DNA from: an uncultured bacterium | GTDB lineage: Bacteria > Babelota > Babeliae > Babelales > Babelaceae | Length of the DNA: 64,000 nucleotides | Assembly (NCBI GenBank): GCA_963717435.1 | Contig: OY970332.1 | Location: 1,089,903 to 1,153,902, forward strand | Direction: 5' to 3' | In this document: piece after piece, positions 1 through 64,000 of the stretch | How the letters are laid out: each line of letters starts with the position of its first letter | How positions within the stretch are numbered: the first letter of the stretch is position 1 | Translations under genes and position numbers: made by a program | Notes under the pieces: generated by a model | Database searches by the model: none | The model's input: the letters and a program-made list of their open reading frames with translations, nothing else | What the model was told of the DNA's origin: nothing

Positions 1-1
1 T

Positions 2-160
2 CCCAAAAATAAATCCGGCACCCTAAAAGAACTAGTTTTCACGCGCGAATCACTCGTAGATTATTTTATGTATGATAACGAATATAAGTCGACCGATGAA
101 ATCTGGCAAAACTATTTTTATAACTTTGCCTACGCTGCTGCAATCAGGCGCGGGAAATAA
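2..160 (+). CDS. 3' end of an unidentified ORF entering from upstream of the window (partial)
   Basis: The frame is open from the window edge to TAA 158-160 (...VDYFMYDNEYKSTDEIWQNYFYNFAYAAAIRRGK*). No family recognised. It is absent from the ORF track because no start codon lies in the window. Confidence 0.25.
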   Translation, partial: PKNKSGTLKELVFTRESLVDYFMYDNEYKSTDEIWQNYFYNFAYAAAIRRGK

Positions 161-179
161 AGTTCTTATTGTAATTTTA

Positions 180-1358
180 CTAAATCAAATCAATAACTTT
201 ATAACAGTTGTTCCAAGAAAAAACTGAGTTGTGTGTGCGCTTTTGGGACTGATCCCCAGCATAAATTAATGCTCCGTTATTTTCTAATTTCAACTCTTCT
301 TTGAGCCAATTTAGATTATCAAAAAACTGACTTTGTATGGTCATAGAGGCTTTTATTTCCACAAGAGTTTTTACTCCTGGTGTTTCGATTATCAAATCAA
401 CTTCTTTTAAATTTGTATCCCTAAAAAAAGAAAATTGGTTTTGAATGTCACGATTATTGCACTCTTTAATTAAATCTACAATTATCATGTTTTCAAAAAA
501 TTGACCCAAAATTTCACGCCTAGTTTTTAAAAACTCTAAAGATAATCCGGCAATATTTGCAGCCAGACCAACATCATAAAAATATATCTTAGGTGATTTG
601 ACAGCTCTTTTTGAAAGATTATTGTGAAAACTTGGCATCAAGAATAGAATAAAACTTGCCTCCAATATTGATAACCAGGCCTTTGCCGTCACCGTCGTTA
701 TTCCCGCTTCAGAAGCCAGGGATGAAATATTTAATGGTTGGCCAATACGAGCTATACATAACTGAATAAATTTTTTAAAAGTCGAAAGATTTTCTATATT
801 TCTAAGAGATCTAATATCCCGCTCAACATAAGTGTAAAAATATGACTCATAAAATTTTTCAACAAGTTGGGCATATGTGTATAAATTTGGATAAAAACCT
901 TTAACTATCTGGCTCTCAGAACTATCTAATAGAAAATTATTATCTTTTAACTCTTTTATCGAAAGAGGCAATAATTTATAAATATAAACACGACCCGCTA
1001 AAGACTCTGTAATTTTTTCAATAAGCAAAAAGTTTTGGGAACCTGATAAAATATATTTTCCCATTTTATGTCTATCTTTATCAACTTCAACTTTTATTTG
1101 ATCAAACAAAATCGGAGCGTATTGGGCCTCATCAATAATTATCCCATGCTCGTTAGTATTTGCCCTTAAAAAACCCTTAGGATCAGAAAGAGCAAACTGT
1201 AGAACATCTGGCTCCTGCATATCTACATAATTATGCTTTGGGAATATGTGCCTACATAAAGTACTTTTACCAGACTGACGCGGACCGATAACAGAAACTA
1301 CCGGGCTATCCTTGGCGCCTGCTAAAACAGAGTCTGTTATATCTCTTTTTATATACAT
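180..1358 (-). CDS. P-loop ATPase of the AAA/DUF4143 type
   Basis: 392-aa ORF with Walker A GPRQSGKST and Walker B-like GIIIDEAQ. The C-terminal half resembles DUF4143-type ATPases (motif-level only). Confidence 0.7.
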   Translation of the reverse strand: MYIKRDITDSVLAGAKDSPVVSVIGPRQSGKSTLCRHIFPKHNYVDMQEPDVLQFALSDPKGFLRANTNEHGIIIDEAQYAPILFDQIKVEVDKDRHKMGKYILSGSQNFLLIEKITESLAGRVYIYKLLPLSIKELKDNNFLLDSSESQIVKGFYPNLYTYAQLVEKFYESYFYTYVERDIRSLRNIENLSTFKKFIQLCIARIGQPLNISSLASEAGITTVTAKAWLSILEASFILFLMPSFHNNLSKRAVKSPKIYFYDVGLAANIAGLSLEFLKTRREILGQFFENMIIVDLIKECNNRDIQNQFSFFRDTNLKEVDLIIETPGVKTLVEIKASMTIQSQFFDNLNWLKEELKLENNGALIYAGDQSQKRTHNSVFSWNNCYKVIDLI

Positions 1359-1514
1359 TTTTTTGGCCTCAATAAATTAAAAAACAGTTAGATTTATGAA
1401 AACAAGATAATTAAGTATATGATTTTCATAAATTCACGTCAAAAAAACTGATCTTGCACGCCATTAGGGGGTATTAATTTACCCTTTTTGGATTTAATGT
1501 TTTGTTAATCTCTA

Positions 1515-2885
1515 TTAAGTTGGCATTTGCAGCGTCGCCCATGGACTGGTCGCACTTGCGCTGGTTATCGATGTCGTAGACGTAACCGCCCCTGCATTCA
1601 CACCACTTGTCTGATTTGCCCCTGTTGTTCCATTAAAGGCACAGTTGTTGCTCAAAAAAGCATTGCCACTTGTTCCAGTTTGCAAACTAATGCCATATGA
1701 AGTTGAGGAGGCGTTTCCTGTATTGTTCATAAAATCACAATTTATAATTTGATTGCCAGAGACCGGTGTTCCCGAAACAGCCAAAAACCCTTCAGCAGCC
1801 GAAGCTGGTGAATAATTGAAGATTGCTGCGCAGTTTAAAAAAACATTGCCAAAAGCACTTTGAACGCGAAATCCATTAGTATCTCCTGAAGTACACCTAT
1901 TATTTGAAGATATACAATTTAAAAAAACGCATGAATTGACAATGTCTAACGCAAATCCCACACATTCGTTTGTTGCGCCAAAATTGCCATCTGCTATGCA
2001 GTTCCGGAAAGTGTGACAATTACCAGAAATATTAAAAAACAATGACAAATTCGCTCCTCCTGAATTGTTTAAGACCTGACACCCATCAAGCACGTTATAT
2101 TCAGAATTTGTCGCAAAGCTAAAACCAAAAAGTGCAGTACTCGCTGTACTATTATTTCTGACTATACAATCCAGAAAATAGTTCCCAACAATCGTAGATG
2201 ATATTGAATTCAAATTTATGGCGACAAAATTGTGCGCCGAAATGGAATTGGAATTAATATCCAATCTGATAAAGCTGCAATATGTTGTATCTGTAACTCC
2301 TATTACGGACCAGTTCTGTGCAGGTGCCCCGCCATTTTTGCTAAACACGCAGTCTGAGATCAACAGGTTGCTACAATTTGAAAGACTTAAAGCGAAGTCG
2401 GCAGTCGAAGCGGTGCTACTATTGATTATCTTACAGTTTAATATTGAAGACTCTGTTATATTTGTGCCGCCAGTAATTGTAGACGTCCCATTAAAATCTA
2501 TTCCACGAACCTGACAACTATCTATAATTAAATTCTGAAGAAGCAAATTATTACATCCGGCGTTGGCGACTATACCGGCTCGTGTAAAATTTTTTATATA
2601 ACCATTTGTTATTTTAACATCACCAACACCGGCATCTATCTGGATCCCATTACAACTTGCTGTTGCACTACTTTGGGAAATCTCTCTTCCATTAAGATCA
2701 AGATTTACATAACTTGATTGGATTCGAATTGTCCCATTTGTTGCATCACCAGTTGAAAAAATATCATCGTCCAAAATATAGTTTCCCGAAGTTGTGATTA
2801 ACCAATCAACTGATTTAATTTTAAAATTGCAAGACAAAAATAAAATTAATATTAAAAATCCAAAAAACAATTTTTTAATGCCCAT
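1515..2885 (-). CDS. Secreted right-handed parallel beta-helix repeat protein, paralog 1
   Basis: 456 aa with an N-terminal hydrophobic signal (LFFGFLILILFLS). It has Asn/Ser/Thr/Gly/Cys-rich 20-25-aa turns (NGYIKNFTRAGIVANAGCNNLLLQNLIIDSCQVRGIDF) typical of PbH1/pectate-lyase-like beta-helices. The C-terminus is ...SPWATLQMPT. The first ~150 aa are nearly identical to 2945-4315 and 5549-6964. Confidence 0.8.
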   Translation of the reverse strand: MGIKKLFFGFLILILFLSCNFKIKSVDWLITTSGNYILDDDIFSTGDATNGTIRIQSSYVNLDLNGREISQSSATASCNGIQIDAGVGDVKITNGYIKNFTRAGIVANAGCNNLLLQNLIIDSCQVRGIDFNGTSTITGGTNITESSILNCKIINSSTASTADFALSLSNCSNLLISDCVFSKNGGAPAQNWSVIGVTDTTYCSFIRLDINSNSISAHNFVAINLNSISSTIVGNYFLDCIVRNNSTASTALFGFSFATNSEYNVLDGCQVLNNSGGANLSLFFNISGNCHTFRNCIADGNFGATNECVGFALDIVNSCVFLNCISSNNRCTSGDTNGFRVQSAFGNVFLNCAAIFNYSPASAAEGFLAVSGTPVSGNQIINCDFMNNTGNASSTSYGISLQTGTSGNAFLSNNCAFNGTTGANQTSGVNAGAVTSTTSITSASATSPWATLQMPT

Positions 2886-2944
2886 TACTAACCCTTTTTA
2901 AATTTTTATTCTTACTCTTAAATCACTATTATTAATTTTATTTA

Positions 2945-4315
2945 TTAAGTTGGCATCTGCAACGTTGTCCACGGCACAGTCACGCTTGCGCTCGTTACGG
3001 ACGTTGTCGCACTAACGGCTCCGGAATTAACACCCTGTGTCTGATTTGCTCCCGTTGATCCATTAAAGGCACAAGTATTTCTCAAAAATGCATTGCTTGA
3101 CCCACTGGCAGCAAAATTAATACCATATGAGTTTATAGGTCCTGTATTTCCTATAAATTGACAATCTTTGATTTCATTCATATTAACCGTTCCTGTACTC
3201 AGACTCATGCCCATGGCCGTAGTGACCCTGCCAATATTATAATTTGCCACGCAACGTAAGATCACATTTCCAATTGACGACTGAACTCTGAACCCATCCA
3301 CTTCGAACCCTGCAATATTATTAGAAGACACGCAATCCATGAACACGCTCGCATTAGTATTATTAAGCCAAATCCCAAGCGTCTGGCCGGTGGATTCTGT
3401 GGCGATATTACCATCTGCTATACAACCAACAAATGTGTTTGATATTCCGGGTGATGAAAATCCTACGGTCAGAAGGGCTGAAGAATTGTTTAATGCCTGA
3501 CAATTTTTAAATACATTGTATTCAGAATTTGTTGATGTCTGGAAACCTACAAACTGCCCGTTTGTTTGAGGGACACTATTATTTCTAGCGATACAATCTA
3601 CAAAATAGTTTCCTATAAGTTCCCCAGCTATGGAATTAAGAGATATTCCGTTCATTTGGTGTGCAGTTGAAATTGAATTGGAGTTAATATCTAATCTTAC
3701 AAAACTGCAATAACTTGAATCTGTAAGACCCACTATGGTAAAATTCTGCGCCGGGTTATTGCCGTTGGTGCTGAACTCACAGTCTGAGACCAATATTCTT
3801 GCGCAGTTTGATAAACTCAAAACAAAATCTGCCGTTGTAGATGTGCCACTATTAATTATTTTGCAGTTTGTTATCGAAGACTCTGTGATATTTGTGCCGC
3901 CCCTTATAGTTGACGTTCCGTTAAAATCTATTCCACGAACCTGGCAGCTATCGATAATTAAATTCTGCAAATATAGATTATTGCATCCGGCGTTGGCGAC
4001 AATTCCAGACTGTGTAAAATTTTTTATATAGCCATTAGATATTTTAACATCCCCAACACCAGCATCTATCTGGATCCCATTACAACTTGCTGTTGCACTA
4101 CTTTGGGAAATCTCTCTTCCATTAAGATCAAGATTTACATAACTTGATTGGATTCTAATTGTCCCGTTTGTTGCATCACCAGTTGAAAAAACATCGTCAT
4201 CTAAAATATAATTTCCCGAAGTTGTAATTAACCAGTCGACAGCTTTAATTTTAAAATTGCAAGACAAAAATAAAATTAATATTAAAAATCTAAAAAACAA
4301 TTTTTTAATGCTCAT
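2945..4315 (-). CDS. Secreted parallel beta-helix repeat protein, paralog 2
   Basis: 456 aa with the same signal peptide and N-terminal ~215 aa as paralogs 1 and 4. The centre is divergent. The C-terminus is ...VPWTTLQMPT. Confidence 0.8.
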   Translation of the reverse strand: MSIKKLFFRFLILILFLSCNFKIKAVDWLITTSGNYILDDDVFSTGDATNGTIRIQSSYVNLDLNGREISQSSATASCNGIQIDAGVGDVKISNGYIKNFTQSGIVANAGCNNLYLQNLIIDSCQVRGIDFNGTSTIRGGTNITESSITNCKIINSGTSTTADFVLSLSNCARILVSDCEFSTNGNNPAQNFTIVGLTDSSYCSFVRLDINSNSISTAHQMNGISLNSIAGELIGNYFVDCIARNNSVPQTNGQFVGFQTSTNSEYNVFKNCQALNNSSALLTVGFSSPGISNTFVGCIADGNIATESTGQTLGIWLNNTNASVFMDCVSSNNIAGFEVDGFRVQSSIGNVILRCVANYNIGRVTTAMGMSLSTGTVNMNEIKDCQFIGNTGPINSYGINFAASGSSNAFLRNTCAFNGSTGANQTQGVNSGAVSATTSVTSASVTVPWTTLQMPT

Positions 4316-4355
4316 TGCTATGCCCTTTTTAAATTTTTGCTCTTGCTATTAAAAA

Positions 4356-5507
4356 CTAGTCACTATTTGCTTGTGTAGAGTTATTATAAAACGAATTATG
4401 TCTGAAAATATTGTTATTCATAGTATAAGTATCCAAGTAAGCAAGTCCCGCAAGGCCCTGATTATTATTAAGAATGCAATTCAATGCTGAACTTTGTATC
4501 GCACCATCAAAAAGAATTCCGTAGCCAGCATTTCCGCCTTGATTGGAAAATGCATAGGCCTGGATAATATGTGAAGCGGACTCGGTTCCTGTCATGACAA
4601 AACCCGCGCCAATATTTCCACCAACATTAGATTGTCCATCGCACTGATCAAATACATTACTTATGCCGTCATATGCGCTGAAGCCGATTCCGCATCCAGC
4701 TTGAGAAACATTATTAGAACCAATGCAGTACGCCATGCCTGCGGTTTTTGTGGAATCAAATATAAATCCAGCTGCAGTGGATGTTGAAAGATTATCAAGA
4801 GTGTAATTATTGGAACCGGCGCAATATAATATTTTGCAATCGTTACAATTTTTGAAATAAGCACCTACACCAAACGGCGTTCCGCCATTGTAAAGAAACA
4901 CTGTGTTTGTAAAATGGCAAGTTTCTGAATTATAAAAATATGCACCATAGCCCGAAGCAGTGTAAGAAAAATTATTTGTAAAATAGACATGCACCATATC
5001 GATAAATGTCGTGTTGTTAAAAATACCGCCATAAGCAGCACCGCCGTTAACCCCAAGACTTCCTGAAAATGCACTTTCTGCAATACTTATCCCTGCTATC
5101 CCGTAAGTACTACCATCGCAAATTATGCCACCAGCGGCACAGCTTATAGTAAGAATATTATCGATTGTGATATCGCTGCAACCATCTGCTATGTAGATTC
5201 CATATCCTGTAAAATTTTTAAAAACACCGTTCTTTATAGTTACGTTTGAGATACCCGGAGCCAAAGTTATTCCATTAAAAGCTAGAGCGGTACCAGTTTG
5301 AATATAAGTTCGCTCAGAAAGATCGATTATCACATCCCCTGATGTAATATAACAGTAGCTATCAGAATTGATTGTCGGGTTGTATGGACCGCTTGGACTA
5401 AATCTATAATATCCCGGCTGATTCACGACTGTGGCGATGGACATCCCGAAACAAGATCCATAATTTATTAAGCCCATAATCAATAAGCTTTTTAATCTCA
5501 AATTCAT
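4356..5507 (-). CDS. Secreted beta-helix-like repeat protein, divergent paralog 3
   Basis: 383 aa with a signal peptide (LKSLLIMGLINYGSCFG) and the same N-terminal logic (ITSGDVIIDLSERTY...GITLAPGISNVTIKNGVFKNFTGYGIYI). It has Gly/Asn-rich turns. It lacks the PWxxL C-terminus. Confidence 0.7.
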   Translation of the reverse strand: MNLRLKSLLIMGLINYGSCFGMSIATVVNQPGYYRFSPSGPYNPTINSDSYCYITSGDVIIDLSERTYIQTGTALAFNGITLAPGISNVTIKNGVFKNFTGYGIYIADGCSDITIDNILTISCAAGGIICDGSTYGIAGISIAESAFSGSLGVNGGAAYGGIFNNTTFIDMVHVYFTNNFSYTASGYGAYFYNSETCHFTNTVFLYNGGTPFGVGAYFKNCNDCKILYCAGSNNYTLDNLSTSTAAGFIFDSTKTAGMAYCIGSNNVSQAGCGIGFSAYDGISNVFDQCDGQSNVGGNIGAGFVMTGTESASHIIQAYAFSNQGGNAGYGILFDGAIQSSALNCILNNNQGLAGLAYLDTYTMNNNIFRHNSFYNNSTQANSD

Positions 5508-5548
5508 AATTAGCCCTTATATTATTAGTATTATTATTAATTTATTTA

Positions 5549-6964
5549 TTAAGTTGGCATCTGCAACGTTGTCCACGGCGCGGTCACACTTGCGCTCGTT
5601 ATCGATGTTGTAGCCGTAACAGCACCGGCATTCACCCCCGATGTCTGATTTGCACCCGTTGTTCCATTAAATGCACAAGTTGTCCTCAAATATGCATTAC
5701 TTGACCCTGAAGCGGCAAAACGAATTCCATACGAGTTTGCCGCACTGCTTCCGGTATTTCCAATAAACTCACAATCTTTAATTTCATTAGTGTTAACTGT
5801 TCCACTAAACAAATACATACCTGCTGCGGTAGCATTTGTAGTCGTGCTCAAATTATAATTTGCTACACAACGCAAGAAGACATTCCCTACAGAAGATTGA
5901 ACGAGGAATCCAACCACTAGAGACCCACTCGCGCCTGAAACTATTGAAAAATTATTGGAAGCGACACAATCCATAAAAACACTAGCATTCGCACCGTTAA
6001 CAAGGAATCCAAACGTATTAAGCGCACCAGTATTTGAAGTAGAGTTATTGCCATTTGCTATACAAGCTATGAATGTGTTTGTTATTCCGGGCGTTGAAAA
6101 GCCTACACATTCGGCATTAGCCGAATTATTTAAAGCCTGGCAATTTTTAAATACGTTATATTCAGAATTTGCTGATGTCTGAAAGCCTATAAAGAAGGAG
6201 CTGGCGCTCGCCGCTGGAACCATATTATTTCTTGCTATGCAATCAACAAAATAGTTTCCTATAAGTTCCGCAGCAACTGAATTAAAATATACTCCGTACA
6301 TTTGGTGCGCAGTTGAAATCGAATTAGAGTTAATATCTAATCTTACAAAGCTGCAATAGCTTGAATCTGTGAGAGTCACTATACCAAAATTGGTTGATGT
6401 AGTAGCCCCGCCATTTGTGCTGAACACGCAATCTGAGACAAGTATTCTTGCGCAATTGGATAAACTCAAAACAAAATCTGCAGTTGTTGCCGTACTGCTG
6501 TTAATTATTTTGCAATTGGTTATCGAAGACTCTGTTATATTTGTACCGCCCCTTATAGTTGAAGTTCCATTGAAATCTATTCCACGAACCTGGCAGCCAT
6601 CGATAATTAAATTCTGCAAATATAGATTATTGCACCCGGCGTTGGCGACAATTCCAGACTGTGTAAAATTTTTTATATAGCCATTAGATATTTTAACATC
6701 CCCAACACCAGCATCTATCTGGATCCCATTGCAGCTTGCTGTTGCGCTACTTTGATAGATAACTCTTCCATTAAGATCAAGATTTACATAACTTGATTGG
6801 ATTCTAATTGTCCCGTTTGTTGCATCACCAGTTGAAAAAATATCGTCATCTAAAATATAGTTTCCCGAAGTTGTGATTAACCAATCAACTGATTTAATTT
6901 TAAAACTGTAAGACAAAAATAAAATTAATATTAAAAACCCATATGCTAACTTTTTGCTGTACAT
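5549..6964 (-). CDS. Secreted parallel beta-helix repeat protein, paralog 4
   Basis: 471 aa, closest to paralog 2 along its whole length, with small insertions in the centre. The C-terminus is ...APWTTLQMPT. Confidence 0.8.
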   Translation of the reverse strand: MYSKKLAYGFLILILFLSYSFKIKSVDWLITTSGNYILDDDIFSTGDATNGTIRIQSSYVNLDLNGRVIYQSSATASCNGIQIDAGVGDVKISNGYIKNFTQSGIVANAGCNNLYLQNLIIDGCQVRGIDFNGTSTIRGGTNITESSITNCKIINSSTATTADFVLSLSNCARILVSDCVFSTNGGATTSTNFGIVTLTDSSYCSFVRLDINSNSISTAHQMYGVYFNSVAAELIGNYFVDCIARNNMVPAASASSFFIGFQTSANSEYNVFKNCQALNNSANAECVGFSTPGITNTFIACIANGNNSTSNTGALNTFGFLVNGANASVFMDCVASNNFSIVSGASGSLVVGFLVQSSVGNVFLRCVANYNLSTTTNATAAGMYLFSGTVNTNEIKDCEFIGNTGSSAANSYGIRFAASGSSNAYLRTTCAFNGTTGANQTSGVNAGAVTATTSITSASVTAPWTTLQMPT

Positions 6965-7043
6965 TACTATCGCCTTTTTTTTACTTTATTACTTCACCCA
7001 ATATGTATAAAATTTAATTTATTTTGTAAATAATAAAAAATTT

Positions 7044-8735
7044 TTAACTCGCTATTCTCAAATTTGTCCATGGAGACATAGCGCTACTTACCCTTGACGA
7101 AGGAGACACGCCACCGCCACCACCAGGTGTCATCATTGAACCTACTGGCAAGCCAAACAATTGATTTGCAATCAATGGCGTTGTTACGCCATTTGCATAT
7201 GAAATATTCTGGGTAAAAATATTATTACTATTTAGTGTATAAATTCCATACGAGTTGGCATCCACCGTTGCTGCATTTTGGCTAACCATGCAACCTGAAA
7301 TCACATTGCTTGATGAACTGGCATCTAAGTATATGCCGTAAGCCTGCTGCAGCGACGTGGCTGCCGTATTACTTTTTATTACGCAATTCGATATATTATT
7401 TCCCGTGCTATTAGCTGCACCGGAACTGAGGTATATACCAATAAAAACTTGACCTTGTGCAGTATTTGATTCGATTCTGCAGGACGTAATATCGTTTGCT
7501 TGTGCCTGCGCTATTTGGATCCCATAGAAGGTTGTTGTATGCAGATTACCTGATATCAAACAATCACTAATGAAATTACTATAGCTGAGTGTACCTACCA
7601 CAACAAGGCCGGGGCTAAGACGTTGATTATTTGTAATTAAACATCTTAAGACTGAATTTAATGCTGAGGCTGAAATATAAAAAGCATTTAAAAAACATGT
7701 ATTTCCGCTAATCACGCAATCTTCAAATACATTACCTGCTGTCAGGCCCGACGAAGCAGGGGAAGCTGAACTATTCCCAATTAAAGATACAAATGCTCCC
7801 GATGATGAAGAAGTAGCAATGTTTCCCTGAGCCACACAGTTCCTGACAAAATTATTAGAGCTGTATTGAAGGTTAAAACAAGTAAAATCGACAGGAACAG
7901 TATTGCCAAGAAATTGACAATTTTCAATAAAATTTTGGCTACAGGTATTAGCAGACAGAGAATTCAGCGCTATCCCGTAAGATACGCCTGCGTTGATGAG
8001 ATTATTTCTAATTGAGACATCTGAGATAATATTATTAGAGCAAAGTGATGATACAGTTGTAAGCTGTATGGCATACAGATTACCAGTTGAGCCACCTCCC
8101 GTGTTTTCACTTATATCAATATTTTTTAAAGAACAAGAATTTGAGTCTGTTAAGCCTATAAATGAAAAGCTACTGCTGTTTGTAGTATTATTATTAAACG
8201 TGCAACCTGAAACAAGAACTGATTGGCAGTTTGAAAGATTTATGCCAAAATCTGAAGAGGCATTGGAAAAACAGCCTATAAAGTTGCAGTTATTGATTTG
8301 CGAAGCCGTTATATTTGACCCACCCGTTCCGGTAAAAGTACCAGAAAAATCTATACCCCGTGTCTGGCAATTTGCAAAATCAAGATTTTGCAAAGTAATC
8401 ACACTACAACCTGCCTGAGCTAATACGCCAGCACGGGTAAAGCCAAGTAGCGTCCCGTTTTGTATCGTTACGTTTGTAACACCGGGCGCAATTACGATTC
8501 CGTTACAACTTGCTGTCGCCGTTGTCTGGATCACTGAATATTCGTTCAGGTCCAATGTAACATAACTTGCCTGAATCAAGATCGTTCCGTTAGGATCGCC
8601 GCTTGATGTAATATTTGTTCCAAGTTCGTAGTTACCGGAATGCGTAATTAAAAAATCTGTCGTATGCGTTGTGTTAAAAAAAGATATTAAAAAAAATAAG
8701 CTTAAAATTAATTTATTAAATTCTTTTGCCCGCAT
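7044..8735 (-). CDS. Secreted parallel beta-helix repeat protein, paralog 5 (start trimmed)
   Basis: The ORF track gives 7044-8870, but the first 45 codons read through a GC-rich intergenic repeat. Met46 (MRAKEFNKLILSLFFLISFF, ATG at 8735) begins a normal signal peptide followed by the family N-terminus (DFLITHSGNYELG...YVTLDLNEY). The C-terminus is ...SPWTNLRIAS. Confidence 0.7.
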   Translation of the reverse strand: MRAKEFNKLILSLFFLISFFNTTHTTDFLITHSGNYELGTNITSSGDPNGTILIQASYVTLDLNEYSVIQTTATASCNGIVIAPGVTNVTIQNGTLLGFTRAGVLAQAGCSVITLQNLDFANCQTRGIDFSGTFTGTGGSNITASQINNCNFIGCFSNASSDFGINLSNCQSVLVSGCTFNNNTTNSSSFSFIGLTDSNSCSLKNIDISENTGGGSTGNLYAIQLTTVSSLCSNNIISDVSIRNNLINAGVSYGIALNSLSANTCSQNFIENCQFLGNTVPVDFTCFNLQYSSNNFVRNCVAQGNIATSSSSGAFVSLIGNSSASPASSGLTAGNVFEDCVISGNTCFLNAFYISASALNSVLRCLITNNQRLSPGLVVVGTLSYSNFISDCLISGNLHTTTFYGIQIAQAQANDITSCRIESNTAQGQVFIGIYLSSGAANSTGNNISNCVIKSNTAATSLQQAYGIYLDASSSSNVISGCMVSQNAATVDANSYGIYTLNSNNIFTQNISYANGVTTPLIANQLFGLPVGSMMTPGGGGGVSPSSRVSSAMSPWTNLRIAS

Positions 8736-8807
8736 CCCTCGATACACCCTTCGGGCACTCCCAGGCTTCGTGCAAGACTTCGCCGGGCGCGGGGGGAGGA
8801 GCGGCTT
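8736..8807. repeat. Diverged copy of the GC-rich miniature element family
   Basis: ccctcgatacacccttcgggcactcc...gccgggcgcggggggaggagcgg shares the ccctcgataca core with the copies at 23927, 29571, 41548 and 45382. It is a GC-rich island in AT-rich DNA. Confidence 0.45.
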
Positions 8808-9016
8808 TTGGGAATTATTTTTTTGAGTTTTAACCACCTTGATAAACTTATTAATTGTTTTGCAAATCATTAATTAGTCATCCTTTTTTTGATTTATATC
8901 TTCCTGACTGACTCGGGCAAATTTTGCCAACCTTCTTTGGAGCGGGTTTTTTATTTTTCCCCGCTCCTGCGCATATCATATTCAACTTTTTTACGAGCTT
9001 CAACATATAATCCCTT

Positions 9017-12000
9017 TTAATTAACCGAAATATTTGTCCATGGAGCTGTAACTGCATTTAGGTTCGATATGTCTGTGGATATAGAGGTTGATCCTGAAAT
9101 AAATTGGCTGTATGGATTTGTGTTTTTTGTCGCAATGTTTTGAACAAATGCCGCAATTGTCGCGTTATTTGGCTCTATACGATATCCATAATCATTTCTT
9201 GAAGCTTGGCAGTTTCTTACAGTGTTATTTGCTCCATTCGCGTTTCTTATACCCACTGAACTTGCGGTTACACCAGCATTTGCCGTCTGACCCAATGCAA
9301 TACAGTTATACAACAACGAATCGTTACATGTATTTAAATCGAAACCAAATGCACCAAATAGTCCCGCGGTACTTGATGTTGCATTATTACTATCAGCAAA
9401 GCAACTTATACAAGAGAGCCTTATGGCATTATTGAAACTGAAACCATAAGCAATTGCAGATGCAGATGCACCAGTTGATATGTTATTTACGGCCCGCGAA
9501 TTTATAAATAAGTTGTCATTACAGTTTGCATTCACCAAGAACCCGTATGCCGTTGTCGTTCCACTATTTATGCCAGCAGTACAAGTATCGAATGTATTAC
9601 ATGTGGAAGATGAAACTAAATCGAAACCGTATATGGAACCGTTTGCTACCGTATTTGATCTTGCCGTGCAATATTTGAATGAACTGTTTGTTACAGCATT
9701 CATTAAGAAGCCAGAGCTTCCCGAGTTGTCGCACGCGTCAACAACAAGCATATCCACTTTAACTGAGTTATTAACACTTACTACTGTTAGGGTTAATGCA
9801 TTTGAAGTCAGACCGTTTAGATTAACGCGACAGGTATTGATTTTCAAATCAGAAGCATAGTTAATAAACAGTGGGCTATTTGCACCGTTGGCTGTTGAAC
9901 AAGAGAAAATATCGCAATTGTTAATTAGACCCTCGTTCAATGTACCAGTTCCGGACGTACCATTAAGGGCGATTCCACCAGTTGCGCAAGATGTTATTGT
10001 TGTGGCCAAAATCTTATAGCGATCAACGTTTGACTGCAGCGTCAAACCTGTTCCTGTAAATCCATTAATTCTGCCACCCGTTACTATAACATCGGTGTAA
10101 TTTGAGCTAACAACAACACCATTAACGCCCGTGCTTGCATTTGTTTGTCTTAAGGTGAAGCATGAAAGATCGAGTGTCACATACGAAGAGTTTATTGTTA
10201 TCGCTGTTGTGTTATTTGCGCCAGTAAATGATATATCTGAACCCAATCTATAGACGCCCGAAGTTGTTATCACGTACGGAGTTGAACCTGAACCAAAATT
10301 TGCTTGGGTTATTATTGTCGCCGCGCACTCATCCGCATTTAATGTTGCAAGTATTGTCCAGGTTGCCGCAAAGTCGTTTACTACTATAGTTTGTAAAGCT
10401 GCAATACTTGTAAATGTATTTAAAACGTTTGTATTTATTGTATTTAATACTGTGAATGTATTTGCGGTGCTTATATTTGCTATCGCCGTGAAAGTATTTA
10501 GCACGTTCGTGTTTATTGTCGCCAGTATCGTCCACGTATTATTAAAGTCTTGCTGAGTTTGCGCACAACACGCTGTCACTGAGTTTTTCAAGTCAGCGAT
10601 TGCTGTAAATGTATTTAGCACGTTGGTGTTTATTGTATTTAATACCGTAAATGTTGCCGCATTGCTTAGATTTGCGAGAATCGTCCACGTTGCTGCAAAG
10701 TCTGAAATTATTGTGTTATTGATAGCCGAAAGTATCGTCCATGTGCTATTGAAATCGTTAACAACTGTATTTTGCAGAGTTGCAATACTTGTGAAAGTAT
10801 TTAGCACGTTGGTATTTATTGTCGCCAATATTGTCCATGTATTATTAAAGTCTTGCTGCGTTTGCGCACAACATGCTGTCACAGTGTTTTGTAATTCTGC
10901 AATTGCTGTAAATGTATTTACGCTGCTTATATTTGCAAGTATCGTCCATGTGCTATTGAAATCGTTAACAACTGTATTTTGCAGAGTTGCGATACTCGTG
11001 AAAGTATTTAGCACGTTGGTATTTATTGTCGCCAATATTGTCCATGTATTATTAAAGTCTTGCTGCGTTTGCGCACAACACGCTGTCACTGAATTTTTCA
11101 AGTCAGCGATTGCTGTAAATGTATTTACGCTGCTTATATTTGCAAGTATCGTCCATGTGCTATTGAAATCGTTAACAACTGTATTTTGCAGAGTTGCGAT
11201 ACTCGTGAAAGTATTTAGCACGTTGGTATTTATTGTCGCCAGTATTGTCCATGTATTATTAAAGTCTTGCTGCGTTTGCGCACAACACGCTGTCACTGAA
11301 TTTTTTAAATCTGCGATTGCTGTAAATGTATTTACGCTGCTTATATTTGCAAGTATTGTCCATGTGCTATTAAAGTCTGAAACTATCGTGTTTTCGATAG
11401 CAGCTAATATTGTCCAAGTACTATTGAAATCGTTAACAACTGTATTTTGCAGATTCGCAATACTCGTGAAAGTATTTAGCACGTTGGTATTTATTGTCGC
11501 CAATATTGTCCATGTATTATTAAAGTCTTGCTGTGTTTGCGCACAACATGCTGTCACAGTGTTTTGTAATTCTGCAATTGCTGTAAATGTATTTACGCTG
11601 CTTATATTTGCAAGTATCGTCCATGTGCTATTAAAGTCTGAAACTATCGTGTTTAATATATTTGCTTCTATTGTCCAAGTACTATTGAAATCGTTAACAA
11701 CTGTATTTTGCAGATTCGCAATACTCGTGAAAGTATTTAGCACGTTCGTGTTTATTGTCGCCAATATTGTCCATGTATTATCAAAATCCTGCTGGGTTTG
11801 GGCACAACATGCTGTTAACGTGTTCTGTAATTCTGCAATTGCTGTAAATGTATTTACGCTGCTTATATTTGCAAGTATCGTCCATGTGCTATTAAAGTCT
11901 GAAACTATCGTGTTTAATATATTTGCTTCTATTGTCCAAGTACTATTGAAATCGTTAACAACTGTATTTTGCAGATTCGCAATACTCGTGAAAGTATTTA

Positions 12001-14569
12001 GCACGTTCGTGTTTATTGTCGCCAATATTGTCCATGTATTATCAAAATCCTGCTGAGTTTGCGCACAACATGCTGTTAACGTGTTTTGCAACTCTGCGAT
12101 TGCTGTAAATGTATTTACGCTGCTTATATTTGCAAGTATCGTCCATGTGCTATTAAAGTCGTTAACAACTGTATTTTGCAACTCTGCGATACTCGTGAAA
12201 GTATTTAGCACATTGGTATTTATTGTCGCCAATATTGTCCATGTATTATCAAAATCCTGCTGCGTTTGCGCACAACATGCTGTTAACGTGTTCTGTAATT
12301 CTGCAATTGCCGTAAACGTACCCGACAGGTCCACAACGGCTGTTGTCGTTGATATTGAAGCTTGTATCTGTGCTAATATTGTCCAGGTATTATTAAAGTC
12401 TTGCTGGGTTTGTGCACAACATGCTGTCACCGTCTCTTGTAACTCTGCAATCGCCGTAAATGTATTTAACACGTTTACATTTATCGTATTTAATACGGTA
12501 AATGTAGAACCCACTGACAGGTTATTTATCTCGTTACTTATAGCTGCAAGTATTGTCCATGTATTATTAAAGTCTTGTTGAGTTTGTTCACAACATGCTG
12601 TTACTGTGTTTTGTAACTCTGCAATTGCTGTAAATGTATTTAACACGTTTACATTTATCGTGTTCAATACTGTAAATGTCGAACCTATTGATAGGTTATT
12701 TATCTCATTACTTATAGCTGCAAGTATTGTCCATGTATTATTAAAGTCTTGTTGAGTTTGTGCACAACATGCTGTTACCGTGTTTTGCAACTCTGCAATT
12801 GCTGTAAATGTGCCCGATAGGTCCACAACTGCTGTTGTTGTTGATATTGAAGACTGTATCTGTGCAAGTATTGTCCATGTACTATTAAAATCCGTAACTA
12901 TCGTATTTTCGATCGCAGCTAATATTGTCCAAGTAGCATTGAAGTCGCTTTGTGTCTGAGCGCAACATGCCGTTACAGTGTTTTGTAATTCTGCAATTGC
13001 TGTAAACGTACCCGACAAATCTACGACAGCTGTTGTTGTTGCTATCGAAGATTGTATATGTGCAAGTATCGTCCATGTACTATTAAAATCTGTAACTATC
13101 GTATTTTCAATCGCAGCTAATATTGTCCAGGTATTATCAAAATCTTGTTGCGTTTGGGCACAACATGCTGTCACCGTGTTTTGCAACTCCGCAATTGCTG
13201 TAAATGTATTCACGCTGCTTATATTTGCAAGTATCGTCCATGTGCTATTAAAATCCGTAACTATCGTGTTTTCAATCGCAGCCAATATCGTCCAGGTATT
13301 ATCAAAATCTTGCTGAGTTTGAGCACAACATGCTGTCACCGTGTTTTGCAACTCCGCAATTGCTGTAAATGTATTCACGCTGCTTATATTTGCAAGTATC
13401 GTCCATGTGCTATTAAAATCCGTAATTATCGTGTTTTCAATCGCAGCCAGTATCGTCCAGGTATTATCAAAATCTTGCTGAGTTTGAGCACAACATGCCG
13501 TCAGCGTATTTTGTAACTCCGCAATTGCTGTAAATGTGGCATCAAATTGTGCACCAAATGTTATAACTATAGTCGGTGTTGTTAAAGTTGATAAAATCTC
13601 ATTTAAGAGAGAAAACGTTGTATTAAAATTATTTTGAGTTTGAACGCAACATGTTGTTACAGTATTTGTAAGATCAGCTAAAATTGTAAATGTGCTATTA
13701 AATTCTGTTGTTACTAAAGCAATTAAAGTATTTAATAACCCTATTATTGTACTTATTCCCTGGCATTGGGTTGAACTTATTGATGCCTGAATATTTAAAA
13801 GCAGCGCCAAAATATCAACGCCACCAACACAAAATTTTCCATTAACAACTAAATTGCCGCAAATTCTTAAAGAGTCATTAATTATTAATGCGCCAAGTCT
13901 TTTTATTTTGGCACCGCGTCTTGTTGCCGCCAAATCATCTGATGTTGAAATAGAGTTTTTATTAACTTCGTTTTGATATTCTTCTAATTTTGCCTGAATA
14001 CTCTTTAAATCTTGAATTAAGTTTTTCGCATCTTCTGAAGATAACCCGTTATCAAAAACCGCAGAGCCTACAGATTCATTGGATTCACCATATCTCTGAT
14101 GCATACTTTCGGTAAACTTTAAGCAACAATCTGATATTGTCTTTTCAATTAAAGAAATCTGATTTTCAAGTGGACTCAGGTCATACACAGACGCTATAGA
14201 ATATGACATGTTCCTAAATTCAGATGGATCCATTTGGTGCACATTTGATATATAATCTACGGCGCCTTCTGGGTATTCATTTTTGAGCTCTTTATAAGAT
14301 TCCAGATCACGGGTTAATTTTTCCAGAGCACCATTATCTCTTGCCGCTCTTTCTATTGCTTGCGCAAGTTGGGCCATCTTTTCTTCATCGCCTAACTGGC
14401 CACTTTCAGAAAAATTATCTTCACAAAATTCGGTTATTAAATCTAGCGGACGCCCGTGAGATAAGCCAAACGGATCAGAATTTTCTGGACAAAAACTATT
14501 GAACCAAAAAACAGAAATAAAAAATATAAGATAAACAGACAACTTGAAATGCTTCTTACGTATATTCAT
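9017..14569 (-). CDS. Giant secreted fibre-like protein: signal peptide, coiled-coil-like N-region, ~1,125-aa Cys-Cys module array, C-terminal beta-helix domain
   Basis: Uninterrupted 1,850-aa ORF with an N-terminal hydrophobic segment (LSVYLIFFISVFWFNSF). Charged helical stretches follow (EEKMAQLAQAIERAARDNGALEKLTRDLESYKELKNE). Residues ~286-1411 are modular repeats. Residues ~1412-1850 are homologous to the neighbouring beta-helix paralogs (VITTSGVYRLGSDISF...SSYVTLDLSCFTL). The C-terminus is ...APWTNISVN. Confidence 0.85.
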   Translation of the reverse strand: MNIRKKHFKLSVYLIFFISVFWFNSFCPENSDPFGLSHGRPLDLITEFCEDNFSESGQLGDEEKMAQLAQAIERAARDNGALEKLTRDLESYKELKNEYPEGAVDYISNVHQMDPSEFRNMSYSIASVYDLSPLENQISLIEKTISDCCLKFTESMHQRYGESNESVGSAVFDNGLSSEDAKNLIQDLKSIQAKLEEYQNEVNKNSISTSDDLAATRRGAKIKRLGALIINDSLRICGNLVVNGKFCVGGVDILALLLNIQASISSTQCQGISTIIGLLNTLIALVTTEFNSTFTILADLTNTVTTCCVQTQNNFNTTFSLLNEILSTLTTPTIVITFGAQFDATFTAIAELQNTLTACCAQTQQDFDNTWTILAAIENTIITDFNSTWTILANISSVNTFTAIAELQNTVTACCAQTQQDFDNTWTILAAIENTIVTDFNSTWTILANISSVNTFTAIAELQNTVTACCAQTQQDFDNTWTILAAIENTIVTDFNSTWTILAHIQSSIATTTAVVDLSGTFTAIAELQNTVTACCAQTQSDFNATWTILAAIENTIVTDFNSTWTILAQIQSSISTTTAVVDLSGTFTAIAELQNTVTACCAQTQQDFNNTWTILAAISNEINNLSIGSTFTVLNTINVNVLNTFTAIAELQNTVTACCEQTQQDFNNTWTILAAISNEINNLSVGSTFTVLNTINVNVLNTFTAIAELQETVTACCAQTQQDFNNTWTILAQIQASISTTTAVVDLSGTFTAIAELQNTLTACCAQTQQDFDNTWTILATINTNVLNTFTSIAELQNTVVNDFNSTWTILANISSVNTFTAIAELQNTLTACCAQTQQDFDNTWTILATINTNVLNTFTSIANLQNTVVNDFNSTWTIEANILNTIVSDFNSTWTILANISSVNTFTAIAELQNTLTACCAQTQQDFDNTWTILATINTNVLNTFTSIANLQNTVVNDFNSTWTIEANILNTIVSDFNSTWTILANISSVNTFTAIAELQNTVTACCAQTQQDFNNTWTILATINTNVLNTFTSIANLQNTVVNDFNSTWTILAAIENTIVSDFNSTWTILANISSVNTFTAIADLKNSVTACCAQTQQDFNNTWTILATINTNVLNTFTSIATLQNTVVNDFNSTWTILANISSVNTFTAIADLKNSVTACCAQTQQDFNNTWTILATINTNVLNTFTSIATLQNTVVNDFNSTWTILANISSVNTFTAIAELQNTVTACCAQTQQDFNNTWTILATINTNVLNTFTSIATLQNTVVNDFNSTWTILSAINNTIISDFAATWTILANLSNAATFTVLNTINTNVLNTFTAIADLKNSVTACCAQTQQDFNNTWTILATINTNVLNTFTAIANISTANTFTVLNTINTNVLNTFTSIAALQTIVVNDFAATWTILATLNADECAATIITQANFGSGSTPYVITTSGVYRLGSDISFTGANNTTAITINSSYVTLDLSCFTLRQTNASTGVNGVVVSSNYTDVIVTGGRINGFTGTGLTLQSNVDRYKILATTITSCATGGIALNGTSGTGTLNEGLINNCDIFSCSTANGANSPLFINYASDLKINTCRVNLNGLTSNALTLTVVSVNNSVKVDMLVVDACDNSGSSGFLMNAVTNSSFKYCTARSNTVANGSIYGFDLVSSSTCNTFDTCTAGINSGTTTAYGFLVNANCNDNLFINSRAVNNISTGASASAIAYGFSFNNAIRLSCISCFADSNNATSSTAGLFGAFGFDLNTCNDSLLYNCIALGQTANAGVTASSVGIRNANGANNTVRNCQASRNDYGYRIEPNNATIAAFVQNIATKNTNPYSQFISGSTSISTDISNLNAVTAPWTNISVN
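10336..13712 (-). repeat. In-frame coding tandem/modular repeat array inside the giant gene
   Basis: TACC(A/E)QTQ occurs 15 times plus one degenerate TTCCVQTQ. Modules are 54-100 aa. In the 3' part the unit is exactly 207 nt (cgctgcttatatttgcaag at 10921, 11128, 11335). Confidence 0.9.
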
Positions 14570-14792
14570 ATGCTCGCCCTTTTTTTACTACTCTAATTCA
14601 CGATACCAAACTTTTAGCAAAAAACAACAGTTGTTTTATAAAAAAAAATTTATCTATGTTGACACCACTTTTTTTGATTTGATAACGTAAATTCTGAAAA
14701 CAAAAACTTATTCAGAACAACTTAGCATAAGTATTAAAACTTTGGTGGGCATAATACAATAATATTCAAAAAAAATTTAGAAAGTTAAGATC

Positions 14793-15965
14793 ATGCAAAA
14801 TGTAAAAGATAATAAAATAGTTATAATTTTCACAAGTGTTATATACATATTAATTATTATTGGGCTAATATTTATCTACTCTTCAAGCTCTGTATTTGCA
14901 CTTGAAAAACTTGGAAGCGCAAATTTTTTTGTAAAAAAACAGCTGGCCGGGATTATTTTGGGATCAATTGGTCTATTTGCTTTAAGATTTATCCCAATTA
15001 AATTTATTTACAAATTAACGCCAGTAATTTTTATCTGTTCAATAATTTTAACATTATTGTCTATGACCAAATTTTTTGGGCAAACAATACATGGTTCAAG
15101 CAGATGGATAAATATTGGGGGAATCGGGTTTCAACCAAGCGAACTTTTAAAAATAAGCTTTATTTTATACGCAGCATATTTTATTGAAAAAAAAGGGAAC
15201 AAAATTAGAACCCTCTCAAAGGGATATGTCCCTTTTTTGGTCGTATTAGGATTAATATCTCTTATACTTTTAAAGCAGCCTGATTTTGGACAAACAATCA
15301 CAATAACCTCTACGGGGATAATTTTATTGTTTTTGGCAGGATGCAAAATAAAACATATTTTATTTACTTTGCTGGCAACAACGCCGATTTTAATTACTCT
15401 TATTACATTAAAGGCTTATAGATTAAAAAGAATATTAACATTTATGAATCCTTGGAACGATCCGCAAGGTTCTGGGTTTCAAATTATTCAGTCTTTAATA
15501 GCGGTCGGCTCCGGAAATTTTTGGGGTGTTGGAATAGCAAACTCTAAACAAAAGTTTTTTTACTTGCCCATGCAACACACAGATTTTGTATTTTCTATAA
15601 TTGCCGAAGAAACAGGCTTTTTGGGCTGCTTATTATTAGTACTACTATATATGATATTAATATACTCAGGTTTTGCGTTAGCTTCTAAAACAGAAAATCT
15701 TTTTTGTAGATTTACAATATTGGGCTTCACAATTTTAACTGGACTTCAAAGCATGATAAATATTTTTGTTGCCACAGGACTTGCGCCCACCAAAGGTATA
15801 GGTCTACCCTTTGTAAGTTATGGAATGTCATCAATAACATGTAACTTATTAATGGTGGGCATAATTATAAACTGTTTTCTTAATGAAAAAGAAATTGAAG
15901 AAGCAAAACTTACTTCTTCCAATTCATTATCAAATCAACGAGCAACCTTACACCAAACGCTGTAG
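14793..15965 (+). CDS. SEDS-family peptidoglycan glycosyltransferase (FtsW/RodA/SpoVE type)
   Basis: 390 aa, polytopic membrane protein with family motifs RWINIGGIGFQPSELLKI, QSLIAVGSGNFWGVG, PMQHTDFVFS and GIGLPFVSYGMSS. I cannot distinguish FtsW from RodA. Confidence 0.85.
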   Translation: MQNVKDNKIVIIFTSVIYILIIIGLIFIYSSSSVFALEKLGSANFFVKKQLAGIILGSIGLFALRFIPIKFIYKLTPVIFICSIILTLLSMTKFFGQTIHGSSRWINIGGIGFQPSELLKISFILYAAYFIEKKGNKIRTLSKGYVPFLVVLGLISLILLKQPDFGQTITITSTGIILLFLAGCKIKHILFTLLATTPILITLITLKAYRLKRILTFMNPWNDPQGSGFQIIQSLIAVGSGNFWGVGIANSKQKFFYLPMQHTDFVFSIIAEETGFLGCLLLVLLYMILIYSGFALASKTENLFCRFTILGFTILTGLQSMINIFVATGLAPTKGIGLPFVSYGMSSITCNLLMVGIIINCFLNEKEIEEAKLTSSNSLSNQRATLHQTL

Positions 15966-17415
15966 CACCTGGTCTATAATAGCTAATATCGGGAGTATCG
16001 AAGGCAACGCCCGCTATATCAAGATGTGCCCACGGAACATCGTCAACAAAGTTTTGCAAAAAATATGCTGCTGTTGTTGCGCCTGACATATATCTAGGGC
16101 TGCCAATATTACAAATGTCCGCAATATCAGACTTGATCGCAACTTTATAATCTTCATGTGTTGGAAGGCGCCAAACTTTGTCGCCAGAATGCTTAGCAGA
16201 TTCTTCTATTTTTTTTGCAATATCTTCATGCTCACTAAACAGGCCCGCATAGATTGGTCCTAGCGCAGCGGCACATGCACCAGTTAAAGTTGCAAGATCA
16301 ATAATATAATCAGGCTTATAATTTTTAACTGCATAAGAAAGAGCATCTGCTAAAATAAGTCTACCCTCTGCATCTGTATTTTTCACTTCGGCAGTTTTGC
16401 CATTATAAAACTTTAAAACATCTCCGGGTCTTATTGCTTTGCCGCTGGGCATATTTTCAACTAGCGGCGCTATTGCTATGACATTTATGTTTTTCGGCTT
16501 TAGCTGACCTATGGCACCCATAACAGCATTAACAACCGCAGAGCCTGCCATATCGTCTTTCATTGTTTCCATGGAATTTGCGGGCTTGATACTTAATCCG
16601 CCTGAATCGAAAGTAACGCCTTTGCCGACAATCACAAGTGTCTGATTTTTCGGATCGGTTTTATATTCTGCTATAACAAAACGGGGCTCATGATCTGACC
16701 CACGGCAAACGCCTTCAACTCCACCCATTCCAAGTTTTACAATTTCAGCTTCGCCAAAAATTTTATAGCTTACACCAAATGGCTCCGCAAATTTTTCATA
16801 TTCTTTTGATAAAATATCGGGAGAAGAGTTGCCTGCTGGTAGATCGCACCAATATCTTGCCTTATTTACAGACTTGGCGATTATTTTTCCAGTTTCGATT
16901 CCAGATTTAACTTTATCTGTGTTTTCAGAAAGTATAATAAATTTAAGTTCTCTTGAAAGTTTTCTGTGCTTTTCAGTTATAAAATCATCAAAATGATAAT
17001 CTGCCATCATTAATACCATAGCAGTTTCTTGAGCAATATTTTCAATATCGCGGCCAAAAAGTTTAGCATCAGGCAATGAAAGTGCTACTGAATCAAGTTT
17101 TGAGTGCTCGCAAAAACGCACAATTGCGCCTAGCGCCCTTCTATATTTTTCTATATCTAATAGCTCTTTTTTATTTTTGCCGATACCATAAATTAATAAG
17201 TAACAAGCACGGGAATCAACTGAGAAAGAGAGAGTTAATGCGCTGCCAGCAGAACCAGTAAAATTACGTTTTTTGATTACGTCTTCTAGCGCTGGAAAAA
17301 ACTTACTTAAACTTTCTGAAAGTTTTTTTGAATCAAAGTCTTGTTCGACAAAAATCGCATATCCGTCAGCTTTAATATCGCCTAACGCTTTTGATGAAAT
17401 TTCAAAATCTACCAT
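15910..17415 (-). CDS. pepA: Leucyl aminopeptidase, M17 family
   Basis: 501 aa with VGKGVTFDSGGLSIKP and NTDAEGRLILADAL signature motifs. Confidence 0.9.
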   Translation of the reverse strand: MVDFEISSKALGDIKADGYAIFVEQDFDSKKLSESLSKFFPALEDVIKKRNFTGSAGSALTLSFSVDSRACYLLIYGIGKNKKELLDIEKYRRALGAIVRFCEHSKLDSVALSLPDAKLFGRDIENIAQETAMVLMMADYHFDDFITEKHRKLSRELKFIILSENTDKVKSGIETGKIIAKSVNKARYWCDLPAGNSSPDILSKEYEKFAEPFGVSYKIFGEAEIVKLGMGGVEGVCRGSDHEPRFVIAEYKTDPKNQTLVIVGKGVTFDSGGLSIKPANSMETMKDDMAGSAVVNAVMGAIGQLKPKNINVIAIAPLVENMPSGKAIRPGDVLKFYNGKTAEVKNTDAEGRLILADALSYAVKNYKPDYIIDLATLTGACAAALGPIYAGLFSEHEDIAKKIEESAKHSGDKVWRLPTHEDYKVAIKSDIADICNIGSPRYMSGATTAAYFLQNFVDDVPWAHLDIAGVAFDTPDISYYRPGATAFGVRLLVDLIMNWKK

Positions 17416-17506
17416 TATTATACCCCGGGTAAAAAATTAAATTTTTTGTTAATTTATTTTTGTTAATTTAAGGGTACAAAAAGCTTAGATATCGCGCAAG
17501 TCAAAC

Positions 17507-18688
17507 TTACTTTTTGCGATTTTTAAATTTTCTTATTATCCATGAAGAGACGAAAAACAGGCCCAATATTATAAACGCAAATTTTAATAATAGAGTAATC
17601 GAATCTATATAGCTTCCAGTTTTTTGTATAACAACTTCTTCGTCATAAAATACTTTGGGCGCGCCACAATCTTGATCTTCTGAGTCTAAAATCACTTTTT
17701 GTTGAATGTCGATTTTAACTTCGCCATCAAGAATTTTTCTAATAAATTTATCAACGCGATACGAATATTCTTCAGGCTTACAAAAAATAGAACCGAAGTG
17801 CCCGGGACCGTCAGTTATCCAAAGTCTTTTGTATCCGGTAACAGAATCATAAACTTGGCGCACCGCTTCAACCGGCGCTTTTTCGTCATTTTTGCATACT
17901 ATAAATAAAGCTGGTGTATTAATACTTTTTGCTGCTTGCGCAGGGTAAATTGGAACCATGCAAGTATTAATAACAGTAGCATCTTTTTTTGCTATAGTTT
18001 TTAGGGCCATTTTCAAAGTTTCTTGAACATATTGGTTCCAGCGATATTTATAAATTAAAGTTCTCATTGGAGTGCATAGATCGTAGCCGAAAATTTTGCA
18101 CTGGAAATATTCTATTAATCTTCGCAACACTTCTTCACTGGATTCAAATGGGCAGTCATAGATTCCGCCGGCAAAAATTTTAGGATCAATATTTTGTGCC
18201 AATATAGAAGCAACGGCCCCCATTGAGAACCCATAAACTATTAATGGCACTTTATTTAAATCAGGGTCAGATTTAATAAATTCTGCCGCACCGATAACGT
18301 CATATGCTTCGTCCCTACCAAAAGAACAGCATTGCCCTAAGGTATTTTCACCGTGGGCCCTAAAGTCAAAAGTCATGACGTTATAATCTTTAAACATAAG
18401 TCTTAAGAAAGATATATCTTTTTTATCGCACATAAATCCGTGACAAATTAATATAGTCGCCGCTGCGTCATTACGTCTTAAAACGTACCCGCTACGAGTT
18501 ATTTTTTTGTCTGAATCGGCGCCCTCTTTTACCGAAAAATTAACTGTTTCTAAAACACCATTAAAATATTTTTCCGATTTTTCTGTAGTTTTTGTTTGCT
18601 CTGGCAAAAAGCTTGAGTTTAAATTAAAACAGATAACTGTTGAAAATATGGCTGTGATTAAAAATTTTATAGAAAACTTAATATGCAT
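17507..18688 (-). CDS. Alpha/beta-hydrolase with N-terminal signal and C-terminal TM anchor
   Basis: 393 aa with nucleophile elbow GFSMGA and HGF...FDFRAHGEN. The N-terminus is hydrophobic (FLITAIFSTVICF). The C-terminus has a TM segment plus a basic tail (FAFIILGLFFVSSWIIRKFKNRKK). Confidence 0.7.
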   Translation of the reverse strand: MHIKFSIKFLITAIFSTVICFNLNSSFLPEQTKTTEKSEKYFNGVLETVNFSVKEGADSDKKITRSGYVLRRNDAAATILICHGFMCDKKDISFLRLMFKDYNVMTFDFRAHGENTLGQCCSFGRDEAYDVIGAAEFIKSDPDLNKVPLIVYGFSMGAVASILAQNIDPKIFAGGIYDCPFESSEEVLRRLIEYFQCKIFGYDLCTPMRTLIYKYRWNQYVQETLKMALKTIAKKDATVINTCMVPIYPAQAAKSINTPALFIVCKNDEKAPVEAVRQVYDSVTGYKRLWITDGPGHFGSIFCKPEEYSYRVDKFIRKILDGEVKIDIQQKVILDSEDQDCGAPKVFYDEEVVIQKTGSYIDSITLLLKFAFIILGLFFVSSWIIRKFKNRKK

Positions 18689-18698
18689 AATTATACCC

Positions 18699-19661
18699 TT
18701 ATCTTAAAACAGCTAAACGCTTATTATAAACTTGTTTTAAATGCCCCATATGCATCGATTTTTGCTCCTGCCCATAAGGTGAGCCTGGCAGCGATGACCA
18801 TATGTGCCCAACTTTTTTAACGGCACTTTCAAAATGCCCCTTTTTTAAATCTTCTATGGCACCTGCCCTGTGCAATAAGACAAGAGCCGCAATATCTTGA
18901 TTGATGGGCCCGAAGTTTTTTGCACCTATCAAAGATGCAAGTGAATCCCAAGTTTTGGCCAAAAATTGATATCTGCCTGCAGCACTTGAGCAAAAAGTTT
19001 TCCCATTAATTACTCCACATGAAACTGTTCTTGGATGATCATGAAAACTTTTAAAATATTCACCCATATATTTTAACCTATAACCGTCTGGCTTAAATGC
19101 CCCCTCGCAATAGGCTATAGTATCCAGAAAAGCTTTGACCTGGACATTGCTTAATAAAGTTTTAAGTTTTGCAGAATTTATCGGATATTTTTTATCTATT
19201 ATCTGATCAATTTTATTTTGCAAATTAGAAACTACAAACTTTCTTATACTTTTTTCGTTAATATTGTCTTTAAATTCAAGCTTAACCACTTTATTATCAA
19301 CTTTGTATGGCAACTTATTCTCATAAACAACATAAATATTGGTTATTTTTTTCGGATCATAATTTTTGTAAACTTTATTAAGATCGTTAATGTCAAGATT
19401 AGCACTGATAAATCCTAGGTCAGCTTTGATAAACTGCGGAAATTCACTAGCTTCTTGGATCGCTGTCTTGCTTTGATCTAACATATCTGTATTTGACGCA
19501 AATTTATTATTATAAAAATGAACAATAGTATATGGAGAAGATTTTAAATTTGCCGCAAAACTGTTTTTTGTAAAAACTTCCACAGTTTTGCCCGATAAAC
19601 TATTTACGCTTATTACGCTTAGAAAAATTCCCAAAAACATGCTTGTCGCACGCAGCTTCAT
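18699..19661 (-). CDS. Exported phage-lambda-R-type lytic transglycosylase (GH104-like) with an extra N-terminal domain
   Basis: The C-terminal ~150 aa align by eye with lambda R: LDTIAYCEGA (catalytic Glu context), HPR, SSAAGRYQFLAKTWD, IWSSLPGSPYGQ. There is an N-terminal signal peptide and an unassigned ~150-aa domain. Confidence 0.75.
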   Translation of the reverse strand: MKLRATSMFLGIFLSVISVNSLSGKTVEVFTKNSFAANLKSSPYTIVHFYNNKFASNTDMLDQSKTAIQEASEFPQFIKADLGFISANLDINDLNKVYKNYDPKKITNIYVVYENKLPYKVDNKVVKLEFKDNINEKSIRKFVVSNLQNKIDQIIDKKYPINSAKLKTLLSNVQVKAFLDTIAYCEGAFKPDGYRLKYMGEYFKSFHDHPRTVSCGVINGKTFCSSAAGRYQFLAKTWDSLASLIGAKNFGPINQDIAALVLLHRAGAIEDLKKGHFESAVKKVGHIWSSLPGSPYGQEQKSMHMGHLKQVYNKRLAVLR

Positions 19662-19884
19662 ACTTCACCCCTAAAGTTTGCTGTTAACCAAAACCACCCA
19701 CTTATTTTTTATTATATCTGATCCATCTACTATAATTATATAATTATTGAGGCAGGCTTTTAAATAGTTTTAGCTAATTTATTTTCAGCCTGAATTATTT
19801 GGGCGTTATTTGTGCATATAATTAATTTTGTAAAACCTCAAATCAACCATGTTTTTTGAAGTTTCAAAGAATTATGGGAAGTAA

Positions 19885-19920
19885 AATAGCGAGTTGCTAT
19901 CTAGATAACAACTCGCTATT
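19885..19920 (-). terminator. Hairpin terminator candidate downstream of the TrxR-Trx gene
   Basis: Near-perfect 36-nt palindrome AATAGCGAGTTG-ctatctagataa-CAACTCGCTATT lying 23 nt after the stop at 19944. It is followed on the minus strand by a T-rich run. Confidence 0.55.
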
Positions 19921-19943
19921 AATTTAGTTTAAAAATTATTTAA

Positions 19944-21389
19944 TCACTGCAAAATATCCCCAACAAACTGGGTAAGTTGGAACTTGGTCATAACAGAATC
20001 ATGTCTTCGAACAATCTGACCATTTTTATAAACCAAAATATATGGCACTTTGTTAACCCCAAGATCAGTGGCAAGCTTGGCCGATACACTGGTATCTATT
20101 TTGACAAACTTAACTTTATCCACAAACTTAGCCGCGACAAGTTCAATAACTGGCAACATCTGCATGCATGAGGGGCAATAAGGGGCGTAAAAATCTAAGA
20201 TCACAGGGATTTTTGAGGCAACCACTTCTCTATCAAAGTCTTCTTTAGATGCTAATTTTGTAATCTTAATTGGCTCTATGCCATCTTCAGGTTCGTAGAT
20301 ATTCTTGTATATTTTGGCACCACTTTTTTCGATAACTTCAATATCTCTCAAGAAAGCCAGCGCATCTAAAGCAGCTTTAATGCCATCGCCGGCAGCAACC
20401 CCGGCCTGCCTATACCTGAAATCAGCAACATCACCTGCTGCAAAAATTCCAGGCAAAGAAGTCTCTTGGGTAGGAGATTTGACTGTAATATACCCATTTT
20501 TATCAAGATTTATATAATTATCGAATATCTTAGTGTTGGGTTCATGCCCTATAGCTAGAAATACTCCCCCTATATCCAAATTTGTTTTTTCTTTAGTAGC
20601 GGCGTCTTCAAGCTCGATAGATCTGACATGATCAGAATCGCCCATTATTTTGGTAATTTTGGTATTAAATTTAACCGTTATATTATTAAAGCTTTTTAAT
20701 TTTTCAATCATGGCTGGGGCGGCACGCATTTTATCGGTTCTTACCAATATTGTTATGCTTTTTGCATAGCCTGAAAGTTGAAGAGCCTCTTCAACCGCAG
20801 AATCTCCTCCCCCTACAACCACAACATTATCGCCTTTATGATAAGGCGCGTCGCAAACGGCGCAGGTTGTGACACCCTTACCCCAATACTGATCCTCTCC
20901 CTGAACCCCCAGCTTTTTAGGGCTGGCCCCAGTTGCAATAATAACAGAAAGCGCATGTATTGTGTTATTATCTTCTGTTTTTAAAATATATGGCCAAGAA
21001 GAAAAGTTAACTTCTTTGATAACTTCAGGGGTTACCCTTGCCCCAAAAGATTCCGCTTGGGATTGCAGTAGTTTCATAACATCTGGGCCCATAATCTTGG
21101 GAACTCCGGGCCAGTTTTCTATATATGACGTGCCGGTAAGTTGTCCACCAGGTTTGGCCCCTTGGAAAACAACGGAGTAAATCTTGCCCCGAGCAGCATA
21201 AAGAGCCGCGCTTAAACCTGCCGGACCCGAACCTATAATTGCGACGGGAACTATGTTTTTATACTGTCCCAGGTCAACTTTATGTGAGTAATCTAAACTT
21301 TTACTGATTTTCGACCTTCGTAGGTAAAAAGTAAAAGAAAATATACTTACAATTAGCAAATAGAAAACAATACTTCTTTTATATTCCAT
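19944..21389 (-). CDS. Membrane-anchored thioredoxin reductase fused to a C-terminal thioredoxin domain
   Basis: 481 aa with an N-terminal TM (IVFYLLIVSIFSFTFYL). TrxR motifs are GSGPAGLSAALYAARG, CAVCDA and GGGDSAVEEA. The C-terminal ~110 aa form a thioredoxin fold with a CPSC active site (VILDFYAPYCPSCMQM...VPYILVYKNGQ). Confidence 0.8.
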   Translation of the reverse strand: MEYKRSIVFYLLIVSIFSFTFYLRRSKISKSLDYSHKVDLGQYKNIVPVAIIGSGPAGLSAALYAARGKIYSVVFQGAKPGGQLTGTSYIENWPGVPKIMGPDVMKLLQSQAESFGARVTPEVIKEVNFSSWPYILKTEDNNTIHALSVIIATGASPKKLGVQGEDQYWGKGVTTCAVCDAPYHKGDNVVVVGGGDSAVEEALQLSGYAKSITILVRTDKMRAAPAMIEKLKSFNNITVKFNTKITKIMGDSDHVRSIELEDAATKEKTNLDIGGVFLAIGHEPNTKIFDNYINLDKNGYITVKSPTQETSLPGIFAAGDVADFRYRQAGVAAGDGIKAALDALAFLRDIEVIEKSGAKIYKNIYEPEDGIEPIKITKLASKEDFDREVVASKIPVILDFYAPYCPSCMQMLPVIELVAAKFVDKVKFVKIDTSVSAKLATDLGVNKVPYILVYKNGQIVRRHDSVMTKFQLTQFVGDILQ

Positions 21390-21417
21390 ATATACACCTT
21401 TTTAAGATTAGGGGCTT

Positions 21418-21445
21418 TTGACAATTAACATATGACTTTTATACT
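21418..21445 (+). promoter_or_regulatory. Sigma70-like promoter candidate for the FtsH-like gene
   Basis: TTGACA (21418-21423), a 16-nt spacer, then TATACT (21440-21445), ~57 nt upstream of the ATG at 21503. This is a consensus match only. Confidence 0.4.
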
Positions 21446-21502
21446 TAAAGTCTAATAGTAGATATAGAGATTATAGATAATTTATAAAAGGTAAAAAAAG
21501 AT

Positions 21503-23923
21503 ATGAAAAACTTGTCAGTAGGTCTATTGACAGTATTGATGCTGTTAGCTTGCCCAAGCTTACAGTCTGAGCAGCTTCAAGAAACTGAGCAAACCCAAGA
21601 ATTGCAAAATCAAGTCGACCCGGCTGAGAATATCAACAAATATTCAGCTGCACTTTTAAGACTTAACGAGCGACTGCTTGAAGTCTTCCAGTCAACCGGG
21701 CACTATATAAACAAAGGCAACTCGAACTTAAATTCAGAGCAAAAAAAGGCTGCCACAAAATGGGTGCAAGAAAACCAAAAAAACATAAATTATATCAATA
21801 AGCAGTTAATCGACACCCCATCAGAAAATTTAATTACCCAATACGCTACAAAAATCAATTGCATGGTTTTAAACCTAAACGTAGCTATAATTTCAAATTT
21901 TAAAAACTTGATTAATACTGACATAACAATCAAAAGATCTGTCTTATTAGAGCCCCATGCTATAGAAATAGACAGTGTTATTGCTGATGTTGATACAAAG
22001 CTTGGAACAGCCTCAAAAAAGATAAATAATCTGGGTCTTACAAACTTGAATCTGGCTGTAAGAAAGCTTGAAGATATAGATTTTAGATATGGCATAACCC
22101 CCAAAATCAAAACTGCATTAATGGGCGCTTTTGTCTTGTGGGTAGCTTGGATTTTTACTCCGGAAACATATCTTGATTCCCTAAAACACAAACTTAATGT
22201 CTTTGATTTTTGGTCAAAAACTCAGACAAAACTCCAAGAAAACAACGTCCCTGCTGAACCTTCTAAATCCAACACAAATAGTAGGCTTAGGATAAATCCC
22301 CTGACTAGGAGAATTGAAAGTAGATTCCCTAAGAAACAAACTAAAGCAAAGAAAACTGACGCAAACTCAGGGAAAAAAAGCCTAGTTAAGGGCTTTTTGG
22401 GAGGCATAATAAGTGCGGTATTACTTGATGCTTATAAAAAAGATGGTGGCGATTTTATAAAAGATTTACATCATAACTTTCTAAGCGGTATAAGTTCAGG
22501 CGCCAGCAAGTTTTATAGCTTATTGCGCGGATCAGGTACAAAAATTGGAAGTAATGGCTACGAATATGTCAGTTCATCAAATACATTAGAAGATCAAAAG
22601 CTAGTGGGCCTTGAAGATCAAAAGCAGGCATTGGGACAACTTGTTAATGCGCTTAAAAATTTGCAAGTCTTTGAAAGAGCAAAAATAAATATTAATAAAG
22701 CATATTTGATTACGGGCCCTGCAGGTTGCGGTAAAAGCTATTTGGCAAGAGCTGTGGCAGGATCGATCAATAAAAGCTTAGAAGAAAGTGGACTTTCAAA
22801 TAAAATCGGGTTCAAAGAAGTTAAGTTCTCTGATCTTATGTGGAAAAAGGATGACGGAATTTCAGAACTGATTAAAGAAGCGCAATCTGAGGCGCCATGT
22901 ATTTTATTTATAGACGAAATTCACTTATTAAGATTACAAACAGAGGGCAACGGCAAAGCTCTAACAGAGTTTTTGACAGTTTTAAGTGGCATAAATTCAG
23001 ACAATAATGGGCTAAAACCGGTAATATTAATTGCTGCAACAAATAGACCCGATCTTCTTGACCCTGCACTATTACGTTCAGGTCGATTTGAAGTTGTCAA
23101 AGTTGAAAAGCCAAATTTTAATACTAGAAAACAGTATTTTGAAATAATGTTAAAAGATCAGGGGATCAATCCTGAAAATTTTGATATCGAAAGATTGTCG
23201 CAGCTTACAGAAAACTGCTCGTATGCGCAACTTGATCAGGTTATAAAAAATGCAAGATTCAAGGCAAAATCGCAGGCACGCGGTATCTCTTCGACAAAAG
23301 ATCTTGAAGATAGTATCGACACTATAGTATTCAAATTAAAAAACGAATCTGAGTTGCCAATATCTCAAGAATCAAAAAATATAATCGCTGCACATTTGGC
23401 AGGAAAAACTTTATCGCACATATTGTTTGACGGGAAAATTAATCACAAAATATTGAAAGTAACACTGAGAGCCAAAATCCCTGCTGTTAAAGAAAGCATG
23501 GTATATTCACCGCAGGATAAGATAAAAGCTATCAAAGAAAAGAAAGTTAAGTACGGAAATATTTTTGTTTACTCAAAAGACGAGATCGCTAATCTTGAAA
23601 CGTCTGAGAGCTTAGAGTTGCAAATTAAAATATTATTATCTGGCGCTATTGCTGAGCAAATAATTTTAAACACACAACATGTTGTGAAAAAATCTGACAA
23701 AACTAAAGCTTTAGAGCTTGCAAAAAGAATAATATATAACGGTGTTAGACCTGAAATATTAAGTAAAAACTTGCAAAGAGAATACGAGAGCAAAGCTGTA
23801 CTATTACTTGAAAAACTTGAACTTGAAACAAAAGCTCTTGTTGCAAGTAATAAAGAAAAATTAGGCAAGATTTACTCTGATCTTCTTGAAAAACAGACTC
23901 TTTCAAGATCTGAGTTGTTATAA
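21503..23923 (+). CDS. FtsH-like AAA+ protein with an inactivated M41 protease site and a long N-terminal extension
   Basis: 806 aa. The AAA module is intact: Walker A GPAGCGKS, Walker B ILFIDEIH, SRH AATNRPDLLDPALLRSGRFE. The C-terminal domain is colinear with FtsH, but HEXXH is replaced by HLAGK (IIAAHLAGKTLSHIL). The ~390-aa N-terminal region has a signal peptide and hydrophobic segments. Confidence 0.75.
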   Translation: MKNLSVGLLTVLMLLACPSLQSEQLQETEQTQELQNQVDPAENINKYSAALLRLNERLLEVFQSTGHYINKGNSNLNSEQKKAATKWVQENQKNINYINKQLIDTPSENLITQYATKINCMVLNLNVAIISNFKNLINTDITIKRSVLLEPHAIEIDSVIADVDTKLGTASKKINNLGLTNLNLAVRKLEDIDFRYGITPKIKTALMGAFVLWVAWIFTPETYLDSLKHKLNVFDFWSKTQTKLQENNVPAEPSKSNTNSRLRINPLTRRIESRFPKKQTKAKKTDANSGKKSLVKGFLGGIISAVLLDAYKKDGGDFIKDLHHNFLSGISSGASKFYSLLRGSGTKIGSNGYEYVSSSNTLEDQKLVGLEDQKQALGQLVNALKNLQVFERAKININKAYLITGPAGCGKSYLARAVAGSINKSLEESGLSNKIGFKEVKFSDLMWKKDDGISELIKEAQSEAPCILFIDEIHLLRLQTEGNGKALTEFLTVLSGINSDNNGLKPVILIAATNRPDLLDPALLRSGRFEVVKVEKPNFNTRKQYFEIMLKDQGINPENFDIERLSQLTENCSYAQLDQVIKNARFKAKSQARGISSTKDLEDSIDTIVFKLKNESELPISQESKNIIAAHLAGKTLSHILFDGKINHKILKVTLRAKIPAVKESMVYSPQDKIKAIKEKKVKYGNIFVYSKDEIANLETSESLELQIKILLSGAIAEQIILNTQHVVKKSDKTKALELAKRIIYNGVRPEILSKNLQREYESKAVLLLEKLELETKALVASNKEKLGKIYSDLLEKQTLSRSELL

Positions 23924-23926
23924 GAA

Positions 23927-24007
23927 TTAATTTTTTACCACCATCCCTCGATACATTTTTCTTAGCTATCGCTACGAAAAACACTCGGGACGAGCGGGTA
24001 TAGAACT
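23927..24007. repeat. GC-rich miniature element, truncated copy, inverted relative to 29571
   Basis: Begins 4 nt after the stop codon with the TIR ttaatttttta. ccctcgatacatttttct...cgaaaaacactcgggacgagcgggta matches the reverse complement of 29571-29695. Confidence 0.6.
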
Positions 24008-24014
24008 ATAGAGA

Positions 24015-24485
24015 CTACCCTTTAATTTTATCGATCATCTTAATTCTGTGTGTATATACTTTGCCCTCAGGAGTATTATCGCCCTTAAAATTTGTAGCGA
24101 GCCATGCAAGCACAATTTTTATCGAAAGTTCTCTGTCAACAAAATCAGCGGGCAATACTAAAACATTAATATTGTCGTCAGCTTTTGCAGCAACTGCAAC
24201 TTCAACTGACCATGCAACGCCGGCATAAATACCATCAAATCTGTTTGCTGCAATTGCTACTCCAACACCGGAACCGCACAATAAAATCCCCAAATCTGCT
24301 TGTCTATTTTTTATCGTCATAACAGCAGATTTTGCATATATAGGGTAATCTGTTCTTTCTTGAGTGTGCGTCCCAACATCAGTAATTTCTAGATTCTTAA
24401 TATGATATTCAAGATCAGATTTTAAGAATTCTTTAAGTTTATATCCCCTGTGATCAGAGCCGATCACAATTTTTATATTCTTCAA
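24015..24485 (-). CDS. rpiB: Ribose-5-phosphate isomerase B (RpiB/LacAB family)
   Basis: 156 aa with IVIGSDHRGYKLKE and LCGSGVGVAIAANR motifs. Confidence 0.85.
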   Translation of the reverse strand: MKNIKIVIGSDHRGYKLKEFLKSDLEYHIKNLEITDVGTHTQERTDYPIYAKSAVMTIKNRQADLGILLCGSGVGVAIAANRFDGIYAGVAWSVEVAVAAKADDNINVLVLPADFVDRELSIKIVLAWLATNFKGDNTPEGKVYTHRIKMIDKIKG

Positions 24486-24507
24486 AATTTTACTCCCAAA
24501 TTTTTAT

Positions 24508-25131
24508 TTACCAGCATAACTGCACTGTATATTTTGTTGTTCTTATTACTAATTTCAGCTTCCCAGAATAATTATCTTCTGGTTTAAATTTTGCTATATA
24601 AATAGACCTGTATCTTGTTGAAGTTCTGCCAAATATTAGAGAAAATTCTGGGCTAAGTTCTGAAATATTCGTAAATTCAACAGGACTATATTTTTTGCCA
24701 CCAACTTCCAAAAAAACTTTCCAGTCGATATTATTGTTAAAATAAGTTACGCCATCAAAGTGCATATAGCCTACGTCTTGCGCATCTTTGGGAGGGAGTA
24801 ATAAATAAAAAGTTGTAAATTGATTATATTGCTCAAGCTCTGCTTCTAACTTTTTTTGCTCAGTAGTATCAAGTACCCCAGAACGCTCTAATTTAATTTT
24901 TCTGTATGCATCCTGAACATCTTTGTTAACCCAAAGTGCATCAAAAAGCCCGACCGTTGTAAGCTGATCATATACTTTTTCTGAACGTATATAACTTCTG
25001 GCTTTACTTAAATCTAAATCAACTGAGCAGGCCTGGTCAAAAGTTTTTTTTGCATAATCGATATACCGTGAACAACCTGAGATTAAGCCTAAAATTATTA
25101 ATAAAAAAAATGTTTTTACTCTAAGTTGCAT
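24508..25131 (-). CDS. Hypothetical lipoprotein
   Basis: 207 aa with a signal peptide and lipobox (LILGLISGC). No family recognised. Confidence 0.55.
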   Translation of the reverse strand: MQLRVKTFFLLIILGLISGCSRYIDYAKKTFDQACSVDLDLSKARSYIRSEKVYDQLTTVGLFDALWVNKDVQDAYRKIKLERSGVLDTTEQKKLEAELEQYNQFTTFYLLLPPKDAQDVGYMHFDGVTYFNNNIDWKVFLEVGGKKYSPVEFTNISELSPEFSLIFGRTSTRYRSIYIAKFKPEDNYSGKLKLVIRTTKYTVQLCW

Positions 25132-25307
25132 GTAAATCTCTCTAAACTTAAATTAAATTATCAAGCAATTTAAATTTGATCTAAAATTTTATACTAAAAA
25201 AAAATTATGCTGGTAATATAACAAGAAAAATAAATTTAACCAAAAGTGAATAACTAAAAATAAAAAGTAAAAAATAAAAAAATAGTTAAAAACAAATAGG
25301 GGAAAAT

Positions 25308-26552
25308 ATGTATCTTTCTTGGTTCATAGCACGAAGATTTTTACGCGTGGCGTCAACAGAAAAAAACATAAGATCTATGTTGCAAATATGTTTTATGAGT
25401 ATATTTATCGGGACATTTGCTTTAGCGCTAGTTGCAGCAATAATGAATGGGTTTGAAAAAGAAACCTATAAAAAACTTCAGGGGATTAACGCAGATTTGA
25501 TTATTAGATCACGAGAGCAATTAGATTTTGAAAAAATAAAAAAAGTATTAGAGTCAAAATTTGCAAAAGAGATAGAAGCTATTACACCAAGCACAATGCA
25601 CCAATTAATTTTAAGAAATGACGAGACAGAATCAACAAGTTTGGTGGCTGTCAAAGCAGTCGATCCAAAAACTATATCCAAAGTAACAACTTTATTGGAT
25701 TCTATAACCAAAAGTTCTCATAATAGCTCTGAAGATGCAGAAAAATTGCTTGAAAACAAAAATATATTACTGGGCACACAACTTGCGCACCACATAGGCG
25801 CAGAAATTGGCAACCCAATTTCGCTATTATTTACACAGGAAGAAAAAATCTCCAAAAATAAAGTTACTTTAGATAAAGAAAAAGCTACTGTATCCGGAAT
25901 TTTCAAAACAGGCATAGACGAGCTTGATAATAATATAGTTGTTATGTCTTTAGATTTGTTTAACTCTATATTCCCAGATACGGGAATCACAACAATAGAA
26001 ATAAAATTAAGGCCAGGTATAAGTAGCGCAAACAGCGAAAAATTAAAAAAAGAGCTGCAGGACCAATTTGATTTAAATATATATTCTTGGAAAGATCTTT
26101 ATCCGCCATTAGTCGCAGCTTTGGTACTTGAAAAATATGCCATGATTTTTATTCTTGCGCTTATTACGCTGGTTGCAAGTATGAATCTTATATCTTTACT
26201 TTTTATGTATATTACTCAAAAACGCGTTAACATAGCCATATTAAAAGCTATGGGCATGCAACAAAAAAATATTTCCGCAATATTTATAATTATTGGCATG
26301 AGCTTAAGCTTAGTGGCCTGTTTTTCGGGTCTGTGTCTATCTTGGGTTGCAGTTTATATTCTTAATAAATACCCATTCATAAAGCTTCCGGATGTATATT
26401 ACGTCACTCAGCTTCCAGCACAGATGGACATTCAAATAAATATTATTGTTATTTTAATTGTGACTGCTTTAAGCTTTATTGCGTCGATTTTACCAGCAAT
26501 ACGAACAAAGCAGATTAATATCGCAAATATTTTAAAATTTGAGAGCCAGTAG
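25308..26552 (+). CDS. LolC/LolE-type (FtsX/MacB-like) ABC transporter permease
   Basis: 414 aa: an N-terminal TM, a large periplasmic domain, then three C-terminal TMs. It has the typical start (WFIARRFLR) and the ILKAMG motif. Confidence 0.8.
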   Translation: MYLSWFIARRFLRVASTEKNIRSMLQICFMSIFIGTFALALVAAIMNGFEKETYKKLQGINADLIIRSREQLDFEKIKKVLESKFAKEIEAITPSTMHQLILRNDETESTSLVAVKAVDPKTISKVTTLLDSITKSSHNSSEDAEKLLENKNILLGTQLAHHIGAEIGNPISLLFTQEEKISKNKVTLDKEKATVSGIFKTGIDELDNNIVVMSLDLFNSIFPDTGITTIEIKLRPGISSANSEKLKKELQDQFDLNIYSWKDLYPPLVAALVLEKYAMIFILALITLVASMNLISLLFMYITQKRVNIAILKAMGMQQKNISAIFIIIGMSLSLVACFSGLCLSWVAVYILNKYPFIKLPDVYYVTQLPAQMDIQINIIVILIVTALSFIASILPAIRTKQINIANILKFESQ

Positions 26553-26555
26553 GTC

Positions 26556-27770
26556 ATGAATACTATTAGTATTAAATCTAAATTAAAAGATTTTAATCTT
26601 GAAAATAAAACTGTTTTTTTGAGAGCCGATCTTAATGTCACTATTATAAAAAACCCAGATGGCTCAAGAAAAATATTTAGTGATTATAAAATTCAGGCAA
26701 TAAGACCAACTATAGACTTAATACTCTCAAAAAAAGGCCGAATAGTTTTGGCGACCCATATGGGCAGGCCCAAAAAACAGGAACCTGAATATTCTACTCA
26801 AATCATTTCTGAATATTTGGCACAGCTTGGTTATAAAATAGGCTTTGAAAATTTTAAAAATAGTCTTGATAAAAATATAATCTCAAAAAAACTCGAATCT
26901 GTAGATATAGTATTACTTGAAAATCTCAGATTCTGGCCCGAAGAAACATCTAATACTATAGACAGCAAAGAATTTGCAAAAAAATTATATAACTTGGCAG
27001 AATTTTATGTTAACGACGCATTTGGGGCGTTGCACAGGGAAAACAGCTCGGTGACGCAGCTTGCACAAATTTACCCAGAAAATAGAAAAACTATTGGGTT
27101 ATTAGTAGAAAAAGAGTTAAGGGAGCTTACAAAACTTAAAGATAACCCTGCAAGGCCGCTAACGCTTATTTTGGGTGGCGGAAAAGTCAAAGACAAGCTT
27201 GTGCTAATAGAGAGCTTGATAGAAAAAATAGACACGGTAATTTTATGTCCTGCGCTGGTCTTTACTATTTTAAGGTCCCAGGGATTTGAAGTTGGCTCCT
27301 CTCTTGTTGAACCCAACTTATTAGATTATTCAAAAAAGCTCTTAAATATCGCAAAGAATAAGAATCTAAAATTAGTTTTTCCTGAAGATTATTTAGTGGG
27401 AACCGGAACGGTTAATAAATTTGAAAAGTTACAATATAAAAATATATCAAGTTTTAATAGCTCAGATTTCGGTATATCTATAGGTCCAAAATCTGTAGAT
27501 ATTTTTAAAGATCTAATAAATAACTCTAAAACTATATTTTTTAACTGCGCCATGGGATTCTTTGATAAACCTGAGACTCTAGAATCTACGCAAAAACTTC
27601 TTAATATAATCGGCCAATCTAAAACTTATAGTATTGTCGGTGGTGGGGATTCTGTTGCAGCAGTGCAATATTTTGGACTTGAAAAGAATATAGATTTCTT
27701 ATCAACAGGCGGCGGTGCGACTTTGGAATTTTTGGCAGGAAAAGATTTACCCGGTTTAAAATATTTATAA
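26556..27770 (+). CDS. pgk: Phosphoglycerate kinase
   Basis: 404 aa with RADLNV, ATHMGRPK, VGGGDSVAAV and STGGGATLEFLAGKDLPG motifs. Confidence 0.9.
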   Translation: MNTISIKSKLKDFNLENKTVFLRADLNVTIIKNPDGSRKIFSDYKIQAIRPTIDLILSKKGRIVLATHMGRPKKQEPEYSTQIISEYLAQLGYKIGFENFKNSLDKNIISKKLESVDIVLLENLRFWPEETSNTIDSKEFAKKLYNLAEFYVNDAFGALHRENSSVTQLAQIYPENRKTIGLLVEKELRELTKLKDNPARPLTLILGGGKVKDKLVLIESLIEKIDTVILCPALVFTILRSQGFEVGSSLVEPNLLDYSKKLLNIAKNKNLKLVFPEDYLVGTGTVNKFEKLQYKNISSFNSSDFGISIGPKSVDIFKDLINNSKTIFFNCAMGFFDKPETLESTQKLLNIIGQSKTYSIVGGGDSVAAVQYFGLEKNIDFLSTGGGATLEFLAGKDLPGLKYL

Positions 27771-27773
27771 AAA

Positions 27774-28313
27774 TTATCTTACAGGACAAAAACCTAAAAG
27801 ACACGCTCCACGACGAACATGATCTTGAAACTCTTTATCTGATTCAGAACCTGCCTCTGAGTGTTCCACAATTAATATCCCATGATTGTCATGTTTCATG
27901 TTCCAAGTATAATATTTGGGATTTTTTAGGCCAAGATACCCAGAAATCTCTTTAACAATTTCTGATTCGTTAGCGTTTGAGCTTTTTAAGCTGGGTCTTG
28001 AAATTCCGCGAACTATATTATTAAATTTTGCCTTGGCCATATAATCTGTAAAAACTTCTGGCTTGTTCCATATGTCAGCAAGTTGGGTGCAACGTTCATT
28101 TTTATTATAACCCGCAACGCCTTTAAAAGTATTAAAGTCTGGATTATCAACAAAATATGCCGCTTTTTCAAGGTTAAACACTGATTCGTTGGCAAGTTCA
28201 TGCAGAAGAAACTCTGACAAATTTTTTGCCCCATGGACCGATATCATTTTTTCTGGCAAACAACTCAAACATTCATAGATTGCGTGAGTGCGATTGCCGT
28301 TATTATTTTTCAT
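27774..28313 (-). CDS. Hypothetical protein
   Basis: 179-aa ORF with no signal peptide and no recognised family. Its 3' end lies 3 nt from the pgk stop (convergent). Confidence 0.5.
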   Translation of the reverse strand: MKNNNGNRTHAIYECLSCLPEKMISVHGAKNLSEFLLHELANESVFNLEKAAYFVDNPDFNTFKGVAGYNKNERCTQLADIWNKPEVFTDYMAKAKFNNIVRGISRPSLKSSNANESEIVKEISGYLGLKNPKYYTWNMKHDNHGILIVEHSEAGSESDKEFQDHVRRGACLLGFCPVR

Positions 28314-28500
28314 ACCACCTATCCTTTTTTTGGTATTATTTGGGTATTAATTTAAACAGCTTCTAGTAACATATTAGCAGACAAAAAAAATAAAAGGCAA
28401 TAAAGAATCTTTATTGCCGAAAAAACAGAAATAGTGGTAGGCTAATTTAAAAGTGATATTAAAAAAGGCGTAGTAAATCCAAAAAAAGAAAATTTAGACT

Positions 28501-29556
28501 ATGAAAATAAAATTCATAATACAAATTCTAGTTGTGCTATCTTTGATAAATTTGGAGATAATTTCAACTCGAAGTATTTTCAGACCCGATGATCCACTGA
28601 CACCAGAAATCACAACCCAATGGAAAGATGGCGGTAAAAAATATTACCTAAGACATACAAGGCTTTCATATGTGCCGTTATTTAAAAAATTTGATAGAGA
28701 TTTTTTTGATAGTCATATGTTACCAGATGGCAAAATCAACTTCAGAAGTGATCCTGATAAATCTGTAAATGGGTCAGAACTAAAAGAACTTTTTGAGGAA
28801 CTGCTTAAAGAGATTTATCAGCAAAAAACTGAATACACCAATTTTACTGTGCTGAAAAGACGGGACTTTAATATGAGCAACCAATCTGGAGTAATAATAT
28901 TAAAGTGCAAAAAATATCCCTTTGTTGTGAAGATTTTTATCGAAACTCCTGAAAGCTTTGTTCGCCCATTTTCAAAAGGGTTCGAACCCTCAGTATTTTT
29001 TATTATGGGTGGCGGCATAAACAGGTATTTGTCTGGATTTACGCGTATAAAAAATCTTGAGGTGATAAAGAAACAGATAGAAGAGGACCCAGTCTGGTCG
29101 AAAAAAATCGATGTCCCAAGAAAATGGTACTGGGCGCCGAAAAATAACAAATGGTTTACTTTAACTGGAAAAAATATTGGCCAACAAAAAACAACATCTA
29201 TAGAACTACCGTCAGTTTATGCGATAGTCAGTGATGCGATAACTGTTGACAAGGGATTCTCTATATTCAACAAACAAAATAGAAAAGATGTTATAGCGCT
29301 TTCTAAATTTTTAGGTAACAGAATAGACCCGCACATAGACAATTATTTACGCGAAAAAGATACCGGATTATTAGTTATTGTAGATAGTGAGCATTTTCCT
29401 ACAATGGTTGGACTTAAAAAACCACTCACATGTGACAGTTATGCAGGATGGTATTCAAAACTTGTCGTGAAATGTTCAAAAGATATGTTCGCACAGGACA
29501 AAAGAGCGAGAAGAGCCGCACAATTTAACGAAGAGCCCGAATACTTGGCAGTGTGA
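28501..29556 (+). CDS. Hypothetical exported protein (weak kinase-like motifs)
   Basis: 351 aa with a signal peptide (IIQILVVLSLINLEIIS). See the findings for the motif-level kinase-like pattern. Confidence 0.6.
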   Translation: MKIKFIIQILVVLSLINLEIISTRSIFRPDDPLTPEITTQWKDGGKKYYLRHTRLSYVPLFKKFDRDFFDSHMLPDGKINFRSDPDKSVNGSELKELFEELLKEIYQQKTEYTNFTVLKRRDFNMSNQSGVIILKCKKYPFVVKIFIETPESFVRPFSKGFEPSVFFIMGGGINRYLSGFTRIKNLEVIKKQIEEDPVWSKKIDVPRKWYWAPKNNKWFTLTGKNIGQQKTTSIELPSVYAIVSDAITVDKGFSIFNKQNRKDVIALSKFLGNRIDPHIDNYLREKDTGLLVIVDSEHFPTMVGLKKPLTCDSYAGWYSKLVVKCSKDMFAQDKRARRAAQFNEEPEYLAV

Positions 29557-29570
29557 TAGCTACCAGAAGA

Positions 29571-29695
29571 TTAATTTTTTATGGTTCGATACACCCGTCA
29601 CCTAATCCCGCGCTCGCCCTGAGTGTTTTTCGAACATAGTGAGAAAAATGTATCGAAGGGTGCCGGGCACTCACCACGAGCGGGTAAAAAATTAA
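29571..29695. repeat. GC-rich miniature inverted-repeat element (reference copy)
   Basis: 125 nt bounded by perfect 11-nt TIRs, TTAATTTTTTA...TAAAAAATTAA. The GC-rich core (cgatacacccgtcacc...cgcgctcgccctgagtgtttttcgaac...gtatcgaagggtgccgggc...gagcgggt) is ~96% identical by eye over ~100 nt to 45382-45481. Confidence 0.8.
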
Positions 29696-29710
29696 TTTTT
29701 TGATAATCTC

Positions 29711-31078
29711 TCAGACAAAAATTTCATGTTCGATACGCTCAAGCTCTGCGCCCCATGACGCATCGGTATCTTTGTAATAAGATATTTTTTCAAGAGCATG
29801 AATAACTGTAGAGTGATCTTTGCGACACCAAAAGGTCCCGATATCTTTAAGAGATTTATCTGTTAATTTTTTCATAAAATACATGGCCACATGTCGTGCC
29901 AAAGTTACATTCTTATTGCGACTTGAAGATCTAAGATCTTCTAAATTATATTGATAATATCTAGCAACTGTCTGCGCAATTCTTTGCAAATCAGCTGTTC
30001 CGGGTTTGGTCTCTTTTGGATTGGTTCCCAAAACTTTTTGGGCAAGTTTGAGACTTATAGATTCTGAAGTTAAAGAAGAATAGGCTATTAGTCGTATGAG
30101 CATCCCCTCAAGCTCTCTGACATTAGAAAAAACGCGCGATGCTATAAAATATGCAACGTCATCTTCTATTTTTACTTCCTGGAATTCGGCCTTCTTTTTC
30201 AAAATTGCAACTCTGGTTTCAAGTGGCGGCGCTTGTATATCAACAATCAAGCCACCTTCTAGTCGTGATCTTAATCTTCCAGCCAAGCCTATAATGTCTT
30301 CGGGCAAAGCGTCACTTGAAAATACAATCTGTTTTTTGGATTCTTGCAAACTATTAAATATATGAAAAAAAGCTTCTTGAGTTTGCTCTTTGTTTGATAA
30401 AAACTGTATATCATCAATAATAAGTGCGTCGACGTTTCTATATTTAGATTCAAAAAAATTTGTTTTATCAAATCTTATGGCATTAATAAATTCGTTAACA
30501 AATCTATCCGCAGTTTGATACAACACCTGTACGCTTTTATCTTTCAATTTTAAATCATGATAAACGGCTCTTAACAAATGCGTTTTTCCAAGACCCGATC
30601 CACCATAAATAAACAGTGGGTTATACAAAGTTCCTGGACCCTCAACCACTGCACGTGCAGCAGAGTAAGCAAGTTTATTATTGGGGCCAACTATGAAATT
30701 ATCAAAATTAAATTCTGTTGCAGATAAATTCTTGTTATTATGCAAAACGATTTTATTTGAGACTATTGGCCTTGCTGGAATTATCGATGGCTCTTGTGAA
30801 ATTTTTAGGTGATTTATATTAACCGACTCACCTTCAACAAATATTATAACTTTGACTTGCGACTCGTTAAGCAACCTGCTCAAATGGATTTGAAAAAGCT
30901 CCATATATTTTGACGTGAGCCAGTCTCTTACAAATGGATTAGGCGCGCAAAGATAGACCACCTTTGAATGGGCGTCCCAATGATTTAAAGAAACCGCTTT
31001 GAACCACGTTTCAACAACGTTGCTACCGCTTTCTTCCTTAACAATTTTTAAGAATTCTTGCCAAATAATTTGAAACAC
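29711..31078 (-). CDS. dnaA: Chromosomal replication initiator protein DnaA
   Basis: 455 aa with Walker A GGSGLGKTHL, Walker B LIIDDIQFL and a C-terminal DNA-binding domain (RHVAMYFMKKLT...KDHSTVIHA). Confidence 0.92.
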   Translation of the reverse strand: MFQIIWQEFLKIVKEESGSNVVETWFKAVSLNHWDAHSKVVYLCAPNPFVRDWLTSKYMELFQIHLSRLLNESQVKVIIFVEGESVNINHLKISQEPSIIPARPIVSNKIVLHNNKNLSATEFNFDNFIVGPNNKLAYSAARAVVEGPGTLYNPLFIYGGSGLGKTHLLRAVYHDLKLKDKSVQVLYQTADRFVNEFINAIRFDKTNFFESKYRNVDALIIDDIQFLSNKEQTQEAFFHIFNSLQESKKQIVFSSDALPEDIIGLAGRLRSRLEGGLIVDIQAPPLETRVAILKKKAEFQEVKIEDDVAYFIASRVFSNVRELEGMLIRLIAYSSLTSESISLKLAQKVLGTNPKETKPGTADLQRIAQTVARYYQYNLEDLRSSSRNKNVTLARHVAMYFMKKLTDKSLKDIGTFWCRKDHSTVIHALEKISYYKDTDASWGAELERIEHEIFV

Positions 31079-31309
31079 GGAACATCACTTAAACTAAATA
31101 ATTTTTTTTGATACAGATGAAATAGTACTGAAGTTGAAATCAAGAGTCAATAAAGTTGTAAAAAGCTTTTTTGTACAAGTTCGCAAGAAAAAAAAATTGG
31201 CTATAAATCTAGTAATTTATTTTTTTAATAAATACTTTGTAATTTTTTTATTTGTGTAGTTTTTAAAAATATATAATCAGGTTTTATTTTTTACTATTAC
31301 CAAGATTTT

Positions 31310-31900
31310 TTATTTTTTAAAAGAAGGTAATTTTATAGAGGAGATCATTAAAGACGAGATAATAACAACAAAGATAAATAACAACCCATTTCGGACATCG
31401 AGATTAAACATAACCAACGAGGCGATAAAAAAAGCAGCGGCGGTTGTGGGAAGACCAGTAAAACTATTTATGCACTCATCAGAACTCTTGCAGTTAAACC
31501 TAGCGAGCCTAAATAATCCCGCACATAAATAAAAAGCTAAAACAGCGGTTCCGACAAACCCTATTGTGCCCAAATGCCAACTATAAAGTAAAACTACTGG
31601 AGCCAAGCAAAACGAAACAGCGTCACATAAAGAATCCAGCTCCATCCCAAAATAGCTTGAAGAACCAAGTGCTCTTGCGAGCCTGCCATCAAAACTGTCC
31701 ATTAATATAGCAAGCAAAATATACCCTGCAGCAGAAAAGTAATCCCCCTCAAGCGCTCGCAATATAGAGACCAAACCAAAAACGGCGTTCATGTAGGTAA
31801 AAAAATATGGGATCAAAAATAAGCCACTTTTAGATTTAGAAAGTGATTTTGAAAGAAGTTTTCTGCTTTTAATATTTTTAAAAATAGTTAACATATCCAT
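31310..31900 (-). CDS. pssA: CDP-diacylglycerol--serine O-phosphatidyltransferase
   Basis: 196 aa with the CDP-alcohol phosphatidyltransferase motif DSFDGRLARALGSSSYFGMELDSLCD. It overlaps psd by 13 nt. Confidence 0.8.
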   Translation of the reverse strand: MDMLTIFKNIKSRKLLSKSLSKSKSGLFLIPYFFTYMNAVFGLVSILRALEGDYFSAAGYILLAILMDSFDGRLARALGSSSYFGMELDSLCDAVSFCLAPVVLLYSWHLGTIGFVGTAVLAFYLCAGLFRLARFNCKSSDECINSFTGLPTTAAAFFIASLVMFNLDVRNGLLFIFVVIISSLMISSIKLPSFKK

Positions 31901-32559
31901 CTCCCAAGTACAGTTTTTCCACCATAAACTCTCTGACCTGCAGACACATTAAATTCAAAATTATCTGGTACAAATATATCAACACGGGACCCAAATTTGA
32001 TCATGCCATATTTATCGCCCTGTTTAACTTCATCACCCTCTTTTGGCCAACAAACTATTACTCTTGCTATTGTGCCCGCAATCTGCCTTACCACCATTTT
32101 TCTATTGGGGTCGTTTATATCCTGAATCAAAATATCGTTACGCTCATTTAGGTCTGAACTTTTCTCAACAAACGCAAACATAAACTTGCCCGGCCAATAT
32201 TGCTTTTTTATAATTTTACCTGACATAGGCGCCCACTGAACATGGACATCAAGGGGGGAAAGAAAGACTGAGATTCTCTTTGAAAATTTTTGGTCATATA
32301 AATCTTGGCTTGATTTATCCAGATCTTTTATTGCCACCACTATCCCATCAGATGGGCAAATTGCAAGCTCGCTACTATTCGAGCCGTCCAGGTCTTGGTA
32401 TATTCTTTCGGGATTTCTGAAAAAATAAATAGAAAATAGCAGAAATATAAACCCCGCTAGACTTATGTAATAGCTTAAAAAAACACCCAAAAAAATTAGG
32501 GCAAGAGAAATATATAATATACTCTTGCCCTCTTTAAAAATCAGATTATTTGATAACAT
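31888..32559 (-). CDS. psd: Phosphatidylserine decarboxylase proenzyme
   Basis: 223 aa with an N-terminal TM and a C-terminal FGSRV cleavage-site-type motif. It is linked to pssA. Confidence 0.8.
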   Translation of the reverse strand: MLSNNLIFKEGKSILYISLALIFLGVFLSYYISLAGFIFLLFSIYFFRNPERIYQDLDGSNSSELAICPSDGIVVAIKDLDKSSQDLYDQKFSKRISVFLSPLDVHVQWAPMSGKIIKKQYWPGKFMFAFVEKSSDLNERNDILIQDINDPNRKMVVRQIAGTIARVIVCWPKEGDEVKQGDKYGMIKFGSRVDIFVPDNFEFNVSAGQRVYGGKTVLGRWIC

Positions 32560-32757
32560 AAATTATTCTATACTTAAAGCTTTAAAATAACATATATTAC
32601 CCATTCTAAAGCTTTTTATATTTTTTGAAAGAAAATAGTTAATAACAGCTGCAGGCAATTTATCAAAGTCGTTCTTTATTTTGCCTTTCCCCGCCCAAGC
32701 ACCTGCTTTGGCCCCCATTCAGGTATTTAAGGCCTGCGCGAGCTAAAATATATTGGG

Positions 32758-33480
32758 CTAATTTTCATTAAACTTGAGGTACCATATTAAAGAAGCGATT
32801 GCAGCAGAAACTATCAACGCAGTTTTTTTAGGATTTCTTTGCAAAATATTACCTTGTGGAAGCTGATCGGCCGGTATATTTAATTTGAAAGAATAAGAAT
32901 AATCTTCAAATCTATCTTTGATATTAGCAGGAAGGGTAGGTTCTGGGAATACACAAACAAACCCCGTTTTTTCATAAAATTTTATGGCCCCGATATTTGT
33001 ACGCTTTACAGTAAGTTGTATTTTGGGGACTTTCAATTTTGCAAGCTCTTGTATTGCATGATTTAATAGTTCTTTGCCGTATCCATTGCCTTGATGATCC
33101 TTGGCGACACCAATAAGATGTATCAGTCCGGTTCGAAAAATATGAAAGGTAAGAACATTAAAATCATAGGCTACGTAGTTAACGAAACCAACCACCTCGT
33201 CATCAACCTTGATTACATCAGTAATATATTTTGAGCTATCAAGATACTTTTCCGTTGTGCCTTTAGGAGAACCTAACGCTTCATAAGCTAAATAATGATA
33301 ATGCTCATCTAAAATTTTAATTACTGCTTCACGATGATTTAATCGATCATATCTTTCAATAGTTATAGTTGATTTAATCGATGGCAAAAAACCAATCAAT
33401 AAAAATAGATATATTATAGAATTTTTTATAGAAAACATAGACGGACCCCCAAATAGCATTTTGTATATTACTATATTCAA
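32758..33480 (-). CDS. GNAT-family N-acetyltransferase with N-terminal signal/anchor and C-terminal TM
   Basis: 240 aa with the acetyl-CoA motif IGVAKDHQGNGYGKELL and IKFYEKTGF. Hydrophobic segments lie at both ends (IIYLFLLIGFLPSI; ALIVSAAIASLIWYL). The start may be an internal Met. Confidence 0.7.
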   Translation of the reverse strand: MNIVIYKMLFGGPSMFSIKNSIIYLFLLIGFLPSIKSTITIERYDRLNHREAVIKILDEHYHYLAYEALGSPKGTTEKYLDSSKYITDVIKVDDEVVGFVNYVAYDFNVLTFHIFRTGLIHLIGVAKDHQGNGYGKELLNHAIQELAKLKVPKIQLTVKRTNIGAIKFYEKTGFVCVFPEPTLPANIKDRFEDYSYSFKLNIPADQLPQGNILQRNPKKTALIVSAAIASLIWYLKFNEN

Positions 33481-33730
33481 TTATGAGAGTCTTTATCGCG
33501 TTGTCAAGTGCGTGCCGCATTCAAAATTAATAATTCCCAGTTTCCAGATAGGCATATAGAATTCAAAAAGTATATTTTACTGTAAAATTTGTCTAAAATA
33601 TTATCATACAATCTAAAAAAATTAATGTGCCCCTACTACGCGCTTGCGCTACGAAGGGCGCGGATGTAGCTCTCACTTAAGAAGACTAAATTTAAGTTTG
33701 CTATATACTGTTAATTCAATAAAAATTAAT

Positions 33731-33807
33731 GTGCCTGTAGCTCAGTAGGATAGAGCAACGGATTCCTAATCTGTAGGTCGCAGGTTCAATTCCTGTCAGG
33801 CACACCA
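33731..33807 (+). tRNA. tRNA-Arg (anticodon CCT)
   Basis: Cloverleaf folded by hand: acceptor GTGCCTG/CAGGCAC, D-arm GCTC..GAGC, anticodon arm ACGGA-TTCCTAA-TCTGT, T-arm GCAGG-TTCAATT-CCTGT, with encoded CCA. Confidence 0.85.
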
Positions 33808-34028
33808 TCCTGCGCTAAAGCTCCGGATGGCGGGCCACCCTCTTTAAGCGTTTAAATTTAATATAATAAAAAATTTGATAGTAAAAAGCGCAGGATGCCC
33901 TCCGAAGTAAGCGAGCAAAGCGAGACACGCAGGACGGGCTACTTTGAAATTGTAAATTAATCCCCTGCGCCAAGGCTCCCGGCCGTCGCTCTTCGAGCTA
34001 TGGCGGACAAGCCGGACTAGCAGGCCAT

Positions 34029-34373
34029 CTATGATATCTTTTTGACAAACTCAGATTTCAAACCCATCTTCCCAAATCCATCGATTTTGCAATCAATATT
34101 ATGATCTTCATCGACCAACCGTATGTTTTTTACTTTTGTACCAGCTTTGATGACAGATGAACTCCCTTTTATTTTAAGATCTTTGATTAGCGCTACAGAA
34201 TCACCATCATTCAAGATATTTCCATGCGCATCTTTGACAATCTTTTTATCTTCAGCCTTGCCACTTTCTACTTCTCTGCTCCACTCATGATTACATTCTG
34301 GACAAATCAAAATCCCATCATTTTCATAAGTATACTCTGAACTACATTTTGGACAGTTTGGTAAATTAATCAT
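34029..34373 (-). CDS. yjdM: PhnA/YjdM-family zinc-ribbon protein
   Basis: 114 aa with an N-terminal CPKC...CPEC zinc ribbon. The C-terminal domain reads [17 protein letters not shown]...[33 protein letters not shown]. Confidence 0.85.
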
Positions 34374-34461
34374 TATTTCATTTCTTCTAATAATTATTGT
34401 TAAGTCTATTGTTTATAAATCGCGAAAAATTATGATTTTATGATTTACGCGACTTCCTCCA

Positions 34462-34677
34462 TTATTCTTTTATCTTTTTCAGAGCAGATCCTTTATGCAT
34501 GGCCAAGTGGCCTGTTTTGGTACTTTCTATTAAATATTGTGGCTCTTCTTTTGAGGCGTGAACTGTATAACCCTTAAAACTAATTTCTGATGTAACTTTT
34601 TTCTTGATTTTACCCCGCACTATTCCTACTTCTGAGTTCCATTCCACAAGATCCCCTACCTTAAAATCTTTAGACAT
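34462..34677 (-). CDS. DUF2945-like small protein (start trimmed to Met21)
   Basis: MSKDFKVGDLVEWNSEVGIVRGKIKKKVT...KGYTVHASKEEPQYLIES..TGHLAMHKGSAL matches the DUF2945 pattern. Trimming removes the overlap with the upstream gene. Confidence 0.6.
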   Translation of the reverse strand: MSKDFKVGDLVEWNSEVGIVRGKIKKKVTSEISFKGYTVHASKEEPQYLIESTKTGHLAMHKGSALKKIKE

Positions 34678-34705
34678 TATTAATTCTCCAATTAAAATAT
34701 TTTTA

Positions 34706-35233
34706 TTATTCAGCTGGATAAGTGATATTCGTCCCATTTACAACGGCCCAAGGAGTAAGTTTATGCGGTTTTGCAGATGCAATGCTATAAATATCCTCAA
34801 CTTCTATTCCATGTGCAAGTAAAGCATCGCCAATTAATGATCGATGACATCTCCACGGAATGGCTTCAGCACACATAATGGCTACCACTTTTTCATGTGA
34901 AATTTTAATAAGTTCTTTTATACCATCTTTAAATTCTGTTGTTTGCATATAATCAGCATATCCCCGAAATGAACTATTTCGCCAAGCCATATTAATCGAA
35001 TTAATATTTGCATGACGCAAGCCACCCAAATCTTTTTCATGTCGATAGCCAATATGATGATTTCTCAAAGCATGCGCTAATTCTGGACCATTAAATTGTG
35101 GATTGTGGCGAGATTTTGGTATTGTGCGAATATCGACAACTTCAGTAATATTATAATGCTTAAGTATTTCTAAAAAATCTTCTATTGATCTAGTTGAATG
35201 ACCGATGGTAAATATACATAATCTTTTATTCAT
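34706..35233 (-). CDS. DUF488-family protein
   Basis: 175 aa with IFTIGHSTRSIEDF...VVDIRTIPKSR...CAEAIPWRCHRSLI, characteristic of DUF488. Confidence 0.7.
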   Translation of the reverse strand: MNKRLCIFTIGHSTRSIEDFLEILKHYNITEVVDIRTIPKSRHNPQFNGPELAHALRNHHIGYRHEKDLGGLRHANINSINMAWRNSSFRGYADYMQTTEFKDGIKELIKISHEKVVAIMCAEAIPWRCHRSLIGDALLAHGIEVEDIYSIASAKPHKLTPWAVVNGTNITYPAE

Positions 35234-35359
35234 ACAAAAAACCTATCATCTTTGTACCGAATACACTTGAAAACAGTCATATATTAATATGCACATAACA
35301 ACTAGTTTATTGCAAAGATTATGCCAATATGTATACAAACTTGCTGAAATAGTACTCAG

Positions 35360-35935
35360 TCACTTACTTTTTTGCAAACCAAAATGTTTAATAATAATCT
35401 CAGATGTTTCTTCGGGACTTAATTTATTAGTGTCTAAGCTCAAATAAGGCGTGGCGCCAAAAATTCCTTCTTTGGGCTCCATGTCCCATTCTCTCTCATT
35501 TTTTAATAAAATTTCTTTAGATAGCTCAATATCTCTTTTAGAATACTTATGATGCAATCTATGAGGAGTTTCGTTTCTTCTAAGTCTTTCTTCAAGAGTG
35601 GCTTGCAACTCAACTATATAAACATCAAAATGATTTTCCTTAAAAAGCTTGATCCATTCATTAAGTTGAGGAATTCCGGTTGGGCTATTATAGGCCGCAA
35701 CAAATGTAAAAATTATTCCATTTGATTTGTTATTTATTATTTCTTCAAAAATTCGCGTTCTAAATTCTCCAACGAGTGTTTTATAACTTGGACTGCCAAA
35801 ATCAAATAAAGGCAATAATGCGTCAATAATAAGATGATTATGAAAAACTTTTAAATCTAATTTTTTTGCCAGCTCATGACCAACGGTCATCTTGCCAACT
35901 GCTGGTGGGCCAAGAATAATAATAAATTTAGACAT
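35360..35935 (-). CDS. P-loop nucleoside/nucleotide-kinase-like ATPase
   Basis: 191 aa with Walker A ILGPPAVGKMTVG at the N-terminus and a small kinase-like size. The specific family is not resolved. Confidence 0.55.
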   Translation of the reverse strand: MSKFIIILGPPAVGKMTVGHELAKKLDLKVFHNHLIIDALLPLFDFGSPSYKTLVGEFRTRIFEEIINNKSNGIIFTFVAAYNSPTGIPQLNEWIKLFKENHFDVYIVELQATLEERLRRNETPHRLHHKYSKRDIELSKEILLKNEREWDMEPKEGIFGATPYLSLDTNKLSPEETSEIIIKHFGLQKSK

Positions 35936-35994
35936 TTAAATGGTACCTCTAAAGAAACTGGCGGCGCCAGGCGTAGCTACGAAGTAGCGAAGAC

Positions 35995-36071
35995 TGGTGC
36001 GCCCGGTAGGACTCGAACCTACAACCCACAGATTCGAAGTCTGGCACTCTATCCAATTGAGCTACGGGCGC
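35995..36071 (-). tRNA. tRNA-Arg (anticodon TCG)
   Basis: The reverse complement folds as GCGCCCG-TA-GCTC..GAGT-G-CCAGA-CTTCGAA-TCTGT-GGGTT-GTAGG-TTCGAGT-CCTAC-CGGGCGC-A-CCA, with one 27:43 mismatch. Confidence 0.8.
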
Positions 36072-36097
36072 GATATTAATTATATTAACAAAAATAT

Positions 36098-36847
36098 TTA
36101 AAGTTCAAAATAAGCCAAAAATTCTTTGTTGCCCTCAGTGCCAGTTATCGGTGATTCGATCACTCCAATAAGTTTAAAACCAGAAGAGACTATTCCTGAT
36201 GTCACAGTCTTAATAACTTCTTCGTGCACCTTCGGATCTGTAACAATCCCGCCCTTTCCAACTTGATGCTTGCCCGCTTCAAATTGTGGCTTAATTAAAG
36301 TTATTAATTTTCCGTTAGGCTTTAATAAATTTTTTACCGCATCGATAACTTTTAAGAGCGATATAAAAGAAAGATCCAAAGTTACTAGGTCAACTTTTTC
36401 TGGCAAACTTTCAAGATATCTTAAGTTTGTTTTTTCCATAACAACAACTTGGGGATTGGATCCTATTTTTTCATGAACTTGGCCGTGGCCGACGTCCACT
36501 CCGTAAACTTTTTTTGCGCCGCGTTGCAATAAGCAGTCCGTAAAACCGCCAGTAGATAATCCGGCGTCGAGTATAACTAAATTATTTACGTCGATATTGA
36601 ACTTCTCTAACGCTGCTTCCAGTTTCCAGCCGGCTCTGCAGACAAATTTTGGCTCTTGAATATTTAAAACTATTTCGGCAGTTTCTGGTAAAGTTGTACC
36701 CGGTTTGGATACAACTTTACCGTCGACAGAAACTTTATTTTGCATGATCCAGCTTTGAATCTGCTGTCTACTATACTGAGGATAATTCTTCAAAACAAGA
36801 GCATCTAGCCTAAGCTTTTTTATCATTATTTGAAGACTCTTTATCAA
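36098..36847 (-). CDS. tlyA: TlyA-family rRNA 2'-O-methyltransferase (S4 + FtsJ-like domains)
   Basis: 249 aa with an S4-like N-terminus (RLDALVLKNYPQYSRQQIQSWIMQNKVSVDGKVVSKPG) and the SAM motif ILDAGLSTGGFTDCLLQRGAKKVYGVDVG. Confidence 0.85.
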   Translation of the reverse strand: MIKSLQIMIKKLRLDALVLKNYPQYSRQQIQSWIMQNKVSVDGKVVSKPGTTLPETAEIVLNIQEPKFVCRAGWKLEAALEKFNIDVNNLVILDAGLSTGGFTDCLLQRGAKKVYGVDVGHGQVHEKIGSNPQVVVMEKTNLRYLESLPEKVDLVTLDLSFISLLKVIDAVKNLLKPNGKLITLIKPQFEAGKHQVGKGGIVTDPKVHEEVIKTVTSGIVSSGFKLIGVIESPITGTEGNKEFLAYFEL

Positions 36848-38501
36848 GCATCTCTTTTAATGTTTTTGATACCGGGTAAAAATATGTTGAAGAAAGCTTT
36901 ATTTCATCTTTCAATAATATATCAAACGGCATCGCAGCGAATATATGCTCGCTTGTTTTTATTGTTAAATAGTTAGTTTTTTTGCTTTCTTTAATGGCAT
37001 CACGAAAATCTTGCAGAGTTTTAACAGATTTCCCGTTAACCTCAGAAAGAATTGCGCCGACACCGAGCGCTCTTGAGCGTGATGCTGAAGAATCTGGCAA
37101 CACGTGAGTTATGACAAGCGCAGGATCAAACTGATTTTTTGGATCCATATATTTTATAAATTCCGGAGCGACATCTTTGAGCATCATTACGTGATTTAAT
37201 GTTAATTGCATGATCACCATGCCACCAACAACTTCGTAGTCTATCTCTTCATATCCCGGGAAAATTCTTTTAATTCCAGAAAGTTCAGATTCACCAAACT
37301 TAAAATTGAATTCGATCTTCTTGCCGTTTCTGTATGCAACTATGTGTATATTGTCGCCAAGAACAAGTTTGGAAACATATGCAACTATAGATAATTTATC
37401 TTCGCTCATTGGAATTGTTAAATCGCCATATAAATCTACAGGGTATCCGTCGATCTCGTAGATCATATCGCCAGACTTGATGCCCGCTTTGTATAATGGG
37501 CTGCCTGGAATTGCTTCCACAACATAAAGGCCACCAGGAAGTGGATTATTCAAGTATGTAGTTAAATCTTCACTTGCATTATTATATAAAATTCCCAAGT
37601 ACGGCTTTCTTAGAAGTTTTACTGAACCGTCACGTGGATGAGCTTCAAGTTGCTTCAAGAATAATGCAACCTCGTTGCTTGGAATAATATAACCAACGTT
37701 TTGGGCTCCTACTATTATTGAAGTATTAACACCTATAACTTCTCCTTTTAGATTTAAAGATGGCCCACCAGAATTTCCAGGATTTATCGCGGCGCTTATT
37801 TGAATCATTTGTTGCTCGCGTCCACTGACAACACCTGTAGTGCTCTTTAACGCTTGTTGGCCCAGTGGATAACCAAGTGTCATGATCTCATCAGATCTTC
37901 TTACAAAATCAGAATTTCCCACAGACAAAACTGGTATTTTATTTAATGCTTTTTTTACTTCATTAAGATCTTTTGCTGATAGCTTCAGAAGCGCCAGATC
38001 ACGTTCAGGACTTGCGCCAATAACTTCAACAACAAATCTGCGCTTGCCTAGTGATGGAATTTGGATCGCAAGTGCTTTTGCCTGATCAATAACATGGGCA
38101 TTTGTTACAATTTCGCCCTTATCGTTAATAAAAAAACCAGATCCAGTTGCTTCGCCCTGATTTGGAGTTTTATATGGTTCTAATAAATTCAGCTCTGCTC
38201 GATGTGAAAAAATTTGCACAACTGTGTCTTTAACAATTGGTTGTAATTCTGACCAAGATTTTACGGTACCACCTGTGGATTCAACGGGCTTAACAGAAAC
38301 TGCATTTAATATTGAACCCAATCTATCGAGCCTGTTTTTTGTAGCTCGATAATCTCTATATATAAACGCGCCAAATACTGAAAGCAACCCTAAAAGCAGT
38401 ATTGCAGCAATTTTTTGATAATTTTTATTCTCGAGTATATTGTTCATTCTATTTTTCCCAACTGTTTTAGAAAAATTGTAATCTAGATCTCTGAAACCCA
38501 T
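36810..38501 (-). CDS. htrA: HtrA/DegP-family periplasmic serine protease with PDZ domains
   Basis: 563 aa with an N-terminal TM. The catalytic triad contexts are TNAHVI, DLALLKL and GNSGGPS. The C-terminal region is PDZ-like. An alternative start is Met19 (38447). Confidence 0.85.
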   Translation of the reverse strand: MGFRDLDYNFSKTVGKNRMNNILENKNYQKIAAILLLGLLSVFGAFIYRDYRATKNRLDRLGSILNAVSVKPVESTGGTVKSWSELQPIVKDTVVQIFSHRAELNLLEPYKTPNQGEATGSGFFINDKGEIVTNAHVIDQAKALAIQIPSLGKRRFVVEVIGASPERDLALLKLSAKDLNEVKKALNKIPVLSVGNSDFVRRSDEIMTLGYPLGQQALKSTTGVVSGREQQMIQISAAINPGNSGGPSLNLKGEVIGVNTSIIVGAQNVGYIIPSNEVALFLKQLEAHPRDGSVKLLRKPYLGILYNNASEDLTTYLNNPLPGGLYVVEAIPGSPLYKAGIKSGDMIYEIDGYPVDLYGDLTIPMSEDKLSIVAYVSKLVLGDNIHIVAYRNGKKIEFNFKFGESELSGIKRIFPGYEEIDYEVVGGMVIMQLTLNHVMMLKDVAPEFIKYMDPKNQFDPALVITHVLPDSSASRSRALGVGAILSEVNGKSVKTLQDFRDAIKESKKTNYLTIKTSEHIFAAMPFDILLKDEIKLSSTYFYPVSKTLKEMLDKESSNNDKKA

Positions 38502-38619
38502 TTTAACCCAAAATTACAAAAATAACAGCCCACAAAATTTTATTAAAATTGAACTAGTCTAATTTTTCGATATATTAAACAAAAAACTTATATAACTTTA
38601 TAATTTTATATATCAGAGA

Positions 38620-40146
38620 GTGAAAGACAACATGAAACAAGCTAAACTGCTTCTAACTGGCTTAATATTTATTAATATTTTTTCTGTAAATATTTTTTCT
38701 AAAGTAACAATAATCGAAAAAGGGTTAAGTTATGACGATGTTTTACTTGTACCACAAAAATCTTATGTCTCTTCGCGCCAATCTGTATCAACAAGATCAA
38801 GAGTAACAAAAAATATCTGGATCAATGTTCCAATAATAAGTGCAAATATGGACACCGTAACTGAGAGCAAGATGGCCATTGCCATGGCTCAACTTGGCGG
38901 AATTGGTGTAATTCACAGATTTAATTCTATAGAAAATCAAGTTAATGAAATTAAAAAAGTTAAACGATATCGCAATGCTGTTATCGAACATCCATTGACC
39001 ATAAAACCCGATTCGTCGATTCAAGAGGCGCAAGATATTATGCAACTTAATGGCGTTCAAAGTTTACTGGTTACAGATAATAGCGATAATAATAAGCTTG
39101 TGGGTATTATTACCAAGCGAGATTTAAGCTTCAACCCGGACCTGACTAATAAAGTCGAACAACTAATGACCCCCAAAGAAAAACTTATAGTTGGCCAAGA
39201 TGGAATAAGCATAGACGAGGCACAAAAAATATTAACAAAATATCATATAGAAAAGTTGCCGCTAATTAAGCCAGATTGGACAATTGCTGGTCTAATAACC
39301 GCTAAAGATATTTATACAAAATTAAAATTCCCAAATGCATCTGTCGATTCAAATGGGCGCCTGTTAGTTGGAGCAGCTATTGGGGTCAAAGATGATGCAT
39401 TTGAAAGAGCTGAAAAATTGGTTCAAGCTGGCGCAGATCTTTTGGTAATAGATATTGCGCACGGACATTCAGAATCAGTTTTAGATACATTAAATAAAAT
39501 AAAATCAAAATTTCCACAAGTTGATATTATCGCCGGTAATGTCGCGACAGCAGAAGGCGCTTTAGAACTCATAAAAGCTGGCGCAGATGCGATCAAAGTT
39601 GGAATCGGCCCCGGATCAATTTGCACAACAAGAATAGTTTCAGGCAGTGGATATCCACAATTGTCAGCTATTATTAATTGTGCGCAAGTTGCTGCGCAAT
39701 ATAATATTCCAATAATTGGAGATGGTGGCATTAGATATTCTGGGGATATCACAAAAGCTATAGGCGCAGGAGCCTCTTGCGTGATGTTGGGTAGTTTGTT
39801 GGCAGGAACTGATGAAAGTCCAGGAATACCGTTCATAAAAAATGGCAAAAAATTTAAAATTGTCAGAGGCATGGCGTCATTTGGAGCAAATTTGAGCAGA
39901 GTGGAAAAAACAAATTCTAATAAAAATGCAGAAAATTATATCCCTGAGGGGGTCGAGGCGATTGTGCCCTATAAAGGCAATTTAACAGAAACTATTAATC
40001 AACTAATTGGGGGCTTGAAATCGGGTATGAGCTATTGTGGAGTTGATAATCTAGAAGAGCTTTGTGGAAACGCAACTTTTATACAGATAACTTCTGCTGG
40101 AATTACAGAAAGTCATCCGCATGATGTGCAACAGATAGCAAGTTAA
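38620..40146 (+). CDS. guaB: IMP dehydrogenase (with CBS pair) carrying an unusual hydrophobic N-terminal extension
   Basis: 508 aa with GLSYDDVLLVPQ, SANMDTVTE and the active-site loop GIGPGSICTTR, plus a CBS insert. The ORF begins at GTG 38620, and an ATG lies at 38632. Confidence 0.9.
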   Translation: MKDNMKQAKLLLTGLIFINIFSVNIFSKVTIIEKGLSYDDVLLVPQKSYVSSRQSVSTRSRVTKNIWINVPIISANMDTVTESKMAIAMAQLGGIGVIHRFNSIENQVNEIKKVKRYRNAVIEHPLTIKPDSSIQEAQDIMQLNGVQSLLVTDNSDNNKLVGIITKRDLSFNPDLTNKVEQLMTPKEKLIVGQDGISIDEAQKILTKYHIEKLPLIKPDWTIAGLITAKDIYTKLKFPNASVDSNGRLLVGAAIGVKDDAFERAEKLVQAGADLLVIDIAHGHSESVLDTLNKIKSKFPQVDIIAGNVATAEGALELIKAGADAIKVGIGPGSICTTRIVSGSGYPQLSAIINCAQVAAQYNIPIIGDGGIRYSGDITKAIGAGASCVMLGSLLAGTDESPGIPFIKNGKKFKIVRGMASFGANLSRVEKTNSNKNAENYIPEGVEAIVPYKGNLTETINQLIGGLKSGMSYCGVDNLEELCGNATFIQITSAGITESHPHDVQQIAS

Positions 40147-40225
40147 GTAAAATTTACAATATTTTAGGCTTAATATAAAATAGTAAATAAATTAAATTAT
40201 AAAATACTGGTAGGAGCTCCCAAAA

Positions 40226-41542
40226 ATGTCTTCCCAAAAATCGACAGCAACTTTAGATAAAATTGTAGCGCTATGTAAGCGTCGCGGATTTGTTTTCCAG
40301 TCTGCAGAAATTTATGGGGGGCTAAATGGTGTCTACGACATGGGGCCGTTGGGTCACACATTAAGACAAAATATTAAAAATTCTTGGATAGATTCTTTAA
40401 ATAAAACGGGTTTAGAAATCTTATTTATGGACGGGGCTCTGCTTGCTCCTGAGGCTGTCTGGAAGGCGTCAGGACACGTTGAAAATTTTAATGACCCTAT
40501 GGTTGACTGTTTAACCTGCAAGCATAGATATAGAGCTGACGATCCTGATTTTGATATAAACAAAGCTTGTCCACATTGTGGAAACAAGAACTGGACAGAA
40601 GCGCGACAGTTCAACATGATGTTCAAAACCCAAGTTGGGGCCGCTGAAGGTGCCGGTTCAGTAGCGTACTTAAGACCTGAAACTGCCCAATCTATATTTA
40701 TTAACTTTAAGAATATAATTTCAAGTTATAGAGTAAAAATACCATTCGGTATCGCACAAATTGGAAAAGCTTTCAGAAACGAAATTACACCTAAGCAATT
40801 TTTATTCAGAATGCGCGAATTTGAACAAATGGAAATGGAATGGTTCTGCAAAGAAGAAACTGCTTTAGAATTTTTTAAATTCTGGTGCGAGACTCGTAAA
40901 AATTATTATAGCTCTATCGGCATAGACCCTGAAAAAATAAAATTAAGATCCCATACAAAAGAAGAATTGTCCCATTATTCTTCTGCAACTTCTGATGTCG
41001 AATATCAGTTCCCATTTGGGCTTAAAGAACTTGAGGGGATAGCTTATAGAGGTAATTTTGATTTATCTCAACATTCTAAATTCTCAGGAAAAGATTTGGG
41101 TGTATATGACGAAGAAACAAAGCAGTCTTATGTTCCACACGTTGTTGAATGTTCAGTTGGTGTCGACAGATTATTTTTAACAGTATTATTTGATGCGTAT
41201 TGCGAAGATGAAGTTGATGGTGAAACGCGAGTCGTCTTAAAACTTCACCCTAGACTGGCACCAATTAAAGCAGCATTTATGCCACTTACAAAAGAGTTGG
41301 GCCCGCAATTCTCAAAAATCTATGAAACGGTAAAAAAACTTGGCTATTCTGTTACTTATGACCAAACTGGTTCTATTGGCAAAAGGTATAGAAGACAGGA
41401 CGAAATCGGTACTGTATTTTGTTTTACTTATGACTTTGATAGTGAAAAAGATAATTCTGTTACTGTAAGGCACAGAGATACAACCAAACAAGAACGCATA
41501 AAAATTAGCGATATCGAAAGCTATTTAAAGCAAAATTTATAA
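40226..41542 (+). CDS. glyQS: Glycine--tRNA ligase (homodimeric class II type)
   Basis: 438 aa. The N-terminus LCKRRGFVFQSAEIYGGLNGVYDMGPLG, together with YLRPETAQSIF and GIAQIGKAFRNEITP, is typical of GlyQS. Confidence 0.9.
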   Translation: MSSQKSTATLDKIVALCKRRGFVFQSAEIYGGLNGVYDMGPLGHTLRQNIKNSWIDSLNKTGLEILFMDGALLAPEAVWKASGHVENFNDPMVDCLTCKHRYRADDPDFDINKACPHCGNKNWTEARQFNMMFKTQVGAAEGAGSVAYLRPETAQSIFINFKNIISSYRVKIPFGIAQIGKAFRNEITPKQFLFRMREFEQMEMEWFCKEETALEFFKFWCETRKNYYSSIGIDPEKIKLRSHTKEELSHYSSATSDVEYQFPFGLKELEGIAYRGNFDLSQHSKFSGKDLGVYDEETKQSYVPHVVECSVGVDRLFLTVLFDAYCEDEVDGETRVVLKLHPRLAPIKAAFMPLTKELGPQFSKIYETVKKLGYSVTYDQTGSIGKRYRRQDEIGTVFCFTYDFDSEKDNSVTVRHRDTTKQERIKISDIESYLKQNL

Positions 41543-41547
41543 TACAG

Positions 41548-41610
41548 CAGGCACCCGACCCTTCGATACACTGCTCTTTGAGCAGCACTCAGGGCGAGCG
41601 GGTGTATAGA
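41548..41610. repeat. GC-rich miniature element, short diverged copy (inverted orientation)
   Basis: ggcacccgacccttcgatacactgc...cactcagggcgagcgggtgtata matches the reverse complement of the 29571 element core. It lies directly after the glyQS stop. Confidence 0.6.
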
Positions 41611-41666
41611 GTTAACTGGGATTAGCTATAAATAATTAATTAAAAAAATTTAAAGAAAAGTTAAAT

Positions 41667-42233
41667 ATGAAAAGCTTATATTTGTGGGTCGGGCGCCAAG
41701 TTCATAGCAAGTATGCCACTTGGATTTTTAGCATCTTGTCTTTTATTGGCGGCTTTTTCTTCATGCCACTAACCACAATATTTACTGTTTATTGTCTTGA
41801 AAAGCGTAAGAAAATCTTTTTTTACGCGGCGCTTGCGACCATACTTTCAGTTGCGGGTGGAGTTGTCGGCTACTTTGTCGGCGTATTTTTGTGGGATTAT
41901 TTAAGCCCGTTCTTATTTAAATATCTTATTAATCCGGCACACTTTGAATATTGTCAGGTGCAGTATCTTAAATATCAAACACAGGCTATTTTCTGGACCA
42001 CTTTGCTACCGTTCCCCTATGAAGTTGTGGCTTATTCTGCAGGCTTCTGCAGCATCCCGCTATTAAATTTTATAGTTCTTTCACTTCTTGGCCGTGGAAT
42101 TAGATTCTCAATCTTTGGGACAGCTATTTATATTTGGGGCGAAGCTATAAACAAACTCATTGATAAATATTTTTATCCAATATTTTTTGCATTTTTGAGT
42201 CTATTTATTGCCATGATATATTTGGCAAGATAA
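41667..42233 (+). CDS. YqaA/DedA-like (SNARE-associated) membrane protein
   Basis: 188 aa with 4-5 TM segments. The overall pattern resembles YqaA-type proteins (weak, motif-level). Confidence 0.5.
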   Translation: MKSLYLWVGRQVHSKYATWIFSILSFIGGFFFMPLTTIFTVYCLEKRKKIFFYAALATILSVAGGVVGYFVGVFLWDYLSPFLFKYLINPAHFEYCQVQYLKYQTQAIFWTTLLPFPYEVVAYSAGFCSIPLLNFIVLSLLGRGIRFSIFGTAIYIWGEAINKLIDKYFYPIFFAFLSLFIAMIYLAR

Positions 42234-42265
42234 TCTAGATAAAAATAAGTAGAGAGAAATAAGTT

Positions 42266-43417
42266 ATGTATATAGATAAAAAAACTATTTTAATAGTTTT
42301 AGTTTCTCTTTTTTCTAGCCAATTATTTAGCGATTCAGTATTTACCAAATATCGAAAAAACTTTTTTAAAATAACAACTCTGACGGGTCATGATAGTGTC
42401 GTTGTCTCCGTAGTGTTCAGTCAAGATGGGAATTATGCTCTTTCCGGATCTCTGGATAAAACGGCCAAAATATGGGATCTGAAAGATAAGCATAATCCCA
42501 AAAAGCTAAGAACCTTGCGCGGGCATATTTCTGGTGTTCTGGCAGTAAGTCTTAGTAGCGATAGTAATTTTGCACTTTCTGCGTCCATGGACATGACATT
42601 AAAACTATGGGATCTAAAAGACAAGAACAAGCCAACAGAGTTGGCAACTTTGCGTGGTCACACTGCCGGCGTTAGGGCAGTAAGTTTCAGTCCCGATGAC
42701 AACTACGCCCTTTCTGCATCTATGGACACAACAATAAAGTTGTGGGATCTGAAAGATAAACATAATCCAAAAGAATTAAAAACTTTGCGCGAACATGGCT
42801 GCGGTGTTTATTCGATAAGTTTTAGCCCAGACGGCAATTATGCACTATCTGGGTCAATAGATGGTGCAATAAAACTATGGGATCTAAGAGATAAAAATAA
42901 TCCAAAAGAGTTAAAAACTTTACGCGAGCATACCGCATGTCTTTATTCGATTAGTTTTAGCCCAGATGGCAATTATGCTCTTTCTGGCTCCTGGGATGAT
43001 ACAATAAAACTATGGGATCTAAGAGATAAAAATAATCTAAAATTACTAACAACTCTGCGTGGTCATGAAGACGATGTCAACTCGGTAGCCTTTAGCCCTA
43101 ACGGCAATTATGCTCTATCCGCGTCCAGCGATAATACAATAAGAATATGGGATCTAAGAGATAAAAATAAGCCCCGGGGCCTGACAAGTTTAACCGGTCA
43201 TATTTTTAATGTTAACTCTGTCAGCTTTAGCCCCAACGGCAATTTTGCTCTTTCTGCCGGCAGTGATAATTTCCTAATATTATGGAACATTAGAATGGCA
43301 ATACTAATGGCAAACTTGCCACCAACCCCTTTGAAAAAGTTATGGGATAAAATTTGCAGTAATTTGGGTCTGATTGACAAAAGCTATCCGTTGCAGGATA
43401 ATCAATCTATAGTTTGA
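42266..43417 (+). CDS. Exported WD40-repeat protein (seven blades)
   Basis: 383 aa with a signal peptide (ILIVLVSLFSSQLFS). It has seven ~43-aa units of the form GHxxxVxSVSFSPDGNYALSGSxDxTIKLWDLxDKxNPKEL. Confidence 0.85.
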   Translation: MYIDKKTILIVLVSLFSSQLFSDSVFTKYRKNFFKITTLTGHDSVVVSVVFSQDGNYALSGSLDKTAKIWDLKDKHNPKKLRTLRGHISGVLAVSLSSDSNFALSASMDMTLKLWDLKDKNKPTELATLRGHTAGVRAVSFSPDDNYALSASMDTTIKLWDLKDKHNPKELKTLREHGCGVYSISFSPDGNYALSGSIDGAIKLWDLRDKNNPKELKTLREHTACLYSISFSPDGNYALSGSWDDTIKLWDLRDKNNLKLLTTLRGHEDDVNSVAFSPNGNYALSASSDNTIRIWDLRDKNKPRGLTSLTGHIFNVNSVSFSPNGNFALSAGSDNFLILWNIRMAILMANLPPTPLKKLWDKICSNLGLIDKSYPLQDNQSIV

Positions 43418-43431
43418 ATAGTTAAAAAGGC

Positions 43432-43460
43432 TATATTACAAAAAACTATTTTGTAATATA
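43432..43460 (+). terminator. AT-rich hairpin downstream of the WD40 gene (terminator candidate)
   Basis: Perfect 12-nt inverted repeat TATATTACAAAA-aacta-TTTTGTAATATA lying 15 nt after the stop. There is no separate U-tract, so function is uncertain. Confidence 0.3.
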
Positions 43461-43557
43461 AAAACTAACTGAAAGGCATGGTAATCTGTCTTGTTACTTA
43501 AAATATTAATTTTATTTTAAATTTTTTGACAAGATAAATTATCAATCTTATAAATCT

Positions 43558-45372
43558 ATGATTTCCTCTTTAAACTCAGCAAAAGAGATAATTAAGTCTC
43601 TTGGAATAGTTTTTGGCGATATCGGAACAAGTCCAATCTACACGCTAACTGTCGCATTTGCCGTAATTCCAGCAACCGAGCCTAATGTAATTGGCATACT
43701 GTCACTGATTATCTGGACACTAATATTATTGGTTACCGTTCAATATGCCTGGCTTGCAATGAGCCTTGCAATAAAAGGCGAGGGCGGGACCATAGTTCTT
43801 AGAGAAATTTTAATTCCCACATTAAAAAAGAAAAAACATGTTGCGCTAGTAACTTTTCTGGCATTTTTAGGGATATCTTTTTTTATTGGCGACGGGGTTA
43901 TAACACCCGCTATCAGTATTTTGAGTGCCGTTGAAGGGCTCGAAGTTATTCCGGGACTTGCGGGATTATCACAAAAACTGATTATTCTTATCTCATGTAT
44001 TATAACAATAGGCTTATTTATCTTGCAAAAAAAGGGAACCGAGAAAGTTTCTATGGCATTCGGCCCAATAATGTTTGTTTGGTTCTGTGCCTTGGCAATT
44101 TCAGGGGCACTTTATATTCTCCAATACCCTGCCGTTTTGAAAGCAATTAACCCTTATTATGCACTTAATTTTATGCTAAGTAATAAAATTTTGGGCTTTG
44201 TGATTTTATCTAAAGTTATACTATGCGCCACTGGTGGCGAAGCACTTTATGCCGATATGGGACATATTGGTAGAACGCCGATTATCAGTGCCTGGGCCCT
44301 GGCATTTACGTCACTGTTATTAACTTATTTGGGTCAAGGTGCATTTTTAATTCTTAACCCCAACTCAGTTAATATATTTTACGAGATGATATTTAGTCAG
44401 TGTAATATTTTGTATATCCCGTTTTTATTATTAAGTATTCTTGCAACTATTATAGCATCTCAGGCTATGATCTCTGGGATATTTTCAATAGTTTATCAAG
44501 GTATCATGACCAATATCATGCCCAAGCTTCATGTAGAATATACTTCAAGTAAATTAATGACCCAGATATATATCCCTGCTGTAAATTACTTTTTATTAAG
44601 CGCAGTATTATTTGTTATCTTAAAGTTTAAATATTCTTATAACCTGGCGAGTGCTTACGGGCTGGCCGCAAGTGGAACCATGACCATTACTGCGATATTA
44701 TTAACTTGGATATTCAAGAACAAAAAAGAGTATTTCAAGTCCCACGTTGCCCTTCTGGTATTAATCGTAAATATTATGTTTTTATGCGCAAATACCTATA
44801 AGATTCCGCAGGGGGCCTACTGGTCACTCATAATCTCAAGTGTTCCTTTAACTTTAATCTTGATTTATGCATCAGGACAGAGAAAATTATACAAATCTTT
44901 GAGCCCACTCTCACTTGATGAATTTTTGGAAAACTATAAAAAATATTATCCCAAAATCACAAATATTTCCGGCACTGCTATATATCTGTCAAAAAAGATT
45001 AATAGTATCCCAACTTATATAGATCACACTATGTTTATAAATAATATTATTTATGAAGATAATATTATCCTGTGCGTAAACACAAAAGAACGTCCTTTTG
45101 GGACCTCTGGTGTTATGCAACGGGAATTGGCGCCGGGCTTGAGGGTATTTGAGGTTAATGTCGGCTATATGGAGATAATGAATTTAGAATCTATCTTAAA
45201 GCAGGCCCATCTACAGCCCAAAGTTATATTTTATGGCGTCGAAGAGATTACGACAAAAAATATAGTCTGGAAAATCTATATGCTGATCAAAAAGCTTACC
45301 CCCTCTTTTGTGCAGTTTTATAAGCTGCCGTCTCACAAGCTCCATGGGGTTATGGTACGCGTCGAGATGTAG
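43558..45372 (+). CDS. kup: KUP/HAK/KT-family potassium transporter
   Basis: 604 aa with the signature GDIGTSPIYT near the N-terminus, ~12 TM segments and a cytosolic C-terminal domain. Confidence 0.9.
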   Translation: MISSLNSAKEIIKSLGIVFGDIGTSPIYTLTVAFAVIPATEPNVIGILSLIIWTLILLVTVQYAWLAMSLAIKGEGGTIVLREILIPTLKKKKHVALVTFLAFLGISFFIGDGVITPAISILSAVEGLEVIPGLAGLSQKLIILISCIITIGLFILQKKGTEKVSMAFGPIMFVWFCALAISGALYILQYPAVLKAINPYYALNFMLSNKILGFVILSKVILCATGGEALYADMGHIGRTPIISAWALAFTSLLLTYLGQGAFLILNPNSVNIFYEMIFSQCNILYIPFLLLSILATIIASQAMISGIFSIVYQGIMTNIMPKLHVEYTSSKLMTQIYIPAVNYFLLSAVLFVILKFKYSYNLASAYGLAASGTMTITAILLTWIFKNKKEYFKSHVALLVLIVNIMFLCANTYKIPQGAYWSLIISSVPLTLILIYASGQRKLYKSLSPLSLDEFLENYKKYYPKITNISGTAIYLSKKINSIPTYIDHTMFINNIIYEDNIILCVNTKERPFGTSGVMQRELAPGLRVFEVNVGYMEIMNLESILKQAHLQPKVIFYGVEEITTKNIVWKIYMLIKKLTPSFVQFYKLPSHKLHGVMVRVEM

Positions 45373-45381
45373 TTACGAAAA

Positions 45382-45589
45382 TTAATTTTTTATGGTTTCG
45401 ATACACCCGTCACCCGATCCCGCGCTCGCCCTGAGTGTTTTTCGAACATAGTGAGAAAAATGTATCGAAGGGTGCCGGGCAATCCCGCCTACGTTAAAAA
45501 CTACGGCGGACGCAGCACCACGACTTGTGCGTCGTAGCTTGCCAAGCCGGTAGGCCTGGACAAGCGCAGTCGCAGCGGGTAAAAAATTA
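45382..45589. repeat. GC-rich miniature inverted-repeat element, long variant
   Basis: It has the same TIRs and first ~100 nt as 29571-29695. It carries an extra ~85-nt GC-rich insert (cgcctacgttaaaaactacggcggacgcagcaccacg...gccaagccggtaggcctggacaagcgcag) before the right end gcgggtaaaaaatta. Confidence 0.8.
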
Positions 45590-45616
45590 CTTTCTCAAAA
45601 AGCTAATTGGATATGA

Positions 45617-45643
45617 AAAAGGGCCCGTTTTAAGGGCCCTTTT
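45617..45643. terminator. Bidirectional intrinsic terminator between kup and rplU
   Basis: AAAAGGGCCC-gttttaa-GGGCCCTTTT is a GC stem flanked by A-run and T-run, 22 nt downstream of the rplU stop. Confidence 0.7.
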
Positions 45644-45664
45644 AATTTACTAAGTTATAAAAAC

Positions 45665-64000: not shown

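What the first reader, a model, noticed from the sequence alone, without database searches (positions are those of the whole stretch)
1515..14569. 13-kb tandem array of six secreted beta-helix paralogs with homogenised ends and divergent centres
Seen: six consecutive minus-strand ORFs (1515-2885, 2945-4315, 4356-5507, 5549-6964, 7044-8735, 9017-14569) are separated by only ~40-280 nt. Each opens with a hydrophobic signal sequence and is built from Asn/Ser/Thr/Gly/Cys-rich 20-25-aa turns. Three members (456/456/471 aa) are nearly identical at nucleotide level over the 5' ~450-600 nt (compare 2641-2885, 4071-4315, 6720-6964) and again over the last ~150 nt. Their central ~200 codons differ in sequence and length. 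All members are very dense in N-x-S/T sequons.

Inference: homogenised ends with a diversified middle is the signature of a variable surface-exposed or host-contact repertoire (adhesins, receptor-binding or glycan-cleaving heads). Beyond the generic parallel beta-helix fold I cannot place them in a named family. I see no autotransporter barrel, LPXTG or large C-terminal sorting domain.
Basis: partly seen in the sequence, partly recalled or inferred. Interest (0 to 1): 0.8.

Follow-up and report, generated by a model that had tools for sequence, protein, structure and literature searches.

The report
Tandem secreted beta-helix family with fibre
Six neighbouring genes in a small, probably Dependentiae-like (protist-parasite) bacterial genome encode exported beta-helix proteins of an unnamed but widespread family; one of them sits on a very long helical stalk, and three have been patched together by gene conversion, which makes them likely but unproven cell-surface or host-contact proteins.

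Summary
Six intact minus-strand genes (A–F, 1515–14569) lie 40–281 nt apart. Each has a signal-peptide-like N-terminus and a right-handed β-helix (AlphaFold pLDDT 93 for B and >95 for the F head). A, B and D are true mosaics. The 5' 300–450 nt are 86–94% identical, the centre 35–60%, and the last 150 nt 76–85%. Synonymous divergence follows the same pattern, and the 5' third is a patchwork of AB/AD/BD tracts, so this is gene conversion and not only selection.

Some details were overstated. The 3' ends are not nearly identical. The coils are about 26–31 aa. Sequon density is what the composition predicts. dN/dS is below 1 throughout.

The genes belong to an unnamed family with 247 cluster representatives at E<1e-30. 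The family is defined by a signal peptide, a Cys/Asn/Gly/Phe ladder and a conserved C-terminal tail ending PW[TS]N. F is the fibre form: N-domain, about 1,125 aa of Gly/Pro-free helical repeats, a CxPxxIxQ-type neck, then the head. Tandem arrays with conserved stalks and divergent heads recur in Babeliales/Dependentiae MAGs.

No catalytic residues are conserved. The best reading is variable, non-enzymatic surface or host-binding heads. That function is inferred, not shown.

The parts
1515..2885 (-). Paralogue A, 456 aa. Signal-peptide-like N-terminus, beta-helix, conserved C-terminal tail (…SPWATLQMPT).
   Evidence: ORF; family HMM E=2e-126; 67% aa identity to B and 65% to D.
2945..4315 (-). 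Paralogue B, 456 aa. This is the member that was modelled.
   Evidence: AlphaFold2 pLDDT 93.2, right-handed beta-helix of about 13 coils, residues 2-20 helical (signal peptide); 78% aa identity to D.
4356..5507 (-). Paralogue C, 383 aa. Divergent member that stops at '…TQANSD', so it lacks the PWTN tail. It lies between the closest pair, B and D.
   Evidence: Family HMM E=2e-51 over positions 8-382; Pfam Beta_helix 27.1 bits; alignment.
5549..6964 (-). Paralogue D, 471 aa.
   Evidence: ORF; family HMM E=6e-133.
7044..8735 (-). Paralogue E, 563 aa, with extra coils inserted. An alternative start at 8870 would give 608 aa.
   Evidence: Pfam Beta_helix 65.9 bits and NosD 28.5 bits; alignment shows an insertion of about 90 aa; both candidate starts have an AAAAAGG-type motif upstream.
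9017..14569 (-). Gene F, 1850 aa. Fibre-type member of the family.
   Evidence: ORF; domain breakdown.
14489..14569 (-). F signal peptide or signal anchor (aa 1-27, MNIRKKHFKLSVYLIFFISVFWFNSFC).
   Evidence: Four K/R residues followed by a hydrophobic core with mean Kyte-Doolittle score 2.5.
13703..14488 (-). F N-terminal domain (aa 28-289). It is charged and predicted helical. It corresponds in position to the N-domain of other fibre-type relatives.
   Evidence: Sequence; relatives P0013, P0023, P0026, P0030 and the L003/L024 ORFs have a comparable N-domain carrying an 'APRPDAP' motif, which is not evident in F.
10328..13702 (-). F stalk (aa 290-1414). About 60 short units of 12-52 aa (nearly all 14-26), of the types TFTAIAELQNTVTACCAQTQQD and FNxTWTILAxIxNTIVxD, arranged in nested tandem DNA repeats of 165-261 nt.
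   Evidence: Tandem Repeats Finder; unit parsing; composition T 20%, N 14%, G 0.5%, P 0.1%; AlphaFold2 predicts long alpha-helices of 65-78 residues at low confidence, pLDDT 50-64.
10292..10327 (-). F neck motif CAATIITQANFG (aa 1415-1426) between stalk and head.
   Evidence: The motif C-x-[PA]-x-x-[IFL]-x-Q-[AS]-[NDH]-x-[GE] is found at the stalk/head junction of P0011, P0013, P0014, P0023, P0026, P0030, P0068, P0083 and P0155.
9020..10291 (-). F beta-helix head plus tail (aa 1427-1850, ending …TAPWTNISVN). This is the module shared with A-E.
   Evidence: blastp against A, B, D and E, 28-37% identity; family HMM positions 19-439; AlphaFold2 pLDDT >95.
2436..2885 (-). Homogenised 5' tract of A (first 450 nt).
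   Evidence: 86-90% nt identity to B and D; dS 0.17-0.9 against 1 to saturated in the centre; blockwise AB/AD/BD site patterns.
3866..4315 (-). Homogenised 5' tract of B.
   Evidence: Same analyses as for A.
6515..6964 (-). Homogenised 5' tract of D.
   Evidence: Same analyses as for A. B-D identity is 98-100% over nt 240-360.
8939..8967 (-). Hairpin GGAGCGGG-N13-CCCGCTCC, 49 nt after the F stop codon. Candidate terminator separating F from E-A.
   Evidence: Sequence; RNAfold -15.9 kcal/mol. There is no T-run, so this is not proven.

Best explanation
**What it is.** The locus is a lineage-specific multigene family of Sec-exported, most likely non-enzymatic, right-handed beta-helix 'head' proteins. 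It sits in a ~1.2-Mb genome that is probably Dependentiae/Babeliales-like.

**The family module.** Each member has four elements:
1. A signal peptide.
2. An N-terminal cap with the motif VxLDLxGxxIxQ.
3. About 13 coils held by an internal Cys/Asn/Gly/Phe ladder.
4. A conserved ~35-aa C-terminal tail ending PW[TS]N-h-x-h.

**The two forms.** F carries this head at the far end of a neck and a ~1,125-residue Gly/Pro-free helical repeat stalk. The stalk is probably an oligomeric coiled coil, up to ~170 nm long if fully extended, and is rooted by an N-terminal domain and hydrophobic segment. F would therefore be a cell-surface fibre. A-E are stalk-less heads.

**How the array evolves.** A, B and D are old duplicates: synonymous sites in their centres are saturated. 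Their lateral helix surfaces have diverged by substitutions and indels. Repeated short gene-conversion tracts keep the signal peptide, cap and first ~5 coils uniform, and to a lesser degree the C-terminal tail. These are presumably the parts that interact with common export, assembly or anchoring partners.

**Proposed function.** The array would be a repertoire of binding heads for different ligands on the host protist or its phagosome.

**Shown:** gene structure, fold, family membership, mosaicism and conversion, recurrence of tandem arrays, and absence of conserved catalytic residues.

**Inferred:** export beyond the inner membrane, surface location, oligomeric state, ligand binding and host role.
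For: - **Fold.** AlphaFold2 gives pLDDT 93.2 for B and >95 for the F head, with helical stalk segments. Pfam Beta_helix matches A-E.
- **Export signals.** All six have signal-peptide-like N-termini. Among ~440-aa relatives that start with Met, 75 of 88 have one too.
- **Family size.** An exhaustive profile search found 5137 hits at E<1e-3 and 247 at E<1e-30. Most are full-length ~440-aa matches, plus long fibre forms.
- **Family motifs.** The C-terminal aromatic-x-N motif is present in 115 of 147 top relatives. Stalk repeats are present in 14 of 33 long relatives.
- **Conserved columns.** They are a structural ladder only; the one strongly conserved charged residue is D63 in the cap.
- **Composition.** Charge is low (D+E 4-6%, K+R 2.5-4.6%) and N/S/T/G content is high.
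- **Gene conversion.** dS is 0.17-0.4 in the first 100 codons against 1 to saturated in the centre. Site patterns run in blocks AB, AD, BD, AB, BD within the first 360 nt, and the longest identical runs are never reached in 2000 shuffles.
- **Genes are functional.** All ORFs are intact, dN/dS is below 0.6, and an RBS-like AAAAAGGG motif lies before each start.
- **Generality.** Tandem arrays occur in Babeliales/Dependentiae MAG loci L003, L023 and L024 and on a JGI contig. L023 and L024 show a conserved stalk with a divergent head.
- **No phage or enzyme family match.** PHROGs gave none. A PDB profile search gave nothing below E=0.06. PDB fold matches are generic, with TM ≤0.40.
Against: - There is no direct evidence of surface exposure, secretion across the outer membrane, oligomerisation or binding.
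- No formal signal-peptide predictor was available.
- dN/dS gives no sign of positive selection, although the centre is saturated.
- The best PDB structural neighbours are polysaccharide depolymerases, epimerases and lyases, so an enzymatic role cannot be excluded. Catalytic residues differ between beta-helix enzyme families and could be member-specific.
- Stalk helices have low confidence (pLDDT 50-64), and the hydrophobic periodicity spectrum is not cleanly alpha-helical.
- The taxonomic assignment rests only on the affiliations of relatives. The genome itself was not found among the GTDB species representatives.
Confidence: 0.5

Rival explanations
1. The proteins are secreted polysaccharide-active enzymes (depolymerase, lyase or epimerase-like beta-helices). 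They would digest host or prey glycans, for example the protist glycocalyx or cell wall. The paralogues would cover different substrates, as multiple phage tailspikes do.
For: The best PDB structural neighbours are Klebsiella phage depolymerases, the K1 capsule lyase, the HK620 tailspike, AlgG/AlgE epimerases, a PL6 lyase and GH28/GH87 enzymes. Pfam NosD/Beta_helix (CASH-type) matches are present. The stalk-plus-head layout of F resembles phage tailspikes and fibres.
Against: These matches are weak (TMq ≤0.40, E ≥1e-5, 9-13% identity) and typical of any beta-helix. Profile searches against PDB sequences and PHROGs find nothing. Across 50 members at ~30% identity, no acidic or basic residue of the helix body is conserved above ~60%; only the cap residue D63 is.
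Confidence: 0.2
2. The proteins are structural envelope components (periplasmic, outer-membrane-associated or S-layer-like) of an LPS-less diderm. They would have no direct role in host recognition. The paralogues would be redundant and homogenised simply because they are adjacent.
For: They carry signal peptides but no recognisable outer-membrane translocation module. Purifying selection acts throughout. In this window and on a JGI contig the array sits next to cell-division and envelope genes (ftsW here, ftsZ/ftsA there).
Against: A purely structural role does not predict strongly diverged helix bodies with indels alongside conserved termini. It also does not predict a ~1,100-aa stalk carrying the module at its tip, or the recurrent conserved-stalk, divergent-head pattern in other genomes.
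Confidence: 0.17
3. The genes are a remnant of a prophage or other virus-derived cassette (tail fibre or tailspike genes), or a recent transfer from a giant virus that shares the protist host.
For: In the viral structure library the best matches to both B and the F head are Klosneuvirinae giant-virus beta-helix proteins (TMq up to 0.69, E 1e-12 to 1e-13). Phage tailspikes and pre-neck appendages follow.
Against: There are no phage genes in the neighbourhood, which holds housekeeping genes: ftsW, an M17 peptidase, pgk and dnaA. There were no PHROG hits. GC content is the same as the flanks. Two pattern scans of IMG/VR followed by tblastn confirmation found no sequence relative. Sequence identity to the giant-virus models is only 12-17%.
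Confidence: 0.06
4. The array is an artefact or a set of relics: assembly-duplicated copies or decaying pseudogenes.
For: C lacks the C-terminal tail, and E has an ambiguous start.
Against: The copies differ by 22-35% at the protein level, so they cannot be assembly duplicates. All six reading frames are intact. dN/dS is 0.03-0.58. An RBS-like motif lies upstream of every gene.
Confidence: 0.02

Closest known systems
Pectin-lyase-fold / right-handed parallel beta-helix superfamily (Pfam clan of PF13229 Beta_helix, PF05048 NosD; PbH1/CASH repeats)
   Same: Same fold (AlphaFold2). Pfam Beta_helix is above its cutoff for E and C and borderline for A, B and D. The Asn ladder and the N-terminal 'LDL.G' cap are typical of the fold.
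   Different: No specific family model matches. There is a distinctive Cys ladder, a conserved PW[TS]N C-terminal tail, and no conserved catalytic or metal-binding residues.
Phage tailspikes / tail fibres and their multi-RBP cassettes (e.g. HK620, K1/K64-1 depolymerases, phi29 gp12)
   Same: A beta-helix head on an elongated N-terminal part. Paralogues have a conserved N-terminal or stalk region and a divergent head. Mosaic exchange occurs between copies.
   Different: There is no sequence relationship. The genes have signal peptides and a housekeeping chromosomal context. Structural similarity is low (TMq ≤0.40). No catalytic residues are conserved.
Chlamydial polymorphic membrane proteins (Pmp; type V autotransporters)
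   Same: A paralogous, partly tandem family of beta-helix proteins with signal peptides in an obligate intracellular bacterium, thought to mediate adhesion.
   Different: There are no GGA[ILV] motifs (0 in all six). FxxN occurs only at background frequency. There is no Pfam Chlam_PMP hit and no C-terminal autotransporter barrel.
Trimeric autotransporter adhesins (YadA/BadA-type) and other coiled-coil surface fibres
   Same: F combines a long, Gly/Pro-free, short-period (15/18/22-aa) repeat stalk predicted to be helical with a globular or solenoid head. This gives the 'lollipop' logic of a fibre that holds a binding head away from the cell.
   Different: The polarity is opposite: the hydrophobic anchor is N-terminal and the head C-terminal. 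There is no YadA anchor barrel. The head is a single-chain right-handed beta-helix, not a left-handed trimeric beta-roll. The oligomeric state is unknown.
Right-handed beta-helix proteins of Klosneuvirinae giant viruses (e.g. Klosneuvirus KNV1 A0A1V0SLS7, Hyperionvirus A0A3G5A7R0)
   Same: These are the closest predicted structures found (TMq 0.69, RMSD 4-5 Å, E 1e-12). They also come from parasites of protists, and their function is also uncharacterised.
   Different: Identity is only 12-17%. No sequence-level relatives were found in IMG/VR by two motif scans. It could not be tested whether they carry the cap or tail motifs.
Gene-conversion-maintained surface multigene families (e.g. Helicobacter babA/babB, Anaplasma msp2, Neisseria opa; from general knowledge)
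   Same: Adjacent paralogues have homogenised termini and divergent central regions, with short patchwork conversion tracts.
   Different: There is no evidence here of expression switching, silent cassettes or phase-variable repeats. All copies appear to be complete genes with their own RBS.

Membership tests
Right-handed parallel beta-helix (pectin-lyase fold) superfamily | Three-stranded right-handed coils stacked into a solenoid | tested here: met
   AlphaFold2 for B gives pLDDT 93.2 and pTM 0.90, with a regular E-E-E pattern for ~13 coils. The F head has pLDDT >95. All top Foldseek hits are beta-helix proteins.
Right-handed parallel beta-helix (pectin-lyase fold) superfamily | Match to Pfam PF13229 Beta_helix above the gathering score | tested here: inconclusive
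   E scores 65.9 and C 27.1 bits (cutoff 25.9). B scores 25.7, A 23.4 and D 23.4, all below. F had no listed hit.
Beta-helix polysaccharide lyases/hydrolases/epimerases (PL1/3/6/9, GH28, AlgG/AlgE, tailspike depolymerases) | Conserved catalytic acidic/basic residues in the PB1 groove | tested here: not met
   In the 50-member alignment, the only charged column at or above 90% is D63 in the N-cap. Helix-body D/E or K/R/H columns are mostly 60-62% (highest K/R/H column, ref. pos. 412, 76%).
Beta-helix polysaccharide lyases/hydrolases/epimerases (PL1/3/6/9, GH28, AlgG/AlgE, tailspike depolymerases) | Sequence match to a characterised family | tested here: not met
   Best result of the PDB profile search was E=0.066. 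Pfam and NCBIfam show no lyase or hydrolase family.
Chlamydial Pmp / type V autotransporters | GGA[ILV] and FxxN repeats; C-terminal autotransporter beta-barrel | tested here: not met
   GGA[ILV] count is 0 in all six proteins. No PF02415 or PF03797 hit at E ≤1.
Trimeric autotransporter adhesins | C-terminal YadA-like membrane anchor; trimeric coiled-coil stalk | tested here: not met
   No YadA anchor, head or stalk Pfam hit. The C-terminus is the beta-helix head. Trimer state is not testable with these tools.
Phage tailspike / tail fibre families | Homology to a phage structural family and phage genomic context | tested here: not met
   No PHROG hit to any head. Neighbours are ftsW, an M17 peptidase, pgk and dnaA.
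NosD (nitrous-oxide reductase maturation) | PF05048 match plus nosZ/nosF/nosY/nosL context | tested here: not met
   Only E passes PF05048 (28.5 vs 23.6 bits). No nos genes were seen among the window ORFs scanned.
Unnamed 'PWTN-tail beta-helix' family defined here (relatives include Dependentiae/Babeliales MAGs) | End-to-end match to the family profile: signal peptide, VxLDLxGxxIxQ cap, C/N/G/F ladder | tested here: met
   A, B, D and E match HMM positions ~4-440 with E 1e-116 to 1e-133. The F head matches positions 19-439. C matches positions 8-382. There are 247 cluster representatives at E<1e-30.
Unnamed 'PWTN-tail beta-helix' family defined here (relatives include Dependentiae/Babeliales MAGs) | C-terminal tail …ANQ..G…PW[TS]N-h-x-h-COOH | tested here: met
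   The tail is present in A, B, D, E and F and absent in C. It is present in 115 of 147 top relatives.
Sec-dependent secreted proteins | Cleavable N-terminal signal peptide | tested here: inconclusive
   The n-region (K/R) plus hydrophobic h-region heuristic is positive for all six. Residues 2-20 of B are modelled as a separate helix. No SignalP or LipoP was available, and cleavage sites are not established.

The most novel reading that the evidence does not exclude
The PWTN-tail beta-helix heads and their TWTIL-repeat stalks form a previously unrecognised cell-surface fibre system of Dependentiae. It would be evolutionarily linked, by transfer or common origin, to the beta-helix proteins of Klosneuvirinae giant viruses. 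Unrelated parasites of protists (bacteria and giant viruses) would then use the same fibre-head module to attach to their hosts or trigger uptake. The tandem, gene-converted head repertoire would set host range.
Probability: 0.1. Interest if true: 0.75.

Novelty: new variant of a known kind. Interest (0 to 1): 0.5.

Why it matters
Dependentiae (TM6/Babelota) are widespread obligate parasites of protists with very few cultured members. How they attach to and enter their hosts is unknown. In the library searched here, none of the papers that mention the phylum describes a beta-helix or fibre protein family.

This locus defines a large family that no curated model covers. It has clear sequence signatures, a fibre form and a stalk-less form, and an evolutionary mode (conserved termini, divergent heads, gene conversion) that is typical of receptor-binding repertoires. 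That gives concrete candidates for host-recognition determinants, and antigens for localisation studies.

If instead the proteins prove to be enzymes or envelope components, the family is still a useful marker. It is also an instructive case in which word-indexed homology searches failed (5 hits) while exhaustive profile search found thousands.

Tried and rejected
- **Word-indexed protein searches.** Two searches with a single protein and with a 50-sequence profile returned only 5 proteins each, because low-complexity words swamped the candidate list. The exhaustive HMM search was needed.
- **Finding the source genome.** An exact-protein contig look-up for B failed. The look-up for FtsW returned only a 3-kb Logan contig. 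The window's genome is not among the GTDB species representatives.
- **NCBIfam.** No family matched. The Pfam hits of F to KxDL, Tos1 and BRSK-KA1 have no individually significant stretch and are repeat artefacts. The same applies to the PHROG hits of the stalk.
- **Promoter and terminator scan.** Counts did not exceed shuffled expectation.
- **Sequon enrichment.** Rejected by the shuffle test.
- **Pmp membership.** Rejected.
- **Giant-virus sequence link.** Two IMG/VR scans, one with N-terminal motifs and one with C-terminal motifs, gave no confirmed relative. One alignment was too divergent for pattern design.
- **Hydrophobic-moment spectrum of the stalk.** It gave no clean alpha-helical peak, so the helical assignment rests on a low-confidence AlphaFold2 model and on the absence of Gly and Pro.
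- **Literature.** Searches for Dependentiae with beta-helix or adhesin, and for Klosneuvirus with beta-helix, found nothing relevant.
Full report
**1. What is in the sequence**

The region 1515-14569 holds six intact minus-strand ORFs at exactly the coordinates given:
- A: 1515-2885, 456 aa
- B: 2945-4315, 456 aa
- C: 4356-5507, 383 aa
- D: 5549-6964, 471 aa
- E: 7044-8735, 563 aa. The longest ORF runs to 8870 and would give 608 aa.
- F: 9017-14569, 1850 aa

The gaps between them are 59, 40, 41, 79 and 281 nt. GC content (35-39%) is the same as in the flanks.

Each start codon is preceded at 7-12 nt by an AAAAAGGG-like motif. E has two candidate starts with such a motif. A strong hairpin at 8939-8967 (-15.9 kcal/mol) lies 49 nt after the F stop. 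It may separate F from E-A. Consensus promoter and terminator scans did not exceed shuffled expectation.

The neighbours are housekeeping genes: ftsW, an M17 aminopeptidase, pgk and dnaA. An AAA_14/DUF4143 ATPase is also adjacent. This is chromosomal, non-phage context.

**2. Are they paralogues, exported, and beta-helical?**

All six are paralogues.
- A, B and D are 65-78% identical at the protein level.
- E is about 38% identical to them.
- The last ~425 aa of F are 28-37% identical to A, B, D and E.
- C is the most divergent, with matches mostly in its N-terminal third.
- All six hit one family HMM with E from 1e-51 to 1e-133. No other ORF in the 64-kb window does.

All six start with K/R residues followed by a 10-15-residue hydrophobic core. 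No formal signal-peptide predictor was available.

Pfam finds only the generic Beta_helix model (PF13229). It is clearly above its cutoff for E, just above for C, and borderline for A, B and D. E also matches NosD. NCBIfam finds nothing.

AlphaFold2 of B with a 50-sequence family alignment gives pLDDT 93.2 and pTM 0.90. The model is a right-handed three-stranded solenoid of about 13 coils, and residues 2-20 form a separate helix, the signal peptide. The F head is modelled with pLDDT >95.

**3. The mosaic**

Sliding-window nucleotide identity among A, B and D runs as follows:

| Region | Identity |
|---|---|
| First ~270 nt | 85-100% |
| nt ~240-390, B-D pair | 92-100% (≥98% over nt 241-360) |
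| Centre | 35-60%, with indels |
| Last ~150 nt | 76-85% |
| First 245 nt overall | 88-94% |
| First 450 nt overall | 86-92% |

Synonymous divergence follows the same shape. dS is 0.17-0.43 in the first 100 codons, 1 to saturated in the centre, and 0.45-1.1 in the tail. The 5' similarity is therefore not explained by protein-level constraint alone.

In the first 360 nt the variable sites fall into consecutive blocks in which a different pair is identical each time: AB, then AD, BD, AB and BD. The longest identical runs (94, 54 and 95 nt) were never reached in 2000 column shuffles. This is the signature of repeated short gene-conversion tracts.

dN/dS is 0.03-0.58 in every segment. The genes are under purifying selection, and there is no positive evidence of diversifying selection. 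Saturation in the centre makes that test weak.

The copies differ far too much to be assembly duplicates.

B and D are the closest pair, yet the divergent gene C lies between them.

**4.

- The 3' ends are only moderately homogenised.
- Coil length, judged from the conserved ladder spacing, is about 26-31 aa, not 20-25 aa.
- N-x-S/T sequon counts (10-17 per protein) match composition-preserving shuffles, with z from -0.2 to 1.6. They carry no independent meaning.
- C ends at '…TQANSD' and lacks the C-terminal tail that the other five share.
- F is mainly not beta-helix (section 6).

**5. The family**

Word-indexed searches returned only this genome's copies and three metagenomic proteins. An exhaustive profile search of 1.84 billion cluster representatives found 5137 proteins at E<1e-3 and 247 at E<1e-30.

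Of the 147 best relatives:
- 90 are 400-480 aa long and match end to end.
- 75 of the 88 short ones that start with Met have a hydrophobic N-terminus.
- 115 keep an aromatic-x-N motif 6-11 residues from the C-terminus, typically PW[TS]N-h-x-h.

All those looked up are unnamed metagenomic 'hypothetical proteins'.

Columns conserved across 50 members at about 30% identity are:
- a cap, (I)…G.Y…V.LDL.G..I.Q;
- a once-per-coil Cys/Asn/Gly/Phe ladder;
- the tail, F.RN.A..NG.T.ANQ..G…PWTN.

The only strongly conserved charged residue is D63 in the cap. Overall charge is very low, and N/S/T/G are abundant.

**6. The fibre form**

F has six parts:
1. aa 1-27: a signal peptide or signal anchor.
2. aa 28-289: a charged N-terminal domain.
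3. aa 290-1414: about 60 short units of 12-52 aa (nearly all 14-26).
4. aa 1415-1426: a neck, CAATIITQANFG.
5. A beta-helix head, starting at aa 1427.
6. The C-terminal tail, ending at aa 1850.

The stalk units are of two types, TFTAIAELQNTVTACCAQTQQD and FNxTWTILAxIxNTIVxD. They are organised in nested DNA tandem repeats of 165-261 nt at 82-96% identity.

The stalk contains 0.5% Gly and 0.1% Pro. AlphaFold2 predicts helices of 65-78 residues with short breaks, at low confidence (pLDDT 50-64), as expected for a monomer model of an oligomeric coiled coil. Unit lengths of 15, 18 and 22 residues are compatible with non-heptad coiled coils; this is my inference. If fully extended, 1,125 helical residues would span up to ~170 nm, also an inference. 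The hydrophobic periodicity spectrum was not decisive.

The same architecture recurs in relatives. P0013 and P0155 (1570 and 1651 aa), P0026, P0030, P0011 and others have FxxTW[TS] repeats, a C-x-P-x-x-I-x-Q-[AS]-[ND]-x-G neck, and the PWTN tail. Several also carry an 'APRPDAP' motif in the N-domain.

**7. Related loci**

A genome-collection scan found relatives in 'Candidatus Babeliales' and 'Dependentiae' MAGs (L003, L023, L024). It also found weaker, N-terminal-only matches in Planctomycetota and Verrucomicrobiota. The window's own genome, a 1,198,203-bp contig, was not among the species representatives.

Tandem arrays are the rule:
- four genes of ~660 aa in L003;
- three genes of ~980 aa in L023;
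- genes of 798 and 1406 aa in L024;
- four genes in L001;
- genes of 437, 447 and 421 aa next to ftsZ/ftsA on a JGI contig.

In L023 and L024 the paralogues are 75-100% identical across the N-domain and stalk, but only 40-60% identical in the head, with a slight rise at the end. This is the same logic as in A, B and D.

GrpE and an unknown 437-aa protein of the window have 41-43% identical orthologues beside the L024 fibre gene. With the eukaryote-like WD40 protein in the window, this fits a Dependentiae-like organism, but it is not proof.

**8. Comparison with known structures and families**

- The profile search against PDB sequences found nothing better than E=0.066.
- Foldseek against the PDB gave only generic beta-helix hits: phage depolymerases and tailspikes, AlgG/AlgE epimerases, a PL6 lyase, DFA-IIIase and NosD. 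These have TMq ≤0.40 and 9-13% identity.
- Foldseek against predicted viral structures gave its best hits, for both B and the F head, to Klosneuvirinae giant-virus beta-helix proteins. TMq reaches 0.69, RMSD is 4-5 Å, E is 1e-12 to 1e-13, and identity is 12-17%.
- Two IMG/VR motif scans found no sequence relative.
- PHROGs had no hit to any head.
- Pmp hallmarks are absent: no GGA[ILV] motifs and no autotransporter barrel.
- Literature searches found no description of such a family in Dependentiae.

**9. Interpretation**

The most likely reading is a lineage-specific family of exported, non-enzymatic beta-helix heads (confidence about 0.5 for the functional part). The heads would be used either free or at the tip of a long helical fibre, as a diversified binding repertoire. 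Gene conversion would preserve the parts that deal with common export, assembly or anchoring partners.

The steps that are shown are gene structure, fold, family, mosaicism and conversion, recurrence of arrays, and lack of conserved catalytic residues. The steps that are inferred are surface location, oligomeric state, ligand binding and host role.

The rivals are:
- polysaccharide-active enzymes (0.2);
- envelope structural proteins (0.17);
- virus-derived cassette (0.06);
- artefact or relics (0.02).

**10. Verdict**

The finding is real and mostly well described. The family is unnamed and sizeable, and the fibre architecture and C-terminal signature are new descriptive elements. The kind of thing, however, is familiar: a beta-helix surface protein family kept mosaic by gene conversion. 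I rate it a new variant of a known kind, of moderate interest.

Noticed in passing
window 29711-31078 (-): A dnaA gene (Bac_DnaA, DnaA_N and DnaA_C domains) lies ~15 kb from the array, so the window probably lies close to the chromosomal replication origin.
   Followed up: no
window 42266-43417 (+): A eukaryote-like seven-bladed WD40 beta-propeller protein (Pfam WD40, 285 bits). This type of protein is typical of intracellular parasites of protists, and it has an Amycolatopsis-like hit in L020.
   Followed up: no
window 19944-21389 (-): A thioredoxin-reductase-like flavoprotein fused to a C-terminal thioredoxin domain. A second, stand-alone reductase-like gene lies at 49505-50434.
   Followed up: no
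window 180-1358 (-): An AAA_14 + DUF4143 ATPase lies directly downstream of paralogue A. A distant relative (25% identity) also lies near the beta-helix genes in locus L025.
   Followed up: partly
window 8736-8870 (-): E has an alternative upstream ATG at 8870 with the same AAAAAAAGG motif. It would add 45 K/R/P-rich residues before the hydrophobic segment, giving a signal anchor rather than a signal peptide. Database gene calls use the 608-aa form (P0007).
   Followed up: partly
window 8939-8967 (-): An 8-bp GC-rich hairpin (GGAGCGGG…CCCGCTCC, -15.9 kcal/mol) lies 49 nt after the F stop, without a T-run. It is a possible terminator or processing site.
   Followed up: partly
window 10623-12056 (+) and other + strand ORFs inside F: Long antisense ORFs (up to 477 aa) lie within the F repeat region. 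They are repetitive and hydrophobic, and most simply explained as by-products of the repeats rather than genes.
   Followed up: no
L003, L024 and proteins P0013, P0023, P0026, P0030: Fibre-type relatives share an '(R/K)APRPDAP…VGPL.EC' motif at the end of their N-terminal domain, just before the stalk. F does not obviously have it. Its role is unknown; it could be a processing or attachment site.
   Followed up: partly
window 60285-62337 vs L024 11422-13361: GrpE and an unknown 437-aa protein have 41-43% identical orthologues immediately next to the fibre gene of a Babeliales MAG. In the window they lie ~46 kb from F. This suggests rearranged synteny.
   Followed up: no
window 50446-59407 and 61024-62337: A run of ORFs of 230-440 aa has no Pfam match at E ≤1e-5 (50446-51450, 52828-53688, 54575-55273, 57295-58368, 58433-59407, 59549-60262, 61024-62337). 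These are lineage-specific genes of unknown function.
   Followed up: no
L002, L005-L016, L019, L026 (Planctomycetota/Verrucomicrobiota MAGs): The N-terminal cap plus the first coils (HMM positions ~20-145) also match tandemly arranged beta-helix genes in PVC-group MAGs, for example five in a row in L007. The cap module is therefore more widely distributed than the full family.
   Followed up: partly

What the first reader, a model, noticed from the sequence alone, without database searches (positions are those of the whole stretch)
10336..13712. Giant fibre-like protein: 3.4-kb in-frame modular array of 16 modules, each with a vicinal Cys-Cys
Seen: ORF 9017-14569 (1,850 aa) has a signal peptide and ~250 aa with charged helical stretches. 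Residues ~286-1411 are made entirely of shuffled short motifs:
- [A] NTFTAIAELQNTVTACCAQTQQ
- [B] DFNxTWTILAxI
- [C] ENTIVxDFNSTWTILANISSV
- [D] NTNVLNTFTSIAxLQNTVVN
- [E] QSSISTTTAVVDLSGT
- [F] SNEINNLSxGSTFTVLNTINVNVL

TACC(A/E)QTQ occurs 15 times plus one degenerate TTCCVQTQ. Module length varies 54-100 aa with presence or absence of C-F. In the 3' part the unit is exactly 207 nt (the same 19-mer at 10921, 11128, 11335). A ~440-aa beta-helix domain homologous to the neighbouring paralogs follows.

Inference: an N-terminal anchor or coiled coil, a long repetitive stalk and a C-terminal beta-helix head is the architecture of phage tail fibres/tailspikes and trimeric adhesins. Regularly spaced Cys-Cys pairs in an exported protein suggest inter-chain disulfide stapling or metal binding. 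I do not recognise the module as any described repeat family. Near-identical units predict copy-number (fibre length) variation.
Basis: partly seen in the sequence, partly recalled or inferred. Interest (0 to 1): 0.88.

Follow-up and report, generated by a model that had tools for sequence, protein, structure and literature searches.

The report
Cysteine-laddered coiled-coil fibre protein of Dependentiae
A 1,850-residue secreted protein from a protist-infecting type of bacterium most likely forms a roughly 170-nm helical rope carrying 16 evenly placed cysteine pairs and ending in a sugar-binding-type head, and it belongs to a rare, undescribed family that probably serves as host-attachment fibres.

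Summary
ORF 9017-14569, on the minus strand, encodes 1,850 aa. Residues 286-1411 are an in-frame modular array with 16 T[AT]CC[AEV]QTQ motifs. Every stalk cysteine sits in a Cys-Cys pair.

The protein belongs to a rare family: 196 of 1.84 billion representative proteins match the unit. True members were found only in Dependentiae/Babeliales. The shared architecture is signal peptide, variable N-terminus, Cys-Cys stalk, then a head that is usually a right-handed beta-helix.

The ancestral unit is a 25-mer, DFxGTFTxLxDIKNTLTxCC. Four lines of evidence point to a continuous alpha-helix in a non-heptad coiled coil:
- Hydrophobic periodicity is 3.54-3.63 residues.
- Anchor spacings are quantised at whole numbers of helical turns.
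- Gly and Pro are nearly absent.
- AlphaFold2 models the unit as one helix (pLDDT 94.6).

The two Cys straddle the hydrophobic seam, which suits rings of interchain disulfides. That role is inferred, not shown.

Differences between modules are mostly synonymous, so the array is translated, constrained and not an artefact. It is not phage-derived and not a trimeric autotransporter. No Pfam, NCBIfam or PDB family covers the window's module. Copy-number variation could not be tested. I rate it a new variant of a known kind, the fibrous adhesin.

The parts
9017..14569 (-). Whole gene, 1,850 codons plus stop. An AAGGG ribosome-binding-like sequence lies about 8 nt upstream of the ATG.
   Evidence: An identical protein, P0001, is held in NCBI/ENA on a 1,198,203-bp contig.
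14489..14569 (-). aa 1-27: signal-peptide-like N-terminus (MNIRKKHFK, then 17 hydrophobic residues, then FNSFC).
   Evidence: Read from the translation. All 50 homologs begin the same way. No predictor was run.
13715..14488 (-). aa 28-285: non-repeat, charged N-terminal region. It contains the 17th Cys-Cys (aa 148-149) in a DLSP...SLIEKTISDCC motif that resembles the D[IV]SPxxLxGLxL...LPQGLINCC motif of homologs. It is the presumed cell-proximal base.
   Evidence: No phmmer match to homologs, no Pfam hit, motif comparison by eye.
10337..13714 (-). aa 286-1411: the stalk, about 61 helical sub-units in 16 modules. It is 0.5% Gly and 0.1% Pro with a hydrophobic period of 3.63 residues. As a continuous helix at about 0.15 nm per residue it would be about 170 nm long.
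10553..13657 (-). Span from the first to the last of the 16 T[AT]CC[AEV]QTQ motifs. Codon pairs are TGTTGT 14 times and TGTTGC twice.
9113..10324 (-). aa 1416-1819: right-handed parallel beta-helix head, pLDDT mostly above 90.
   Evidence: AlphaFold2. Foldseek matches are AlgG and AlgE4 alginate epimerases, phage depolymerases and tailspikes, and the PfbA adhesin, plus giant-virus beta-helix proteins at E about 1e-12.
9020..9112 (-). aa 1820-1850: low-confidence C-terminal tail ending ...APWTNISVN. A related [WF]x[NT][LIV]x[IV] ending occurs in the neighbouring paralogs and in some homologs.
1515..8870 (-). Five tandem paralogs (7044-8870, 5549-6964, 4356-5507, 2945-4315, 1515-2885). Each is a signal peptide plus a beta-helix head without a Cys-Cys stalk.

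Best explanation
The gene encodes an exported fibrous protein of an obligately host-associated Dependentiae (Babeliales-like) bacterium.

After a signal peptide and a ~260-aa base region, residues 286-1411 form one essentially uninterrupted alpha-helix. This helix associates with identical chains in a parallel coiled coil of non-heptad periodicity (3.6-3.67 residues per turn, built from 11-, 14-, 18-, 22- and 25-residue elements). The result is a rod about 170 nm long that holds a right-handed beta-helix head, of the glycan-binding or glycan-cleaving type, away from the cell.

Every 48-101 residues a Cys-Cys pair occupies the two positions that straddle the hydrophobic seam. In an n-stranded parallel bundle this places 2n thiols in one layer. 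Cys(i) of one chain can then bond Cys(i+1) of its neighbour and close a ring of n interchain disulfides. Sixteen such rings would turn the rope into a covalent ladder that resists mechanical and chemical stress outside the host, and that could be loosened by reduction inside it.

The likely role is attachment to, or processing of, the surface glycans of the protist host.

Shown here: the sequence anatomy, family membership, helical periodicity, the beta-helix fold and purifying selection.

Inferred: homo-oligomerisation and its stoichiometry, disulfide formation, surface display and the adhesin role.
For: Family:
- 50 homologs of 620-1,640 aa, nearly all with 2-17 Cys-Cys pairs.
- The named ones are Dependentiae or Babeliales, apart from one partial MAG protein (P0027) that its source labels Gammaproteobacteria.
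- A profile of the unit finds only 196 proteins among 1.84 billion representatives.
- A degenerate DNA pattern scan of 185,579 species genomes finds multi-Cys-Cys ORFs only in Dependentiae/Babeliales MAGs, often as tandem paralogs.

Alpha-helix and coiled coil:
- The hydrophobic Fourier peak lies at 3.56-3.63 residues in this protein and five of six homologs (3.48 in the sixth).
- The hydrophobic moment is largest at 100 degrees per residue.
- Gly is 0.5% and Pro 0.1% over 1,126 aa.
- AlphaFold2 on the 38-aa unit, with an in-register 83-sequence alignment, gives one helix over residues 2-37. pLDDT is 94.6 and all five models exceed 92.
- Across 174 family proteins the spacing between conserved T[FWY]T aromatics is quantised at 11, 14, 18, 22, 25, 29, 32 and 36 residues, which is 3 to 10 helical turns. 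About 80% of spacings between 10 and 40 residues fall on these values, against about 29% expected.
- The repeat's chance matches to Pfam families are mostly to alpha-helical or coiled-coil families such as KxDL, ATG17, apolipoprotein and DUF1664.

Cys register:
- On the helical wheel of the family alignment the two Cys lie at -53 and +49 degrees from the centre of the hydrophobic face.

Selection:
- Same-length adjacent modules differ at 60 synonymous and 20 non-synonymous codons, at 84-97% DNA identity.

Head:
- The beta-helix is confident, with Foldseek probability 1.0 to polysaccharide epimerases, lyases, tailspikes and a streptococcal adhesin.

Modularity:
- Other family members carry a WD40 propeller after the beta-helix region.
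- Five others (P0009, P0015, P0016, P0050, P0051) have no Beta_helix hit and end in a shared GWEE[LR]F-type C-terminus.
- This is the mosaic pattern seen in adhesive fibres such as the Bdellovibrio MAT fibres (PMC10769870).
Against: - AlphaFold2 on the last 172 stalk residues joined to the head gave pLDDT of about 30 and no stable secondary structure for the stalk, using a 13-sequence alignment in which the repeats are hard to register.
- Short peptides are often modelled as helices anyway, so one search is not decisive.
- The composition is rich in Thr, Asn, Ile and Val, and Chou-Fasman beta propensity slightly exceeds alpha (1.12 against 1.00).
- In the window protein ten anchor spacings are 12 residues, which is off-phase locally. 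They are compensated only at module level: 55, 66, 69 and 87 aa correspond to 15, 18, 19 and 24 turns.
- Some family members carry single Cys instead of Cys-Cys (for example P0040 and P0145). Single Cys cannot close rings in a trimer.
- No anchor domain, no oligomer model, no Dsb system and no expression data were available.
- Many homolog units have Gly or Pro at one fixed position (DFxG, DLSP), which could mark helix breaks.
Confidence: 0.55

Rival explanations
1. Same fold, different job for the cysteines. The Cys-Cys layers are not interchain disulfides. They are either reduced hydrophobic core residues, or thiolate sites that bind a metal or metalloid on the bundle axis, or intrachain vicinal disulfides acting as redox sensors.
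For: - The Cys pairs lie on the core-facing side of the helix.
- Single-Cys variants of the unit exist in relatives, which cannot all pair in an odd-numbered bundle.
- From general knowledge: Cys layers in designed three-stranded coiled coils bind Hg, Cd, As and Pb.
Against: - An exported protein in an oxidising compartment would normally oxidise paired thiols.
- The strict pairing (32 of 32 stalk Cys) and the straddling geometry are what a ring of interchain bonds needs.
- No other ligand residues such as His, Asp or Glu are conserved next to the pair. Positions -1 and +2 are A/T/E and A.
Confidence: 0.2
2. The protein is a released enzyme or effector rather than a cell-anchored fibre. The beta-helix would be a polysaccharide lyase, epimerase or hydrolase acting on host or prey glycans, and the stalk would be a spacer or multimerisation module.
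For: - The best PDB structural matches are enzymes: AlgG, AlgE4 and phage capsule depolymerases.
- No recognisable membrane, peptidoglycan or outer-membrane anchor was found.
- Five neighbouring paralogs are signal peptide plus head only.
Against: - A 1,126-residue rod is an expensive spacer for a soluble enzyme in a genome of about 1.2 Mb.
- The family has a base region shared by several members, and exchangeable heads (WD40 additions, non-beta-helix C-termini), as in adhesive fibres.
- Catalytic residues were not identified.
Confidence: 0.2
3. The stalk is not a homo-oligomeric coiled coil. It would instead be either an intramolecular helical-hairpin or solenoid rod, or a beta-rich fibre of the triple beta-spiral or beta-solenoid kind seen in viral fibres.
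For: - The composition is rich in Thr, Asn and beta-branched residues, and beta propensity is at least equal to alpha.
- AlphaFold2 did not fold the long stalk segment.
- Gly or Pro recurs at one unit position in many homologs.
Against: - Anchor spacings advance in steps of 3-4 residues (11, 14, 18, 22, 25, 29...), which is an alpha-helical signature and not multiples of a solenoid coil.
- The 3.6-residue periodicity dominates the roughly 2-residue harmonic.
- There are practically no Gly or Pro residues for turns in 1,126 aa.
- The unit is modelled as a helix at pLDDT 94.6.
- Sub-units of 12-18 aa are too short for helical hairpins.
Confidence: 0.12
4. It is a phage or prophage tail fibre or tailspike gene, or the repeat array is an assembly artefact.
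For: - The beta-helix head resembles tailspikes in fold.
- Long near-identical repeats are hard to assemble.
Against: - Neighbours are ftsW, pepA, a trxB-trx fusion, dnaA and pgk, with no phage genes.
- PHROGs gives only a summed-repeat artefact.
- tblastn against 50,697 phage genomes gives no match.
- The unit pattern is absent from IMG/VR apart from 2 chance hits.
- The array is in frame for 3.4 kb.
- Modules differ by many, mainly synonymous, substitutions, so they cannot be collapsed or duplicated reads.
Confidence: 0.03

Closest known systems
Trimeric autotransporter adhesins (YadA, BadA, SadA, UspA1)
   Same: They are very long surface fibres built of head plus coiled-coil stalk. The stalks use non-heptad periodicities, have polar residues (Asn, Thr) in and near the core, and are mosaics of short repeats. 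Lengths are of the order of 100-250 nm.
   Different: The polarity is inverted: here the signal peptide and base are N-terminal and the head is C-terminal. There is no YadA-type C-terminal beta-barrel anchor and no TAA head, neck or stalk Pfam domains. TAAs have no regular Cys-Cys layers. The phylum is different.
Phage tailspikes and capsule depolymerases (P22, Sf6, HK620, CBA120 TSPs, Klebsiella phage K64-1 S2-4)
   Same: They have a right-handed parallel beta-helix of similar size placed after an N-terminal attachment part. Foldseek gives probability 1.0 and E-values of 1e-5 to 1e-3.
   Different: There is no sequence similarity, no phage context and no 1,100-residue helical stalk in tailspikes. 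The better BFVD matches are beta-helix proteins of giant viruses of protists, not of phages.
Bdellovibrio MAT (mosaic adhesive trimer) fibres (PMC10769870)
   Same: They are signal peptide, cell-proximal N-terminal domain, long fibre and exchangeable C-terminal tip. They occur as a multi-paralog repertoire in a bacterium that must recognise and enter other cells.
   Different: MAT stalks are intertwined trimeric beta-prisms and beta-helices with a conserved ~130-aa beta-rich N-domain, and many have an S74 chaperone-protease. Here the stalk is alpha-helical with Cys-Cys layers and none of those domains was detected.
Interchain cystine knots of trimeric extracellular proteins (collagen III C-terminal Cys-Cys knot, collagen IV CB3 knot; Cys rings of COMP and matrilin coiled coils)
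   Same: Two closely spaced cysteines per chain give a closed set of interchain disulfides that covalently lock a parallel homo-oligomer. Three interchain bonds form a knot in collagen IV CB3 (PMC10404678). The collagen III, COMP and matrilin examples are from general knowledge.
   Different: Those proteins have a single knot at one end of the rod. Here the motif recurs 16 times inside the rod, and up to 37 times in the relative P0065. Disulfide formation is not demonstrated here.
Pfam PF04513 Baculo_PEP_C (baculovirus polyhedron envelope protein, C-terminus)
   Same: Several homologs (P0004, P0021, P0012, P0015, P0065) match it above the gathering score, at 41-66 bits against a cut-off of 38. 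The match covers about 100 residues of stalk.
   Different: The window protein does not match: E is 0.8-3.5 and the score 8-10 bits. The match may reflect shared coiled-coil-like composition rather than common descent. No Cys-Cys logic is known for that family.
Right-handed or straight coiled coils with hendecad-type periodicity (tetrabrachion stalk, YadA right-handed segment)
   Same: Periodicity is above 3.5 residues: 3.63 for the stalk overall, and 55- and 66-aa modules equal 15 and 18 turns. Pairs of adjacent residues both face the core.
   Different: This is a resemblance in periodicity only. Handedness and strand number are unknown here, and there is no sequence relationship.

Membership tests
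Unnamed Dependentiae Cys-Cys stalk fibre family (defined here) | Repeated unit matching the profile DFxxTFTxLxDIKxTLTxCCAxxxxxF, with vicinal Cys | tested here: met
   The window has 16 units in register with the family consensus. Homologs score E = 1e-88 to 1e-4 against the stalk.
Unnamed Dependentiae Cys-Cys stalk fibre family (defined here) | Architecture of signal peptide, variable N-terminus, stalk and C-terminal head (usually a beta-helix) | tested here: met
Trimeric autotransporter adhesins | C-terminal YadA-like beta-barrel membrane anchor | tested here: not met
   No such Pfam or NCBIfam hit. The C-terminus is a beta-helix.
Trimeric autotransporter adhesins | Obligate homotrimer | not testable with these tools
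   Only monomer AlphaFold2 was available.
Phage tailspike / tail fibre | Encoded in a phage or prophage, with sequence relatives in phages | tested here: not met
Phage tailspike / tail fibre | Right-handed parallel beta-helix receptor-binding or depolymerase domain | tested here: met
   AlphaFold2 pLDDT above 90 and Foldseek probability 1.0
Pectate-lyase-like right-handed beta-helix superfamily (Pfam Beta_helix PF13229) | Match to PF13229 or the fold | tested here: met
   The fold criterion is met. The window protein itself gives no PF13229 hit at E of 0.1 or below. Of its paralogs, 7044-8870 scores 66 bits and 4356-5507 scores 27.1 bits, above the 25.9-bit cut-off. The other three score 23.4-25.7 bits, just below it. 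Homologs also match.
Pfam Baculo_PEP_C (PF04513) | Score at or above the gathering threshold of 38 bits | tested here: not met
   Window stalk segments score 8-10 bits, E 0.8-3.5. The criterion is met only by some homologs.
Bdellovibrio MAT fibres | Conserved ~130-aa beta-rich N-terminal domain and a trimeric beta-prism stalk | tested here: inconclusive
   The stalk here is alpha-helical by periodicity and AlphaFold2, which differs. No MAT sequence was available for a direct comparison of the N-domain.
Alpha-helical coiled coil (structural class) | Continuous amphipathic helix with a conserved phase of core residues | tested here: met
Alpha-helical coiled coil (structural class) | Two or more helices wound together | not testable with these tools
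   No multimer prediction or experiment was possible.

The most novel reading that the evidence does not exclude
The family would be a previously unrecognised kind of bacterial surface fibre: a parallel non-heptad coiled coil hundreds of residues long, covalently 'laddered' by periodic rings of interchain disulfides made from vicinal Cys-Cys layers. It would be specific to Dependentiae. It would act as a redox-switchable host-attachment organelle, rigid outside the protist host and dismantled by reduction after entry. That would be functionally analogous to the disulfide-cross-linked envelope of chlamydial elementary bodies.
Probability: 0.25. Interest if true: 0.8.

Novelty: new variant of a known kind. 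Interest (0 to 1): 0.6.

Why it matters
Dependentiae (TM6) are widespread obligate parasites of protists, and almost nothing is known about how they recognise and enter hosts. The genome paper I checked, on Chromulinavorax, lists ankyrin effectors but no fibres.

A phylum-restricted family of very long exported rods with exchangeable heads, present as tandem paralog arrays, is an obvious candidate for the host-range determinant.

For structural biology, a natural coiled coil with 16 regularly spaced vicinal-cysteine core layers would be unusual. Relatives carry up to 37 such layers. It would also be a directly testable model for covalent stapling, or metal binding, of helical bundles. The 25-residue unit is short enough to study as a peptide.

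Tried and rejected
- Exact look-up of the gene's contig failed for the window protein, for a neighbour and for P0001. Cluster look-up gave no accession or name.
- With P0001 it found no relative in genome contigs and only one 34%-identical locus in metagenomes (L048). Strain-level copy-number variation therefore could not be examined.
- PDB sequence searches with the whole protein and with the unit profile gave nothing useful.
- AlphaFold2 of stalk plus head as a monomer left the stalk unmodelled.
- Pfam, NCBIfam and PHROGs hits on the repeat (KxDL, Tos1_N, KA1_BRSK, ZapG, phrog_17652) have no individually significant stretch. I rejected them as summed low-level repeat matches.
- The gap-length histogram of BLAST alignments to homologs showed an excess at 7 residues but no clean 11-residue peak. 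It is too noisy to use.
- Two literature searches for Dependentiae surface structures returned nothing relevant.
- I considered a bacterial N-glycosylation reading of the 24 D/E-x-N-x-S/T sequons. The Asn is present in only about 31% of family units, so I did not adopt it.
Full report
OBSERVATION

The ORF at 9017-14569 is real, lies on the minus strand and encodes 1,850 aa. Residues 286-1411 (window 10337-13714) form an uninterrupted in-frame array. It holds 14 TACCAQTQ, one TACCEQTQ and one TTCCVQTQ, with Cys-Cys to Cys-Cys spacings of 48-101 aa. All 32 cysteines of this region are in Cys-Cys pairs, against about 0.9 pairs expected from the Cys frequency. Tandem Repeats Finder reports periods of 207, 261, 174, 198 and 165 nt at 82-96% identity. 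The region has no Met, Arg or Tyr. It is 0.5% Gly and 0.1% Pro, and 20% Thr and 14% Asn.

IS IT A REAL, TRANSLATED GENE?

Modules of equal length are 84-97% identical at the DNA level. In adjacent pairs they differ at 60 synonymous and 20 non-synonymous codons. That pattern means purifying selection on the protein. It also excludes a collapsed or duplicated assembly, and it shows the array is not a very recent expansion. The identical protein (P0001) is held in NCBI/ENA on a 1,198,203-bp contig.

The surrounding window is ordinary bacterial chromosome: ftsW, pepA, a thioredoxin-reductase-thioredoxin fusion, dnaA, pgk, an HtrA-like protease, IMPDH, four tRNAs. The named closest relatives of its PGK are Babeliales/Dependentiae at 44-48% identity. 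The organism is therefore a divergent member of that phylum of obligate protist parasites.

THE FAMILY

A search with the stalk returned 50 homologs of 620-1,640 aa besides the protein itself. Nearly all have a signal-peptide-like N-terminus, 2-17 vicinal Cys-Cys pairs at regular spacings and a C-terminal Beta_helix domain. Where a source names the organism it is Dependentiae or Babeliales, apart from one partial MAG protein (P0027) labelled Gammaproteobacteria.

Aligning the context of 392 Cys-Cys pairs from the homologs gives a 25-residue consensus unit, [DN]F-x-G-T-F-T-x-L-x-D-I-K-N-T-L-T-x-C-C-A-x-[LI]-x-x. The window protein's NTFTAIAELQNTVTACCAQTQQ is this unit without the DF prefix. Its motifs B, C and D are copies truncated before the Cys-Cys segment. 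The 'shuffled motifs' are thus full and truncated versions of one unit.

A profile of the unit (alignment A2, 83 sequences) finds only 196 proteins at E of 1e-3 or below among 1.84 billion representatives. Of these, 123 score at or below 1e-10. The longest is 2,924 aa.

A degenerate DNA pattern for [DE][IL][KQ]NT[LVI]TxCC was scanned over one genome for each of 185,579 species. It hit long ORFs with repeated Cys-Cys pairs only in Dependentiae/Babeliales MAGs, with two and four tandem paralogs in L008 and L014. All hits in other taxa were short chance ORFs. The same scan of IMG/VR gave two chance hits.

Some members add a WD40 propeller after the beta-helix region. Five others have no Beta_helix hit and share a GWEE[LR]F-type C-terminus. 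The head end of the family is therefore variable.

The N-terminal 285 aa are not detectably conserved. A DLSP...CC motif there resembles one in several homologs.

STRUCTURE OF THE STALK

Several independent observations point to a continuous alpha-helix with a conserved phase, that is, a coiled-coil strand.

(i) The Fourier spectrum of hydrophobic residues peaks at 3.63 residues in this protein and at 3.56-3.60 in five of six homologs (3.48 in the sixth). The roughly 2-residue harmonic is weaker. The hydrophobic moment is largest at 100 degrees per residue.

(ii) Gly and Pro are practically absent over 1,126 residues.

(iii) With the in-register alignment A2, AlphaFold2 models the 38-residue unit as one helix over residues 2-37, running straight through Cys-Cys and the following DFNN. 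pLDDT is 94.6 and all five models exceed 92.

(iv) In 174 family proteins the distance between successive conserved T[FWY]T aromatics is quantised at 11, 14, 18, 22, 25, 29, 32 and 36 residues. These correspond to 3, 4, 5, 6, 7, 8, 9 and 10 turns of 3.6 residues. About 80% of all spacings between 10 and 40 residues fall on these values, where about 29% would be expected. A solenoid or beta-spiral would give multiples of one coil length, not steps of 3-4 residues.

(v) In the window protein the module lengths of 55, 66, 58, 69 and 87 aa correspond to 15, 18, 16, 19 and 24 turns at 3.62-3.67 residues per turn. This is hendecad-like, implying straight or slightly right-handed supercoiling.

Against this:
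- AlphaFold2 on the last 172 stalk residues attached to the head gave pLDDT of about 30 for the stalk.
- The composition is rich in beta-branched residues.
- Ten local spacings in the window protein are 12 residues.

I take the stalk to be alpha-helical with fair confidence. Its oligomeric state is unknown. As a helix it would be about 170 nm long (1,126 residues at about 0.15 nm each; inference).

THE CYS-CYS PAIRS

On the helical wheel of A2 (best period 3.54) the core positions are F-17, T-14, L-10, I-7, L-3, C+1, [IL]+4, F+8, T+11, L+15 and L+18. The two cysteines lie at -53 and +49 degrees, on either side of the centre of the hydrophobic face.

Two adjacent residues straddling the seam is the geometry in which, in a parallel n-stranded bundle, residue i of one chain faces residue i+1 of its neighbour. 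A Cys-Cys layer can then close a ring of n interchain disulfides. This is the logic of the interchain cystine knots that lock collagen trimers: three interchain bonds in collagen IV CB3 (PMC10404678), and the Cys-Cys knot of collagen III from general knowledge.

Here it would recur 16 times along the rod. This is inference; nothing here shows oxidation. Relatives with single Cys per unit fit less well and keep a metal-binding or plain core role open.

THE HEAD

Residues 1416-1819 are modelled with pLDDT mostly above 90 as a right-handed parallel beta-helix.

Foldseek against the PDB gives alginate C5-epimerases AlgG and AlgE4 (TM up to 0.6 on the target), Klebsiella phage capsule depolymerases, tailspikes of Sf6, HK620 and CBA120, and the pneumococcal adhesin PfbA. 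E-values are 7e-6 to 1e-3 at about 10-14% identity.

Against predicted viral structures, the best matches are beta-helix proteins of giant viruses of protists (Klosneuvirus, Hyperionvirus, Barrevirus, E about 1e-12 to 1e-10). These score ahead of phage tailspikes.

The fold is typical of glycan-binding or glycan-cleaving proteins. No catalytic residues were assigned. Five tandem paralogs downstream (1515-8870) are signal peptide plus head without a stalk.

WHAT IT IS NOT

- It is not a trimeric autotransporter. There is no beta-barrel anchor, and the polarity is inverted.
- It is not phage-derived. There are no phage neighbours, no PHROG family, no tblastn match in 50,697 phage genomes, and the unit is absent from IMG/VR.
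- It is not a member of any curated repeat family. Pfam and NCBIfam hits on the window protein are summed-repeat artefacts without a significant stretch, and PDB sequence searches are empty.
- One caveat: several homologs exceed the gathering score of Pfam Baculo_PEP_C, at 41-66 bits against 38. The window stalk scores only 8-10 bits. Whether that reflects homology or coiled-coil-like composition is open.

MECHANISM PROPOSED

The protein is exported via its signal peptide. The base region stays near the cell by an unknown anchor. Identical chains zip into a parallel non-heptad coiled coil. Periodic Cys-Cys layers are oxidised to interchain rings, giving a covalently laddered rod of about 170 nm. 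The distal beta-helix heads bind or cut host surface glycans.

The multi-paralog repertoire with exchangeable heads parallels the Bdellovibrio MAT fibres, which have beta stalks (PMC10769870). A redox-dependent loosening inside the host, by analogy with chlamydial cysteine-rich envelope proteins (general knowledge), is speculative.

The Chromulinavorax genome paper does not mention such proteins, and two other literature searches found no description of them.

VERDICT

This is a new variant of a known kind: a fibrous adhesin with a coiled-coil stalk and beta-helix head. It belongs to a rare, phylum-restricted, uncharacterised family whose distinctive feature is the periodic vicinal-cysteine layer.

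Noticed in passing
window 1515-8870 (minus strand): There are five tandem paralogs consisting only of a signal peptide and the beta-helix head, with no stalk. 1515-2885 and 2945-4315 are near-identical in their first 90 residues. Together with the giant gene they form a six-gene head-domain cluster.
   Followed up: partly
model m23122beea8da (aa 1416-1819; window 9113-10324): The best structural matches among predicted viral proteins are beta-helix proteins of giant viruses of protists (Klosneuvirus, Hyperionvirus, Barrevirus, Edafosvirus) at E = 1e-12 to 1e-9. These are clearly better than phage tailspikes. This may reflect gene exchange or convergence between two kinds of protist parasite.
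   Followed up: no
window 10337-13714 (stalk): The stalk holds 24 copies of the extended bacterial N-glycosylation sequon D/E-x-N-x-S/T (DFNNT, DFNST), against 2.5 ± 1.5 in shuffles. The Asn is present in only about 31% of family units, so this is probably a by-product of the repeat.
   Followed up: partly
family alignment A2, unit positions -12, -8, -4, -2, +13: Thr and Asp at predicted solvent-exposed helix positions are 85-95% conserved across the family. That is unusual for a coiled-coil surface. It might indicate lateral fibre packing, O-glycosylation or a binding face.
   Followed up: no
window 9020-9112 and the C-termini of the paralogs at 1515-8870: The giant protein and four of the five paralogs end in a similar motif: PWTNISVN, PWTNLRIAS, PWTTLQMPT or PWATLQMPT (4356-5507 does not). 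A looser [WFY]x[NT][LIVA]x[IVLAM] ending occurs in 36 of 175 family proteins. It could be a terminal capping strand or a sorting signal.
   Followed up: partly
window 19944-21389 (minus strand) and 49505-50434 (plus strand): There are two thioredoxin-reductase-type genes. The first is fused to a C-terminal thioredoxin domain. Thiol-redox enzymes lie close to a gene with 17 Cys-Cys pairs, but no functional link was shown.
   Followed up: no
window 29711-31078 (minus strand): dnaA lies here, so the window probably lies near the chromosomal replication origin. Cumulative GC skew reaches a local minimum around 36-38 kb.
   Followed up: no
window 42266-43417 (plus strand); homologs P0022 and P0044: The window encodes a stand-alone seven-bladed WD40 beta-propeller protein. 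WD40 propellers are also fused behind the beta-helix in two Cys-Cys stalk family members.
   Followed up: no
window 10623-12056 (plus strand), antisense to the stalk: A 477-aa ORF, and several shorter ones, run antisense through the repeat array. They are most likely by-products of the low-complexity repeat and were not examined further.
   Followed up: no
homologs P0004, P0012, P0015, P0021, P0065: Stalks of these relatives match Pfam Baculo_PEP_C (baculovirus polyhedron envelope protein) above its curated threshold. It is unclear whether this is homology or compositional similarity.
   Followed up: partly

Follow-up and report, generated by a model that had tools for sequence, protein, structure and literature searches.

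The gene at positions 21503-23923 of the window (the whole stretch of DNA analysed here, 64,000 nucleotides long) encodes an FtsH-derived membrane protein in which the AAA+ module keeps its ATP-site residues and the zinc-protease site has been lost. It belongs to a large unnamed FtsH-derived family. We read it as a membrane pseudo-protease that is regulated by ATP and does not degrade proteins, and put the chances of this functional reading at about even. Its conserved AAA+ and M41 parts would let the protein assemble into an inner-membrane ring, alone or together with paralogs of its family. ATP binding and hydrolysis would then allow it to bind proteins of the membrane or envelope and to hold or remodel them, with no degradation. 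A novel helical periplasmic domain and the inactive M41 chamber could offer binding surfaces, much as in a natural 'trap'-type FtsH. To our knowledge, FtsH pseudo-proteases are well studied in plastids only, and prokaryotic cases have been mentioned in passing.

The reading frame, which begins only five in-frame codons after the upstream stop, and every motif quoted in the earlier note were found exactly as given. Public annotation describes members of the family merely as 'AAA family ATPase' or 'SpoVK/Ycf46/Vps4 family', a description that the assignment as an FtsH-derived pseudo-protease corrects. The features of the locus are as follows.

19944-21389, minus strand: divergent neighbour, a membrane-anchored thioredoxin reductase-thioredoxin (TrxR-Trx) fusion (locus comparison)
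21418-21445, plus strand: sigma-70-like promoter, TTGACA-16-TATACT, 11 of 12 positions (predicted by consensus match only)
21503-23923, plus strand: whole open reading frame, FtsH-derived membrane pseudo-protease, 806 amino acids (open reading frame list, Pfam/FtsH_fam, alignment, fold search)
21512-21568, plus strand: N-terminal hydrophobic segment, residues 4-22, predicted TM1/signal anchor or cleavable signal peptide (hydropathy)
21569-22105, plus strand: predicted periplasmic domain, acidic, all-helical and family-specific, residues 23-201 (hydropathy and charge, AF2, Pfam, hhalign)
22034-22063, plus strand: motif G-L-x3-N-x3-R, here GLTNLNLAVR, residues 178-187 (conservation in the family alignment)
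22106-22162, plus strand: predicted TM2, residues 202-220, second conserved hydrophobic peak of the family (hydropathy)
22163-22594, plus strand: predicted cytoplasmic linker, residues 221-364 (hydropathy and charge, alignment; low AF2 confidence)
22595-23338, plus strand: AAA+ module of the classical clade, residues 365-612 (PF00004 at 3.5e-26, single-domain matches)
22715-22738, plus strand: Walker A, GPAGCGKS, residues 405-412 (alignment)
22832-22858, plus strand: degenerate pore loop 1, DLMWKKDDG (HMMER alignment, AF2, anchor-based extraction)
22901-22924, plus strand: Walker B, ILFIDEIH, residues 467-474 (alignment)
23033-23092, plus strand: second region of homology (SRH), AATNRPDLLDPALLRSGRFE, residues 511-530, with sensor-1 N514 and arginines R525 and R528 (alignment)
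23360-23920, plus strand: M41-like pseudo-protease domain, residues 620-806 (Pfam/FtsH_fam, alignment, AF2, Foldseek, dN/dS)
23393-23407, plus strand: ablated zinc site HLAGK on the HEXXH column, residues 631-635 (alignment)
23696-23698, plus strand: D732, on the column of the third zinc ligand, the Asp of the FtsH N-D motif (alignment)

Alignment with canonical FtsH places HLAGK exactly on the HE[AS]GH column, with the catalytic Glu replaced by Leu and the second His by Lys, and no alternative HExxH or HxxEH occurs in the whole 806-residue protein. The C-terminal strings cited in the earlier note as colinear with FtsH M41 are present. Since the Pfam M41 match falls below the gathering score (25.1 against 29.9 bits), the identity of the domain rests on the FtsH_fam (TIGR01241) match, which covers residues 365-745, together with the alignment and the fold search. 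That profile is itself matched at 143.5 bits against a cut-off of 600, and PRK10733 at 99.4 against 1008. The top Foldseek matches extend over about 470 columns, AAA plus protease (E about 5e-21), and comprise FtsH (2ce7, 3kds, 4ww0 and 2dhr), AFG3L2, YME1 and the Ycf2-FtsHi chains 8xku and 8xqw. These matches indicate that the C-terminal M41 fold is retained. The domain also carries a family-specific insertion of about 15 residues around positions 668-690, in which G685 is invariant.

Loss of the catalytic glutamate extends to the whole family: the residue is missing in 150 of 150 representatives (50 % identity), with the consensus HQAGH. When the 153 top representatives were considered, that is, these 150 plus three proteins from outside the family, the Glu column held Gln in 92, Leu in 18, Phe in 17, Ile in 7, Met in 5, Val in 3 and Glu in 3, and the three Glu carriers turned out to be the non-family proteins, true multi-AAA FtsH proteins of 1184-1367 amino acids. 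The remaining parts of the site have decayed to different degrees. The Asp on the D732 column is kept in 119 of the 153, the full His...His...Asp set (HQAGH plus D) persists in about half of the family, the metal ligands being lost in about half, and the Glu equivalent to E479 in the AGxxAE helix is usually present. Zinc binding is therefore plausible in the half that keeps HQAGH plus D, as judged from sequence, and could be taken to favour a family that still cleaves proteins through a non-canonical catalytic arrangement. We regard such activity as very improbable, given that neither the Glu nor the second His survives in the protein studied here, that the general base is found in no member, that the M41-like domain holds no alternative HExxH, and that Glu-to-Gln exchange is a listed signature of inactive metallopeptidase homologs, the HQLGH of ADAM7 being a natural Glu-to-Gln pseudopeptidase (PMC11266112). 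The consensus HQAGH resembles such zincin variants in dropping the general base and leaving the metal ligands. Engineered FtsH 'trap' mutants are likewise Glu-to-Gln active-site variants. Unlike them, the change described here, known from sequence, is natural and ancient, and further decay has come after it in many members, as in HLAGK.

The AAA+ module matches Pfam PF00004 at 3.5e-26, and its best PDB sequence matches, when counted per single domain, are to FtsH. Membership in the CDC48/p97/VAT group, which is marked by a tandem AAA pair behind a double-psi barrel N domain, was rejected, the protein having a single AAA module; the high total scores against p97 and VAT arise because its one domain matches both D1 and D2. 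Conservation of the ATP site is close to complete among the 153 top representatives, with the Walker A Lys in 152, the Walker B Asp in 150 and Glu in 153, the sensor-1 Asn in 150 and the second SRH arginine in all 153 (R528 is thus invariant), each of these elements being at least 98 % conserved. The first SRH arginine, which our protein keeps as R525, is replaced by Gln, Lys or another residue in about 76 % of the family, mostly by Gln. Going by the R312 mutants of E. coli FtsH, many members without this arginine may hydrolyse ATP poorly, and if so 'ATP-driven' would be too strong a label.

The pore loop has diverged further. FtsH has EMFVGVG, the Ar-Phi-Gly motif, where the present protein has DLMWKKDDG, with W447 at the aromatic position and the hydrophobic-Gly pair exchanged for Lys-Lys, followed by Asp-Asp. 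F437, which MAFFT alignments offered as the pore-loop aromatic residue, was ruled out by the HMMER alignment to VAT, by its place in AF2 strand beta-2 and by anchor-based re-extraction. The Ar-Phi-Gly motif is kept in 6 of 140 members and lost in 134, and an aromatic residue occupies the W447 column in 41 % of members. The description of the AAA motor as intact consequently stands for the ATP-site residues (Walker A, Walker B, sensor-1 and both SRH arginines) but not for pore loop 1, degenerate here as MWKK.

These results bear on the proposal, put forward in the earlier note as an unfoldase or translocation motor, that the protein is an autonomous ATP-driven pulling motor or translocase. Such a machine would extract polypeptides from the inner membrane or carry them across it, analogous to the Ycf2-FtsHi import motor of plastids, and might keep Cys-rich exported proteins reduced with the help of the TrxR-Trx fusion encoded next to it. 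In favour of such a motor, our protein has a complete ATP site, keeps both SRH arginines and carries Trp447 where the pore loop has its aromatic residue, and the Ycf2-FtsHi chains are among the top structural matches. However, 134 of 140 members lack the substrate-gripping Ar-Phi-Gly motif, just 41 % have the aromatic residue, which here precedes Lys-Lys-Asp-Asp, the first arginine is missing in most members, and Foldseek identity to the FtsHi chains (15-21 %) lies below that to bacterial FtsH (22-26 %). The proposal is thus weakened and we consider it improbable; a processive threading machine in the style of FtsH is unlikely. The present protein belongs to a subclade that keeps both SRH arginines and the pore-loop Trp, and judging from these residues it could still translocate a substrate. 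Across the family, the losses form a graded series (Glu always, the pore-loop motif almost always, one SRH arginine usually, the metal ligands in about half); in effect, nature has tested which elements of an AAA+ protease a non-proteolytic job requires.

Hydropathy analysis of the N-terminal region revealed peaks at residues 4-22, 202-220 and 293-311, and the peaks conserved in the family lie at residues ~6-20 and ~203-220. The stretch after TM1 is acidic (no Lys or Arg, six Asp or Glu) and TM2 is followed by a basic linker. The predicted topology is therefore FtsH-like, with TM1, a periplasmic domain, TM2 and cytoplasmic catalytic parts in that order. Segment 293-311 was rejected as a true transmembrane helix, as it would put the ATPase in the periplasm and a KD value of 1.6 is reached in just 2 of 36 members. 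The linker (residues 221-364) instead combines a low-complexity K/R-rich stretch, this weakly hydrophobic helix and a conserved LRG with an invariant G343. An exported N-terminal region of about 390 amino acids had been proposed; an exported part exists, but hydropathy and charge place only residues ~23-201 outside. The possible lipobox LLAC is likewise present in this protein, but it is found in only 11 of 143 members, and we rejected a lipoprotein reading as a family feature.

The periplasmic domain is all-helical in the AF2 model, which was built from five sequences, has a mean pLDDT of 63.9 and is unreliable for residues 189-351. The most conserved N-terminal motif, GLTNLNLAVR, lies 15 residues ahead of TM2. 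Among 36 members its N183 never varies, and conservation of G178, L179 and R187 reaches 90 % or more. No Pfam match, to FtsH_ext (PF06480) or to any other family, was found in the N-terminal region, and comparison of the N-terminal profile with the canonical FtsH profile gave an hhalign probability of 0.2 %, that is, no homology to the FtsH periplasmic domain. The statement that this region has no FtsH counterpart thus holds at the level of sequence but not of topology.

The family was detected with a full-profile search in about 172 of 261 Babeliales genomes, about two thirds, and comprises at least 150 clusters at 50 % identity (E < 1e-110). The smaller count obtained with the N-terminal 365 amino acids as a single query, 20 of 261 genomes, marks a limit of sensitivity rather than the true distribution. 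Inflation of the phyletic count by tandem-AAA FtsH proteins was excluded, as 10 of 10 borderline genomes had true full-length members. A profile search with a 36-sequence family alignment recovered one new member (P0270) amid canonical FtsH matches, a search of metagenome contigs keyed on a generic Walker B pattern returned 80 loci, all of them canonical FtsH, and a search of genome contigs with patterns specific to the subclade of our protein returned one Babeliales MAG, from which the taxonomic placement was obtained. All members found here come from the order Babeliales of the phylum Dependentiae, whose species live as intracellular parasites of protists.

All domains of the protein are under purifying selection: pN is far below pS in every domain and dN/dS in the M41-like domain is about 0.1-0.24, and we are dealing with a conserved pseudo-protease and not a broken gene. 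A decaying, recently duplicated ftsH copy without function could account for the destroyed catalytic site and the sub-threshold Pfam M41 score. It is effectively refuted by the intact reading frames of 750-950 amino acids in about 172 genomes and 13 GTDB families, by the monophyly and deep stem of the family (in a tree without plant sequences), by the constraint just described, by ATP-site residues at least 98 % conserved, by conserved motifs specific to the family and by the near-consensus predicted promoter upstream. The results strongly support the central claim of the earlier note, which likened the protein to plastid FtsHi as an FtsH paralog with a dead protease, and extend it to the whole family, with the Glu absent from all 150 representatives, about 172 genomes and dN/dS of ~0.1-0.24. 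In this bacterial order, selection has thus preserved an FtsH derivative with a dead protease site over a long stretch of evolution and in about two thirds of the genomes sampled. Clean losses of the gene from several lineages suggest that its role is dispensable in some lifestyles. A suspected decayed family copy in a 1.7-kb slot of genomes G009 and G010 showed no tblastn or HMM similarity, and an unrelated gene lies there.

Bacterial FtsH (MEROPS M41, TIGR01241; the T. maritima 2ce7, T. thermophilus 2dhr and E. coli proteins) provides the best per-domain sequence match and the best fold matches, and it shares with our protein the order of parts (anchor, periplasmic domain, TM2, AAA+, M41), the Walker A, Walker B, sensor-1 and SRH elements and the third-ligand Asp. 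In contrast, our protein has HLAGK for HEXXH and MWKK for MFVG, a non-homologous, all-helical periplasmic domain of about 180 amino acids, a linker of about 140 and the M41 insertion of about 15; it scores far below the TIGR01241 cut-off, and its family evolves faster. As had been observed, the window contains no canonical ftsH. A search of the genome found one (G000:C1:956427-958247) with HEAGH intact, to which our protein is about 25 % identical, and canonical FtsH was present in 61 of 61 sampled genomes bearing the family.

This coexistence suggests a further explanation, in which the protein joins the single canonical FtsH of the genome in mixed hexamers, as a subunit without catalytic activity. 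Threading and cutting would fall to the active subunits, and the large periplasmic domain and long linker of our protein would adjust activity or the choice of substrates. Models exist in the FtsHi proteins that associate with FtsH12 in plastids and the type A/B subunits of cyanobacteria, and the FtsH12-FtsHi complex and a presumed inactive Prochlorococcus FtsH serve as precedents (PMC8197885, PMC9020784). Besides the presence of canonical FtsH in all 61 genomes, conservation and constraint are highest in the ring-building parts (AAA and M41 fold), loss of the Glu, the pore-loop motif and one arginine is decay of a kind tolerated in passive subunits of hetero-hexamers, and an origin by duplication of a Babeliales FtsH is not rejected by the AU test (p = 0.54). 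However, identity to the FtsH of the same genome is only about 25 %, the transmembrane and periplasmic parts are unrelated (hhalign 0.2 %), and the linker of about 140 amino acids faces a short one in canonical FtsH, a combination that makes co-assembly geometrically awkward. Furthermore, the family evolves 2-4 times faster than FtsH, and in some genomes (G195, G198 and G236) two copies of the family stand in tandem, which suggests assemblies within the family. We accordingly rate the mixed hexamer as a possibility of roughly one in four, behind the non-degradative pseudo-protease of separate assembly.

One of the known systems closest to the family is plastid FtsHi (Arabidopsis FtsHi1, 2, 4 and 5; Ycf2-FtsHi 8xku and 8xqw), which is also FtsH-derived and membrane-anchored, keeps the AAA module and the M41 fold, has an ablated zinc site and coexists with active FtsH (PMC11266112, PMC9020784). 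FtsHi proteins have lost nearly all active-site residues, reading TEVGV, NEAAM, REAAV or WAAGR (PMC11266112), whereas the Babeliales family typically keeps the His and Gly, and in many members the second His and the Asp as well (HQAGH...D). The family is moreover bacterial, found here only in Babeliales, in an organism without plastid machinery, and nothing in the data examined here pointed to a Ycf2/TIC-type complex. Its origin was probably separate from that of plastid FtsHi. Among prokaryotes, a presumed inactive FtsH copy is known from Prochlorococcus marinus SS120 (cited in PMC8197885), and the family resembles such copies in being a paralog with a lost protease motif beside active copies. 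Prochlorococcus-type copies have canonical N-termini and stand close to cyanobacterial FtsH as its paralogs, unlike the present family, which is highly divergent, forms a deep clade and combines a degenerate pore loop with a periplasmic domain of its own.

The sole conserved neighbour of the gene is the divergent TrxR-Trx fusion, a membrane-anchored protein that faces the cytoplasm. The predicted promoter lies 58 bp 5' of the ATG, inside the 113-bp spacer common to both genes. The suggested link to the many exported proteins of this genome was supported by no test. The conserved head-to-head pairing favours the pulling motor. A bolder reading makes the family an independently arisen bacterial counterpart of plastid Ycf2-FtsHi, a non-proteolytic ATP-driven ring that would work with TrxR-Trx in extracting, holding or handing over Cys-rich envelope or host-targeted proteins in an intracellular parasite. 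If true, such a redox-coupled AAA+ chaperone or translocation system of the membrane would be of a kind not described in bacteria; we think this reading doubtful, somewhat more so than the motor itself. Each gene has been cleanly lost alone within the same syntenic frame, which counts against the motor and led us to reject obligate functional coupling; a functional connection between the two is possible but not obligatory. Nearly all of the family-bearing genomes examined show the head-to-head arrangement: all 19 loci fetched have it, as do L114/L115 and, by coordinates, at least 38 genomes (some of which overlap with the 19). It provides a concrete, testable gene pair in poorly understood protist parasites.

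The FtsH-like gene of the window (21503-23923, + strand) is a single ORF of 806 aa, and its open frame reaches just 5 codons 5' of the ATG. The encoded protein (the query) has FtsH ancestry, fold, and topology, and combines a complete ATP site with a dead protease site and a degenerate pore loop. It is under purifying selection and coexists with a normal FtsH. Every motif quoted in an earlier note on this DNA, C-terminal ones included, was found at its place in the following layout.

Features of the query (residue positions)
4-22, anchor or signal peptide
23-201, periplasmic domain
202-220, second transmembrane segment (TM2)
221-364, cytoplasmic linker
365-612, AAA module
405-412, Walker A GPAGCGKS
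467-474, Walker B ILFIDEIH
511-530, second region of homology (SRH) AATNRPDLLDPALLRSGRFE
620-806, M41-like domain
631-635, HLAGK

The AAA domain matched Pfam at 3.5e-26. NCBIfam FtsH_fam aligned with residues 365-745 at 143.5 bits, well under its 600-bit equivalog cut-off, and Peptidase_M41 scored 25.1 bits, under the Pfam gathering score of 29.9. Since the top Foldseek matches of the query model were all FtsH-type AAA and M41 proteins, the model indicates that the M41 fold is retained; FtsH came first (E. coli, T. maritima, A. aeolicus, T. thermophilus), followed by AFG3L2, YME1, and Ycf2-FtsHi chains, in alignments of ~470 columns with E values of ~1e-17 to 5e-21. This fold and the reach of the FtsH_fam match agree with the colinearity with FtsH M41 previously described for the C-terminal domain. 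The zinc site is destroyed, as had been claimed: HLAGK sits exactly on the HE[AS]GH column of the alignment with canonical FtsH, with H631, G634, and D732 (the third zinc ligand column) common to both proteins. A scan of the whole sequence found no HExxH or HxxEH anywhere in the protein, which removes an alternative intact HEXXH, the first of two objections that the earlier note had raised against its own reading.

A word-indexed search with the query returned just three close homologs (36-39 % identity), and an exhaustive profile search recovered at least 150 near-full-length clusters at 50 % identity (E < 1e-110, 750-950 aa). Public names of this Babeliales family are generic; NCBI lists one member as 'AAA family ATPase [Candidatus Dependentiae bacterium]'. 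Columns were counted in an alignment of the top 153 representatives, 3 of which are non-family multi-AAA FtsH.

Residue counts among the 153 aligned representatives
Catalytic Glu column: Q 92, L 18, F 17, I 7, M 5, V 3, T 2
First His column: H 125, Y 16
Second His column: H 80, Q 21, K 18, R 11
Third-ligand Asp column: D 119
Walker A Lys: 152/153
Walker B: Asp 150, Glu 153
Sensor-1 Asn: 150
First SRH Arg (R312 equivalent): Q 87, R 36, K 13
Second SRH Arg (E. coli R315 equivalent): 153/153

Glu occupies the catalytic column in three proteins only, all of them multi-AAA true FtsH of 1184-1367 aa, and the general base is therefore absent in 150/150 family members. Residual protease activity of the query is very improbable. 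Since HQAGH is the most frequent zinc-site motif of the family, its ancestral state was plausibly the classic Glu-to-Gln change, with later decay in lineages such as that of the query. Some genomes carry two pseudo-protease copies, often in tandem (G195:C2:33593-38944, G198:C2:218811-223604, G236:C23:15982-22756, G011 on C7 and C11, and two sites on G008:C6); the window's genome has one.

The claim of an 'intact AAA motor' holds for the complete ATP site but not for the pore loop, which is degenerate and makes the motor less than fully canonical. F437, placed as the pore-loop Phe by a MAFFT alignment, was rejected on the evidence of the VAT alignment, the AF2 model, and Walker B anchoring. The HMMER alignment sets W447 on the pore-loop Trp of VAT; in the AF2 model F437 lies within strand beta-2, and residues 447-450 form a low-confidence loop. 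Anchored on Walker B, canonical FtsH reads '...SGSDFVEMFVGVGA...' versus '...KFSDLMWKKDDG...' in the query. Just 6/140 family members have the Ar-Phi-Gly motif; W, Y, or F fills the aromatic position in 41 % of the family, and the loop is shorter in most members. Of the earlier comparison with FtsHi, the reading as a protease-dead FtsH paralog stands, but the true pulling motor then proposed is unlikely with such a loop, although more plausible for the query than for the family because W447 and both SRH arginines are kept.

Hydropathy across the family revealed two conserved peaks (residues ~6-20 and ~203-220) and a weak hump at ~291-311 that attained a KD of 1.6 in 2/36 members only. The 20 residues past the first peak hold 0 K/R and 6 D/E, and the stretch past the second is K- and R-rich. 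Together, peaks and flanking charges point to FtsH topology, with an exported part of only ~180 residues and not the ~390 first suggested. The possible lipobox LLAC also lacks conservation (11/143 members have one). The periplasmic domain, predicted all-helical (AF2 pLDDT ~70-80 for residues 40-130), has no Pfam match, and its most conserved feature is G-L-x3-N-x3-R just before TM2. That this N-terminal region has no FtsH counterpart was borne out for sequence, though not for topology, by hhalign, which detected no profile-profile similarity to the canonical N-terminus (probability 0.2 %).

The search for a canonical ftsH that the earlier note recommended recovered exactly one in the window's genome (1.198 Mb, single contig), a 606-aa protein with intact HEAGH (G000:C1:956427-958247; 205.8 bits against M41). 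Canonical FtsH was found in 61/61 phylum genomes sampled, with 50-66 % identity to this copy. The query does not pass the tests that define FtsH (HEXXH, pore loop, FtsH_ext, and equivalog score), so it is not an FtsH. It might join canonical FtsH in mixed rings as a passive subunit, which we consider possible but doubtful. We favor, with moderate confidence, a membrane-anchored ring that would bind, hold, or remodel proteins of the membrane or envelope with the help of ATP and without degrading them, its M41-like chamber and its novel periplasmic domain serving as putative binding modules.

By analogy, the query would be functionally of the FtsHi type, although plastid FtsHi belong to the plastid and the query family is bacterial. 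The family consensus HQAGH...D keeps part of the metal site, whereas plastid FtsHi sites have decayed further, to TEVGV, NEAAM and similar motifs (PMC11266112), and Foldseek identities place the query closer in sequence to bacterial FtsH. Reviews name isolated prokaryotic inactive FtsH copies only, e.g. in Prochlorococcus SS120 (PMC8197885). Full-text literature searches returned nothing on Dependentiae and FtsH, and nothing about the family on Dependentiae and AAA. Given isolated precedents and generic public names, the family is a bacterial variant of the known FtsH pseudo-protease type.

When a 36-member family profile was run against 261 Babeliales genomes, best E-values per genome were bimodal, ~172/261 genomes lying at 1e-90 or better and the remainder at 1e-49 to 1e-86, the level of canonical FtsH, which covers only profile positions ~337-631. 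Rechecking the low end of the positive range revealed a true member in 10/10 genomes (760-960-aa ORFs, with the match reaching the end of the M41-like domain). The gene is present in all members of GTDB families f2 (16/16), f11 (10/10), and f13 (5/5) and in ~77/80 of f21, and is wholly absent from eight families: f3, f5, f12, f14, f15, f17 (0/35), f18 (0/12), and f20. Nei-Gojobori dN/dS in two ortholog pairs was 0.08-0.13 for the AAA, 0.11-0.24 for the M41-like, and 0.25-0.43 for the N-terminal region, ratios that are rough because dS is saturated (above 1); in all three regions pN was far under pS. At 58 bp 5' of the ATG lies TTGACA-16-TATACT, a near-consensus promoter match. Distribution, selection, and promoter results together reject the second objection, that of a recent pseudogene-like duplicate, and a pseudogene is extremely improbable.

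In an LG+G4 tree of the family, Babeliales FtsH, and sampled canonical bacterial FtsH, all family members formed one clade (SH-aLRT 99) with a long stem (0.73), which fell outside the clade of all sampled canonical bacterial FtsH (SH-aLRT 97), with Babeliales FtsH as a tight clade (SH-aLRT 100). Branches were 2-4 times longer in the family than in canonical FtsH. A tree uniting the family with Babeliales FtsH was better by 3.3 log-likelihood units and was not rejected by the AU test (p = 0.54), so the data are fully compatible with a lineage-specific duplication and rapid divergence after it; long-branch effects preclude a firmer statement of origin.

The gene lies in a conserved neighborhood, ordered alpha/beta-hydrolase, thioredoxin reductase-thioredoxin (TrxR-Trx) fusion, FtsH-like gene, rpiB, lolCE-like permease, and pgk, with dnaA a few genes on.

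17507-27770, hydrolase-to-pgk block
19944-21389 (-), 481-aa membrane-anchored TrxR-Trx fusion, divergent neighbor
23924-24014, 91-bp spacer from the FtsH-like stop codon to convergent rpiB
23996-23982 (-), GC-rich hairpin CGCTCGTCCCGAGTG then a T-run, probably the rpiB terminator

The block is syntenic across at least five Babeliales GTDB families (loci L015-L033), unusually stable for genomes so divergent. The head-to-head arrangement with TrxR-Trx recurs in 19/19 distant loci fetched, in the two closest relatives, in 7/10 borderline genomes, and, by coordinates, in at least 38 genomes that partly overlap the 19 loci. Absences are shared at GTDB-family level, 58/58 genomes of f3, f5, f12, f14, f15, f17, and f20 being without both genes. 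An obligate partnership was rejected: within the syntenic frame, the fusion is cleanly deleted in G251 and G254, which retain the FtsH-like gene, and in G174, G090, G172, G260, and G034 the fusion abuts rpiB, the FtsH-like gene being cleanly deleted. Given regional synteny and these separate losses, the pairing is a lead for possible co-regulation or a shared process.

The fusion is itself conserved in Babeliales (164/261 genomes at E <= 1e-95, 42-57 % identity), and its clade-level presence and absence mirrors that of the FtsH-like gene. In G009 and G010 (genus g5) the slot between TrxR-Trx and rpiB holds an unrelated 440-476-aa protein (L154:~8300-10300 and L155:~8100-10000) with a signal peptide, several hydrophobic segments, and a C-terminal KDEL (…EQKDEL, …ALKDEL), which resembles the ER-retention signal of eukaryotes although the bearer is a parasite of protists.

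A third FtsH-related gene of the window's small genome lies outside the window (G000:C1:353286-354215; L119:1435-2364). Its 309-aa AAA-only product has a hydrophobic anchor at the N-terminus and an FtsH-like AAA module that is complete (GNPGNGKT, pore loop KWVGEG, IIFIDEID, GATNSKDRLDPALLRSGRFD), but wholly lacks the protease domain; with the family profile it reaches 191.8 bits. Canonical FtsH genes of 880-950 aa with a tandem-duplicated AAA region, one open frame giving two matches (FtsH residues 1-410 and 130-606), occur in several Babeliales (G105, G104, G099, G100, G097, G232, G016, G039, and G002). In the metagenomic proteins P0005-P0007, P0165, P0202, and P0247 (1150-1370 aa) there are three AAA modules, and HEAGH is intact.
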